Positions 1-64,000 of a stretch of 64,000 nt of DNA are shown piece by piece. This DNA is from Eledone cirrhosa. Lineage: Eukaryota. The first letter of the stretch is position 1, and the number at the start of each line of letters is the position of its first letter. The notes beneath the pieces are model-generated. The model saw only the letters and a list, made by a program, of their open reading frames with translations. It did no database searches and was not told the DNA's origin. The stretch spans positions 63,178,001 through 63,242,000 of the forward strand of contig OZ024743.1 in NCBI GenBank assembly GCA_964016885.1, read 5' to 3'. Both the position numbers and the translations under genes were made by a program.

Positions 1-1007
1 GATGTTGTGGCACCAACATAACTTTACATTGAAAGGGGCGGTGTGGATGGGGTGGGGGTGGTGGGACGGGGGTGTATTTTGTTATGAGATGCCTACTGAC
101 TGTAGTAGGTTTTACTTTGTATTTAGGTAAGGCGGGTCTTCTCTATTACTGAGTACCGCCAAAGGTCTCGGTCCAGTGACATTGTCTTGGTCAGGTGTAA
201 GTGTGTGAGGTCGGAATTTATCAGCTTGTCCCAGGTTTTTCTGGGTCTGCCTATTCCGTGGCTACCGTCTATCTTTATTGCCCTGCACTTTGTTATACAG
301 CTATCGTCCTTCATGCGCATCACGTGACCATACCAACGTAGCCTTCTCTCGAGTAAACAACATCTGATCCCTCTCATTTCTAATTTTTTCCTTAGTTCGT
401 TAATGCTTTGCCGTTCACGTATATTACTATTACACATCCAGCGGAGCATGCAAGCTTCGTTCCTCTCTAGTCTGCGTATATCCTCTGCACACAATGCCAA
501 GGTCTCACTGCCATGCAACATTGCTGTTCGTATGCAGGCATCATACAGCCGGCCTTTCATTTTTAGGGAGAACCCTTTAGCGGCTAATAGTGGTATAAGC
601 TCTCTGAACTTTTTCCATCCAGTTCTGACTCTAGCTACTGTACTTTCAGAGCACCCTCCCCCACTGCTGATTTTGTCACCCAGGTAACGGAAGCAGTCCA
701 CTATTTCTATAGAACCCTCTGCGCAATTGAAAGAGCTAGTATTTTGTGGGCACTTGCTGCTACTTATTGCACCAGAGCACCGGCCACATGTAAAATCTAT
801 GTTCTTAGTTAGCTTACCTGTGATCCCACTACATCTTTTATGCACCCAAACTTTGCATTTGGGACATAAAATGGAGTTTGTACCTACGACTTTCCTACAC
901 ACTGAGCATAGGCCATTTCACGGAAGGGACCGGCGCCCTATTTTCTTTCCTACAAACTAGAACTTTAGTCTTAGCCAGGTTAATTTTAAGGCCTTTTGAT
1001 TCTAGGC
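1..1007 (-). mobile_element. RTE-clade LINE copy A, 5'-truncated; 3' UTR runs off the window
   Basis: ORF 123..902 encodes the RT C-terminus ([20 protein letters not shown]), nearly identical to copies B-D. Similarity stops at ...TTCTAGGC (1007), next to (TA)n. Confidence 0.93.
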
Positions 1008-1057
1008 ATATATGTATATTACACTATATATATATATATATATATACTACACTATAT

Positions 1058-2318
1058 ATCATCATCATCATCATCATCGTTTAACGTCCATGTTCCACGC
1101 TTGCATGGGTTTGGACGGAGGGTTTTCCCACTTGAGGCAAGAGTGGTTATCTTGCTCGCATAGGACTATCTGGCGGGTTTTCTACAGCTGGATGCCCTTC
1201 CTAACACCAACCACATTTACAGTGTGGGGCTGGGAGGTTTTTACCGTGTTGCCTACACAGCCACATTACAGCATGAACTGTGTGTTTTTTTGACGTGACA
1301 CCTACACGATCTCATTTGTTTCGGCCTGGATGTTGTGGCACCAACATAACTTTACATTGAAAGGGGCGGTGTGGATGGGGTGGGGGTAGTGGGACGGGGG
1401 TGTATTTTGTTATGAGATGCCTACTGACTGTAGTAGGTTTTACTTTGTATTTAGGTAAGGCGGGTCTTCTCTATTACTGAGTACCACCAAAGGTCTCGGT
1501 CCAGTGACATTGTCTTGGTCAGGTGTAAGTGTGTGAGGTCGGAATTTATCAGCTTGTCCCAGGTTTTTCTGGGTCTGCCTATTCCGTGGCTACCGTCTAT
1601 CTTTATTGCCCTGCACTTTGCTATACAGCTGTCGTCTTTCATGCGCATCACGTGACCATACCAACGTAGCCTTCTCTCGAGTAAACAACATCTGATCCCT
1701 CTCATTTCTAATTTTTTCCTTAGTTCGTTAATGCTTTGCCGTTCACGTATATTACTATTACACATCCAGCGGAGCATGCAAGCTTCGTTCCTCTCTAGTC
1801 TGCGTATATCCTCTGCACACAATGCCCAGGTCTCACTGCCATGCAACATTGCTGTTCGTATGCAGGCTTCATACAGCCGGCCTTTCATTTTTAGGGAGAA
1901 CCCTTTAGCGGCTAATAGTGGTATAAGCTCTCTGAACTTTTTCCATCCAGTTCTGACTCTAGCTACTGTACTTTCAGAGCACCCTCCCCCACTGCTGATT
2001 TTGTCACCCAGGTAACGGAAGCAGTCCACTATTTCTATAGAACCCTCTGCGCAATTGAAAGAGCTAGTATTTTGTGGGCACTTGCTGCTACTTATTGCAC
2101 CAGAGCACCGGCCACATGTAAAAATCTATGTTCTTAGTTAGCTTACCTGTGATCCCACTACATCTTTTATGCACCCAAACTTTGCATTTGGGACACAAAA
2201 TGGAGTTTCTACCAACGCCTTTCCTACACTCTGCGCATGGCCACTTCCCGGAGGGGACCGCCGCCTTATTTTCTTTCTTACAAACTAGAACTTTAGTCTT
2301 AGCCAGGTTAATTTTAAG
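1058..2318 (-). mobile_element. RTE-clade LINE copy B, 5'-truncated, with (GAT)n tail
   Basis: (CAT)n tail at 1058-1078, 3' UTR, and ORFs 1451..2029 and 2088..2336 joined by a 1-nt frameshift near 2121. Confidence 0.93.
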
Positions 2319-2417
2319 ATATATATATATATACATTACACTATATATATATACATTACACTATATATATATATATATACATTACACTATATATATATAT
2401 ATATACACATTACACTA
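2319..2417. repeat. CATTACAC-(TA)n compound microsatellite spacer
   Basis: Four CATTACAC units separated by TA runs, between copies B and C. Confidence 0.9.
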
Positions 2418-5400
2418 TTGGAGGTGAGAGAGAGAAAAATCTGGACGCTCAGCGACAATGCCAAAGATAAAGACAAATTCACCTCTTGGACGAGAATGCG
2501 AGCACTCCTCATTGTTTCGACCGCGGACGGCTAACATAACCCCATCGCCCCCCGCCCCCAACCCGCAAACGCAATCCAAAACTTCAGAGTTGGTACCATA
2601 AATGTAGGCACCCTAAAGGGTCGCGCTAACGAGGTTGTAGAAATGCTTGAACGTAAGGAGGTCGATGTTTGTTGTATTCAAGAGACCAGGTGGAGGGGTG
2701 GGTCTGCTAGGTTCATTGAGGGTAAAAAACGATGTTATAAGCTTTTCTGGGTGGGAAACGACGATGGGCTGGGTGGAGTAGGAATCATGGTAGCAGAAAA
2801 GTAGGCAGATAAGATAATAGACGTAAATAGAGTGAACGACAGAATAATTAAAATACGACTTGTCCTCAATAGAACTACGGTGACAGTAATATCTGCGTAC
2901 GCACCCCAATCTGGACTGCCCGGCACTATAAAAGACAGATTCTATGAGACACTGATGCTAACTACCTCCCAAATATCCGACAGTGACTATATAATTATCG
3001 CAGGCGACCTAAATGGTCACGTTGGACAACATTGTGACGGCTACGACGAAATCCATGGAGGCTATGGGTTCGGTACTAGAAATGAGGAAGGCTCCAGAAT
3101 CCTGGAATTCTGTGATGCAAATAACCTAACTATCTGTAACACTAACTTCAAAAAACGTGACAATCACCTGATCACCTATAGATCCGGGGAACACACAAGC
3201 CAGGTAGATTATATCCTTACCAGAAGACGTGACAGAGTGTCTGTTGTAAACACTAAATCCCTCCCCCATGAAGAATGCACCTCCCAACATAGACTGATAA
3301 TTAGCGACCTCATAGTCAGGACGAGACGTACTCGACAGCAGAAGAGGACTATCCTCAGGAGAAAAATATGGAAGCTAAAGGACCCCACAGCCAGGAATAA
3401 ATTTCAAAGCATATTACTTGATGCTTTCGACAGTAAGGAAGAACATTTAGAGTCGGACAATATAGAGGGAGAGTGGGAATTTCTGAAAGCAAACCTGCTG
3501 TTGGCGACAGACGAAGTCTGTGGCTGGAGCAGGCCTGTAGGCAGGAGGAGAGTAACATGGTGGTGGAACAGTAAGGTGGAGGGGTCAATTAAGGCCAAAA
3601 AGCAGGCTTGGAAAGTATGGCGGGATGGGGGAAGTAGAGAGGACTATCAAGTGGCCAGGAGGGAAGCTAGGAGACAAGTGTACTTAGCAAGAAGGGAAGC
3701 TGAGGAAAGAAAGTTCAAGCATGTTCTACAACGCGATGACCAAAAACGTGAGGTGTTCAGGATTGCTAGGCAATGCGTCAAGGAAAACCGTGATATTGTC
3801 GGGGAGAAGTGTGTACTAAACGACGATGGCACACTTGCCATCACCGACGCTGATAAGAAGGTAGCTTGGAAGTGTCACTATGAAAGGCTACTAAATGAGG
3901 AGAATAAATGGGAGAAAGACAGTCTCCCCCATATCGACCCAATAGAGGGACCAGCAGTGTTAGTCGAGGGGAGTATAATAAGTAAGGCAATCAAGGATAT
4001 GAAGACGGGTAAGGCGGCTGGGCCTTCGGAAATAGTTGCTGAGATGCTGAAGGCATCTGGCACGGTGGGACACACCATGGTCACCCGCATAGTTAACCAA
4101 GTCGTACAGAATGGGGTTGTTCCGAAGGACTGGCATAGCAGCATCATCGTTAACTGTTATAAGGGTAAAGGAGACGCCCTAGATAGGAGTAACTATAGAG
4201 GCATTAAATTAATCGACCAGGTCATGAAGGTCACGGAAAAAGTAATAGCGCAACTAATCAGAGAGAGAATTGACCTAGATGAAATGCAGTTCGGGTTTGT
4301 GTCAGGCAAAAGTACCACAGACGCTCTTTTCATAGTACGACAACTACAGGAGAAGTACCTAGCTAAAGGTAAACCCCTCTACTTAGCTTTTGTCGACTTG
4401 GAGAAAGCCTTCGACAGAGTCCCCCGCTCCATTATCTGGTGGGCTCTTAGAAAACTAGGCGTTGACTAATGGCTTGTGAGGGCTATACAAGCCATGTATA
4501 AAGAAACAGTCAGCAAGGTTAGAATTAACAACGAATATAGTGAAGAGTTTAGCGTAAAAGTTGGCGTCCATCAGGGCTCTGTTCTCAGCCCACTACTATT
4601 TATTATTGCCCTTCAGGCTATAACAGAGGAGTTCAAGACAGGCTGCCCATGGGAACTCCTATACGCAGACGACCTGACACTCATAGCGGAATCAATGGCC
4701 GAGCTAGAGAAGAAATTCCAAACATGGAAGCACGGCTTAGAGTCAAAAGGACTTAAAATTAACCTGGCTAAGACCAAAGTACTAGTTTGTAGGAAAGAAA
4801 ACAAGGCGGCGGTCCCTTCTGGGAAATGGTCGTGCTCGGTGTGTAGGAAAGGCGTAGGTAGAAACTCCATTTTATGTCCTAAATGCAAAGTATGGGTGCA
4901 TAAAAGATGTAGTGGGATCACAGGTAAGCTAACTAAGAACATAGATTTTACATGTGGCCGGTGCTCTGGTGCAATAAGTAGCAGCAAGTGCCCACAAAAT
5001 ACTAGCTCTTTCAATTGCGCAGAGGGTTCTATAGAAATAGTGGACAGCTTCCGTTACCTGGGCGATAAAATCAGCAGTGGGGGAGGGTGCTCTGAAAGTA
5101 CTGTAGCTAGAGTCAGAACTGGTTGGAAAAAGTTCAGAGAGCTTATACCACTATTAGCTGCTAAAGGGTTCTCACTAAAAATGAAAGGCAGGTTGTACGA
5201 TGCCTGCATACGAACAGCAATGCTGCATGGCAGTGAGACCTGGGCATTGTGTGCAGAGGATATACGCAGACTAGAGAGGAACGAAGCTTGCATGCTCCGC
5301 TGGATGTGTAACAGTAATATACGTGAACGGCAAAGCATAAACGAACTAAGGAAAAAATTAGAGATAAGAGGGATCAGATGTTGTTTACTCGAGAGAAGGC

Positions 5401-6017
5401 TACGTTGGTATGGACACGTGATGCGCATGAAAGTCGATAGCTGTATAACAAAGTGCAGGGCAATAAAGATAGACGGTAGTCACGGAATAGGCAGACCTAG
5501 AAAAACCTGGGACGAGCTGATAAACTCCGACATCACACACTTACACCTCTCCAAGACAATGTCACTGGACCGAGACCTTTGGCGGTACTCAGTAACAGAG
5601 AAGACCCGCCTTACCTAAATATATAGTAAAACCTACTCCAGCCAGTAGGCATCTCTAACAAAATACACCCCGTCCCACCACCACCACCCCCACCCCATCC
5701 ACACCACCCCGTTCTATGTAAAGTTATGTTGGTGCCGCGCCATCGAGGCCGAAACAAATGAGATCGTGTAGGTGTCACGACAAAAAAACACACAGTCCAC
5801 GCTGTAATGTGGCCGTGTAGGCAACACGGTAAAAACCTCCCAGACCCACACTGTAAATGTGGTTGGTGTTAGGAAGGGCATCCAACTGTAGAAAACCTGC
5901 CAGACAGTCCTATGCGAGCAAGACAATCACTCTTGCCTCAAGTGGGACTACCCCCGTCCAAACCCATGCAAGCGTGGAACACGGACGTTAAACGTTGATG
6001 ATGATGATGATGATGAT
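2418..6017 (+). mobile_element. RTE-clade LINE copy C, near full length, inactivated
   Basis: APE endonuclease motifs (VGTINV, IQETRW, SAYAPQ, GDLNGHVG, QVDYIL, SQH) and RT motifs ([26 protein letters not shown]); ends in a (GAT)n tail. Confidence 0.96.
2586..5618 (+). pseudogene. APE-RT polyprotein of copy C with two in-frame nonsense codons
   Basis: One frame from 2586 is interrupted by TAG at 2802 (Trp in the intact 36203..39322 paralog) and TAA at 4467 (GAA in copy D). No in-frame ATG lies upstream without an indel. Confidence 0.9.
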
Positions 6018-6318
6018 ATATACATTACACTATATACATATATATATATACATTACACTATATATATATATACATTACACTATATATATATATATATATA
6101 TACATTACACTATATATATATATATATATACATTACACTATATATATATATATATATACATTACACTATATATATATATATATATACATTACACTATATA
6201 TATATATATATATACATTACACTATATATATATATATATATACATTACACTATATATATATATACATTACACTATATATATATATATATATATATACATT
6301 ACACTATATATATATATA
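6018..6318. repeat. CATTACAC-(TA)n compound microsatellite
   Basis: About a dozen CATTACAC units with variable TA spacers. Confidence 0.92.
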
Positions 6319-8056
6319 TTAGCTTTCGTCGACTTGGAGAAAGCCTTCGACAGAGTCCCCCGTTCCATTATCTGGTGGTCTCTTAGAAAACTAGGTGTTG
6401 ACGAATGGCTTGTGAGAGCTATACAAGCCATGTATAAAGAAACAGTCAGTAAGGTTAGAATTAACAACGAATATAGTGAAGAGTTTAGCGTAAAAGTTGG
6501 TGTCCATCAGGGCTCTGTTCTTAGCCCCCTACTATTTATTATTGCCCTTCAGGCTATAACAGAGGAGTTCAAGACCGGCTGCCCATGGGAACTCCTATAC
6601 ACAGATGATCTGACGCTCATAGCTGAATCAATGACCGAACTAGAGAAGAAATTCCAAACATGGAAGCACGGCCTAGAATCAAAAGGCCTTAAAATTAACC
6701 TGGCTAAGACTAAAGTTCTAGTTTGTAGGAAAGAAAATAAGGCAGCGGTTCCATCTGGGAAATGGCCATGCTCAGTGTGTAGGAAAGGCGTAGGTAGAAA
6801 CTCCATTTTATGTCCCAAATGCAAAGTATGGGTGCATAAAAGATGTAGTGGGATCACAGGTAAGCTAACTAAGAACATAGATTTTACATGTGGCCGGTGC
6901 TCTGGTGCAATAAGTAGCAGCAAGTGCCCACAAAATACTAGCTCCTTCAACTGCGCAGAGGGTTCTATAGAAATAGTGGACAGCTTCCGTTATCTGGGTG
7001 ACAAAATCAGCAGTGGGGGAGGGTGCTCTGAAAGTACAGTAGCTAGAGTCAGAACTGGATGGAAAAAGTTCAGAGAGCTTATACCACTATTAGCCGCTAG
7101 AGGGTTCTCCCTAAAAATGAAAGGCAGGTTATACGATGCCTGCATACGAACAGCAATGCTGCATGGCAGTGAGACCTGGGCATTGTGTGCAGAGGATATA
7201 CGCAGACTAGAGAGGAACGAAGCTTGCATGCTCCGCTGGATGTGTAACAGTAATATACGTGAACGGCAAAGCATAAACGAACTAAGGAAAAAATTAGAAA
7301 TAAGAGGGATCAGATGTTGTTTACTCGAGAGAAGGCTACGTTGGTACGGTCACGTGATGCGCATGAAAGACGACAGCTGTATAACAAAATGCAGGGCAAT
7401 AAAGATAGACGGTAGCCACGGAGTAGGCAGACCCAGAAAAACATGGGACGAGCTGATAAATTCCGACCTCACACGCTTACACCTCTCCAAGACAATGTCA
7501 CTGGACCGAAACCTTTGGCGGTACTCAGTAATAGAGAAGACCCGCCTTACCTAAATACAAAGTAAAAACCTACTACAGTCAGTAGGCATCTCTATCAAAA
7601 CACACCCCGTCCCACCACCTCCACCCCACCCACACCGCCCCTTTCAATGTAAAGTTATGTTGGTCCCACAACATCCAGGCCGAAACAAATGAGATCGTGT
7701 AGGTGTCACAACAAAAAACACACAGTCCATGCTGTAAATGTGGCCGTGTAGGCAACACGGTAAAAACCTCCCAGCCCCACACTGTAAATGTGGTTGGTGT
7801 TAGGAAGGGCATCCAGCTGTAGAAAACCCGCCAGACAGTCCACGCTGTAATGTGGCCGTGTAGGCAACACGGTAAAAACCTCCCAGCCCCACACTGTAAA
7901 TGTGGTTGGTGTTAGGAAGGGCATCCAACTGTAGAAAACCCGCCAGGCAGTCCTATGCGAGCAAGACAACCACTCTTGCCTCAAGTGGGAAAACCCCCGT
8001 CCAAACCCATGCAAGCGTGGAACAAGGATGCTAAACCTGATGATGATGATGATGAT
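6319..8056 (+). mobile_element. RTE-clade LINE copy D, 5'-truncated inside RT, YADD changed to YTDD
   Basis: Starts at [11 protein letters not shown] and is open to the stop at 7554. The 3' UTR has a 113-bp internal duplication and a (GAT)n tail. Confidence 0.95.
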
Positions 8057-8218
8057 ATATATACATTACACTATATATATATATATATATATATATACAT
8101 TACACTATATATATTACACTATATATATATATATATATATTACACTATATATATATATATATTACACTATATATATATATATATTACACTATATATATAT
8201 ATATATATATATATATTA

Positions 8219-8256
<38 letters not shown>

Positions 8257-8716
8257 CACTATATATATATATATATATATATATTACACTATATATATAT
8301 ATATATATATATATTACACTATATATATATATATATATATTACACTATATATATATATATATATATTACACTATATATATATATATATTACACTATATAT
8401 ATATATATATATTACACTATATATATATATATATATTACACTATATATATATATATATATATTACACTATATATATATATATATATTACACTATATATAT
8501 ATATATATTACACTATATATATATATATATATTACACTATATATATATATATATATTACACTATATATATATATATATATTACACTATATATATATATAT
8601 ATTACACTATATATATATATATATTACACTATATATATATATATATCACACTATATATATATATATATTACACTATATATATATATATATCACACTATAT
8701 ATATATATATATATTA

Positions 8717-8756
<40 letters not shown>

Positions 8757-8834
8757 CACTATATATATATATATATTACACTATATATATATATATATTA
8801 CACTATATATATATTACGCTATATATATATTACG

Positions 8835-8897
<63 letters not shown>

Positions 8898-9014
8898 TAC
8901 ATTACACTATATATATATATATATTACACTATATATATATATATGTACATTACACTATATATATATATATTACACTATATATATATACATTACACTATAT
9001 ATATATATATATTA

Positions 9015-9048
<34 letters not shown>

Positions 9049-9187
9049 CACTATATATATATACATTACACTATATATATATATATATATTACACTATAT
9101 ATATATATATGTACATTACACTATATATATATATATTACACTATATATATATACATTACACTATATATATATATATAGTGTAATATA
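8057..9187. repeat. 1.1-kb (C/T)ATTACAC-(TA)n compound microsatellite ending in one inverted unit
   Basis: Dozens of TTACAC units in TA runs. TAGTGTAATATA at ~9176-9187 is the reverse complement of the unit. Confidence 0.95.
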
Positions 9188-9189
9188 AG

Positions 9190-9390
9190 GAGTAAGAGGG
9201 ATCAGATGTTGTTTACTCGAGAGAAGACTACGTTGGTATGGTCACGTGATGTGCATGAAAGACGACAGCTGTATAAAAAAGTGCAGGGCGATCATAATAG
9301 ACGGTAGCTACGGAGTAGGCAGACCCAGAAAAACCTGGGACGATTTGATAAATTCCAACCTCACACACTTACACCTCTCCAAGACAATGA
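9190..9390 (+). mobile_element. RTE LINE internal fragment E
   Basis: Matches copies C/D from [11 protein letters not shown] to LHLSKTM; lacks both ends. Confidence 0.9.
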
Positions 9391-11844
9391 CACATTACTC
9401 TACACACACCTATCTAACCCCACACAGGCACACATTAGGTACTCTACACATACCTATCTAACCCCACACAGGCACACATTAGGTACTCTACACACACCTA
9501 TCTAACCCCACACAGGCACACATTAGGTACTCTACACACACCTATCTAACCCCACACAGGCACACATTAGGTACTTTACACACACCTATCTAACCCCACA
9601 CAGGCACACATTAGGTACTCTACACACACCTATCTAACCCCACACAGGCACACATTAGGTACTCTACACACACCTATCTAACCCCACACAGGCACACATT
9701 AGGTACTCTACACACACCTATCTAACCCCACACAGGCACACATTAGGTACTCTACACACACCTATCTAACCCCACACAGGCACACATTAGGTACTTTACA
9801 CACACCTATCTAACCCCACACAGGCACACATTAGGTACTTTACACACACCTATCTAACCCCACACAGGCACACATTAGGTACTCTACACACACCTATCTA
9901 ACCCCACACAGGCACACATTAGGTACTCTACACATACCTATCTAACCCCACACAGGCACACATTAGGTACTTTACACACACCTATCTAACCCCACACAGG
10001 CACACATTAGGTACTTTACACACACCTATCTAACCCCACACAGGCACACATTAGGTACTTTACACACACCTATCTAACCCCACACAGGCACACATTAGGT
10101 ACTTTACACACACCTATCTAACCCCACATAGGCACACATTAGGTACTTTACACACACCTATCTAACCCCACACAGGCACACATTAGGTACTCTACACACA
10201 CCTATCTAACCCCACACAGGCACACATTAGGTACTCTACACATACCTATCTAACCCCACACAGGCACACATTAGGTACTTTACACACACCTATCTAACCC
10301 CACACAGGCACACATTAGGTACTTTACACACACCTATCTAACCCCACACAGGCACACATTAGGTACTTTACACACACCTATATAACCCCACACAGGCACA
10401 CATTAGGTACTTTACACACACCTATCTAACCCCACACAGGCACACATTAGGTACTCTACACATACCTATCTAACCCCACACAGGCACACATTAGGTACTC
10501 TACACATACCTATCTAACCCCACACAGGCACACATTAGGTACTCTACACACACCTATCTAACTCCACACAGGCACACATTAGGTACTCTACACACACCTA
10601 TCTAACCCCACACAGGCACACATTAGGTACTCTACACATACCTATCTAACCCCACACAGGCACACATTAGGTACTCTACACATACCTATCTAACCCCACA
10701 CAGGCACACATTAGGTACTCTACACACACCTATCTAACCCCACACAGGCACACATTAGGTACTCTACACACACCTATCTAACTCCACACAGGCACACATT
10801 AGGTACTCTACACACACCTATCTAACCCCACACAGGCACACATTAGGTACTCTACACATACCTATCTAACCCCACACAGGCACACATTAGGTACTCTACA
10901 CATACCTATCTAACCCCACACAGGCACACATTAGGTACTCTACACACACCTATCTAACCCCACACAGGCACACATTAGGTACTCTACACACACCTATCTA
11001 ACCCCACACAGGCACACATTAGGTACTCTACACATACCTATCTAACCCCACACAGGCACACATTAGGTACTTTACACACACCTATCTAACCCCACACAGG
11101 CACACATTAGGTACTCTACACACACCTATCTAACCCCACACAGGCACACATTAGGTACTCTACACATACCTATCTAACCCCACACAGGCACACATTAGGT
11201 ACTCTACACACACCTATCTAACCCCACACAGGCACACATTAGGTACTCTACACACACCTATCTAACCCCACACAGGCACACATTAGGTACTCTACACACA
11301 CCTATCTAACCCCACACAGGCACACATTAGGTACTCTACACACACCTATCTAACCCCACACAGGCACACATTAGGTACTCTACACACCTATCTAACCCCA
11401 CACAGGCACACATTAGGTACTCTACACATACCTATCTAACCCCACACAGGCACACATTAGGTACTTTACACACACCTATCTAACTCCACACAGGCACACA
11501 TTAGGTACTCTACACACACCTATCTAACCCCACACAGGCACACATTAGGTACTTTACACACACCTATCTAACCCCACACAGGCACACATTAGGTACTTTA
11601 CACACACCTATCTAACTCCACACAGGCACACATTAGGTACTTTACACACACCTATCTAACTCCACACAGGCACACATTAGGTACTTTACACACACCTATC
11701 TAACTCCACACAGGCACACATTAGGTCCTCTACACACACCTATCTAACCCCACACAGGCACACATTAGGTACTCTACACACACCTATCTAACCCCACACA
11801 GGCACACATTAGGTACTCTACACACACCTATCTAACCCCACACT
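9391..11844. repeat. 44-bp minisatellite, ~55 copies
   Basis: Unit CACACAGGCACACATTAGGTACTCTACACACACCTATCTAACCC (starts at 9421 and 9465); only a few recurring point variants. Confidence 0.97.
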
Positions 11845-12157
11845 TTCCTGTGAATGTATTTACTGCAAGACCAAAATTTACAAAAGAGAAAACTGAAAGG
11901 AAGTAATATGAAATAAAGAGTGAATATTGTTGGCCTTTACATACTCTCTACCCTTAATTAATGACTAATGAAAACATTAACAATAGAACATTAATATTGC
12001 AAGCATTTCCTGACAGATACAAAAGGTCTGTACACATTTAATAGCTCCCACTAACTGGCTGCTATGCCAACTGTCATGTGACAAGCAGTATTCAACATTA
12101 CAGCCACTATCATGGAAACTACTCACTACCACATAATAATAAAAATAATAATAATAA

Positions 12158-12221
12158 TTGTTTCTACTTTAGGCACAAGGCCAGCAATTACCCAGTGTAT
12201 TACCCTCTACCGATACTGCCA
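12158..12221 (-). mobile_element. Internally deleted copy of the (ATT)n-tailed SINE
   Basis: Tail TTGTTTCTACTTTAGGCACAAGGCCAGCAAT is joined directly to head CCCTCTACCGATACTG, both seen in the longer copy at 63711-63881; flanked by (AAT)n. Confidence 0.7.
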
Positions 12222-12859
12222 ATAATAATAATAGGCACAGGCAGGGTTAGCGCTTCCATTAAAGCTAACTAGGTTGTCCTGTAGGGTGCAAACCTCAGAG
12301 AGGCACATTATTGAACCTTAAAGGATCAGAGTTTTATACAAATTTGTATAATTAAAATAAATATATGATAACTGAACTAGAAGGTCTCACTGTAACTTTG
12401 ACTAAATAAGATAGTCTATAAGATGATGCTCATCTTTCTCCGTTGAGTGGGTCAATATGCCCTGTTATTATTAGACTATTTTATTCAAAGTTACAGCAAG
12501 ATTTTCTAATTCAATTTTCAAATTCTGCTTGCCGATTTTTAAACATACGTGCTTTAAATATATGATAATTTCCTATAATTAAGAAATTGCTAAACATCTT
12601 TTCTACATAGCAGCATTAAGAAGATCTCCAAAGCAGTAGAAAGAGTTGTATGGTGTTATGATCAGTCTTGGTATGGGTAAGTGCGGAGTGTATAGTAGAA
12701 AATGCAGATCTAGTAATTGTGGTCAAAGCAAAAAGAGTTTCAAGTTAGGTTTGTCAGCTAGCCAAACATTAAGCTGAAATTATTTTATTTGAAAGAACTG
12801 GACCCACATTGTAAGTCTAGCCAAGGGCACTAAGTAACCAGTTGTTAGCACTGGATGTA

Positions 12860-13005
12860 CACATAGCTGAGTGGTTCACAGTCATGTGGTTCTGCATCCA
12901 ATTCCACTACATGGTACCTTAGACAAGTGTTGATCGATAAGCCTGAGGTTGACCAATATCTTGTGAGTGATATTTTGTAGGCAGAAACTGCAGATTCTCA
13001 TTGTG
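12860..13005 (+). mobile_element. Decayed tRNA-derived SINE
   Basis: A-box-like AGCTGAGTGG, then CCTTAGACAAGTG...GACCAA...TTGTGAGTG...GAAACTG, shared with 17570-17630 and (inverted) 30130-30230. Confidence 0.55.
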
Positions 13006-13222
13006 CGTGTGTGTGTGGTTTATTTAACTACAGACAAAATGGCATTCTCATTGCAATTGTCTCTCTATGTACGAGAAAAATAAGTACCCAGATCTTTGAA
13101 TAATGGCCATGTTTTATGGCAAACATAATCTTCAACATGAAAGAGTAACTGAGAGAGATAGGTGAAAGAAGGTGGAGGTGGGGCAAAAAGAGAAAGTAAA
13201 CGGGACAATGTTAGAATAGATA

Positions 13223-13713
<491 letters not shown>

Positions 13714-14428
13714 ATATATATACACACACACACACACACATACATACATATATATCAGTAACATATTAGTATTTGATTAAAATTATATATCCCGCTTTTT
13801 GTAATCATTTTATGTTCGCTTTCCATGCTAGCATGGGTTGGACAAGTTCTCACGGGCTGTGACAAGACATGGTCAAATAACTACAGCTTATTCATACATT
13901 CAATATTTTGGCATGGTTTCTATAGTTGGGGGCACTTCTTTATAAACACTTTACAAAATGCATTGGGTACATTTTACTGTGAAACCAACATTACTATTTT
14001 ACAGAGTGTGGTATCTGCATTTTATGATGGCACCAGCACTGCTGCTTTTTTTAAACTATAAAATATATTTTGTCTTAAAGAGTAAAATGGAAGTAAAATG
14101 GCAGCCGATTTTCAGATCATACCTAGAAACAAGGTTTTTATTGCTTTTTCCATTGCTGATACTATTTGATCATTGCAACACCTGACAGAGAAGCAGCCCG
14201 ACATATTTTGCACAAGAAAAAATATGCTGCTTGACAAAGGAATTGAACCTATGACCTTATGATCATGAGTCCAGCACCCTAACCACGAGGTCAGGCTTCT
14301 TCACTTAAAGAGTAAAATGAAAGTAAAATACCCAGCCATAACACTGATTGCCTATCATTCCATACATGTTTGTAAAAGATGTGAACATAAAGTAGGTGTG
14401 AAGGTCTCATGCAGCAAAAAAATGATAT

Positions 14429-15325
14429 TGATGATGGTGGTGGTGGAGAAGGTGGTGGTGGTGATGGAGAAGGTGGTGGTAGTGGCAGTGATGGTGGTGA
14501 TGGAGAAGGTGGTGGTAGTGGCAGTGATGGTGATGGTAGTGGCAGTGATGGTGGTGATGGAGAAGGTGGTGGTAGTGATGGTGATGGTGGAGAAGGTGGT
14601 GGTAGTGGCAGTGATGGCGATGGTGGAGAAGGTGGTGGTAGTGGCAGTGATGGTGATGGTGGAGAAGGTGGTGGTAGTGGCAGTGATGGCGATGGTGGAG
14701 AAGGTGGTGGTAGTGGCAGTGATGGCGATGGTGGAGAAGGTGGTGGTAGTGATGGTGATGGTGGAGAAGGTGGTGGTAGTGGCAGTGATGGCGATGGTGG
14801 AGAAGGTGGTGGTAGTGGCAGTGATGGTGGTGATGGAGAAGGTGGTGGTAGTGGCAGTGATGGCGATGGTGGAGAAGGTGGTGGTAGTGATGGTGATGGT
14901 GGAGAAGGTGGTGGTAGTGGCAGTGATGGCGATGGTGGAGAAGGTGGTGGTAGTGGCAGTGATGGTGATGGTGGAGAAGGTGGTGGTAGTGGCAGTGATG
15001 GCGATGGTGGAGAAGGTGGTGGTAGTGATGGTGATGGTGGAGAAGGTGGTGGTAGTGGCAGTGATGGCGATGGTGGAGAAGGTGGTGGTAGTGGCAGTGA
15101 TGGCGATGGTGGAGAAGGAGGTGGTAGTGGCAGTGATGGCGATGGTGGAGAAGGTGGTGGTAGTGGCAGTGATGGCGATGGTGGAGAAGGTGGTGGTAGT
15201 GGCAGTGATGGTGGTGATGGAGAAGGTGGTGGTAGTGATGGTCGTGATGGAGAAAGTGGTGGTAGTGGCAGTGATGGAGAAGGTGGTGGTAGTGGCAGTG
15301 GTGAAAAAGATGGTGGCGGAGGGGT
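14429..15325. repeat. GGT/GAT trinucleotide-based minisatellite (27-33 bp units)
   Basis: Repeated GATGGTGGAGAAGGTGGTGGTAGTGGCAGT(GATGGC). Confidence 0.93.
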
Positions 15326-15830
15326 AGATGTAGCTGTGTGAGATTGGTGCAGTGTTAATGCAGTAGTTGTATAAAGTTGGATGTTATTGTTAAGCAGGAA
15401 TACAAGAGAAGGTGATGGGTGGGTTATTCAGATTGAAAAAAGAGGCTGTGTAAAAGTATTTGGATGAGTGTAGGGATGGATGTGTTGATTATAGTGAGGT
15501 AGGGAGTAGGTGTGGTGAGGTAGGTGTAGTGAGGTAGGAAGAGAGTGTGTGTGTTGGTGATAAACAGTAAAGGCAAGTGAATTAAGTAGTTTTTCAATCA
15601 TATTAAAAGAGAGGAGGGAGTGGGGTCAGGATGCTGTGAGTTCAGATGAGCAGAGTCAGTTGTGGTATTGCCAGAAGAGACAAAGTGACAATACAACAAC
15701 AATGTGAAGAAAGTGGTGGTAGTGGTGATGGTGGGGAGACAGCATGGATGTTAGAATTATCATTTATATGTGATTCCCCACCCCACTCATGTTTGCATGG
15801 GTTAAACAAAGCTTGTTTCATGGGTGTTAA

Positions 15831-16233
15831 ACCTTTAGATACCAACCCAGCCAAAACCTCATCTGGTTCTATAAAACAAACTCATATAATTTAAAAGGCT
15901 CCAATTTAAATTAAAATCTTCCAGCATAATTTGATATTAAAGACTTTTGTTACAAATGCCATCTTAATAATGGGATTATTAATAATTTTAGTAAATCCTT
16001 CCAAATTTTTCATTCATTAATTCATATAGTGTATTTCATTAGAAATATAGCAGTGGTTCCCAAGGGTTCCACAAAGGAGTGTCTGATGTTCCATGAAAAA
16101 AGGTAGAGGAGTATGTTTACATTACGACCATATAACAGTATTAGACTTTGGGGTTCACCCAAAAGTTTCTGAACCAAAAAGGGTTTCGCACTTGAAAAAG
16201 TTTAGGAAACACTGAAGTATGATAACGAAAGGG
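15831..16233. mobile_element. TTAA-flanked piggyBac-type MITE (decayed) carrying a nested MITE
   Basis: TTAA|ACCTTTAGATACC ... ATAACGAAAGGG|TTAA; the body resembles 41093-41348 and 19600-19840. Confidence 0.6.
16051..16214. mobile_element. hAT-type MITE nested in the TTAA MITE
   Basis: Termini CAGTGGTTCCCAA / TTAGGAAACACTG (11/13 inverted match); 8-bp flanks AAATATAG and AAGTATGA only partly match. Confidence 0.55.
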
Positions 16234-16692
16234 TTAAGTGTCTCAGTATACACCCCTGCTGAATAAGGTGCCTGTCTGTTGTATGGTTAACCCCTAGATG
16301 CCACTGGTACTCATTTCTAGATGAGTGAACTGGAGCAACATGAAATGACATGCCTTGCTCAAGAACATAATGTGTCCCCAGGTCCAGAAATTGAACCTAA
16401 CATCCTAGTCACCACACCATGCACCTTCCTAAATATTGTACCAACAAAAATATAACAATTTATGAACTCTTTGTTTTTTCTCTCTAACAATAGAGATAGT
16501 TTTCACATCCACCCATCATAAGCAGACATTTTACTGGCCTATGACGTGGTTGTAGAAGCTGTTTAGGACGATAGAGTACTAAAAATTTTAACCATTCTGT
16601 AATCAAGCAGGACTGGTTTTGGGTTCAATTCCAGTGAAGCACTTTGGACAGGTGTATTCTACACAATCCCACTATGAAGATCACTGGACAGG

Positions 16693-17486
16693 CAGGACTA
16701 GATTTGATGGGGCACAAGGGGGGAAATTGCCCTGGGGGCCCACAGAGGGGGCCACAGCAATTTATTTGTGCCTTCTGCTGGAGAGTGAGAGTTGTATAAA
16801 AAAAAGTACCAAATGCTTGAAGTGGAAGATCAATGAAAACATGGGATATAGTTGTAAAGAATGACATGAAACTGAACCCGACAACGGAGATGACATAAGA
16901 CAGAGCTGATTGATGATATACCATAATACAAAAGACATGCCCACCAGTACAAACAGTGAGATAATAAAAGTGTGTGAAAGATCAGAGGCTACAGTGTTTG
17001 GCAATCAAATGGATATAATATAATGTTTAAGGAAACGCTTTAGCTTGGTTGAGCATATGTTGATCTCTTTAGTACTAGTGCCTCGATAAAATGCACTCAG
17101 TACATCCTGTAAATTGTTAATGTTGGTGCCTTGATAGAATATACCAGTGTAAAGTGGTTGGGCTGGTATCGAAAAATACAATGCACCCAGTAAATACTGC
17201 AGAGTGATTATGCTAGGAAGGGCATCCATGCCAAATATTAATGTATGAGCAAGATGAGGTCGCTCTGATGTGTTTGGTCTCGGATTGTGACAACCTGCCC
17301 AACACATACCAGTGTGGAAAGTGGATGTAAAATGAGGATGGTTAGATTTTTGGGATTTATTACCTGCATGTATAACTTTTCAATTCCAATTACTTGCGGC
17401 AAGCTGAGTTTGACATAAAAATTGAGGGTTTGCTGTGTATGCAAGCCCCCTCTCAAACCTGCAGTGAAGGTCTAAATCCAGCCCTG
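16693..17486. mobile_element. Non-autonomous hAT-type DNA transposon with 8-bp TSD
   Basis: TIRs CAGGACTAGATTT / AAATCCAGCCCTG; perfect flanking repeat TGGACAGG at 16685-16692 and 17487-17494; contains an RTE-tail fragment at ~17060-17345. Confidence 0.8.
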
Positions 17487-17992
17487 TGGACAGGTATCTA
17501 CACAATCCCACAGTGAAGCACCCGGGACATGTCTTCTACACAATCCCACAATGAAGATCACTGGACAAGTATCTTCTACACTAGCCTTGTGTTAACCAAA
17601 GTGTTGTAAAATGAAATCTGGTAGGTACAACAGTAGTTTGATGCAGCTCTACATACTGAATTCAAATTCTTGTTAGTTTGCATTACGTTCTTCCCAAGTT
17701 TTAAAATATATATTAGGCATATCCCAGTATCAATTAAATTGACTGCACTCAATACTGGATTAAGTTAGTGCAGGACTTGTAGCATAGACAATAAAGGGGT
17801 TCTAAGTCTATCTTAAATGGACAAAAATTAAAAGCAGTATACTCCTGTAGTATAAAGCAGCCAGCATGGGCCATATGACAATGCAGGGCCTGTAGCAAAT
17901 GCTATTCTTCCTACTTGGTTAATCCAGCACTGACTACACTTTACAACTCCTGTAATTTTGTAGCTCAGTGCCAATGTGAAATACAGACATTG

Positions 17993-18172
17993 TTGTTTCT
18001 CTTAAATCTTAGAAGCACTATATTTACACATGCAATTTTTTAAAAACTCCAATTTCATATAGTTTGTTTCCTAAAAAGAAAATAATGAAGGCAAAATTTA
18101 TGAAATTGGATTCGAAAGCAAGCATATGTGTAAACATGGTGATACAGTGCTTCTAAGATTTAAGAGAAACAA
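17993..18172. repeat. 180-bp foldback / MITE-like palindrome
   Basis: Perfect 27-bp inverted repeat at 17993-18019 / 18146-18172, plus inner pairs such as TCCAATTTCATA / TATGAAATTGGA. Confidence 0.85.
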
Positions 18173-21100
18173 GATTATAATAAAATTTTCATCGTCATTA
18201 CAACAGCTAACGTACAACATTCTTCATATAAAAAAAAATTTAAAATTTTGCATTTGACATAAAAAAAAAAATAAAATCAGCTTTGTATTAATATGGTATC
18301 ATTTTTCTATTTTCTAAATATTAACTTTACTGGTATTAAAATATAATTTTTTTTTAGTAAAGTCACCACCTAGCCAGGAGTGTAGCGTTTACCCCACCCT
18401 TCACTCCACTTCTTTCATTATTTAAGTTTTTCTCTAGCCACTCCTCTCTTACTTTTTATTATTTAATTTTTTTTTTAGAAAATACTTTTATCTGTGTATA
18501 CTTCTGTTGAACAATAAACTCACTTAATAAGAATATATTTCATTTTAACCAAGGTAACAAAGGAAAAAAAAAACAAAGATAAGCAAAACAGAACAGTTTT
18601 TTCTATGACTTTCTGGGTTTTTTTTAATGTTAACAGTAAACATGAAAATCCTGTGTATGTAAATAGAGCAAGGAATGTTTGGGATTAGAAGACAAATTGA
18701 AGAGAGCACATGTTCAGCAATAGGAGATTTGCAATACTGTTTCTCAGAACATTTTCTTAGTTCCGGTAGAGTATAGTTTTCATTTTATGCACATTTACAT
18801 GTATATACCTTAAAAGAAATACAACTTGTGTTTTAACCCTTTGGATACCAAACTGGCAGAAGCTGTTTGTTTTAGTGTTTATTTTTATCTTAAAAAAAAA
18901 AAAAAAAAAAAAAAAATCTATCATAAATGTTAGAAAATGTTGTTATGTTTGAAACAACAACATAATGAGAAAGTTATATTACTATATCCCTTCAAATTCT
19001 TTATTATTTTCAAAAGTACTTGAATGTTGAAGAGAAATTGAGCTGCGCTTGTTTTTCTACCTTCGAATTACTTGTATTGTTTTACAGCTGGATGCCATCC
19101 CTGATGCCTCTTACAACATGCATGGATATAGTGTACTTATTTCTAAACTGAATATATACTGAAGAAATCTATTTGGTAAAATAAAAATAAAAGATGACAT
19201 CCCTGTATAACTAACAAATGCGGCTCCTTAATTTAGGGGTCATCTTGATCATGACCATTTGGCACCTGTTTTCCCATGCTCCCATGTGTTGAACAGGTTG
19301 CAACAGATAAAACCTGTACTTAACTGGGCTATTACCCTCCTAAATTAGCCAAAGTTCAAGTTCCACATATGCATCAGTTCTGGCACAGTTTCTACAGCTG
19401 GATGCCTTTCTTAATGTCAACCACATTACAGAGTATACTGGGTGCATTTTATTGTGGCACCAGCACTATGGAAGTTGTCATGTCCTAAACACAACTGAAG
19501 AGTCCTGTCAACTTTTTGTTTGGCATGGTATCTATGACTGACCTTCATTTTCATTTACAGAGACACTAAATGGATTTTTTTAAAATCCATGATAAAAACT
19601 ATAAATAAAACCAAACTGCCTGAAACTGTCCTTGGTCTTACAATATTTCTTTTAAATTGGTTACACTTATATACAAACATATATGCCATCATGTAAGAAC
19701 CTTTGTTAAGTTGTGTTCCAAACACCAGTTTAATAATAAGTCACTTTTATTATTAAATACTTCCAAATTCTTATTTTCAAAATAATTTCAAAATCATAGG
19801 TAGCATTTTTCATTAGAAATATAGTAACAAAAGGCTAAAAACTTTTCATTAATATAAGAACATTTATGTTCCAAACATCTGATTAACCCATTCTTTACCA
19901 TATTTTTAATGAAAAACATTGCCTATGATATTCTTTAATTTCAAAAATAATCAAGAATTTGGAAAGATTTAGTAAAAAAAAAAAAAAAAAGTAACTTTTT
20001 TATTAAGATAGCATTTGGAACATGATTTAACAAAGATTTGTATGGTTTTAGATAAATCTAAACACTTTAAAATAAAGATCTTATCACAGAAACAAGGGCA
20101 ATTTAGTATCAAAAGAATTAATAATGAGAAAGTTACCTTTTATTACAAAATCCTTCCAAACTGATGATTTTTTAAAAAATTATTTGAAAATCACAAGCAG
20201 CCTTTTTTTCTTATTAGAAATATAAGAAAAATTGTTAACATTATTTATTTGGTTATTTAAAAAAAAAGAAGATTTTTATTTATGCTTGTAGAATAATTCC
20301 CAATAAGTGCAAAGCTTAATGAAACATTTACTTTATAAATGCACTGCTTTGAATGATGAAGGAATACTTAAGTGACATGAAGATCTGTTGTTGTTTAGCA
20401 GCTTCTCTCAAAGACATTATTCTCCTCTTGTTAAATAGAACTCAATTACTTTGGATTTTTGTTGACATTTTATTTACTTCATTTTTATGCCACTTGTCTA
20501 CATATGCACAGACACACACACACACACATATATATATACACATACAGAGACACAGAGATACAGACAGTATTATATATATACGCATGTGTGTGTGTGTGTA
20601 TGTGTGTGTTAAAAGATTGATGAAATCACAATACCACGAGGTGCTTCAAGCAATATATATATGTTCATATATATATATATATGTTCACACATATATATAT
20701 ATGAAAGTGCATATGTCTGTCTCATATGTACACACACACGGATGTAAATGTGTGTTCAATATTTATGTGTTTATGTATGTATGTAAGTAAGTATAAACAC
20801 ATACAATGTTCTCTGTCAAGAACAGAGTAAGAAATTATGTAAAATATCTGCACAATCCATCATCATCATCATCATCACCATCACTAGATAATGTATATTT
20901 TCCAGCATGGATTAGACAGGTTGTCACATTCTGGGACAAGTTAGGTCAGGTGGCCATGTCTAGCTCATACATTCTATTTTTAACATGGTCTTTAAGGTTG
21001 GATGCCTTTCCTAATGCCAACCATTTTGCATCCTGTATTTACCACTTATGACACGAAGGTGGTCAGGGCCATTTTCGTCATGGCACCACCACTACTAACT

Positions 21101-21304
21101 TACAGAGTGGACTGAGTTTGTTTTATTTTTAATCGTGGCACCACCACTACCTCTTTATAGAGTGGTGGGTTAGGTGGGTTTCATCACACACACTTCCATA
21201 CAAATGGGTTGACAAAGATGAGGAAACGTTCTCAACACCAAAGTAGAGTATATTCATCATCCTCATGATGTCCACTTTCCCACATTTGCATGGGTTGGAT
21301 AGGG

Positions 21305-21555
21305 TAGAAATGGGATCTGTGAAGGCAACCCGTCTAGGAGGGCAGTAACTCTGATTAAAGACTATTGCACAGGGTAGATGTGGGCTCCTTAAGCCCTAGT
21401 GAAGCCAACCCGTCTAGGAGGGCAGTAACTCCAATTAAAAACTACTGCACGGGTAGATGTGGGCTCCGTAAGCAATAGTGAAGGCAACCCATTTGAGAGT
21501 GCAGATACTCCAAATAAAAACTAACACAGGGCGCAGAGGACTTTTGAGTCTAGTA
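21305..21555. repeat. ~80-bp tandem repeat, 3 copies
   Basis: GTGAAG(G/C)CAACCC...GGGCAGTAACTC...GGGTAGATGTGGGCTCC recurs, with GAAG at 21321, 21401 and 21480. Confidence 0.8.
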
Positions 21556-22069
21556 AGACCTCTCTATTATATATATTACATATTTATTATATTGCTGAGA
21601 CTACTCTCTGTTGCTACTCTGAGTTTTGCAGCAATTCTCATTTACTTGGAATGATGAAAATAAAAAGTAACAACACTATTGGATTAAATAACATATCTAT
21701 ACCAGAATAACATAAAAAAATAGGAGAATAGAATGCAGCACTTGACTTCTAATCCTGACATTCTATTATCTATTTCGCTACATCTTATATTGTTCTTCAT
21801 ATTACATTGAAAGTGCAATCTGCAATTGTTAATATAGATTAATCTGAATGTAGCTAATTCTTCTTCCTGGCTGTTACACTATCATCATCCTCACCCCTCC
21901 CAACCACTACTGCCACCATCACGGCCATTAGCACCAGCAGTAACACCACTGCCACTACTGTTACCACCATCTCTGCCCATGGCTGGACGTGCGCACGCGC
22001 CCTTGCAAGCAGGGAAAAGTGGACATAAAATGGTGGTGATATATTTATATTTATTGTAATACCTAAAGC

Positions 22070-22600
22070 TTACATTTTATACACAAAATGGAATATCCAC
22101 CCACTCCTTTCCTGCCTATTGGACAAGGCCATTTCCCTGGGGGAATAAGAGCCTTATTTTCTTTTTTACTTACTAGGACTTTGGTCTTTGCTGGGTTGAC
22201 TGTGAGGCCTTTTGATTCCAGGTTTTGCTTCCATGCCTGGAATTTATCTCTAATTCTGCAGCTGTTTCAGCTATGATTACTAGATCATTGGCATATAAGA
22301 GTTACCATGGGCAACCAGTCTTAAACTCCTCTGTTATGGCCTGCAGAACAGTAATACCCAGGAGGGGATGAGGACAGAGCCCTGATGGACCCCCACCAGC
22401 ACACTAAATTTGCCACTATAATCATTGTTGACTTACATTACTGACTGCACCTGTGTGCATAGTTTGTACTACTCTTAAAGCCATTCCTCTATCCCTAGAA
22501 GCCACAAGATTATGGAACAAGGAGCCCTGTCAAAAGATTTTTTTCAGGTCAACAAATTCTAGGTAAGGGAGGTTACTCTTAGGTATTTCTCCTGCAGCTC
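22070..22600 (-). mobile_element. Old RTE RT fragment
   Basis: Degenerate match to the 36950-37490 region of the intact RTE (CCATGGGCAACCAGTCTTAAACTCCTCTGTTATGGCCTGCAG). Confidence 0.85.
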
Positions 22601-23049
22601 TTTTACTCTACTCTTTTACCTGTTCCAGCCATCCGACTGGGGCACCACCCTTGACAGCTGTATATAAATATACATATTTATGTTAGTTCGATTGCAATAA
22701 ATGCAAGCATGAACTATATTCAGTACCCAATGCAATAATTTGATTCAAAGGTGAAGCAGTGTAAACCCAAGGGTCAATTACTTGTTTCTTCGGTATGTAG
22801 GAATGGGAGATAACTACTACCTGGTATTACAAGATATCAGAGTATAAATACCAAAGGAGAGCGAAACATCTGCTTATTTCATTACATATGTTTCGCTAGT
22901 GGCTGGGCTCTGAAACATTCTCAATTACATATTACTTCTATGTAACTATATGGTTTGACTTCTTAGGTCACAGGTTCATCAGGTGAGTAAAAACATTGCT
23001 AGTTAAAACAATTCACTCACTCTCTATCATATATGCATGTATATATGTG

Positions 23050-23248
<199 letters not shown>

Positions 23249-24004
23249 GTAATTAGTAAAATCATAACAGGGCGCAGTCGTTTTTTTGGTTGGCTTGAAA
23301 ATTTCGAAGCTAGTGAGGTTGAAAGCTCAAACAAGTCTTAATTCAAATGTTTATATCTTTACTAATAGACAGATAATTGTGAACATTTGTAGTAAGCTAA
23401 ATACTTTAAATCTTAATGTGATGCAGTCACTGTTTTATATTTTTCAAGAATGTTTTGTTCATGTAGTTTCATGTAGTAATTAAGAGTTCATTAGGGATTT
23501 GAAGAACAGCAATCCTCTTCAGGGTTATTTGGTTGACAATTCTTAATTCTTAATTCTATTGAGCAATGAGTTAAATCATGGTTGCTAAATTAGACATGAA
23601 GCCAGGAATTTGAGCTGGAACAAATACTGCAAAGCTGTTAGTGTTTGACACTAATGATTCAACCAACCCAACATCCCTAATAATGGTTTCTAATTTAAGC
23701 ACAAAGCCAGCAATTAGGTTATAAAGTTGGTTATATCCAACCCGGTATTTAAGCAGTACATTATTTTATCAAACCCAGAAACGTGTAAGGCAAAATTGAC
23801 CACAAAAAGATTTGAAATTTTGAACATACAAAAATCAAAATAAATGGTGCACAGTATTTTTGTTCAATGCTCTAATAATTTCTTCAAGATAATAAATTGG
23901 AAGTGAAGTAAATTAAAGTAGTTAGATAGGAAAACTAAAATGCCACTCATTGCATTCTGAACCAACCATACTAAACACCCCTATACCCACTTCCCCCAGC
24001 AAAG

Positions 24005-24225
24005 TCACCAGCCCACACTGTAAAGTGGTCATGTAGGACTCACAACAAAAAGCACCTAGTACACAATGTTAATGTGGCTGGCATTAGGAAGGGCATCCAG
24101 CTGTAGAAACCAAGCCAAAGTCAGTATGAGCAAGGCGTAGTCATCTGACATGAAGTATCACAACGGGACAACTCATCTAACCCATGTTAGTGTGGAAAAA
24201 TGGATGTTAAACAGTGATGATGATA
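24005..24225 (+). mobile_element. RTE 3'-UTR/tail fragment
   Basis: CACACTGTAAAGTGG...TTAGGAAGGGCATCCAGCTGTAGAAAC...CCCATGTTAGTGTGGAA...GATGATGAT. Many similar relics are scattered across the window. Confidence 0.75.
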
Positions 24226-24794
24226 ATAAGATATAACTCCTCTGCACATAAGGAGGTAGGAGTTTAACACAAACAAAGAGCAATAATAATGTATGAAGTG
24301 AGTCTAGAAAAATACTTAGAAGTAAATAAAACTAATTAAGTTAGTAAGGGAACATGAAAAAGGCATTTCTCTTTATAAAAGGCATCAAGCATTTTAAAGT
24401 CATTTTCCCAGCTAAAGCTGAGGCTAGCATTACAGGTCCCATTTTTCTTCTAGTAGTATGACACATGAACAGTAACTAGAGAGGCAGGTCAAGATCAGCA
24501 AACTAGGCCAAGGCGTCATTAGAGGCAACTAAAAGTGTTAGCATCAAGAAGGACCTCCAGTTATAAAATATTACCTAAAAAAAAAAAAAGGACTATGAAG
24601 AGTATGAAGGTCCCATGATAAGCTTCATATTCATCATAGGTAGTATTTTATCATTGGATGTCCTTCTTGATGCTAACTCCTTTTAGTTGCCTTTTACAAC
24701 ATGCAGAGAAATGGTGTACCTATTCTAAAATGGATACTTGCTGAAAAACATTACAAGCTAGATGTTAAGTACACTAAAAAAAAAAAATGTTTAA

Positions 24795-25007
24795 CCCTTT
24801 AGCATTTACATTACTCTATATTTACTAGTGTATTTTCATATATTATCTCATATTTATCTCTCATAATATTGAAACTATGAGATTTTGATGTTATTTATTT
24901 TGAGAAACATACCTTAACATCAGTATGAGTAGCTGGTTACAGCCAGTTTGAATAGAAAGAGGTGAGAGAATTCTGGCCAGATATGGCCAGTTTAAAATGC
25001 TAAAGGG
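24795..25007. mobile_element. piggyBac-type MITE
   Basis: Perfect 13-bp TIR CCCTTTAGCATTT / AAATGCTAAAGGG with TTAA on both sides (24791-24794, 25008-25011). Confidence 0.85.
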
Positions 25008-25189
25008 TTAAATCAGGATAAAAGCAAAGTTTAGAAAAAAAAAAAAAAGAAACAAAATGAAAACAGAACTAAAAAAGAAACCCCAATGAAGAAAGGGAGA
25101 GAGGGTCAATATCCTTCAAGACTCAATAGATAGTAAATAAATGATTGTGAAAGCCAACAATAGATGATAAGGTCAGGACCTAAGAGGAA

Positions 25190-25345
25190 GAGATGGTCAA
25201 TACACTTCAAGTCTTGACAAATAGGAAGTATACCAGTGTGAAAGCCAACAATAGTCCATAATTTCTGGACTAAAAGAAGAAACAGAAAGTCTGATTTTAG
25301 CCACACAGAATCAATGTCTAGCCACAACAAGTTTACAAAAATAAA
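25190..25345 (+). mobile_element. Relic of an R4/Dong-type RLE retrotransposon
   Basis: 25261 translates as ISGLKEETESLILATQNQCLAT, similar to GDLKKATEGMLMAAQEQALRT at ~62068-62130. Confidence 0.55.
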
Positions 25346-26359
25346 ATATTACAAGAGGTTAACATCTTTAGCAACGATGAAAAGATGAGAGATAATTTGA
25401 CTGACAGGATTTGAACTTAGAATGTAGCAGGATGGATGAAACTAAGTACTATAAACTGAAGGCAACCTACAACCTTCAACAAGAATAATAGCAATGTTGT
25501 TACCAAAATGAAAACTAAGGTGGGTGTTCTGTTGTCATCTAGTATAGTACAAAAAGACAAAAAATCTGAGTATAAAGATCACCCACACACAGAGAAACAT
25601 GCACACACACGAGCAAACACACACATACACCAATGGGCAGAATTATGCACACACAAATGGGTGTACAAACACAAACACATGTATGGACACACATACTAAA
25701 AGAAATGTGACAAATAAGAAAAAAAAAAATTGAAAGGATCCAATCTGATGATCGGATCAAGAAAATGATATTTCCACAGGTCTTTCCATTGCTGATACTA
25801 TTTGCTGGTTGCAACACCTGAGGGAATAAAATATATAAGTTGGTGGTGTTGGTGATGGTGCTATTCATGGCAATGGTTGTGTTGGAGGTGCTGGTGATAG
25901 TGGTGGTAGTGCTGGTGTTGTAGTTCCATGGCAAAGGAGGACGGAAGCAATGAGAGGTCTTTACATCATTACAGTTCAGTTTAGCTGCTGCCACAATGCA
26001 TAACAATGAAATAATCATCACCATTTAAACATCTATTTTTCCACACTTGCATATAAACATTAACTCAGAAAGCTCATCTAAATATAGATTTACTTCCCCG
26101 CTCTCTTCAATACACACACACACACACACACACACATCCATTTTATATATATATAAAATAGATGGTAAATGATGATATGTGTGTGTGTATATATATGCAC
26201 ACACACACACACATATAATTACATAGGTATATATATATATATATATATATATACAAATATACACACATGATGAAATTTACACCTCACACCTACGGAGTTG
26301 TCATCCTAGGATGTTGCTTTTGTTTCAATAATATGAGCCAGTCTTATCATGAATATATA

Positions 26360-26402
<43 letters not shown>

Positions 26403-26831
26403 AAATTTACATACACATAATACAAATATGTCCAACCCATGCAAGTGTGGAAAAACAAATGTAAAAACGATGATGATAAGTATATATATATATATATATA
26501 AATCTTTTTCATCGTTTTACATCTGCTTTTTCCCTGCTTAAAATGAAAATTATATATATATATACACATATATATAAATATACATATATATATATATAAA
26601 TATACATACATATACATATGTATGTAAATAAATAAATGAAATATATATGTGTGTGTGTATATATATATATATTATAAATTTCTTTTTGTGTATGTGTACA
26701 CACCAAAATAATATAATCGTGGGATTTTCAATATCCATCATATAAGTGAATTATATTTAGAAATATTTCAGCGTTGCTAAAGAGATTTTAAAATCTATAA
26801 ATAATCTGGATAAGAAAAGAAAGTATTGGAT

Positions 26832-26912
<81 letters not shown>

Positions 26913-27052
26913 TGTGTGTGTGTGTGTGTGCATTCTGATGTACAAATGAGAAAACGGTACTCTACATGTAGTAGTAATAGTAGTACTACCACTACTACTA
27001 TTAGTAAGTATGTGGGGGTAGTGGTGGGAAGTGAGATGTGGATAGATGGACA

Positions 27053-27370
27053 CAAGAGTACTTTGGTATCGATAAATAACTGTACTTTAGTACAGATCAA
27101 AAAAGGAGTACTTCGGTATATGAAAATAAAGGACTACTTTGTGATATATAACTGAAGGAGTACTTCGGTATAGGTTAATAAAGTACTTTGGGATATATAC
27201 ATGAATACAGGAGTATTTGGTAGATGGAGTACTTTGGGACATAAATAAAGGCTTATTTGGGGATATATAAATGAAGGAGTACATTGGTATAGATGAATAC
27301 AGGAGTATTTGGGAATATATAAATATGGGAGTATTTTGGGATATATAAATAAAGAAGTACATTGGTGTAG
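27053..27370. repeat. Degenerate ~22-26-bp minisatellite
   Basis: Recurring (A)AGGAGTACTTTGGGATATATAAAT-like unit. Confidence 0.7.
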
Positions 27371-27807
27371 ATCAGAGAAGGGGAACCTGCGGCCTTAAGA
27401 CTGCATGTGACCTTTCAAAAGAATAAAAAAAATTCCCAAAAATTTTGAATTTTTATTAATGCATTTTCGTCTCTTATTTTAATTTAAACCACTTATTGTT
27501 GCGAATCTACATTCTCCTATCTAACCAAAATCAAGACACCTTTGAGATCACAAACGGTGGATGCCCATCTCGAGGTTTAGTTAAAACTCCAAACCTCCAC
27601 ACAACTACCAAATATCAAAATACTTTTCTACAACAAGCAGTCTTAAAGTCATTAAAAGGTAGTTAGCTTTCAAATTAGATTTTTTGTCATTTTTTTTTTT
27701 AGATAATTAGTACATAGTATTTAGATTTTTACAAAATAATGTAGATTTTAATAATATATAATTATTGTTTCTTGAATGCGGCCTTATTATATTACAAGCA
27801 ACTTTCA

Positions 27808-28086
<279 letters not shown>

Positions 28087-28659
28087 TCAACAACAAGCAG
28101 TTTAAGGCTTTTTCCCATTTAAAACAAGTTAGAACTAAGGGTCCCATCACAGGATTGATAAACATTGTGGTGTCCTTAATGTTTTACAGTCGAATATTTT
28201 TCCTGTTGTCAACCCTTTTTGTTGTCTGTACAACTGACTGTGTGTGCCTCCTTAATTAGGGGATCATCATTAGTTCTTTATCACTTGTTTTTCCATGCAT
28301 GCATGGGTTGGACAGGTCATCACAAACCAAGTTAGTATTTAACTGGCATTATTGACTTCTGAAATGATACGTGCAATGCATGCATGGAATGCCTGTGTAA
28401 AATACAAATTTGAATCCAGTCAATGAATTGCTGTTTGGATCACTGCAATAACCCTTAACATCCTTTAATAATTTAGCAAAAAATTGTCTAAAAATGTGTT
28501 TGTTACTTCAAATGTTTATAGTTTCTTTACTGGTGGACAGATAGTTCTGGAAATTTTTTATAAATTAGCAAAAATTGTTGGTAGACGTGTTTGTTAATTA
28601 ACATGTTTACAGTGTATTTACAAGCGAACTGAAATATCTCTTTCTCTCTCCAATTATCC

Positions 28660-28850
28660 ATGTCCCTGCACATTCATTGACACCACACATCCATCAAAGC
28701 CTGCTCACTTCCTTTCTCTCCAGCCTTCACATATCTTCTGTATTTACTGCCTATGTTTCCCTTCCATACAGCATCACACTTCACATGCAGGCATCAAATG
28801 GCTGGCCTTTCATTTGTAGAGAGAAACCTTTTGTTATCAATACTAAACTT
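28660..28850 (-). mobile_element. Old RTE C-terminal fragment
   Basis: Translates as KGFSLQMKGQPFDACM, versus [16 protein letters not shown] in the young copies. Confidence 0.75.
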
Positions 28851-29415
28851 ATTGCATAGTACAAGAAACAATTGACTATAATGCAATCTAAATGCCTATA
28901 TGTAACATTGGCAGTCAGGTCAGAACTGACCAGATGGCAGAATACATTGTAGCAGATGCTTTGCTTTGCTTTAATATAGATTGTCAAATTTTTACAATAT
29001 GTAAACAACATTTAACTCATAACGTCCTGTACCACATGAAACTACATTAACAAGACATTCTTGTAAAGTGCAAAATAGCATCAAATTAACCTTTAGCACG
29101 CTCTAGGTGACATAAGGTGCCGATAGAGTAATTTCCCCTTAACACATAATGCAGTGTCAAGGGATGCAATTCCCCCCAAATTCTAGCAGGCTAAAGACTA
29201 AAGTTTTTACTTTAGTTTACTACAAATTTCCAAAAAATCTGTCCACTAGTAAAAACACAATGAATATTTGAATTAACAAATATATTTTTAGATATTTTCT
29301 AATTATTGCAGGGTGTTAAAAGTTATTTATGTTTCAGTCTAAGAGGGCAAGAATTCAAATAGCCTTGTTACTTTCAAAGACCTATTGTTTATAAATAAAT
29401 AAAGCACTTAACTTC

Positions 29416-29568
<153 letters not shown>

Positions 29569-30279
29569 ATCAACCCTAGTATTGAACTGGTACTTTATTG
29601 ATCATAAAAGAATGAAAGAAAATGTTGATCTCAATGGGATTTGAACTCTTGCATAGTGAGCCAAAATAAATACTGAATTATTGTTAACCCACTGTTCTAA
29701 TAACTCTACCAATCAGCTGATGCCTTATTGTCTGTAAATAACTATTACAAAATTGCCTAGGAGTTAACAGTAATAGAAACTTAGCAGTTTAATAAAACAC
29801 ACCCAGTACACTCTGAAGGTGGTTGCATTCAATCATTGAAACTATGCCAAATATGAAGCCACTCAGACACATGTAGTTTCAGATCATCCAACCCATGCCA
29901 ATACAGAAAGGGGGCATGAAATGATAACGATGAAGAAGAATGGAATTCCATTGGTTTTGAAAATGAGTTCCAGTTGTTTAATCAAGTGGATAGACTGCTT
30001 GGGAAATTAACATGCAAGTGGCTGAGCATTCAACAGATGTGTACCCGGAACATAATTCTCAGCGAGAATCAGCATGAAACTGTGTGTGTCAAGGCTGATC
30101 TGTTGAATTGCAGAAACAGTCCATTTGATAGGCAGCCAAACAGTTTCTGGCCACCCAATTTCACTCACAAGGCATGGGTGAGCCCAGGGCAATTGTAAAT
30201 GAAGCTTGGCCAAGATGCCACATAATGGGATTGAGCCTGGGACCTAATGATTGTGTAATCGATTTCCGAACCATTCTAC

Positions 30280-30640
30280 TATGCTGTGACTTCATTTTGT
30301 GAGACATTGGCAGCAACTGCGGAGGATATGCGACGGCTGGAGAAATGAAGCAAGCATGCTCCGATGGATGTGCAATATGAATGTGTGTGAACAATCAAGC
30401 ATAGATGAGTTGAGTGAGAAACTGTGTATAAGAGGGATAAACTGTAGTGTGCAGGAGAGAAGACAATGTTGATATGGACATGTGATGCACATGGAGGATG
30501 ACCGCTGGGTAAAGAAGTGCCAAGAAATGCCAGAGGAAGACCATGAAAATCATGGGCAAAGGTGATGAGAGCTAACCTCAGATCACTGAACCTCACAGAT
30601 GAGATGACGAAGGACCATGACAAATGGAGAGATGCTGTGC
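30280..30640 (+). mobile_element. Old RTE C-terminal fragment
   Basis: GAGGATATGCGACGGCTGGAGAAATGAAGCAAGCATGCTCCGATGGATGTG matches the [18 protein letters not shown] region, with indels. Confidence 0.8.
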
Positions 30641-31005
30641 TTTCTCTCCAGCATCTCCACTATTTCACCAGATCTACCTGTGAGAGTGCCAACATTAAGT
30701 GTTGCAAATCTGAGATGCGACGTCTTCATATTTTTGTTGTTCCTATATATTTGTTGCTGTGCTCATAATTGTTTTGGTATTGATACACTGGTTGGATGCC
30801 CTTCCTAACACCAGTGCCACTTTACATCATGGACTGGGTGCTTTTATTCGTGCCACCAGCACTAGAGAGGATGTCTTACTGGACTCATGTGCTATCTCTA
30901 CCCCTCCATTTTACAGCATGGTCATAACAAAAAAAAAAAACACCACTTATTGACACTCACGGTACACACACACACTCACACACCAACAATAGTATGTATA
31001 ATAAT

Positions 31006-31094
31006 AATTGTTTCTACTTTTGGCACAAGACCAGCAATTATCCCAGTGTATTACTGGTACTGTATTTTATCGACCCTGTAAGGATGAAAGGCAA
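31006..31094 (-). mobile_element. 5'-truncated (ATT)n-tailed SINE
   Basis: Matches 63711-63800 and 34059-34163; flanked by (AAT)n. Confidence 0.75.
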
Positions 31095-31116
31095 AATAAT
31101 AATAATAATAATAATA

Positions 31117-31167
<51 letters not shown>

Positions 31168-32389
31168 AGATATCTCAACAAAGCTTTTACATAAAATATT
31201 GATCTATTCACTAAACAAATTCTTTGATTTCAGACAACAAAGAGATTCTATTTAAAATACAGAACTACAAAGATCTATAAGTTTAGGAAGACTTAAACCT
31301 TCCATCATAATTTTATATAAGAACCATTGTTAAGATATGTTCCAAACAACTACTTTATGAATTATATTACTAACTCTCTAAATTCTTCATTATTTAAAGA
31401 AATATTTAAGAATTACATGCAGTGTCTTTCATTAGGAAAATGGTAACAAATGGTATGTGTTATATGTTACAAATTCCAAAAATATGGTAATGAAAATGCT
31501 TCACACTGTAAGACTGATGTTCAAACTGAATAGAATGTTAGTTTATTATTGCAGATAACTTTTTCAATAAGGACTGGAACTTAATCTCTAACTATAGGTG
31601 AACTGAAATATATAGAATTAACAACAAGATAACATTAGTGAAAGATTGTTCACACAATATATCAGCCAGCATTTCTATACTTAATCCACTCAGCTATCAA
31701 CCTCAAATATATTAAGTGTGTGTGTGTATGTGTGTGCGTGTGCGTCTGTGTGTGTCGTAAGAGGCAACTAAAAGGTTTGGTATCAGAAAGAGCATCTAGC
31801 CATAAAATACTGTCACAAAAAGGAACCCATGATGAGTATGAAGCCTATCATAGAACCCTGCAATTTTAACCCCTGCTTTAGCAGATGTCACTGTTGTAAA
31901 CAATTGGTTTCTATGGCTAAATGCCCTTATGAACTGGGAACATTTTATTGTGGCCCCAGCACTTCCACTTTACAGAGTGTACCGAGTGTACAGAATGCAT
32001 TTTATTTTGACAGTGGCACTAACATTTTACAGCTTGTATTGGGAGCATTTACAAAAACAGTACTAGGGCTGTATCGCATCAAAAATTTAAATTTTTAATT
32101 GACTACACATTTTCACAACAATCTGAGTTAACAAACCTGATTTTAGATATATTCTGCTAAATCATTACAGGATGTTAAGAGTTGTACTGTTGTACAAGTT
32201 GACAAGCTACTAGAATCTACTTTCCAACTCTGCTTATATTCGATATATCAAAAACCAATGAATTGTCTGAGAAAGCAGATGCTGTATATAATGTATACAC
32301 AAATATCTATTATTTACTTTAATATGCAGATTACCTTAATGGTAATTTAATTAGCTAAGTAATAAAATCAATATACATCTATAGAAAGT

Positions 32390-32630
32390 GTGGTCAGTTG
32401 GCAGAGATGTTAGAGCAGTGAATTGTTTTTTCGGTTCACTGCGCTCTGAGTTCAAATCTTGTGATTGTCAACTTTGCTTGTTATCCTTTTGAGGTCCATA
32501 AATAAAATACCAGCACTAGAGTTAATTTTTCTTCTCTCTCTCCTCCCACCTCTCTTGAACAGGTCAGCTTTGTTCTGACATGGAGAGGTATGGGCTGGGC
32601 TCTGCTAATTTTAAAATGTTCAAGATATGC
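32390..32630 (+). mobile_element. Decayed tRNA-derived SINE
   Basis: GTTGGCAGAGATGTTAGAGC...GAGTTCAAATC...GTCAACTTTGC...TACCAG; paralog at ~42095-42335 shares the same downstream segment. Confidence 0.6.
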
Positions 32631-32805
32631 CATCTGTCAGGACAGTGCTCCTATAACTCCATCAAGAGTTAAGGGCCCTCTACCTTTTTATTACCAAGTA
32701 TAATGTAAAATTTGATTAATGAAGAAATACTACAACACAAACAAATGGTAACTATGTGATTTATAAATTAATACAACAAAATAAACCAATAGATAAGCAT
32801 TCATT

Positions 32806-33143
32806 TCATCATCATTTCATTTTACATCCACTTTTTCCCTGCTTGCAAGGGTGGGACGGGAACCGATTCTGGCTTGATTTCTACAGCTGGATGCCCTTCC
32901 TAACACCAACCTCATTTACAGCGAGTGCTGGGTGCTTTTTTTCCGTGGCACCTCCACGACCACTTTGCAGTGGAATGATAGGGACCCCAGTCCTATCATC
33001 TCATTTTTACAGCTGAGTAAACTGGAGCAATGTGAAATAAAGTATCTTGCTCAAGGAAACAACACATCACCCGGTCTGAGAATTGAACTCACAACCTTTA
33101 TATTGCAAGGCCGATGCTCTAACCACTAAGCCATGTGCCTCCA
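32806..33143 (-). mobile_element. Second copy of the tRNA-headed RTE-tailed SINE
   Basis: Near-identical reverse complement of 13368-13713. Confidence 0.9.
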
Positions 33144-33220
33144 TATAAGCAATATATCTTCATAATTGGTTTCTATGACAAGATGTCCTTATGAACAATA
33201 ACCACTTCACAAAATGTACT

Positions 33221-33570
33221 GGGTGCATTTTATTGTGCCACCAGCACTTCCACTTTACAATGTGCGTTGGGTGCATTTTATCATGGAACAAGCACTACCA
33301 CTTTATAGTGGGTTGGGTGCATTTTATCATGGAACAAGCACTACCACTTTATAGTGGGTTGGGTGCATTTTATCATGGAACAAGCACTACCACTTTATAG
33401 TGGGTTGGGTGCATTTTATCATGGAACAAGCACTACCACTTTATAGTGGGTTGGGTGCATTTTATTGTGTCACTAGCACTACAACTTTACAGAGTTTACT
33501 GTGAGCATTTTATCTTGACACCAGCTCTCTTATATTTTACACTGTAATGGGAGCATTTTATCATGACACA
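33221..33570. repeat. 46-bp tandem repeat derived from the RTE 3'-UTR module
   Basis: GGGTGCATTTTATCATGGAACAAGCACTACCACTTTATAGTGGGTT at 33315, 33361 and 33407, with degenerate flanking copies. Confidence 0.85.
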
Positions 33571-34058
33571 AATAATAGAGGGGCTGTTTAGCCCACTGTA
33601 TGGCTAAGATGAACCTCTCCATCACATTACAGTCCTCATTCTTTCACCATAATTTACTTTTAGTGTCACAGCGCTTGTACTGGTGTGTGGGTCATCTGTA
33701 GCACAGTAAGTCTCTACTCAACACATTCCTGTGCCATCTTCTTCATGAGGTCCAGTTACTTGAGGTTATTCATAAATGTCTAATGTTCATGAGTGGGTGT
33801 GTGCACAAAAGTGTGTGAGTAAGTGAGTGTGTGACTGAGTGTATGTGTATGTGTGTGTGTGTGAGAGAGAGTATGTGAGAGTGTGTGTGCAAGAGAGAAA
33901 GAGAGAGGGAGATAGTGTGTGTGTGTGTGTGCGTGTGTGTGTGCGTGTAAATCCTTTTGATACAAGAACAGATTTGTAGTGGTTGTTGATACAGCAGTGT
34001 TACTACTGAAGCATCCTGTCTTTAATTGAGTTTAATGATGATAATAATAATAATAATA

Positions 34059-34163
34059 ATTGTTTCTACTTTAGGCACAAGGCCAGCAATTACCCAGTGC
34101 ATTACTGGTACTTTATTTTATCGACCCCGTAAGGATGAAAGGCAAAGTCAACCTCGGTGGGAT
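34059..34163 (-). mobile_element. 5'-truncated (ATT)n-tailed SINE
   Basis: Matches 63711-63815; sits within (AAT)n. Confidence 0.75.
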
Positions 34164-34645
34164 AATAATAATAATGAAGAAGAATAACAACAACAGCAAC
34201 AACAATGACAGCAATGATCATGATCATATAGCCTATATACAGTCTTGCTTACTTACACCCTAGTGAAGAACTACAAGCTACCACTATTGTCAATTCACAA
34301 TGAACTTATTCACTTGGATGTCTCTTAAGATTCCTTCTTCTCAATTACTTCAGGATGTCATTCTCACATAACATTTTTTTTTTCACACAATTATCTTTTC
34401 AATATATTCCCTGTGTCTCTTGTAAGCTTCCATACTTGTTATCATTGTTGTTTACATATATTATGTAGGTTTATTTCAGTTAATATTTTTAAAAGGAGGG
34501 GAAATAATAGCTTTTAATTTTTTAGAGGGTTATAATGGGTTACAATAGGTTACAATGAATATTTAAAAAAAAAAGGAGTTGATTTATTTACATTAACAGC
34601 AGCTTCAGGTTCAATAAGTCCCATACACACAACAGTTTATAGATT

Positions 34646-35729
34646 TTTCGTTTCTGAATTTGTTTAGCAAGATTCTTTATCTGAAATCGTGTGTTGAAAC
34701 CGATATTGTTATACTTTGGGAGGGTCATGTTGCCAATAAGAAACACACGCACCAGTTGCTTTCACTTCAATTTAATTTAATATATATTTATAAATTTACA
34801 AATTTATAAATTTCTGGTTGGTTGGTTGGTTCCACAACCAGATAGTTGTTTATATATATATAGTCATAGTTCTTTCGTCACACACTCTGTGACCTCTTCA
34901 GTGACTGGGGATTTCTTTCTTCGTTTCTGTGCCTTTCCTTTCTTCTATCCTACGCCATTTTGTTTGTGTGTGGGTTGCGTGCTCAGTTTGCGCATGCGCC
35001 ACATCCGGGTGTCTGTGTGTGTTTGTGTTCATTTTTCTATTTTTCTATTTATATTTGTTTGTTTATTTATTTATTTATTGTTGGTTGGTTGTTTGTTCTA
35101 TGTGTGTGTGTGTTTTCATTTTGTCTTGTGTGTGTTTTCATTTTGTGTGTGTTTTCAATTGTAAGTTGTTTATATATGTGTGTGTGTGTTTTCATTTTGT
35201 CCTTAATTGTAAGTTGTGATGTTGCTGTTCCACTCATATTTTCTATTTAATTTTGGTTTTAATTCTTTTATGCTTACTGCCTCTGTAATTTGCCTAAACA
35301 TTGCGTCTTTCTTGTGTGTGGATTCTATTTTTATTTCTATGCTCTCTAATTTACCCCTGTGTTCTATCTTAGCATGTTGGTAGAGCACAGATGATTCTTT
35401 ACTATCTTGGAGGTCTCGCCAGTGTTCATTTATTCGTTCCCCTATACTACGAGCTGTCTCACCTATGTACACTATATTTTTGTTTCTACATTGTCCCTCA
35501 GTACATCTTATGCTATATACTACATTTCTAGTTTTACAGTTAATATGGGGGCTTATTTTACAGGTTATACATTTCTTATCTATACATGAGGGTCTTTGGA
35601 ACGGGTATGTCTTGCTAATAAGTGTTTTTACGGAGGTACCAGGTCTTTCTACTATCTTAATATTGAGATTATGTTTCTTTAGGGCCCTTCTAAATTTGTA
35701 GGCTAGTTCACCTCTAGGGGTTGTATTGA
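34646..35729 (-). mobile_element. Penelope-like element (PLE) 3' fragment, left arm of palindrome
   Basis: Open frame TPRGELAYKF...C-x4-C-x2-C-x7-C...NVVYSIRC...YIGETARSIGERINEH...EAVSI...LN (GIY-YIG endonuclease), stop at 35203, then the 3' UTR. Confidence 0.88.
34862..34906 (-). ncRNA. Minimal type-I hammerhead-ribozyme-like motif, left arm
   Basis: Exact reverse complement of 40827-40871. Confidence 0.6.
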
Positions 35730-35901
35730 TAGAGGTGAACTAGCCTACAAATTTAGAAGGGCCCTAAAGAAACATAATCTCAATATTAAGATAGTAGAAA
35801 GACCTGGTACCTCCGTAAAAACACTTATTAGCAAGACATACCCGTTCCAAAGACCCTCATGTATAGATAAGAAATGTATAACCTGTAAAATAAGCCCCCA
35901 T
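35730..35901 (+). mobile_element. PLE right arm, proximal part
   Basis: Reverse complement of 35545-35716; interrupted after ...AAGCCCCCAT by the RTE tail. Confidence 0.9.
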
Positions 35902-38900
35902 CATCATCATCATCATCACCGTTTTACGTCCGTTCTTCCACGCTAGCATGGGTTAGACGGGTTGTCCTGTTGTGGGCAGTGTCTGGTCGGCTGACCATGC
36001 CTTGCTCATACAGGAACTGATCTGGCTTGATTTCTACAGCTGGATGCCCTTCCTAACACCAACCTCATTTACAGTGAGTGCTGGGTGCTTTTTCGTGGCG
36101 CCTACACGTCCACTTTACAGTGTGGGCTGGGTGCTTTTTTGCCGTGGCACCTCCACGACCACCTTGCGGTGGGGGGGGGGGGGGGCATATTGTTTATATG
36201 CTTCAGCATGTACCCATGGGAGGTCGGGTACCCTGTATTACTGCGTGACGCCAGAAGTCACGGTCGTGTGTCATTGACTTTGAGAGGTGTAGTTGGGTAA
36301 GGTCGGCTTTTATCACCTCATCCCAAGTCATCTTGGGTCTCCCCACTCCGCGGTTTCCATCAACTTCTAGTGCTCTGCACCTTTTTATGCAGCTGTCATC
36401 CTTCATACGCATCACATGTCCATACCAGCGTAACCGCCTCTCCTGCACGCAGCATTTGATTCCTCTTATGCTCAGTCTCTCTCTCAATTCATTTATGCTT
36501 TGTCGTTCACGTATATTACTGTTACACATCCATCGGAGCATGCAGGCTTCGTTTCTCTCTAATCTACGTAAGTCTTCCACCTTCAGCGCCCAGGTCTCAC
36601 TACCATGCAACATCGCTGTTCGGATACACGCATCATACAGTCTGCCTTTCATTCTGAGGGAGAAGCCTTTTGCAGCTAGCAGTGGTAGTAGTTCCCTAAA
36701 CTTCTTCCATCCCGTTCTTACCCTAGTTATTGTACTTTCTGAGCACCCACCTCCGTTGCTAATTCGGTCACCTAGGTAGCAGAAGCTGTCTACTGTTTCT
36801 ACAGGGCCCTCCCAGAGATTGGTGGTACTTGTTTCCTGTGGCTGTTTGCTTGCTGTTTCAGCACAGCTGCTGCATGTGAATCCTACATTCTTAATTAAGC
36901 TTCCTGAGATCCCGCTACATCTCTTGTGTACCCATTGTTTGCATTTGGGGCAAAGAATGGAGTTCCTACCTACACCTTTCCTACATACTGAGCAAGGCCA
37001 TTTCCCTGAGGGGATCTGGGTTCTGTTTTCTCGTCTACTTATAAGGACCTTAGTCTTTGTCATGTTGACTTTGAGGCCCTTTCTCTCTAGTCCCTGCTTC
37101 CAGGTTTGGAATTTATTCTCTAGTTCTACCATAGATTCAGCTATGAGTGCGAGGTCATCAGCATACAGGAGTTCCCATGGGCATCCGGTCTTAAACTCCT
37201 CCGTTATTGCCTGCAGGACTATGATGAACAGGAGAGGGCTAAGAACAGAGCCCTGGTGGACCCCAACCTGTACGCTAAATTCCTCGCTATACTCATTGCC
37301 AATCCTAACTTTGCTGACTGCTCCCCTATACATGGCTTGTACCGCTTTCACAAGCCATTCATCTACTCCTAGTTTTCTAAGAGCCCACCAGATTACTGCA
37401 CGTGGAACTCTGTCAAAGGCTTTCTCAAGGTCGACAAATGCCAAGTAGAGTGGCTTACTTTTAGCTAGGTACTTTTCCTGTAATTGCCTCACAAGGAAGA
37501 GCGCATCAGTGGTGCCTTTCCCTGGAACAAACCCAAATTGCATCTCGTCTATATTCACCCGGTCCCTAATCAGCTGTGCTATAACTCTTTCTGTTACTTT
37601 CATGACCTGGTCCATCAACTTTATACCTCTATAGTTTCCTCTATCTAGTGCATCGCCTTTACCTTTGTAGCAGTTGACAATGATGCTACTGCACCAATCT
37701 TTTGGTATGGCCCCCTCTAGTATTACCTGGTTAACGATACGTGTGGTTATAGTGTGACCTACAGACCCAGATGCCTTCAGCATCTCGGCAGCTATACCCG
37801 ATGGACCGGTTGCCTTCCCTATCTTCATATCTCTGATTGCCTTACTTACTACGCTGCCGCTGACTTGTACTGCTGGTCCCTCTATAGGGTCTACGTGGGG
37901 TAGGGTCTCTTCTTCCCATGCATTCTCCTCATTTAGTAATCTATCATAATGACTCTTCCATGCATCTTTCTTCTCAGCACTTGTGAGGGCAAGCTCACCT
38001 TTATCATTCCGGATACACTTCTCTCCAATGACATCACAACTATCTCTGACACACTGCCTCGCAATCTTGAATACCTCCTGTTTCTGGTCCTCACGTTGTA
38101 AAACATGCTTGAATTTTCTATCCTCTGCTTCCCTCCTAGCTAAGTATACTTGTCGCCTAGCTTCCCTCTTGGTCTCTATGTAATGTACCCTGCTCCCCCC
38201 GTTCTTCCATTCTTTCCATGCCTGTCTCTTGGCCTTGACTGCTTCATCTACCTTATTGTTCCACCACCAAGTCACTCTCCTCCTGCTTGAGGTCTTACTC
38301 CAGCCACAAACCTCATCCGTCGCCTCTAGTAAGTTATTTTTTAGGAACTCCCAGTTCTCTTCTACGTTAAATGTCTCTATCTGTTCTTCTTTACTGTCGT
38401 AGGCGTTGAGTAAAATATCTTTAAATCTGTTACTGGTTGAGGGGACTTTCAGCTTCCAGATCTTTCTTCTCCAGGTTGGCCTCTGTTTCAGGGCTCGTCT
38501 AGTTCTGACCGTGAGGTCGCTGACAACTAAGCTATGTTGGGATGTACATTCCTCACTAGGGAAGGCTTTTGTGTTTACGACCGTCCATCTGTCACGTCCT
38601 CTGATGAGAATAAAATCTAACTGACTAGAGTGCTCCCCTGATCTATAGGTGATCAGGTGGTTGTCGGGTTTTTTAAAGTTTGTGTTACATATCGACATGT
38701 CATTGGCGTCGCAGAATTCTAGAAGTCTGAATCCTTCCTCATTCCTTGTGCCAACTCCATGGCCTCCATGTACTCTATTGAAGCCGTCGCAGTGTTTACC
38801 TACGTGTCCGTTAAAATCTCCTGCAATGATTAGGAAGTCCTTGTCGTCTGTTAGAGCAGTAGTGTGTATTAGGGACTCGTAAAACCTATCCTTAAGTTCG

Positions 38901-40188
38901 TCTGGCAGCCCCGATTGGGGTGCGTAAGCTGATATTATTGTGGTAATTGTCTTATTCAGGACTAGTCTGAGTTTAATGATTCTTGCATTTACCCTGTACA
39001 CTGAGATTACTTTATCTACCCACTTGTCAGCTAATAGTATACCTACACCACCCATCCCATCGTCATTTCCCACCCAGAAAAATTTGTAGCACTGGCTTTT
39101 TCCTACAAGGACTCTAGCAGACCCTCCTCTCCATCTAGTCTCTTGCACACAGCATACATCAACTTCCTTTCGCTCTAGCATTTCTACGATTTCTCCTGCT
39201 CTTCCTTTCATTGAGCCTACATTGATGGTACCAACTCGGAGTTTTGGGCATTTGTCGACACTCGTAGGGGAGGGTCTCTGGGTTGGCGCTTCACGTGGGT
39301 GCTTGGTAGCTCGCAGATTCATATTTCATCTATTGATTCAGAGTTGCTCGTGTATTCCCAGCTCATCCATCCATAACGGTGGGAAAATTGAGGGCTAGAA
39401 GGACAGTGGTGGTGGGGTAATGGCAGGGTGTGTTGGGATGCGCCAGAGGAGGAGAGAGTTAGTTAGGCAGGTAGTAGTAGCAGCAGCAGTGGAAATGGCA
39501 TGCTAGGTTTGATTGGTCGAATAGACTATGGTGGTGTGTGGGGGTGGGGGGGAGGGAAATTGTGAGGTAGGAACTGAGGGTCGCATGGTAAATATCCAAG
39601 TTAATACTACATCAGTAAAATTAACAATAATAACGTCATGAAAAAAGCTACTAAGAGAAACCCTCGAAAATTTATCGCTAATACAGCAGGGAAAATTTAA
39701 CGCTAATACAGCAGGGAACATCATAATATTAACGACATGAAAAAGCTACTAAGAGAAACCCTCGAAAATTTATCGCTAATACAGCAGGGAAAATTTAACG
39801 CTAATACAGCAGGGAACATCATAATATTAACGACAATATGTAGGCTAAAATACCTTCGTAGATTAGGTGGATGGCTGGCTGGGAAAATTTGAATCAGCTC
39901 TACTGGTACATTTTAGCAGAGAAGAATGGCAAAGTGTCTTATCTCTTCAATATTTTCAGATTGAATGAATTAGGTTAAAGACAGGGTAGTAAGCCTTAAA
40001 GAAGTGCATAGAGGGGGGGGGGGGTAGGAACTGAGGGTCGCATGGTAAATAACTGAGAGAGATACAATAGGATTAGAATACCGCATGGTAAATATCCAAG
40101 TTAATAAGTTAATACTACATCAGTAAAATTAACAATAATAACGTCATGAAAAAAGCTACTATTAACATATTAACTGTACTATTAACAT
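35902..40188 (-). mobile_element. Apparently full-length RTE-clade LINE (second family) inserted in the PLE arm
   Basis: (CAT)n tail at 35902, intact ORF, ~0.85 kb upstream region. The arm offsets (coordinate sums 71446 vs 75733) give a 4287-bp insertion. Confidence 0.93.
36203..39322 (-). CDS. Intact RTE ORF, 1039 aa: APE endonuclease + reverse transcriptase with internal PHD-type zinc finger
   Basis: ATG to stop with no interruption; motifs [79 protein letters not shown]. Confidence 0.95.
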   Translation of the reverse strand: MNLRATKHPREAPTQRPSPTSVDKCPKLRVGTINVGSMKGRAGEIVEMLERKEVDVCCVQETRWRGGSARVLVGKSQCYKFFWVGNDDGMGGVGILLADKWVDKVISVYRVNARIIKLRLVLNKTITTIISAYAPQSGLPDELKDRFYESLIHTTALTDDKDFLIIAGDFNGHVGKHCDGFNRVHGGHGVGTRNEEGFRLLEFCDANDMSICNTNFKKPDNHLITYRSGEHSSQLDFILIRGRDRWTVVNTKAFPSEECTSQHSLVVSDLTVRTRRALKQRPTWRRKIWKLKVPSTSNRFKDILLNAYDSKEEQIETFNVEENWEFLKNNLLEATDEVCGWSKTSSRRRVTWWWNNKVDEAVKAKRQAWKEWKNGGSRVHYIETKREARRQVYLARREAEDRKFKHVLQREDQKQEVFKIARQCVRDSCDVIGEKCIRNDKGELALTSAEKKDAWKSHYDRLLNEENAWEEETLPHVDPIEGPAVQVSGSVVSKAIRDMKIGKATGPSGIAAEMLKASGSVGHTITTRIVNQVILEGAIPKDWCSSIIVNCYKGKGDALDRGNYRGIKLMDQVMKVTERVIAQLIRDRVNIDEMQFGFVPGKGTTDALFLVRQLQEKYLAKSKPLYLAFVDLEKAFDRVPRAVIWWALRKLGVDEWLVKAVQAMYRGAVSKVRIGNEYSEEFSVQVGVHQGSVLSPLLFIIVLQAITEEFKTGCPWELLYADDLALIAESMVELENKFQTWKQGLERKGLKVNMTKTKVLISRRENRTQIPSGKWPCSVCRKGVGRNSILCPKCKQWVHKRCSGISGSLIKNVGFTCSSCAETASKQPQETSTTNLWEGPVETVDSFCYLGDRISNGGGCSESTITRVRTGWKKFRELLPLLAAKGFSLRMKGRLYDACIRTAMLHGSETWALKVEDLRRLERNEACMLRWMCNSNIRERQSINELRERLSIRGIKCCVQERRLRWYGHVMRMKDDSCIKRCRALEVDGNRGVGRPKMTWDEVIKADLTQLHLSKSMTHDRDFWRHAVIQGTRPPMGTC

Positions 40189-41026
40189 ATTAACTGTAAA
40201 ACTAGAAATGTAGTATATAGCATAAGATGTACTGAGGGACAATGTAGAAACAAAAATATAGTGTACATAGGTGAGACAGCTCGTAGTATAGGGGAACGAA
40301 TAAATGAACACTGGCGAGACCTCCAAGATAGTAAAGAATCATCTGTGCTCTACCAACATGCTAAGATAGAACACAGGGGTAAATTAGAGAGCATAGAAAT
40401 AAAAATAGAATCCACACACAAGAAAGACGCAATGTTTAGGCAAATTACAGAGGCAGTAAGCATAAAAGAATTAAAACCAAAATTAAATAGAAAATATGAG
40501 TGGAACAGCAACATCACAACTTACAATTAAGGACAAAATGAAAACACACACACACATATATAAACAACTTACAATTGAAAACACACACAAAATGAAAACA
40601 CACACAAGACAAAATGAAAACACACACACACATAGAACAAACAACCAACCAACAATAAATAAATAAATAAACAAACAAATATAAATAGAAAAATAGAAAA
40701 ATGAACACAAACACACACAGACACCCGGATGTGGCGCATGCGCAAACTGAGCACGCAACCCACACACAAACAAAATGGCGTAGGATAGAAGAAAGGAAAG
40801 GCACAGAAACGAAGAAAGAAATCCCCAGTCACTGAAGAGGTCACAGAGTGTGTGACGAAAGAACTATGACTATATATATATAAACAACTATCTGGTTGTG
40901 GAACCAACCAACCAACCAGAAATTTATAAATTTGTAAATTTATAAATATATATTAAATTAAATTGAAGTGAAAGCAACTGGTGCGTGTGTTTCTTATTGG
41001 CAACATGACCCTCCCAAAGTATAACA
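40186..41026 (+). mobile_element. PLE right arm, distal part (GIY-YIG domain + 3' UTR)
   Basis: Reverse complement of 34707-35547; ORF 40261..40530 is identical to 35203..35472. Confidence 0.9.
40827..40871 (+). ncRNA. Minimal type-I hammerhead-ribozyme-like motif, right arm
   Basis: AGTCA (stem I), CTGAAGA, extra G, GTCACA-gagtg-TGTGAC (stem II), GAAA, G-AA-C-T-A, TGACT (stem I'). Confidence 0.6.
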
Positions 41027-41047
41027 GTTTATAGATTATAAATTGTA

Positions 41048-41092
<45 letters not shown>

Positions 41093-41093
<1 letters not shown>

Positions 41094-41348
41094 TTTTGAT
41101 ACCAAAAGACTGCCTGAAACCACCCCTGGTTCTATAATACAAAAACTGTTTTAAAATATTTATATTTATTTAAAATCATTCCACATTAATTTAATGTAAG
41201 AACATTTGTTAAGTTATGTTCCAAACGCCAGCTTTATAATGAGAAAATTAATTTTATAACTAAATCCTTCCAAATTCTTGATTTGATTTTCAAAATAATT
41301 TGAAAATCATAGGCAGTATCTTTCATTAGAAATATAGTAACAAAAGGG
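41093..41348. mobile_element. TTAA-type MITE, left end eroded
   Basis: CTTTTGATACC ... GTAACAAAAGGG|TTAA; same family as 15831-16233. Confidence 0.55.
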
Positions 41349-41584
41349 TTAAGAAAGTCTTTGTGTTGTCAATAGTATATACCAGTTTAGTTATAAAGGA
41401 AGGGAACTAATCATCAGATAGGACCAAGGAAACACTGTTTCCATTGGTCTTTGTAGTGTTAATGTATATTCCAGTCACAACTCTTGGCAGTAAAGTATTT
41501 TGATCAAAAACGTAATGCACTGTCTGGTCAAGGAATTGAAAAAAGCATGTAGTCTAAGTGGTTAGGGTGTTGGATTTATGCTAA

Positions 41585-42005
41585 GGTACACTCTGTAGAG
41601 TGTTAGTGATGGTGCCATGATAAAATGCACCTATTACACCCTGTAAAGTGTTAACACTAGTACCATGATAAAATGTAGCTAGTACACTCAGTAAAGTGTT
41701 AGTGCTGGTGTCACAATGAAATGTACCTAGTACATTTTGTAAAGTGTTAGTGCTGGTGCTGCACCAAAATGCACCCAGTACACTCTAAATTGCTAGTGCT
41801 GATGCAAATATATAATGCACCAAGTATACTCTGTAAGATGCTAGTGTTGGTACCACAATAAACTGCACTGTGTAAAGTGATTGGTATTAGGAAATGAATC
41901 CAGCTGCATAAATCATGTCAAAATGTGACAGGCATAGTATCCAAACTGGGACAACACGGTCAACTCAAGCTGGCAAACAAACAGGATGTAAAATAATGAT
42001 GATGA
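41585..42005 (+). mobile_element. Decayed RTE-tail element with ~6 tandem ~46-bp modules
   Basis: Repeated AAAATGCACC-AGTACACTCTGTAAAGTGTTAGTGCTGGT, then ATTAGGAAATGAATCCAGCTG and a GAT tail. Confidence 0.7.
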
Positions 42006-44013
42006 CTGAGACCTGGAAAATAGCATAGGTTTTCACTCATAGGAAGTAATTTGATGTAACTATGTTGGTGTGTTTGCATGTATGTAGGCATGAATTGGAG
42101 GAGTTGTTAGAACATCAGATATAATATTTTGTGGTATTTATTCTGGCTCTCTGCACTCTGAGTTCAATTCTTACCGAAGTCAACTTTGCTTTTATCATTT
42201 TGGGGTCTATAAAAAAAAGTACCAGGCCAGTGCTGGGTCAATTTTTTCTCTTTCTCTCTCCCTCTGTTGAGAAATCAACTATGATCAGACATGGAAAGGG
42301 ATAGGCTCTGCCAGGTTTAAAATGCTCAAGACAGAGTGCTCTGAGAGGATTTTCATGGCACCAACACTAAGGAAGTTGTCATGTTTTTGACACAGCTGAA
42401 GATTTCTCCTGACATTTTCTTTAGCAAGCATCATGATGGCTCTCCTACAATTCTGTTAGGGGTTAAGGGTCCATGGATATTTACATGATGTTTATCAGGT
42501 GATTCATTCACTATTTTACAAATGAAAAGATAACAATGCCAGCCTACAAACCAGCTTTAATCTTTTCTCATGATTCAAGTGGTTGATTTTTAAAAATATT
42601 TTTTATAGAAGATTCAGTTATTACTAGAAAAGGAATTATGATCGGACATTAAGGTTAAATAACTATCATAAAATTATTTTTTTAATGTGGTTTTTATAAG
42701 AAATATAATAAACAAGCTTCAGGTCCCATCAATTCAGCCACTCATTCACTCGCGCCATTAATACACATCTTTCTGTAGTTCACCATAGAAATATGCAGAT
42801 GTTTGTGTGGTTAATTTCACAAAAATAGAGCTTTTATCCAAATCCTATTTTTAGACATTCTATTCAAATACCACTTCTTGGCAAAGATTTCTTTTCAGAC
42901 TATTTCTCTTGTTTCCATTGACAAAGTTTCTTTCTCTCTCTCAGCTTATGACCCTATTACTAGATCTTTACAATTCTCTAGCAACAGCTTGGAAATTCGC
43001 TAAATAATTTCAAAGTGACTGTACAGTCATTACAATAATTAATTCAGTAGGGTAAAAATTATTACAGATTGATTTTTATATTTTTCTTTGTTTGAGATTA
43101 TTATCATTATTATAAAAAAAAAAAAAAAATAAAATAATAAATTTAAAAAAAAATGATCATTAATATTTGTAACTCTGGAAGTTTTTTGTTTTTTGTAATT
43201 TACATGTGTTTTTTTCATGTTGAATGCAAAGTCCTGTTATGACTAATATTGCTAGAAAGGATTAGCTCATCAAAATCTATAGAAATTGTTTATCTTCTCA
43301 TTAAAACCATTTCATATCATTACCATCATTATTTAACATCCGCATCTCACTTACATACGTTCCTGCACTCTCTACAGAGTTCCCTCAGTTCATTTTCATG
43401 ACAACAACATTAGGGAGGTAGGTTATGTCTTTGACAAAACTGAAGAGTTCTCCTGACCTTTTTGTTTAGCTGGTTTTTTACAGCTGGGTGTTTTTCATAC
43501 CACCAACTACTGTACTGGGCACATTTATTGTGTAGATCACCAGCATTAGGGAGGTTGTTGTACTTTGAGACAACTGAACAGTCCTCTTGACCCTCACAAT
43601 ATGATTTTGTAGATTAAAAATGTCCTCCACCCTATATCATTATACGGTGGTGAATTTAATTGCTAGAGTGTTGAATTAAATGCTTCAGTATCTACTCTGA
43701 GCCTCTCTACTTGGATTTCAAATTATGCCAAGGTTATCTTTGCTTTGATAGAAGCTGTTGATTTGTAGAATTGTTCTGTTCTAGGTTCAAACATTGTTCC
43801 TGTCATCAGAAAAAAACTGATGACTGCCAAGATTTATGACTGGCAGACAGTATATATACCCCTTTCTCTAGCAGGCTGGCCTCTCATGTGAAGTAATTGG
43901 CCCTAAAAAAGGGATCATGAACATTCTCAAATATCAACTAAACTATGTTCATGTTTTTTTGTAAACAAAAATGTTTAGAAGAAATCATCAACATCATTTT
44001 ACATCTGCTTCCT

Positions 44014-47000
44014 ATGCTGTCATGATTTGGATTGGTTGTTATGGTTGAATGCTGTCATGGTTTGGATTGGTTGTTATGGTTGAATGCTGTCATGATTTGG
44101 ATTGGTTGTTATGGTTGAATGCTGTCATGGTTTGGATTGGTTGTTATGGTTGAATGCTGTCATGATTGGAATTGGTTGTTATGGTTGAATGCTGTCATGG
44201 TTTGGATTGGTTGTTATGGTTGAATGCTGTCATGGTTTGGATTGGTTGTTACGGTTGAATGTTGTCATGGTTTGGATTGGTTGTTATGGTTGAATGCTGT
44301 CATGGTTTGGATTGGTTGTTATGGTTGAATGCTGTCATGGTTTGGATTGGTTGTTATGGTTGAATGCTGTCATGATTGGGATTGGTTGTTATGGTTGAAT
44401 GCTGTCATGGTTTGGATTGGTTGTTATGGTTGAATGCTGTCATGGTTTGGACTGGTTGAATGCTGTCATGGTTCGGACTGGTTGTTATGGTTGAATGGTG
44501 TCATGGTTTGGATTGGTTGTTATGGTTGAATGCTGTCATGGTTTGGACTGGTTGAATGCTGTCATGGTTCGGACTGGTTGTTATGGTTGAATGCTGTCAT
44601 GGTTTGGATTGGTTGTTATGGTTGAATGCTGTCATGGTTTGGACTGGTTGTTATGGTTGAATGCTGTCATGGTTTGGACTGGTTGAATGCTGTCATGGTT
44701 CGGACTGGTTGTTATGGTTGAATGCTATCATGGTTTGGACTGGTTGTTATGGTTGAATGCTGTCATGGTTTGGACTGGTTGTTATGGTTGAATGCTGTCA
44801 TGGTTTGGATTGGTTGTTATGGTTGAATGCTGTCATGGTTTGGATTGGTTGTTATGGTTGAATGCTGTCATGGTTTGGATTGGTTGTTATGGTTGAATGC
44901 TGTCATAGTTTGGATTGGTTGTTATGGTTGAATGCTGTCATGGTTTGGATTGGTTGTTATGGTTGAATGCTGTCATGGTTTGGATTGGTTGTTATGGTTG
45001 AATGCTGTCATGGTTTGGATTGGTTGTTATGGTTGAATGCTGTCATGGTTTGGATTGGTTGTTATGGTTGAATGCTGTCATGGTTTGGATTGGTTGTTAT
45101 GGTTGAATGCTGTCATGGTTTGGATTGGTTGTTATGGTTGAATGCTGTCATGGTTTGGATTGGTTGTTATGGTTGAATGCTGTCATGGTTTGGATTGGTT
45201 GTTATGGTTGAATGCTGTCATGGTTTGGATTGGTTGTTATGGTTGAATGCTGTCAGTTTGGATTGGTTGTTATGGTTGAATGCTGTCATAGTTTGGATTG
45301 GTTGTTATGGTTGAATGCTGTCATGGTTTGGATTGGTTGTTATGGTTGAATGCTGTCATGGTTTGGATTGGTTGTTATGGTTGAATGCTGTCATGGTTTG
45401 GATTGGTTGTTATGGTTGAATGCTGTCATAGTTTGGATTGGTTGTTATGGTTGAATGCTGTCATAGTTTGGATTGGTTGTTATGGTTGAATGCTGTCATA
45501 GTTTGGACTGGTTGTTATGGTTGAATGCTATCATGATTGGGATTGGTTGTTATGGTTGAATGCTAATATAGTTTGGATTGGTTGTTATGGTTGAATGCTA
45601 TCATGATTGGGATTGGTTGTTATGGTTGAATGCTAATATAGTTTGGATTAGTTGTTATGGTTGAATGCTATCATGGTTTGGACTGGTTGTTATGGTTGAA
45701 TGCTGTCATGATTGGGATTGGTTGTTATGGTTGAATGCTGTCATGGTTTGGATTGGTTGTTATGGTTGAATGCTGTCATAGTTTGGATTGGTTGTTATGG
45801 TTGAATGCTGTCATAGTTTGGATTGGTTGTTATGGTTGAATGCTGTCATAGTTTGGATTGGTTGTTATGGTTGAATGCTGTCATAGTTTGGACTGGTTGT
45901 TATGGTTGAATGCTGTCATAGTTTGGACTGGTTGTTATGGTTGAATGCTGTCATGGTTTGGATTGGTTGTTATGGTTGAATGCTGTCATGGTTTGGATTG
46001 GTTGTTATGGTTGAATGCTGTCATAGTTTGGATTGGTTGTTATGGTTGAATGCTATCATGATTGGGATTGGTTGTTATGGTTGAATGCTAATATAGTTTG
46101 GATTGGTTGTTATGGTTGAATGCTGTCATGGTTTGGACTGGTTGTTATGGTTGAATGCTGTCATAGTTTGGATTGGTTGTTATGGTTGAATGCTATCATG
46201 ATTGGGACTGGTTGTTATGGTTGAATGCTGTCATAGTTTGGATTGGTTGTTATGGTTGAATGCTATCATGATTGGGATTGGTTGTTATGGTTGAATGCTA
46301 ATATAGTTTGGATTGGTTGTTATGGTTGAATGCTGTCATGGTTTGGCCTGGTTGTTATGGTTGAATGCTGTCATGATTGGGATTGGTTGTTATGGTTGAA
46401 TGCTGTCATAGTTTGGATTGGTTGTTATGGTTGAATGCTGTCATGGTTTGGATTGGTTGTTATGGTTGAATGCTGTCATAGTTTGGATTGGTTGTTATGG
46501 TTGAATGCTGTCATAGTTTGGATTGGTTGTTATGGTTGAATGCTGTCATAGTTTGGATTGGTTGTTATGGTTGAATGCTGTCATGGTTTGGACTGGTTGT
46601 TATGGTTGAATGCTGTCATGATTGGGATTGGTTGTTATGGTTGAATGCTGTCATGATTGGGATTGGTTGTTATGGTTGAATGCTGTCATGATTGGGATTG
46701 GTTGTTATGGTTGAATGCTGTCATGATTGGGATTGGTTGTTATGGTTGAATGCTGTCATGATTTGGATTAGTTGTTATGGTTGAATGCTGTCATGGTTTG
46801 GATTGGTTATTATGGTTGAATGCTGTCATGGTTTGGATTGGTTGTTATGGTTGAATGCTGTCATAGTTTGGATTGGTTGTTATGGTTGAATGCTGTCATG
46901 GTTTGGATTGGTTGTTATGATTGAATGCTGTCATAGTTTGGATTGGTTGTTATGGTTGAATGCTGTCATGGTTTGGACTGGTTGTTCTGGTTGAATGCTG

Positions 47001-50000
47001 TCATAGTTTGTGATTGGTTGTTATGGTTGAATGCTATCATGATTGTGATTGGTTGTTATGGTTGAATGCTGTCATGATTGGGATTGGTTGTTATGGTTGA
47101 ATGCTGTCATGATTGGGATTGGTTGTTATGGTTGAATGCTGTCATGATTGGGATTGGTTGTTATGGTTGAATGCTGTCATGATTGGGATTGGTTGTTATG
47201 GTTGAATGCTGTCATGATTGGGATTGGTTGTTATGGTTGAATGCTGTCATGATTTGGATTGGTTGTTATGGTTGAATGCTGTCATGGTTTGGATTGGTTG
47301 TTATGGTTGAATGCTGTCATGGTTTGGATTGGTTGTTATGGTTGAATGCTGTCATAGTTTGGATTGGTTGTTATGGTTGAATGCTGTCATGGTTTGGATT
47401 GGTTGTTATGGTTGAATGCTGTTATAGTTTGGATTGGTTGTTATGGTTGAATGCTATCATGATTGGGATTGGTTGTTATGGTTGAATGCTAATATAGTTT
47501 GGATTGGTTGTTATGGTTGAATGCTGTCATGGTTTGGACTGGTTGTTATGGTTGAATGCTGTCATGGTTTGAACTGGTTGTTATGGTTGAATGCTGTCAT
47601 AGTTTGGATTGGTTGTTATGGTTGAATGCTGTCATAGTTTGGATTGGTTGTTATGGTTGAATGCTGTCATAGTTTGGATTGGTTGTTATGGTTGAATGCT
47701 GTCATAGTTTGGACTGGTTGTTATGGTTGAATGCTGTCATAGTTTGGACTGGTTGTTATGGTTGAATGCTGTCATGGTTTGGATTGGTTGTTATGGTTGA
47801 ATGCTGTCATGGTTTGGATTGGTTGTTATGGTTGAATGCTGTCATAGTTTGGATTGGTTGTTATGGTTGAATGCTATCATGATTGGGATTGGTTGTTATG
47901 GTTGAATGCTAATATAGTTTGGATTGGTTGTTATGGTTGAATGCTGTCATGGTTTGGACTGGTTGTTATGGTTGAATGCTGTCATAGTTTGGATTGGTTG
48001 TTATGGTTGAATGCTATCATGATTGGGACTGGTTGTTACGGTTGAATGCTGTCATAGTTTGGATTGGTTGTTATGGTTGAATGCTATCATGATTGGGATT
48101 GGTTGTTATGGTTGAATGCTAATATAGTTTGGATTGGTTGTTATGGTTGAATGCTGTCATGGTTTGGACTGGTTGTTATGGTTGAATGCTGTCATGATTG
48201 GGATTGGTTGTTATGGTTGAATGCTGTCATAGTTTGGATTGGTTGTTATGGTTGAATGCTGTCATGGTTTGGATTGGTTGTTATGGTTGAATGCTGTCAT
48301 AGTTTGGATTGGTTGTTATGGTTCAATGCTGTCATGGTTTGGACTGGTTGTTATGGTTGAATGCTGTCATAGTTTGGATTGGTTGTTATGGTTGAATACT
48401 GTCATAGTTTGGATTGGTTGTTATGGTTGAATGCTGTCATAGTTTGGATTGGTTGTTATGGTTGAATGCTGTCATGGTTTGGACTGGTTGTTATGGTTGA
48501 ATGCTGTCATAGTTTGGATTGGTTGTTATGGTTGAATGCTATCATGATTGGGATTGGTTGTTATGGTTGAATGCTGTCATGATTGGGATTGGTTGTTATG
48601 GTTGAATGCTGTCATGATTGGGATTGGTTGTTATGGTTGAATGCTGTCATGATTGGGATTGGTTGTTATGGTTGAATGCTGTCATGATTTGGATTAGTTG
48701 TTATGGTTGAATGCTGTCATGGTTTGGATTGGTTATTATGGTTGAATGCTGTCATGGTTTGGATTGGTTGTTATGGTTGAATGCTGTCATAGTTTGGATT
48801 GGTTGTTATGGTTGAATGCTGTCATGGTTTGGATTGGTTGTTATGATTGAATGCTGTCATAGTTTGGATTGGTTGTTATGGTTGAATGCTGTCATGGTTT
48901 GGACTGGTTGTTCTGGTTGAATGCTGTCATAGTTTGGATTGGTTGTTATGGTTGAATGCTATCATGATTGTGATTGGTTGTTATGGTTGAATGCTGTCAT
49001 GATTGGGATTGGTTGTTATGGTTGAATGCTGTCATGATTGGGATTGGTTGTTATGGTTGAATGCTAATATAGTTTGGATTAGTTGTTATGGTTGAATGCT
49101 ATCATGGTTTGGACTGGTTGTTATGGTTGAATGCTGTCATGATTGGGATTGGTTGTTATGGTTGAATGCTGTCATGGTTTGGATTGGTTGTTATGGTTGA
49201 ATGCTGTCATAGTTTGGATTGGTTGTTATGGTTGAATGCTGTCATAGTTTGGATTGGTTGTTATGGTTGAATGCTGTCATAGTTTGGATTGGTTGTTATG
49301 GTTGAATGCTGTCATAGTTTGGATTGGTTGTTATGGTTGAATGCTGTCATAGTTTGGACTGGTTGTTATGGTTGAATGCTGTCATAGTTTGGACTGGTTG
49401 TTATGGTTGAATGCTGTCATGGTTTGGATTGGTTGTTATGGTTGAATGCTGTCATGGTTTGGATTGGTTGTTATGGTTGAATGCTGTCATAGTTTGGATT
49501 GGTTGTTATGGTTGAATGCTATCATGATTGGGATTGGTTGTTATGGTTGAATGCTAATATAGTTTGGATTGGTTGTTATGGTTGAATGCTGTCATTGTTT
49601 GGACTGGTTGTTATGGTTGAATGCTGTCATAGTTTGGATTGGTTGTTATGGTTGAATGCTATCATGATTGGGACTGGTTGTTATGGTTGAATGCTGTCAT
49701 AGTTTGGATTGGTTGTTATGGTTGAATGCTATCATGATTGGGATTGGTTGTTATGGTTGAATGCTAATATAGTTTGGATTGGTTGTTATGGTTGAATGCT
49801 GTCATGGTTTGGACTGGTTGTTATGGTTGAATGCTGTCATGATTGGGATTGGTTGTTATGGTTGAATGCTGTCATAGTTTGGATTGGTTGTTATGGTTGA
49901 ATGCTGTCATGGTTTGGATTGGTTGTTATGGTTGAATGCTGTCATAGTTTGGATTGGTTGTTATGGTTGAATGCTGTCATGGTTTGGACTGGTTGTTATG

Positions 50001-53000
50001 GTTGAATGCTGTCATAGTTTGGATTGGTTGTTATGGTTGAATGCTGTCATAGTTTGGATTGGTTGTTATGGTTGAATGCTGTCATGGTTTGGACTGGTTG
50101 TTATGGTTGAATGCTGTCATAGTTTGGATTGGTTGTTATGGTTGAATGCTATCATGATTGGGATTGGTTGTTATGGTTGAATGCTGTCATGATTGGGATT
50201 GGTTGTTATGGTTGAATGCTGTCATGATTGGGATTGGTTGTTATGGTTGAATGCTGTCATGATTGGGATTGGTTGTTATGGTTGAATGCTGTCATGATTT
50301 GGATTAGTTGTTATGGTTGAATGCTGTCATGGTTTGGATTGGTTATTATGGTTGAATGCTGTCATGGTTTGGATTGGTTGTTATGGTTGAATGCTGTCAT
50401 AGTTTGGATTGGTTGTTATGGTTGAATGCTGTCATGGTTTGGATTGGTTGTTATGATTGAATGCTGTCATAGTTTGGATTGGTTGTTATGGTTGAATGCT
50501 GTCATGGTTTGGACTGGTTGTTCTGGTTGAATGCTGTCATAGTTTGGATTGGTTGTTATGGTTGAATGCTATCATGATTGTGATTGGTTGTTATGGTTGA
50601 ATGCTGTCATGATTGGGATTGGTTGTTATGGTTGAATGCTGTCATGATTGGGATTGGTTGTTATGGTTGAATGCTGTCATGATTGGGATTGGTTGTTATG
50701 GTTGAATGCTGTCATAGTTTGGATTGGTTGTTATGGTTGAATGCTGTTATAGTTTGGATTGGTTGTTATGGTTGAATGCTATCATGATTGTGATTGGTTG
50801 TTATGGTTGAATGCTGTCATGATTGGGATTGGTTGTTATGGTTGAATGCTGTCATGATTGGGATTGGTTGTTATGGTTGAATGCTGTCATGATTGGGATT
50901 GGTTGTTATGGTTGAATGCTGTCATGGTTTGGATTGGTTGTTATGGTTGAATGCTGTCATGGTTTGGATTGGTTGTTATGGTTGAATGCTGTCATAGTTT
51001 GGATTGGTTGTTATGGTTGAATGCTGTCATGGTTTGGATTGGTTGTTATGGTTGAATGCTGTTATAGTTTGGATTGGTTGTTATGGTTGAATGCTATCAT
51101 GATTGGGATTGGTTGTTATGGTTGAATGCTAATATAGTTTGGATTGGTTGTTATGGTTGAATGCTGTCATGGTTTGGACTGGTTGTTATGGTTGAATGCT
51201 GTCATGGTTTGAACTGGTTGTTATGGTTGAATGCTGTCATAGTTTGGATTGGTTGTTATGGTTGAATGCTGTCATAGTTTGGATTGGTTGTTATGGTTGA
51301 ATGCTGTCATAGTTTGGATTGGTTGTTATGGTTGAATGCTGTCATAGTTTGGACTGGTTGTTATGGTTGAATGCTGTCATAGTTTGGACTGGTTGTTATG
51401 GTTGAATGCTGTCATGGTTTGGATTGGTTGTTATGGTTGAATGCTGTCATGGTTTGGATTGGTTGTTATGGTTGAATGCTGTCATAGTTTGGATTGGTTG
51501 TTATGGTTGAATGCTATCATGATTGGGATTGGTTGTTACGGTTGAATGCTAATATAGTTTGGATTGGTTGTTATGGTTGAATGCTGTCATGGTTTGGACT
51601 GGTTGTTATGGTTGAATGCTGTCATAGTTTGGATTGGTTGTTATGGTTGAATGCTATCATGATTGGGACTGGTTGTTATGGTTGAATGCTGTCATAGTTT
51701 GGATTGGTTGTTATGGTTGAATGCTATCATGATTGGGATTGGTTGTTATGGTTGAATGCTAATATAGTTTGGATTGGTTGTTATGGTTGAATGCTGTCAT
51801 GGTTTGGACTGGTTGTTATGGTTGAATGCTGTCATGATTGGGATTGGTTGTTATGGTTGAATGCTGTCATAGTTTGGATTGGTTGTTATGGTTGAATGCT
51901 GTCATGGTTTGGATTGGTTGTTATGGTTGAATGCTGTCATAGTTTGGATTGGTTGTTATGGTTGAATGCTGTCATGGTTTGGACTGGTTGTTATGGTTGA
52001 ATGCTGTCATAGTTTGGATTGGTTGTTATGGTTGAATGCTGTCATAGTTTGGATTGGTTGTTATGGTTGAATGCTGTCATGGTTTGGACTGGTTGTTATG
52101 GTTGAATGCTGTCATAGTTTGGATTGGTTGTTATGGTTGAATGCTATCATGATTGGGATTGGTTGTTATGGTTGAATGCTGTCATGATTGGGATTGGTTG
52201 TTATGGTTGAATGCTGTCATGATTGGGATTGGTTGTTATGGTTGAATGCTGTCATGATTGGGATTGGTTGTTATGGTTGAATGCTGTCATGATTTGGATT
52301 AGTTGTTATGGTTGAATGCTGTCATGGTTTGGATTGGTTATTATGGTTGAATGCTGTCATGGTTTGGATTGGTTGTTATGGTTGAATGCTGTCATAGTTT
52401 GGATTGGTTGTTATGGTTGAATGCTGTCATGGTTTGGATTGGTTGTTATGATTGAATGCTGTCATAGTTTGGATTGGTTGTTATGGTTGAATGCTGTCAT
52501 GGTTTGGACTGGTTGTTCTGGTTGAATGCTGTCATAGTTTGGATTGGTTGTTATGGTTGAATGCTATCATGATTGTGATTGGTTGTTATGGTTGAATGCT
52601 GTCATGATTGGGATTGGTTGTTATGGTTGAATGCTGTCATGATTGGGATTGGTTGTTATGGTTGAATGCTGTCATGATTGGGATTGGTTGTTATGGTTGA
52701 ATGCTGTCATGATTGGGATTGGTTGTTATGGTTGAATGCTGTCATGATTGGGATTGGTTGTTATGGTTGAATGCTGTCATGATTTGGATTAGTTGTTATG
52801 GTTGAATGCTGTCATGGTTTGGATTGGTTGTTATGGTTGAATGCTGTCATGGTTTGGATTGGTTGTTATGGTTGAATGCTGTCATAGTTTGGATTGGTTG
52901 TTATGGTTGAATGCTGTCATGGTTTGGATTGGTTGTTATGGTTGAATGCTGTTATAGTTTGGATTGGTTGTTATGGTTGAATGCTATCATGATTGGGATT

Positions 53001-56000
53001 GGTTGTTATGGTTGAATGCTAATATAGTTTGGATTGGTTGTTATGGTTGAATGCTGTCATGGTTTGGACTGGTTGTTATGGTTGAATGCTGTCATGGTTT
53101 GAACTGGTTGTTATGGTTGAATGCTGTCATAGTTTGGATTGGTTGTTATGGTTGAATGCTGTCATGGTTTGGATTGGTTGTTATGATTGAATGCTGTCAT
53201 AGTTTGGATTGGTTGTTATGGTTGAATGCTGTCATGGTTTGGACTGGTTGTTCTGGTTGAATGCTGTCATAGTTTGGATTGGTTGTTATGGTTGAATGCT
53301 ATCATGATTGTGATTGGTTGTTATGGTTGAATGCTGTCATGATTGGGATTGGTTGTTATGGTTGAATGCTGTCATGATTGGGATTGGTTGTTATGGTTGA
53401 ATGCTAATATAGTTTGGATTAGTTGTTATGGTTGAATGCTATCATGGTTTGGACTGGTTGTTATGGTTGAATGCTGTCATGATTGGGATTGGTTGTTATG
53501 GTTGAATGCTGTCATGGTTTGGATTGGTTGTTATGGTTGAATGCTGTCATAGTTTGGATTGGTTGTTATGGTTGAATGCTGTCATAGTTTGGATTGGTTG
53601 TTATGGTTGAATGCTGTCATAGTTTGGATTGGTTGTTATGGTTGAATGCTGTCATAGTTTGGATTGGTTGTTATGGTTGAATGCTGTCATAGTTTGGACT
53701 GGTTGTTATGGTTGAATGCTGTCATAGTTTGGACTGGTTGTTATGGTTGAATGCTGTCATGGTTTGGATTGGTTGTTATGGTTGAATGCTGTCATGGTTT
53801 GGATTGGTTGTTATGGTTGAATGCTGTCATAGTTTGGATTGGTTGTTATGGTTGAATGCTATCATGATTGGGATTGGTTGTTATGGTTGAATGCTAATAT
53901 AGTTTGGATTGGTTGTTATGGTTGAATGCTGTCATTGTTTGGACTGGTTGTTATGGTTGAATGCTGTCATAGTTTGGATTGGTTGTTATGGTTGAATGCT
54001 ATCATGATTGGGACTGGTTGTTATGGTTGAATGCTGTCATAGTTTGGATTGGTTGTTATGGTTGAATGCTATCATGATTGGGATTGGTTGTTATGGTTGA
54101 ATGCTAATATAGTTTGGATTGGTTGTTATGGTTGAATGCTGTCATGGTTTGGACTGGTTGTTATGGTTGAATGCTGTCATGATTGGGATTGGTTGTTATG
54201 GTTGAATGCTGTCATAGTTTGGATTGGTTGTTATGGTTGAATGCTGTCATGGTTTGGATTGGTTGTTATGGTTGAATGCTGTCATAGTTTGGATTGGTTG
54301 TTATGGTTGAATGCTGTCATGGTTTGGACTGGTTGTTATGGTTGAATGCTGTCATAGTTTGGATTGGTTGTTATGGTTGAATGCTGTCATAGTTTGGATT
54401 GGTTGTTATGGTTGAATGCTGTCATGGTTTGGACTGGTTGTTATGGTTGAATGCTGTCATAGTTTGGATTGGTTGTTATGGTTGAATGCTATCATGATTG
54501 GGATTGGTTGTTATGGTTGAATGCTGTCATGATTGGGATTGGTTGTTATGGTTGAATGCTGTCATGATTGGGATTGGTTGTTATGGTTGAATGCTGTCAT
54601 GATTGGGATTGGTTGTTATGGTTGAATGCTGTCATGATTTGGATTAGTTGTTATGGTTGAATGCTGTCATGGTTTGGATTGGTTATTATGGTTGAATGCT
54701 GTCATGGTTTGGATTGGTTGTTATGGTTGAATGCTGTCATAGTTTGGATTGGTTGTTATGGTTGAATGCTGTCATGGTTTGGATTGGTTGTTATGATTGA
54801 ATGCTGTCATAGTTTGGATTGGTTGTTATGGTTGAATGCTGTCATGGTTTGGACTGGTTGTTCTGGTTGAATGCTGTCATAGTTTGGATTGGTTGTTATG
54901 GTTGAATGCTATCATGATTGTGATTGGTTGTTATGGTTGAATGCTGTCATGATTGGGATTGGTTGTTATGGTTGAATGCTGTCATGATTGGGATTGGTTG
55001 TTATGGTTGAATGCTGTCATGATTGGGATTGGTTGTTATGGTTGAATGCTGTCATAGTTTGGATTGGTTGTTATGGTTGAATGCTGTTATAGTTTGGATT
55101 GGTTGTTATGGTTGAATGCTATCATGATTGTGATTGGTTGTTATGGTTGAATGCTGTCATGATTGGGATTGGTTGTTATGGTTGAATGCTGTCATGATTG
55201 GGATTGGTTGTTATGGTTGAATGCTGTCATGATTGGGATTGGTTGTTATGGTTGAATGCTGTCATGGTTTGGATTGGTTGTTATGGTTGAATGCTGTCAT
55301 GGTTTGGATTGGTTGTTATGGTTGAATGCTGTCATAGTTTGGATTGGTTGTTATGGTTGAATGCTGTCATGGTTTGGATTGGTTGTTATGGTTGAATGCT
55401 GTTATAGTTTGGATTGGTTGTTATGGTTGAATGCTATCATGATTGGGATTGGTTGTTATGGTTGAATGCTAATATAGTTTGGATTGGTTGTTATGGTTGA
55501 ATGCTGTCATGGTTTGGACTGGTTGTTATGGTTGAATGCTGTCATGGTTTGAACTGGTTGTTATGGTTGAATGCTGTCATAGTTTGGATTGGTTGTTATG
55601 GTTGAATGCTGTCATAGTTTGGATTGGTTGTTATGGTTGAATGCTGTCATAGTTTGGATTGGTTGTTATGGTTGAATGCTGTCATAGTTTGGACTGGTTG
55701 TTATGGTTGAATGCTGTCATAGTTTGGACTGGTTGTTATGGTTGAATGCTGTCATGGTTTGGATTGGTTGTTATGGTTGAATGCTGTCATGGTTTGGATT
55801 GGTTGTTATGGTTGAATGCTGTCATAGTTTGGATTGGTTGTTATGGTTGAATGCTATCATGATTGGGATTGGTTGTTACGGTTGAATGCTAATATAGTTT
55901 GGATTGGTTGTTATGGTTGAATGCTGTCATGGTTTGGACTGGTTGTTATGGTTGAATGCTGTCATAGTTTGGATTGGTTGTTATGGTTGAATGCTATCAT

Positions 56001-57805
56001 GATTGGGACTGGTTGTTATGGTTGAATGCTGTCATAGTTTGGATTGGTTGTTATGGTTGAATGCTATCATGATTGGGATTGGTTGTTATGGTTGAATGCT
56101 AATATAGTTTGGATTGGTTGTTATGGTTGAATGCTGTCATGGTTTGGACTGGTTGTTATGGTTGAATGCTGTCATGATTGGGATTGGTTGTTATGGTTGA
56201 ATGCTGTCATAGTTTGGATTGGTTGTTATGGTTGAATGCTGTCATGGTTTGGATTGGTTGTTATGGTTGAATGCTGTCATAGTTTGGATTGGTTGTTATG
56301 GTTGAATGCTGTCATGGTTTGGACTGGTTGTTATGGTTGAATGCTGTCATAGTTTGGATTGGTTGTTATGGTTGAATGCTGTCATAGTTTGGATTGGTTG
56401 TTATGGTTGAATGCTGTCATGGTTTGGACTGGTTGTTATGGTTGAATGCTGTCATAGTTTGGATTGGTTGTTATGGTTGAATGCTATCATGATTGGGATT
56501 GGTTGTTATGGTTGAATGCTGTCATGATTGGGATTGGTTGTTATGGTTGAATGCTGTCATGATTGGGATTGGTTGTTATGGTTGAATGCTGTCATGATTG
56601 GGATTGGTTGTTATGGTTGAATGCTGTCATGATTTGGATTAGTTGTTATGGTTGAATGCTGTCATGGTTTGGATTGGTTATTATGGTTGAATGCTGTCAT
56701 GGTTTGGATTGGTTGTTATGGTTGAATGCTGTCATAGTTTGGATTGGTTGTTATGGTTGAATGCTGTCATGGTTTGGATTGGTTGTTATGATTGAATGCT
56801 GTCATAGTTTGGATTGGTTGTTATGGTTGAATGCTGTCATGGTTTGGACTGGTTGTTCTGGTTGAATGCTGTCATAGTTTGGATTGGTTGTTATGGTTGA
56901 ATGCTATCATGATTGTGATTGGTTGTTATGGTTGAATGCTGTCATGATTGGGATTGGTTGTTATGGTTGAATGCTGTCATGATTGGGATTGGTTGTTATG
57001 GTTGAATGCTGTCATGATTGGGATTGGTTGTTATGGTTGAATGCTGTCATGATTGGGATTGGTTGTTATGGTTGAATGCTGTCATGATTGGGATTGGTTG
57101 TTATGGTTGAATGCTGTCATGATTTGGATTAGTTGTTATGGTTGAATGCTGTCATGGTTTGGATTGGTTGTTATGGTTGAATGCTGTCATGGTTTGGATT
57201 GGTTGTTATGGTTGAATGCTGTCATAGTTTGGATTGGTTGTTATGGTTGAATGCTGTCATGGTTTGGATTGGTTGTTATGGTTGAATGCTGTTATAGTTT
57301 GGATTGGTTGTTATGGTTGAATGCTATCATGATTGGGATTGGTTGTTATGGTTGAATGCTAATATAGTTTGGATTGGTTGTTATGGTTGAATGCTGTCAT
57401 GGTTTGGACTGGTTGTTATGGTTGAATGCTGTCATGGTTTGAACTGGTTGTTATGGTTGAATGCTGTCATAGTTTGGATTGGTTGTTATGGTTGAATGCT
57501 GTCATGATTGGGATTGGTTGTTATGGTTGAATGCTATCATGATTGGGATTGGTTGTTATGGTTGAATGCTGTCATGATTGGGATTGGTTGTTATGGTTGA
57601 ATGCTGTCATGGTGTGCACTGGTTGTTATGGTTGAATGCTGTCATGATTTGGATTGGTTGTTATCATGATTGGGATTGGTTATGTTTGAATTCTGTCATG
57701 GTTTGGATTGGTTGTTATGGTTGAATGGTGTCATGATTGGGATTGGTTGTCATGTTTGGGATTGGTTGTTATGGTTGAATGCTGTCATAGTTTGGATTGG
57801 TTGTC
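44014..57805. repeat. 35-bp satellite, ~390 copies, with higher-order structure
   Basis: Unit GGTTGTTATGGTTGAATGCTGTCATGGTTTGGATT (GTCAT at 47281 and 47316); rare variants recur 4340 bp apart. Confidence 0.98.
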
Positions 57806-57904
57806 ACAGTCGAAGTCTGTTATTTGGAGCCACTGTCCCCCTAGATAGCTAGAACTATGTCTAATTCATTATAAACATTCCCATTACAACAGAATATATA
57901 TAAC

Positions 57905-58485
57905 ACTATGCATGTGTGTATATTTGTATGTGGTATACACATGAGACTATGTGTGCGTGTATTTTTGTATGTGTATACATGCGACACCATGTATGTGTGT
58001 TTATTTGTATGTGTATACATGCGACACCATGTATGTGCATATATTTGTATGTGTATACATGCGACACCATGTATGTGCATATATTTGTATGTGTATACAT
58101 GCGACACTATGTATGTGCGTCTATTTATGTGTATTCACATGAGACTATGTATGTGTGTATATTTGTATGTGTATTCACATGACACTATGTATGTGTGTAT
58201 ATTTGTGTGTATACATGCAACATCATGTATATGAATGTATGTATATACATATGACAGCATCTGTGTTTGTACATGTATACATATGACATTGTGTGTGTTT
58301 GTATGCAAGACAGCATCTACGTGTGAATGTATGTGTATACATATGACATCACCTATATGTGTGTTTGTGAGTGTATACATATGAGATCATGTATGTGTGC
58401 TTGTTAATGTATACATATGAGATCATGTTTGAGTGTTTGTAAGTGTATATATGTGTCAGCATCTATATGTGTATGTTTATACATA
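57905..58485. repeat. Degenerate ~40-bp minisatellite
   Basis: ATTTGTATGTGTATACATGCGACACCATGTATGTGCAT recurs and decays distally. Confidence 0.8.
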
Positions 58486-59064
58486 CACCTTAGGCTATTA
58501 AATACATACCAATATACTGGTTTCATATAAATATTTATGACATCAACAAATCCTCAGTGAACATTAATCGGGGATAGTACAATGACTAATTACAAAGTTA
58601 CTTGTATGTATAATAGACACAGGATATTTTCCCACACGCATCTATTGAGCACATCATATTTTTTTAATGTAAAACTATAAATTTGTACACACACAGAGAC
58701 TCACAGACACAGACACACACACACACACAGTAGTAAATAATATAAAGGGATAAAAGGAATGCAACTAAAACGTAATATATCATATATACATTAAAGTTCA
58801 GTTGTTGCATGGTTATGTATATCACTGATGGGTCAAAAAAGTGCTGGGGCTGTTATAAAATCAAGTTGCTATGGATAAATACTATCTCAGGCATTGTACA
58901 TTAAATGTGTTTATTTATTTTTATTTTTTTTATAATAAGAACAATAAAAAGAATAACAATAATAATTATTATTATTATTATTATTATTATTCAAAGATTC
59001 AAACATTACAATGAAACTTACTTTTATTTTTTTATGTTTGTTCATTTATTTATTTATTTATTTT

Positions 59065-62000
59065 CGTCTACAACATGGTGCCACGCTAAAAACACTGGTG
59101 GTGATGTAACCATAAATTCACTAATCCTCGATATGAGTGTTTAAATGTAGAACCTAAACAGTTCAAATGACGGTGAGAAGCAGACTGGAACGCCATGTGA
59201 AAGACTCACCCAGCAAGTGCTCCCTAGCCCAGCAGCAGGGACCTGGCTGTCATCCAAATACTGCTGGTGTTGGAGGAAGAAGAAGGAATGGTACAAGAAC
59301 CAACTGGACGAGAGAATTGAATAGAACTGTCATGTTCAGAGCTGAAGAGTAACCCCATGGAAAAAGGCTATAAGAAAAGGATGCATAACATCTGGAATGA
59401 GATTGGTCTATTTAAATTAGGTGAACAAAACTTGGCCGGACAGGCTCGGGTAATAAGAACTAATGGATGGATAAGCAATTTGGAACTGGAGGAACTCAGC
59501 AGAGAGATTAAGTTGGAAATGGGGAGTGGAGTATATCAGGCAAATGAGCCAGTGGGAAATGAAGGTGAAGAAGTTGAGAGACCTGAGGAAGCATCTGAAG
59601 CAGACAATGATCTGAATGCTGAAATAAATAACATCTGGAACAAAGATACGGCCATTGAGGAAATGAATGCTGACGGGCTAGGGCAAGATTTGGTTGATAT
59701 CCTGAACTTAGTGGTAGATGAAATGAAACCTATGAACCTAAGATTTGTAGACAGGAAAAAGTTAAAAGAAACAACAGCTAAGGTAAATAGGTCATCCCAT
59801 ACCTTGAGGCAAGGAACCTTCACCAATGCAACAATATCCTCAAATCAACCGCAAATGTGGTGAAGAAATTACTTGGTATAAAAACAAGAGGAAACAACAA
59901 ACAAGAAAGATCAGAACCTTGATGGACGAAACGACTGAGTGGTCAAATCAAGGAAATGAGAAAAGACATTGGAAGCTTGAGTCTTTACTGAATGGGACAT
60001 TACAAAACATAGACACTAAAGATAGATTGAAAATAAAATACAAACCTAGGGGAAAAGAGCTAAATGTTATCATAGAGGAACTGAAGCAACACATTGTAGC
60101 AAAAAGTGCAAAGATTAGGCGGTATGAGAACAGAGTTAGTCAGTATAGACAGAACCACATGTTTGACAACAACCAGATGTTGTTTGAACAGCTTGAAGGG
60201 AAAGAAAGAGGTAATGACGTGATCCCTGAGGTTGAACAGACTAAGACTTTCTGGAGAGGAATATGGGAGCAGGATGTTGAACATAATAGTCAGGCAGTGT
60301 GGATTAAGGCAGGTCAAAAGGGGATTAGTGAACAAGCACACCAACAACCTGATTTGAGTACCACAGTTGAAACTCTTAAAGGGCAGGCCAAAAACTAACC
60401 AACTGGAAATCACTAGGCCCAGATAGTGTGCAAGGGTATTGGATTAAAAATATAACATCCCTTCACCCAAAACTGGCAACCATGTTCAATGACTGCTTGA
60501 TGTCGGGTGAGTGGTTGACAAAAGGTACCACAGTTCTGGTAATGAAAGACCGAATCAAGGGTAATGATGTTACCAACTATAGACCTATCACATGTCTGTC
60601 CGTAATGTGGAAACTGTTAACAAGCATTGTGTCTGAGGAAATCTACTATCACCTCCACATAAACAACTTGTTACCGGACGAACAGAAAGGATGCCGAAAG
60701 AAGTCTTGTGGTACAAAAGACCAATTACTTATTGATAAGATGGTAATGAGGAATTGCAAGAGGAGGCACATTGGTCTTGCCATGGGATGGATAGATTACA
60801 AAAAGGCATTCAACATGGTACCTCATTCTTGAATAACCAAAAGCCTAGAGATCTTCAAGGTGGCAGAAAACATCAGACAGCTATTGAGTAAAAGTATGAA
60901 GTCCTGGGAAACAGAGTTAACATCAGGTGGAGAATCCTTGGGAGGCATGAAGATCAAGAGGTATCTTCCAGGGAGATGGTCTATCCCCTTTGTTGTTTGT
61001 CCTTGCCCTGATACCCCTGTCCATCATATTGCAAAAAGTGAAAGCAGGATACAAGTTGGGAAGAGGAGAGCTTACCATCAACCACCTCTTCTTCATGGAC
61101 GATCTTAAACTCTTTGGGAAGAGTGAGAAGGAGTTGGATGTACTTGTTGACACTGTCCGTATTTTCAGCAATGATATATGTATGGAATTTGGTGTTAATA
61201 AGTGTGGAGTCCTAGTGATGAAGAGGGGTAAATTGAGCAGAAGCAACGGAATCCAGGTACCAACAGGTGAGATGATAAAGGAAATTGACACTGAAGAGGG
61301 ATACAAATATTTAGTTCTTCTGGAGGAAAATGACATGAACAAAACAAATGAAGGAATTGATAAGATCTGAATACATAAGGAGAGTAAGGAACATACTAAA
61401 CTCACATCTAAATAGTAGGAATGTCATAAGTGCAGTAAATTCCCGAGCTGTGTCTATTATTAGGTACAGTGCGGAGGGCGTTGGATTGGCAGAGGGTCGG
61501 ACGACATGTTGTGCAACATAGAGTTACAGCCCTTTATGATCTGAGTTCAAATCCTGCTGAGGTTAACTTTGCCTCTCATCCTTACAGGGGTCAATAAAAT
61601 AAAGTACCAGTCACGCACTGGGGTTGATTTAATCAACTTTCCTCTGCCCCCAAATTGTTGGCCTTGTGCCTATATAAGAAACCATTATTAGGTACAGTGC
61701 GGGAATTCTGAAATGGAATGTTGCTGAACAAAAAGAAATGGATAGGAAGACTAGGAAGCTAATGACTATCAACATGTTCCACAAGAGGAGTAATGTTGAT
61801 AGACTCTACTTAAAGAGATCTGAAGGTGGAAGAGGTCTTAGCATAGAGGACTGTTCAGATGGAGAAAAACAGCCTGCACAAATATGTGGCTGACAATAGG
61901 GAGCCAATGCTCAAAATTGTACTGAACGAGAAGACAATAGACCAGGGGATGTCCAAGGAGGAAATAACAACAAGGAGGAAGAGAACCTTCATGAAAAATC

Positions 62001-62840
62001 CCTTCATAGCACCTTCTTTAAGAAAACAGAACTTAGAGATCCACAGACATGGAACTGGTTAAAAAGAGGAGACCTTAAAAAAGCTACAGAAGGAATGCTA
62101 ATGGCTGCGCAAGAACAAGCCCTCAGAACGAAGTGGGTGAAACACCATATTGACAAGGAGGAAGCTAGCTCACTGTGTAGGATATGTGGAGAGAGAGAGG
62201 AGACTGTGGCTCACATTGTATCCGAGTGTAAACACCTAGCCCAGACTCACTATAAAGGCTGGAGACATGATATGATAGGCAGGGTGATCCACTGGTATCT
62301 ATGCAAACTAAACAATTTACCACATTCTGAGAAGTAGTATGAGCATAAGCCAGAGTCGGTGACAGAAAACGATCAGGTGAAGGTGCTATGGGATTTTAGG
62401 ATACAGATGGACAAGAAATTAGAACACAATAGGCCTGACCTGGTGGTTTTGGACAAGGAAAAAAGATTGTACCTGATTGTAGATGTAGCCTGCCCATTTG
62501 ACACAGGAGTGCAAGAAAAGGAGAGGGAGAAAATTAACCGATACCAGGATTTAAAGTGGGAGTTAAAAAGGATTTGGAACTGCCATGAAATCAAGGTCGT
62601 CCTGATTGTCATAGGCGCACTAGGTACTATCTCAAAGAGTTTCCAAGGATGGTTAAAAAAAGATTAGTCCAGCCCCACTTTTTGGAACACTTCAAAAGGC
62701 ATGCTTGCTGGGAACAGCAAGAACCCTCTGATATGTCCTGAATATCTGAGGCTGCAGGTAGGGCTTGATATTCATTTAAACTAACTTTCCAGTTGAATAA
62801 CATCAATGACTGAGACTCAAAGAACAATAATAATAATAAT
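59065..62840 (+). mobile_element. Decayed R4-clade (Dong/Rex6-like) RLE non-LTR retrotransposon
   Basis: Frameshifted pieces: NYRPITCL, EQKGC, WIDYKKAF, HLFFMDDLKLF, CCHC knuckle CRICGEREETVAHIVSEC, RHD, and PDLVV..VDVACP..KINRYQDL (restriction-like endonuclease); followed by (TAA)n. The 5' boundary is approximate. Confidence 0.9.
61475..61683 (+). mobile_element. tRNA-derived SINE inserted in the R4 element, 19-bp TSD
   Basis: ATTATTAGGTACAGTGCGG at 61456-61474 and 61684-61702; B box GAGTTCAAATC; same family as 63711-63881. Confidence 0.9.
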
Positions 62841-62845
62841 GATAA

Positions 62846-63697
62846 CTAGCAGAATGGCCCGGTGTTGCCCGGGATTCTAAACATAGATTGGCATGTTTAT
62901 CCTTCCTTTCTGAAACAGTACAGAGAAGTACAGAATACCTTGGCCTAGGGATGGTGTCTACATTTTGTGCTTATAAAAAAAATTTGCTGTAGATTACCAG
63001 GAGTTTAACTTAATTGGGTGCCTGAGAGTAAAATGTTCAACCCATGAAAGGCAAGACGATAAACCGAACAAACCGAACATGTATTTGTTGTGCTATGGTA
63101 CAATGAAAGCAATAGTTACAGAGCAGTAAGCATGTGGGACTGCAGTGGTCGAGAGCATGAAGGAATTGAGTTGGATACTTTTAAGGTTACAGGCCCTAAC
63201 ACAACCAAAATGCTAAACAATGCGGTCCCTAGGCAAAAATTTGAAATCTTGTTCAGTCAAGAAAATTTGTGAAACATAAGTAATGCATATGCAAAGTTTT
63301 AAAAAACAAAATTGGTTGGGTACTTCTCGAGTTACAGGCCCTAACGCAACCAAAAGGCCTTTAAAAAAATAAGTTTTTCGCCTAATGCGGTCCCTGGGGC
63401 CAAAAATGAGAAAATCTGTTTTGCTCAAAACACTTTAAACGACATAAGTAATGCAAATTTTGAAAAAATAGCCTGGATTATTGTTCAGTTATGCCTCAAA
63501 AAAGCCTTGAAAGCCTAAAATATGCAGTTTTTCGCCTAATGCGGGTCCTAGGGCATGGAAAATTTGAAATATATTTTGCTCAAAACACTCACACGACCAT
63601 AAGTATTACATGTGTAAAGTTTGAAAAAAATCGGTTGGGTGGTTCTCAAGTTTTAAGGGGACAGACAGACAGATATTCTCTGTTTTAGATATATAGA
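62846..63697 (-). mobile_element. Non-autonomous Helitron
   Basis: On the minus strand: 5' TC (63697), subterminal (CTGT)n, 3' CTAG (62846-62849) with hairpin CCCGG-6nt-CCGGG (62858-62873) 8 nt away; inserted between A and T without TSD. Confidence 0.8.
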
Positions 63698-63710
63698 TAA
63701 TAATAATAAT

Positions 63711-63881
63711 AATTGTTTCTACTTTTGGCACAAGGCCAGCAATCATCCAATACATTACTGGTACTTTATTTTATCAACCTCATAAGGATGAAGGGCAAAG
63801 TTAACCTCGGCGGGATTTGAACTCAGAACGTAAAGGGACGTAACTATGCTGGAAAGCATGTCCGACCCTCTACCGATACTG
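63711..63881 (-). mobile_element. tRNA-derived (ATT)n-tailed SINE
   Basis: B box on the minus strand (GATTTGAACTC on plus), core AGGATGAAGGGCAAAGTTAACCTCGG; flanked by (AAT)n. Confidence 0.85.
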
Positions 63882-64000
63882 AATAATAATAATAATAACA
63901 ATAATAGGCTAGAGAGGAATTTCAACTGAGTAGGTACATGTTTTATGTCTGGGTTCCATGCTAATACTGGTTGGACAGGTTAGGAGACGAGACAGGTCAG

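Follow-up and report, generated by a model that had tools for sequence, protein, structure and literature searches.

The DNA analysed here (the window) is a 64,000-nucleotide stretch of the Eledone cirrhosa genome (contig OZ024743.1, positions 63,178,001 to 63,242,000). At its left end lie five related, non-identical copies of one LINE family, A to E, in the orientations -,-,+,+,+ (Table 1), an arrangement proposed in the original prediction and recovered in agreement by BLAST of copy C against the window and by pairwise BLAST. Between the five copies lies nothing but a compound (TA)n/(C)ATTACAC microsatellite. Pairwise BLAST gives an identity of 97.9% between A and B, 95.4-95.6% between either of these and D, 93.6-94.3% between C and A, B or D, and about 89-91% between E and all four others. 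Four truncation points and two orientations are represented among A, B, C and D, and the 3' end of each of these copies is (GAT)n running directly into ATAT. The same had been claimed for every visible 3' end, which stands for A to D; E shows no 3' end, its 3' side being cut at 9390 by a 44-bp satellite. Similarly, the pile had been placed at 1 to 9,390, and its left start in fact lies about 358 bp outside the window. The order A-B-C-D-E and the array lengths are those given by the assembly. No empty site was seen for any of the pile copies.

Table 1. Features of the pile, its junction arrays (J0 to J4) and the neighbouring SINE (window coordinates)
Feature	Position	Strand	Description
Copy A tail and J0	just left of window (262-358 bp)		(GAT)4, then TA-based array, (TA)n with TTACAC units
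Copy A	1-1008	-	5'-truncated LINE; 3' end 262 bp left of window
J1	1009-1057	+	(TA)n with one TATTACAC and one TACTACAC unit
Copy B	1058-2318	-	5'-truncated, 17 bp further in than A
Copy B tail	about 1058-1080		(GAT)n, read as (ATC)n on the + strand
J2	2319-2418	+	four (TA)n-CATTACAC units
Copy C	2419-6016	+	youngest; nearly whole coding frame, 3' UTR, (GAT)7 tail
J3	6017-6318	+	eleven (TA)n-CATTACAC units, variant as in J2
Copy D	6319-8056	+	5'-truncated; (GAT)n tail; subfamily with 112-bp internal duplication (7722-7953)
J4	8057-9189	+	1.1 kb; 40 TTACAC units (32 TATTACAC, 8 CATTACAC); one inverted unit at 9178
Copy E	about 9190-9393	+	old internal piece, corresponding to about 2947-3147 of C; both ends truncated
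44-bp satellite	9396-11843	+	55.7 units; right border of pile, replaces 3' part of E
tRNA-related SINE	13369-13713	+	shares LINE 3' end and (GAT)n tail; between (TA)n tracts

All the junction arrays, including J0, are TA-based and carry TTACAC units, confirming that the junctions consist of one compound microsatellite. The motif had also been said to keep one orientation regardless of that of the elements, and 58 of 59 units (2+1+4+11+40) do lie on the + strand, the inverted unit at 9178 being the sole exception. The 22-mer TATATACATTACACTATATATA has 28 exact matches in the 3.0-Gb genome, 19 of them inside the pile locus, so the junction arrays bear a locus-specific signature. J2 and J3, on either side of the youngest copy C, contain exclusively CATTACAC (15 of 15 units), the other arrays being mostly TATTACAC. 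The locus-specific motif, its single orientation and the match between J2 and J3 suggest that the pile copies entered one pre-existing compound (TA)n array. The arrays might instead have been made by the elements themselves, from a (GAT)n(AT)n tail or by slippage of TA after insertion, in which case there would be no targeting. RTE 3' ends are described as microsatellite progenitors and were proposed as such for lepidopteran RTEs (PMC2887409), and (GAT)n-ATAT is a plausible seed. However, the same locus-specific motif is found on both sides of each copy, and its orientation is fixed whatever that of the element, both here and in a second pile-up of like architecture at C1:953-962 kb, where the interruption motif runs one way in 16 of 16 units.

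The family comprises at least 21,948 copies. In copy C a single coding frame (2535-5618), with in-frame stops at 2802 and 4467, contains the Pfam domains Exo_endo_phos / Exo_endo_phos_2, RVT_1 and PHD, giving the order APE endonuclease, reverse transcriptase (RT) and then PHD finger, and is followed by a 3' UTR of about 380 nt. Copy C is not full length: eight full-length copies extend up to about 240 nt further 5', and by comparison with these C is without its 5' UTR, whose estimated length is about 240 nt or more. No second long ORF was found upstream of the main frame in C, which misses those roughly 240 nt. The 3' tail is (GAT)2-11, not poly(A), in all 100 sampled copies. Full-length alignments with the best database relatives reach an identity of 51% at most, and the few relatives that are named are called 'craniofacial development protein 2-like' or 'LINE-1 pol'; CFDP2 derives from Bov-B. 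From its single APE and RT frame and its short-repeat tail, the family appears RTE-like.

The number of separate insertions in the pile was addressed with an ML tree of 53 copies (1263 columns). Copy C, whose end branch measures 0.0008, falls in the youngest clade and is reported as 100% identical to copy L101 on contig C1 over 1261 columns. Copy D lies in a separate 98* clade, 99% identical to L061, and its 112-bp duplication, a subfamily trait, is present in many genomic copies. A and B form a 99* sister pair with a stem of 0.0094. C, D and A/B thus occupy three different starred clades, each nearer to copies on other chromosomes than to one another, and three 3'-end sequence types are each widespread across the genome. 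Membership of C and D in two different subfamilies, both spread genome-wide, makes them separate insertions. A and B share six states missing from the 51 other alignment rows, and a 22-mer carrying their double substitution occurs only at A and B in the whole genome; another k-mer thought private to the pair has nine further genomic matches. They are adjacent and in the same orientation, with truncation points 17 bp apart. Being sisters with a variant absent elsewhere, A and B are probably best read as one insertion followed by a local tandem duplication, and their ends differ far more than their middle, so gene conversion may be involved.

The resemblance of A and B to a local duplicate, the length of the junction arrays and the existence of clear duplicates at C1:7.35-7.37 Mb (L092-L095, four copies with identical flanks) are what could be expected if the whole pile had come from a single insertion copied locally, by segmental or tandem duplication, or if it were an artefact of assembling repeat-rich DNA. 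However, the three starred clades with their closer relatives on other chromosomes, the four truncation points and the two orientations contradict a duplication of all copies, and copies that fit their subfamilies and keep intact tails at each junction would not result from an artefact, leaving this the least probable of the readings considered. Five independent hits, as originally claimed, are not supported in full: the claim holds for C and D and not for the likely duplicate A/B, and the original junctions of E are lost. Of the separate insertions of one LINE family that built the pile, two are certain and the number is probably four. They took place at different times, for which divergence suggests the order E, the A/B ancestor, D and C, from oldest to youngest.

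Whether the family adjoins TA tracts across the genome was assessed in two independent samples, the first consisting of the first 100 copy matches on contig C1, with three obvious duplicates dropped (97 copies), and the second of the youngest copies, 30 that are 98.8-99.8% identical to C and come from C1 and C2. In the first sample TA is found at the 3' flank in 38 of 97 copies and at the 5' flank in 43 of 75 resolved truncated copies; in the second the counts are 17 of 30 and 11 of 18. The background is 3.46% of positions in random DNA (20 x 10 kb) and 10.7% at 0.5-1.4 kb from copies, against which local value the flanks of the first sample remain strongly enriched (P = 2.7e-13 and 8.4e-23). 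TA is also present 300 bp downstream of 12 of 97 copies. The surroundings of the copies are rich in TA as well, so the raw 11-16-fold excess is in part regional. Landing of the family in (TA)n is thereby upheld in both samples and at both junctions, as is the occurrence of both orientations. Because TA abuts 5' truncation points, which are random, in the counts given above, arrays of the elements' own making are highly improbable, and pre-existing arrays serving as targets are again the preferred reading.

This is a strong preference and not a strict specificity. Among 68 resolved truncated copies outside the satellite group, TA is present at both flanks in 26, at either in 48 (16 at the 5' flank only and six at the 3' flank only) and at neither in 20, and only one of eight full-length copies has a TA 3' flank. 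The first dinucleotide beyond the (GAT)n tail is AT in 58 of 97 copies (background 9.8%) and in 22 of 30 of the youngest, which fits the predicted AT microhomology between tail and target, and ATAT comes first in 40 of 97 (background 2.4%). The short motif ATAT/ATATA accounts for most of the tract excess, and 53-72% of such background sites lie in tracts; what looks like microsatellite targeting may perhaps be only a preference for 4-5 nt in a genome rich in TA microsatellites. Nine insertions into a 20-bp satellite, with nine different truncation points, are all joined at ..GGTAT^NTCAG in one phase. Target site duplications (TSDs) of 27-33 bp were seen at three non-repeat sites, the only three for which they could be detected among 26 truncated copies without a TA tract at either junction, satellite-embedded copies included.

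The tRNA-related SINE near the pile has its 3' end in common with the LINE family and is likely the non-autonomous partner. Its match to the tRNA model (27 bits, E 0.0013) falls under the gathering score of 29, and a 24-mer from it has 30,138 genomic matches. SINE copies have TA flanks in 9 of 25 cases at the 3' side and 7 of 25 at the 5' side, and four of five copies with another tail, (AATGA)n, run into TA.

Breaks made by the host could also choose the site, with TA hairpins or cruciforms being cut by structure-selective nucleases or stalling replication and the LINE using the resulting nicks; alternatively, copies might survive better in TA arrays because such DNA is selectively neutral. 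TA arrays are described as fragile, cruciform-forming and cut by Mus81-type nucleases (bioRxiv 10.64898/2026.01.20.700634), and the TA-rich neighbourhoods, the even higher frequency of TA at 5' than at 3' junctions and the rarity of detectable TSDs are all compatible with this. However, complete (GAT)n tails are kept, as in ordinary target-primed reverse transcription, and the nine same-phase insertions lie in a satellite incapable of forming a TA cruciform. Outside TA tracts AT still comes first in 22 of 59 flanks, against about 9% expected, and the association with TA is strongest in the youngest copies, which are the least filtered by selection (17 of 30). Host-determined site choice or better survival in TA arrays is consequently unlikely.

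The original prediction regarded the pile as an unusual hotspot, an idea not supported by comparison with the rest of the genome. Neighbouring pairs of family copies within 8 kb number 32 against 9.6 expected, triples number six against 0.46, and the pile-up at C1:953-962 kb is built alike. Since the family adjoins TA repeats genome-wide, stacks of this kind commonly arise as a by-product; what makes a hotspot lies with the family and with TA arrays in general, not with this locus. The pile is one of many, and no special local mechanism is needed.

We consider it probable that the pile arose through separate insertions into one (TA)n array, with a likely duplication of A/B, because the first-strand cut and priming step of the family is predicted to prefer alternating TA. 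The APE endonuclease would nick the bottom strand within TA/AT runs (top strand ..TAT^AT..), and the exposed ..AT-3' end would pair with AU of the (GAU)n RNA tail and prime reverse transcription. Synthesis would mostly abort, causing 5' truncation, and the second nick would often fall within the same TA tract. Each insertion would split the array into two, both still targets and both still mutating, so that long TA arrays would gather nested copies in either orientation. The flanking arrays would also provide homology for unequal exchange, the likely source of the A/B duplicate. The 5' flanks are TA more often than the 3' flanks, which a simple model of this kind does not predict.

RTE-clade LINEs have been described as cutting at TA downstream of a run of T, their tails and TSDs being correlated, and the published 'Tn-TA' signature (Nishiyama & Ohshima 2018, PMC6007223; Nakatsuka & Ohshima 2026, PMC13295347) places the T stretch about 10 nt upstream of the TA cut site. 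The Eledone family shares with RTE-1, Bov-B and plant RTEs the single frame with an N-terminal APE endonuclease and RT. In common with RTE-clade LINEs, its copies end in a microsatellite-like repeat and not in poly(A) and are often 5'-truncated, a SINE has the same 3' end, and the predicted cut falls at a TA/AT dinucleotide, the tail repeat and the first base of the target overlapping by 1-2 nt. However, unlike those LINEs, it extends to alternating TA runs (about 40-60% of junctions) and forms nests, carries a PHD finger after the RT, has the longer 3' UTR described above where theirs is very short, and shows TSDs, where seen, longer than their 6-12 bp.

Microsatellite-specific LINEs include Waldo (ACAY)n, Mino (AC)n, Kibi (TC)n and Koshi (TTC)n. 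Dong (TAA)n (PMC2887409) and Togen (TG)n (PMC4640811) are further examples, and according to the latter source most reported target-specific families belong to three other groups. The Eledone family resembles them in having simple repeat on both sides, a multicopy and presumably harmless target and an array that is reused. Nevertheless, these families are nearly strict and fall in the R4, R1, Tx1 and NeSL groups, whereas the Eledone family is RTE-like and merely biased. As in the lepidopteran RTE-associated microsatellite families described by Tay et al. 2010 (PMC2887409), truncated RTE 3' ends lie beside simple repeats at very many loci; there, however, the repeat lies between TSDs and was taken as element-made, while in Eledone the TA array is on both sides and appears to be pre-existing and the target. 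Stacked copies of different ages and both orientations also recall transposon nests, from which the pile differs in that the copies inserted not into each other but into one microsatellite, stretches of which persist between the copies.

RTE-clade LINEs are widespread and known for horizontal transfer, and their site choice is only now being described. The present family places roughly half of its copies in TA microsatellites, and its SINE behaves likewise. More tentatively, and somewhat short of an even chance in our judgement, the two may form a still active RTE-lineage pair that is effectively (TA)n-homing, through a TA-reading APE endonuclease, an AU-annealing (GAU)n tail and possibly a PHD finger aiding chromatin choice, with self-renewing nests in a 3-Gb genome. 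If so, microsatellite targeting would have arisen independently a fourth time among LINE groups, and TA arrays would act as a major sink, absorbing tens of thousands of insertions. The pair offers a clean natural system for separating endonuclease preference from tail-target pairing, because the 20-bp satellite contains one defined cut site and TA is still hit by SINE copies with the other tail. The result also explains why TA arrays in the Eledone genome are interrupted by stacked LINE and SINE pieces, which matters for assembly, microsatellite markers and repeat annotation.

The five related copies of an RTE-like LINE family (A to E) that lie in the TA-rich microsatellite at the left end of the window were recovered when the longest copy was compared with the window by BLAST and all copies with one another, confirming the number and orientations first described (-,-,+,+,+). 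The pile is located on contig C4 of the 3.0-Gb genome. Inspection of the 20 kb to its left showed that copy A ends in (GAT)4, 262 bp beyond the window edge, followed by a 96-bp (TA)n/TATTACAC array (J0) and then by unrelated DNA, the left limit of the pile lying ~358 bp outside the window. At the right, copy E is broken off at 9390 by a 44-bp satellite and both of its original ends are gone. This satellite (9390-11843; 55.7 units, 97% matches) starts exactly at the break in copy E, and its first, shortened unit (acacattac...) is similar to the CATTACAC interruption of the TA arrays. Further to the right, ~14 kb at 44000-58000 show extreme strand asymmetry (GC skew ~0.68, AT skew ~-0.44, GC 0.38) and are probably another long satellite.

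Features of the LINE pile and of the partner SINE (window coordinates)
Feature	Position	Length	Strand	Basis or composition
Copy A	1-1008		-	BLAST
J1 (between A and B)		49 bp		TA-based, TTACAC-interrupted
Copy B	1058-2318		-	BLAST
J2 (between B and C)		100 bp		TA-based, TTACAC-interrupted
Copy C	2419-6016		+	BLAST
J3 (between C and D)		302 bp		TA-based, TTACAC-interrupted
Copy D	6319-8056		+	BLAST
J4 (between D and E)		1133 bp		TA-based, TTACAC-interrupted
Copy E	~9190-9393		+	BLAST
SINE	13369-13713	345 bp	+	tRNA-like head, LINE 3' end, (GAT)n tail
SINE, second copy	32806-33140		-	

The TTACAC motif had been described as keeping one orientation irrespective of that of the elements, and this is correct for 58 of the 59 units in J0-J4, which lie on the + strand, the exception being one inverted unit at 9178, beside copy E. 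A 22-mer of the compound repeat, TATATACATTACACTATATATA, has 28 matches in the genome (12 for the reversed control) and, because 19 of these fall in this locus, the repeat is a signature of the locus. That it borders each copy on all sides, and in one orientation, means that the insertions divided a single array. The units of J2 and J3, on either side of the youngest copy C, are purely CATTACAC (15 of 15); J0 and J1 have units of the TATTACAC type, and J4 contains both (32 and 8). This pattern agrees with one array having been divided recently by copy C. The order of the arrays is that of the assembly; read contigs on window 1-6030, from four runs of the probable source species, are short (those listed mostly 70-220 nt), and none bridges a junction or gives an interpretable empty site or skipping joint.

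Copy C contains a single reading frame (2535-5618, two in-frame stops) with Pfam matches to an Exo_endo_phos endonuclease, RVT_1 and, after the reverse transcriptase, a PHD finger (PF00628; 4833-4964, E 1.8e-6), which is also found in copy D and in many database relatives. The ~380-nt 3' UTR runs into (GAT)7, and on the basis of architecture and tail the family is judged to be RTE-like. Its closest database relatives share at most 51% identity over full-length alignments, and the few that are named are described as 'craniofacial development protein 2-like' or as generic LINE pol. Conserved 5' sequence of up to ~240 nt that copy C lacks is present in eight full-length copies elsewhere in the genome; copy C is thus not itself full length, and all five copies of the pile are 5'-truncated. 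A 24-mer near the LINE 3' end has 21,948 exact matches in the genome and its control none (genome-wide copy counts throughout are exact matches of 22-24-mers). Of 147,909 first-look candidates for a 172-aa query, 150 were scored and, since all 150 are 100% identical and stop-free, the family must have been active very recently. A related LINE family whose 3' end is similar is represented on the - strand at 35899-39247 by a near-complete copy, 74% identical to copy C over 3 kb, and further fragments of 70-80% identity are present at 22070-22597, 24009-24227, 28685-28831 and 30299-30520. The family or its close relatives are probably present in other species, as 34-37% of the words sampled from window 1-9400 are present in runs labelled as four other organisms (X1, X2, X9 and X10).

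The proposal that this family targets (TA)n is supported by an excess of TA flanks over background at both junctions and in two samples of genomic copies, a junction being scored as TA when 10 or more of the 12 bases next to it match an alternating TA pattern. The first sample was taken from one chromosome end, contig C1 at 0-7.9 Mb, as the first 100 matches of the 24-mer; L093-L095 were removed from it as obvious duplicates of L092, whose flanks they share. The 3' flank was TA in 38/97 and the 5' flank in 43 of the 75 copies with a resolvable truncation point, the other 22 having been set aside (13 ran off the locus, one was at an N run and eight were full length); TA is more frequent at 5' than at 3' junctions. 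For the 68 truncated copies with a resolved end outside the satellite region of C1, TA flanks were found on both sides in 26 and on at least one side in 48. Background values were 3.46% of positions in random DNA (20 stretches of 10 kb, taken from four contigs), 0.83% in the remainder of the window, 12/97 at 300 bp downstream of the tail and 10.7% at 0.5-1.4 kb downstream (30 loci); against this last, local value the excess is significant at the 3' end (P = 2.7e-13) and at the 5' end (P = 8.4e-23). The second sample comprised 30 copies 98.8-99.8% identical to copy C, spread over C1 (1.8-399 Mb) and a second contig, C2; two overlap the first sample, and L182 and L183 may duplicate each other. 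Here TA was found at 17/30 3' flanks and 11/18 resolved 5' ends and 22/30 flanks begin with AT, figures that place the strongest TA association in the youngest copies. In a random 200-kb sample (L103-L122), a single 3' end of the family was present; 3.5% of the sequence is covered by TA-like 12-mers and there are 205 perfect (TA)n tracts of at least six repeats, the genome being unusually rich in TA microsatellites. Targeting, rather than genesis of the microsatellites by the element itself, explains the TA tracts at random 5' truncation points, which cannot derive from the element's tail.

The sequence immediately after the tail begins with AT in 58/97 copies (background 9.8%) and with ATAT in 40/97 (background 2.4%). 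Since TA tracts already contain 53% of the ATAT and 72% of the ATATA sites of random DNA, a preference for 4-5 nt would reproduce most of the tract bias. At C1:7.30-7.91 Mb, nine copies, each truncated at a different point, are inserted in a 20-bp satellite and all nine are joined at one phase (..GGTAT^NTCAGTTT), which points to a nick defined by sequence rather than by structure. The satellite (GTCAGTTTCGATTGGTATAT-like, L090-L102) harbours many LINE copies in one unit phase; L092-L095 are duplicates ~2-6 kb apart whose 5' end adjoins an inverted piece of the element, possibly a twin-priming product. Among the 26 truncated copies without a TA tract at either junction, three C1 copies have clean target-site duplications (TSDs; L056, 27 bp; L080, 33 bp; L085, 31 bp) and none was found in the remainder; these are much longer than the 6-12 bp given for RTEs in PMC2887409. 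Insertion would start from a bottom-strand nick inside alternating TA, the resulting ..AT-3' end pairing with the AU of the (GAU)n tail to allow target-primed reverse transcription, which would frequently terminate early. Host-made breaks in fragile TA DNA may also play a role.

The pile had been thought unusual as a recurrent accumulation at one site, a view that the distribution of copies on C1 contradicts. The 100 ordered matches include 32 neighbour pairs within 8 kb, compared with a mean of 9.6 (maximum 20) in 2000 random placements, and six triples compared with 0.46. For 8/97 tails and 8/83 5' ends, a further copy with an identity to C of at least 85% is found no more than 300 bp away. 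A cluster at C1:953-962 kb consists of LINE and SINE pieces, about nine in all (seven -, two +), separated by (TA)n with the unit ACAGTATATCTAAC (16 on the + strand, none inverted); its architecture is that of the window pile, with a different locus-specific motif. The pile is thus one case of a widespread arrangement, in which long TA arrays are struck repeatedly, each insertion leaving two arrays that would both remain targets.

The five copies were also assumed to be separate insertions. A maximum-likelihood tree of A-D and 49 genomic copies spanning a shared 1.26 kb (53 rows, 1263 columns; rows selected solely for reaching C position 2330 or further 5') rules out that all are segmental duplicates and supports separate events for C, D and the ancestor of A and B. 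Copy C falls in the youngest clade (end branch 0.0008), with a reported identity of 100% to L101 over 1261 columns and a path distance of 0.004 to L096, L101 and L039, all on C1. Copy D belongs to a separate clade (support 98), with 99% identity to L061; the internal duplication of 112 bp that it carries is common to its subfamily and hence not private to D. Copy E is 89-91% identical to all other copies of the pile, is the oldest of them and probably represents a fourth event, the insertions being spread over a long time. For A and B, the assumption probably does not hold. They are sisters (support 99; stem 0.0094, tips 0.012-0.013, nearest other copies at 0.04) and share six states absent from all 51 other rows. 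A 22-mer with an A/B double change has exactly two matches in the genome, A and B, and a second A/B k-mer has 11, the nine elsewhere being consistent with recurrent mutation, given the size of the family. The two copies are adjacent and in the same orientation, with truncation points 17 bp apart and similar tail arrays (J0 and J1). The best reading is that of one insertion afterwards duplicated in tandem, likely through unequal exchange between the TA arrays on either side. A and B diverge far more strongly in the first ~130 and last ~110 nt, beside the TA arrays, than in the nearly identical central ~1 kb, and the private changes of A are clustered at its ends; this could reflect gene conversion of the middle or extra mutation beside the arrays.

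The partner SINE has its 3' end and (GAT)n tail in common with the LINE. Its head matches the Rfam tRNA model slightly below the gathering score (27 bits, E 0.0013), and ARAGORN found no tRNA in it. A SINE 24-mer has 30,138 matches in the genome. SINE flanks were scored TA in 9/25 (3') and 7/25 (5'), the latter being a strict count lowered by a 2-nt offset at the SINE head, and 4/5 further copies of a variant with an (AATGA)n tail run directly into TA.

In the published model of RTE insertion (PMC6007223, PMC13295347), the cleavage site is a TA dinucleotide with a T stretch upstream of it, and there is a correlation between the tail repeat and the base with which the TSD begins. The mechanism proposed here is close to this model in the TA cut and in the tail, and extends it to TA runs. 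LINEs that home to microsatellites are known in other LINE groups, according to PMC4640811 and PMC2887409. No report of an RTE-type family with (TA)n targeting or bias was found among the full-text articles searched, a set without Repbase and Dfam notes. The Eledone elements are an RTE-like LINE/SINE pair with a preference for TA runs that is biased rather than strict.

Follow-up and report, generated by a model that had tools for sequence, protein, structure and literature searches.

Structure of the Insertion

The analysed stretch (the window) comprised 64,000 nucleotides of Eledone cirrhosa (GCA_964016885.1, contig OZ024743.1, positions 63,178,001 to 63,242,000, forward strand). A Penelope-like element (PLE) with two head-to-head arms was located at 34631-41037, and its right arm was interrupted by a second retrotransposon. 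The features of this copy, the window copy, were as follows.

34631..34645, plus strand: target-site duplication (TSD), left copy; non-(TA)n target, atypical of the PLE family
34646..34706, minus strand: 61-nt tail, equal to nt +83..+23 of the next unit's ORF, between the termini +86 and +26
34707..35716, minus strand: left (+86) arm, portion common to the right arm; endonuclease C-terminus, 3' UTR/pLTR and first 22 nt of the next ORF
34862..34906, minus strand: hammerhead-like motif, found by eye, mirrored at 40827-40871
35203..35730, minus strand: C-terminal fragment of the PLE ORF, CX4CxxC linker and GIY-YIG endonuclease (PF01541, E 6.5e-05)
35717..35729, minus strand: 13-nt loop of element coding sequence (about -1008..-996), found in the left arm only
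35730..35901, plus strand: right (+26) arm, inner portion, starting at element -995
35902..40161, minus strand: secondary full-length RTE-type LINE, intact 1040-aa EN-RT frame at 36203-39325
40162..40188, no strand: filler at the RTE 5' junction, repeating adjacent target sequence
40189..41026, plus strand: right (+26) arm, outer portion, ending at ORF +22; AACA common to the TSD
41023..41037, plus strand: TSD, right copy

The reverse complement of 34707-35716 (1010 nt) was identical to 35730-35901 (0/172 mismatches) joined to 40189-41026 (0/838), so that the likeness of the arms, earlier judged by eye, held at every position. The loop (GGGGTTGTATTGA) and the 61 additional nucleotides of the left arm lay exactly where the sequence-only reading had placed them. 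The loop was ordinary PLE coding sequence running on from the left arm. Only one nucleotide (T35730) was common to both arms where they meet, and the upstream TGTTCA was found in 85 of 89 family copies. No stem was predicted at the loop (pairing probability 0.0002-0.0003, with a 1-nt arm overlap). The sole match of an Rfam scan, mir-298 on the palindrome centre, was below the threshold and was rejected.

The 15-bp direct repeat (AACAGTTTATAGATT) had just two occurrences in the window, starting at 34631 and 41023, and its match could not be extended. The first 4 nt of its right copy (AACA) double as the final 4 nt of the right arm. The TSD proposed earlier was thus confirmed as an exact repeat, and its length is 15 bp if AACA was paired and 11 bp if the AACA match is due to chance. 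Pairing at the left junction was unclean, with two extra T if ATT was paired. The single TSD and the absence of arm differences bore out the claim of one insertion event. The window copy results from one recent insertion event of a Neptune-like Penelope element that is very young, and its peculiarity lies mainly in the non-(TA)n target.

A short-read contig matched 34585-34667 with 0 differences, just 22 nt of it lying within the element. Contigs with T34615C, which represent a second allele, matched up to exactly 34645 and then continued for 15-20 further letters. These reads cover the left junction and came from one sample, which may be the assembly's own source, sequenced in three runs, and from one other organism. 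They suggest a filled and an empty allele, i.e., that the window copy is heterozygous or polymorphic. The empty-site check proposed earlier gave 0 matches in the assembly, and this is uninformative because the assembly represents one haplotype; a site with a single repeat was not found there, and the empty allele is suggested by the reads.

Palindromes are prone to assembly errors, which favours a fold-back read chimera or mis-assembly as the origin of the structure, and the reads cover the left junction rather than the centre. Such an artefact is nevertheless extremely improbable. The RTE and the tail each occur in one arm only, a TSD is present, the left junction appears in a short-read contig, and the same architecture recurs across the genome with differing centres. 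The earlier reading was right in rejecting a chimera.

The Secondary RTE Insertion

The insert in the right arm contained a single, intact APE and RT ORF (PF03372 and PF00078 by Pfam) and is an RTE-clade LINE, a label given from its architecture. Its 3' tail, (ATG)n, adjoins 35902, and the 5' repeats are usual for its own family. This family is young, since 100% identity is printed for 35 of the 40 matches scored. The 4287-bp RTE described earlier proved to be a secondary insertion as claimed, with the correction that the RTE proper ends near 40161 and the last 27 nt (40162-40188) are target-like filler. No clear TSD of the RTE was found, as both flanks share just 3 nt (CAT). The similarity of the insert length (4287) to the PLE unit (4286) was taken as coincidence because the RTE belongs to a separate family with termini of its own.

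Identity of the PLE Family

The natural tandem unit of the PLE family was 4286 nt (4.29 kb), with a 1267-aa ORF in locus L033 in which DKSG, YVDD and terminal EN motifs were recognized by eye. Pfam gave no match for the full 1267-aa protein and identified GIY-YIG in the C-terminal fragment. The family is an EN+ Penelope-like element with RT and, at the C-terminus, GIY-YIG in one ORF, which upholds the first identification. The endonuclease was preceded by a linker, C-IDKK-C-IT-C, of the CX2-5CxxC type, and a CCHH motif was seen by eye, with two Cys between GIY and YIG (VVY-SIR-C-TEGQ-C-RNKNIV-YIG) and His downstream. Partial tandems (pLTR), inverted truncated copies and a tail were all present. 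By its motifs (linker, CCHH) and (TA)n targeting, the family probably belongs to the Neptune/Nematis type. Among the protein matches listed, no clade-labelled reference occurred, and the closest was an Octopus vulgaris hypothetical protein (70% identical).

A hammerhead candidate showed a core-like CUGAAGAG...GAAA, its fold gave stems I and II (z -1.11), and Rfam gave no hammerhead match over it. RNA folding around the two start sites showed no significant structure (z -0.50).

The PLE family is young and has intact ORFs. All 40 scored matches of a 530-nt query were 100% identical, mostly in head-to-head clusters. A 36-mer had 214 exact matches in the genome, and the pattern for ends at ORF +26 had 12,274 (>12,000 ends).

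Sampling of Sister Insertions

A total of 200 regions were fetched, a small part of the family and mostly on contigs C1-C4. They included 55 clusters picked by internal sequence, 86 regions at the first-listed +26 ends on C1, 14 candidate non-TA ends, and 40 +86 ends with G or T as the next base. Automatic parsing yielded 103 rows in which both ends were present, and 62 anchors with no detected partner, some of which are internal variants. For the curated set of 98 events, 11 complex or duplicate rows were removed and 6 short-armed events were added by eye; coordinates or class were set by hand for 10 events.

Termini and Target Sites

Both outer ends were resolved in 41 of the 55 internally picked loci, and +86 was paired with +26 in all of them (41/41); the other 14 were gapped, interrupted or one-armed. 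Among the 40 +86-anchored loci, the +26 partner was seen for 29, with 11 unresolved. One exception was L112, in which the +26 end was paired with an end at about +20. L157 was one-armed, as probably were L061, L085 and L117. Since the family ends are fixed, the 61 extra nucleotides of the window copy are the family tail (+83..+23) between the start sites +86 and +26. The sequence-only reading had taken the tiny loop as a sign of snap-back; the loop, for which no stem is predicted, and the 61 bases, explained as a fixed tail, do not support that view as stated.

The two termini lie on opposite strands; both end on AATAT facing (TA)n, and ATAT is common to element and target at each end. TA flanks were found in 92 of 93 rows, where the +26-anchored part is A/T-biased by the search pattern; the exception was the window copy. 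If simple microhomology capture acted on (TA)n targets, the TA run near -130, being longer, would be the expected choice; the end is nevertheless fixed at +26, which speaks against a single cDNA. The TSD was 14 bp in 14 of the 19 marker-bearing rows among 131 (13/18 when a duplicate was left out), a count that includes the 4 nt common to the element at each end; the remaining lengths were 9, 12, 16, 32 and 34. Given the fixed ends and the 14-bp duplication, the 15-bp TSD of the window copy is the family stagger shifted by one. A search for other non-(TA) +26 ends gave 14 matches, mostly internal variants, with no second clean TSD.

Inner Joints

The hairpin-centre survey suggested earlier was carried out on the sister copies. 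The 98 events comprised 73 direct joints with unrelated inner ends, 20 with inner ends at most 20 nt apart (near-symmetric), and 5 partial hairpins. Near-symmetric centres were in excess, with 20 of 95 against 4.9 expected by permutation (p at most 5e-5). The excess was present in the +26-anchored, mostly older set (10/56 vs. 3.9 expected, p 0.003) and in the young long set (10/39 vs. 1.05 expected, p at most 5e-5; 9/38 with the window copy left out). The automatic permutation on the +86-anchored set (9/29, p 0.0007) was not used because rows were mis-parsed (L195, L197, L204, L211, L223, L227); read by eye, the 28 distinct loci that were resolved in this set included 5 full hairpins and 2 partial ones. 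Clean loops spanned 0-15 nt, and the loop belonged to the +86 arm in 11 near-symmetric events, to the +26 arm in 7 and to neither in 2.

The partial hairpins (L047, L048, L086, L108, L128) had a fold-back followed by a jump. In L047, the arm ran to -2404, folded back for 27 nt and jumped into the other arm at -2277. Such centres are best read as one cDNA end folding back before joining. Snap-back probably acts at the joint, because near-symmetric centres are enriched and short fold-back pieces occur.

Sequence found in the +26 arm was missing from its +86 counterpart in about 64 of 98 events, and the arms did not overlap in 11 of 98. Direct joints had 0-4 nt of overlap in 52 of the 72 scored, and filler in the others. 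Fillers reiterating junction sequence were found in L142 and L164, and likewise in the near-symmetric L132 and L159; we take them to resemble polymerase-theta end-joining. Inner ends clustered at -995..-1021 (8 ends), where selection had required reaching -997, and the cluster is possibly a pause site. The +26 arm was the longer one in 47 of 68 direct joints; longer +26 arms are not claimed because anchoring biases the count. A preference of short arms for the terminal unit of the tandem arm gave mixed results and no signal, and arm substitution rates did not tell hairpin from direct joints.

Sequence Identity of the Arms

The last 800 nt were identical between arms in 17 of 29 young loci, compared with 4.4% of 2051 between-locus pairs. 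At most one difference over this length was found in 28 of 29 young loci and in 21% of the same pairs. Variants unseen in other fetched loci occurred in both arms, even across direct joints, in L036, L099, L140 and L165. These results favour the same template for both arms in most insertions. Gene conversion, assembly polishing or the activity of only one source in each cell could, however, also make the arms identical. The arms of L032 differed at 8 sites, 7 of which have both alleles common in other loci, and L033 had one site of this type. L032 is a case of two source haplotypes within one insertion, which could also have come from conversion or a haplotype switch.

Two separate insertions at one site, or later recombination between copies, were considered as another origin. 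The family has >12,000 ends and nests in its own targets, and the L032 arms come from two haplotypes. This origin is highly improbable, however: one TSD encloses the whole unit, the pairing of +86 with +26 is strict, and within-locus identity far exceeds between-locus identity. For the window copy, with 0 arm differences, it is already largely refuted.

Proposed Integration Mechanism

The most probable explanation of these results, in which we have fairly good confidence, is that a dimer carries out twin target-primed reverse transcription, in most cases using a single RNA, and that host end-joining follows, with palindromes arising by fold-back or co-termination. A protein dimer would nick both target strands 14 nt apart (15 for the window copy). 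Each 3' overhang would pair with an AAUAU site and prime a cDNA, starting at +86 in one case and at +26 in the other, the two being mostly templated by the same RNA or source. Both cDNAs would end prematurely and be united by host end-joining via 0-4 nt of microhomology or templated filler, and fill-in would be next. In about one fifth of events, the inner ends lie at most 20 nt apart and give palindromes like the window copy. These may form by extension of a folded-back cDNA end that anneals to the other cDNA, or by both RTs halting at the same template break. For full hairpins, the data do not separate the two routes. Fold-back may have acted in the window copy, because its traces are seen at the joint in a minority of events (5 partial hairpins of 98). 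The RTE was inserted afterwards into one arm.

The window copy taken singly is compatible with both twin-priming and snap-back models. In the latter, a single +86 cDNA would fold back, copy itself to +26 and join the other target end, and later deletions in unstable palindromes would make the asymmetric and non-overlapping copies. The window copy agrees with it in every respect: one arm has both the loop and the tail, there are 0 mismatches, AACA overlaps, and the first arm contains the whole of the second. The usual likeness of arms in haplotype and private variants, the enriched hairpin centres, the snap-back of cDNA ends reported for the R2 protein (PMC11371274) and the attribution of the tail to endonuclease resolution (PMC8557442) also speak for it. 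It would, however, require deletions in most copies, the youngest included, since near-symmetric centres make up 10 of 39 young long and 10 of 56 mostly older events, containment fails in about 64 of 98, the arms share no overlap in 11 of 98, and the loop lies in the +26 arm in 7 of 20 near-symmetric events. Nor does it yield the two haplotypes of L032, the 50-nt minimal insertions with non-overlapping arms, or the fixed +26 end with a constant 14-bp register, and no stem is predicted at the window-copy loop. We regard it as unlikely. The self-primed second strand from one cDNA, proposed by the sequence-only reading, was therefore not supported as stated: sister copies often exclude one folded-back cDNA.

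Self-priming on antisense RNA, making a head-to-head palindrome before or during integration, was proposed in PMC3846280. It accounts for head-to-head polarity and junction palindromes, and it is very improbable here. Two fixed sense-RNA termini pairing with the target on both sides are not predicted by it, the hairpin is absent in about three quarters of events, and the antisense strand would already be supplied by the first-strand cDNA.

Within the twin-priming explanation, a stricter version was considered, in which twin priming is obligate: a dimer would nick (TA)n DNA with a 14-nt stagger, the two overhangs would use a pair of AAUAU sites that lie 60 nt from each other on one RNA, and both RTs would copy the same stretch. 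We lean slightly towards this version. PMC11167929, which supports twin priming through cutting and extension on both strands, also has a point against it: priming there is described as non-homologous to the cut DNA, with start sites alike on both strands, whereas ATAT overlaps and strict +86/+26 pairing were seen here.

Comparison with Known Systems

The PLE family resembles Neptune/Nematis EN+ PLEs (PMC8557442) in the C-terminal GIY-YIG, CX2-5CxxC linker and CCHH residues, in its partial tandems, in an inverted copy truncated at the 5' end, in a tail at one end and in the (TA)n bias. It differs in tail length (60 nt vs. 30-40), in the inverted partner, which is the rule here and an option there, and in the TSD, fixed at 14 bp here (from imperfect repeats) and called variable and often hidden in microsatellites there. 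Adineta vaga Penelope (PMC3846280) likewise has head-to-head copies, a tail, one TSD and junction palindromes, with self-priming proposed. Its palindromes are 18-38 bp, its TSDs 8-10 bp and its copies few, whereas the present family has kilobase palindromes, 0-15-nt loops and copies enough for statistics.

Anolis Poseidon PAc in vitro (PMC11167929) is similar in that both strands are cut and extended, a dimer is predicted, and two internal start sites bound the tail. The present family differs in that AAUAU at the two sites is complementary to the target and each strand uses one of them. The main text of PMC11167929 gives no model for inverted copies. In LINE-1 twin priming (10.1101/2024.12.14.628481), RT also extends both target ends, and joining produces an inversion within one TSD; the second end is reportedly primed at variable internal sites, and the RNA is copied without overlap. 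In the PLE family, the two sites have fixed positions with 60 nt between them, and both copies are taken from one RNA stretch. The R2-protein snap-back (PMC11371274) is alike in that the cDNA 3' end self-primes before joining; it involves one cDNA, whereas fold-back pieces join a second cDNA here.

Published work already describes inverted copies and tails, palindromes at the junction, a (TA)n bias and two start sites. In the mostly open-access literature covered, which included PMC13282606, PMC2377424, PMC9977147 and PMC8969392, neither twin priming with one site per strand, nor a stagger fixed at 14 bp, nor an excess of hairpins was found stated for PLEs.

Significance

The window copy as a single locus is an instance of a known structure, and the weight lies in the family-level evidence. 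It is useful because its non-repetitive target displays the duplication plainly and the copy appears polymorphic. The proposed mechanism comes from sequence comparison, and the in vitro data come from the anole PLE. The formation of PLE inverted repeats and tails is called open in PMC8557442, and steps past initiation are described as unvalidated in PMC11167929. Because the PLE family is young, with intact ORFs and >12,000 ends, it allows precise predictions, namely two start sites, nicks staggered by 14 nt, pairing through ATAT, a single site on each strand and the way in which joints are distributed. If twin priming is obligate, the tail, inverted pLTRs, fixed TSD and kilobase palindromes would be products of one reaction, and no element-made second strand would be needed. 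With >12,000 insertions, one fifth of them near-perfect hairpins, the family would then be a genome-wide generator of palindromes.

Size and Inner Ends of the PLE Insertions

The insertions of the Penelope-like element (PLE) included minimal and giant forms. Minimal insertions of about 45–53 nt, a recurring class, were found in five regions of the same genome (L067, L069, L109, L121, and L125). The +86 arm (outer end at ORF +86), 11–20 nt in length, was joined in these insertions to a +26 arm (outer end at ORF +26) of 33–38 nt, with a 3-nt overlap at the joint in most of them. At two loci, a giant insertion of 14.2 kb (L033+L034) or 20.9 kb (L165–L167) represented a single event; these consisted of full-length units in tandem, on one arm or both. 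In short PLE copies, the inner ends, where the arms meet, and the hairpin centres were concentrated at about −228 to −245 and −57 to −82 of the element, counted upstream of the next unit's ORF start. The latter hot spot lies within a natural palindrome that is AT-rich.

PLE ORF and Its Protein Relatives

The PLE ORF (L033:6147–9947, minus strand) showed a long insert rich in Asn, Thr, and His before the RT, at about aa 245–470, reminiscent of the N-rich inserts described for Adineta Penelopes (PMC3846280). In Octopus vulgaris, a protein with the annotation "dynein regulatory complex subunit 6-like" (P0114) had 78% identity to the RT-EN region of the PLE over 21% of that region. The gene model behind this entry may include sequence from the element.

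Other LINEs and Repeats in the Window

The RTE-type LINE inserted in the right PLE arm belongs to a family (window 39560–40161; L232–L240) whose ORF encodes a PHD-like finger C-terminal to the RT. This family carries 5′ tandem repeats of about 100 and 410–510 nt with variable copy number, which resemble promoter monomers. A second RTE family, with 73–77% protein identity to the inserted LINE, was clustered in both orientations at window 86–9400; the cluster included nested and inverted fragments 93–97% alike. An RT-encoding LINE of a different family, broken across several frames, was located at 59321–62337.

A 13.8-kb array at 44014–57804 was composed of about 395 copies of a 35-bp unit (93% matches) and had a strong GC skew. 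An inverted pair of about 325 nt each (13370–13694 and 32817–33140), 94–95% alike, was separated by 19 kb.
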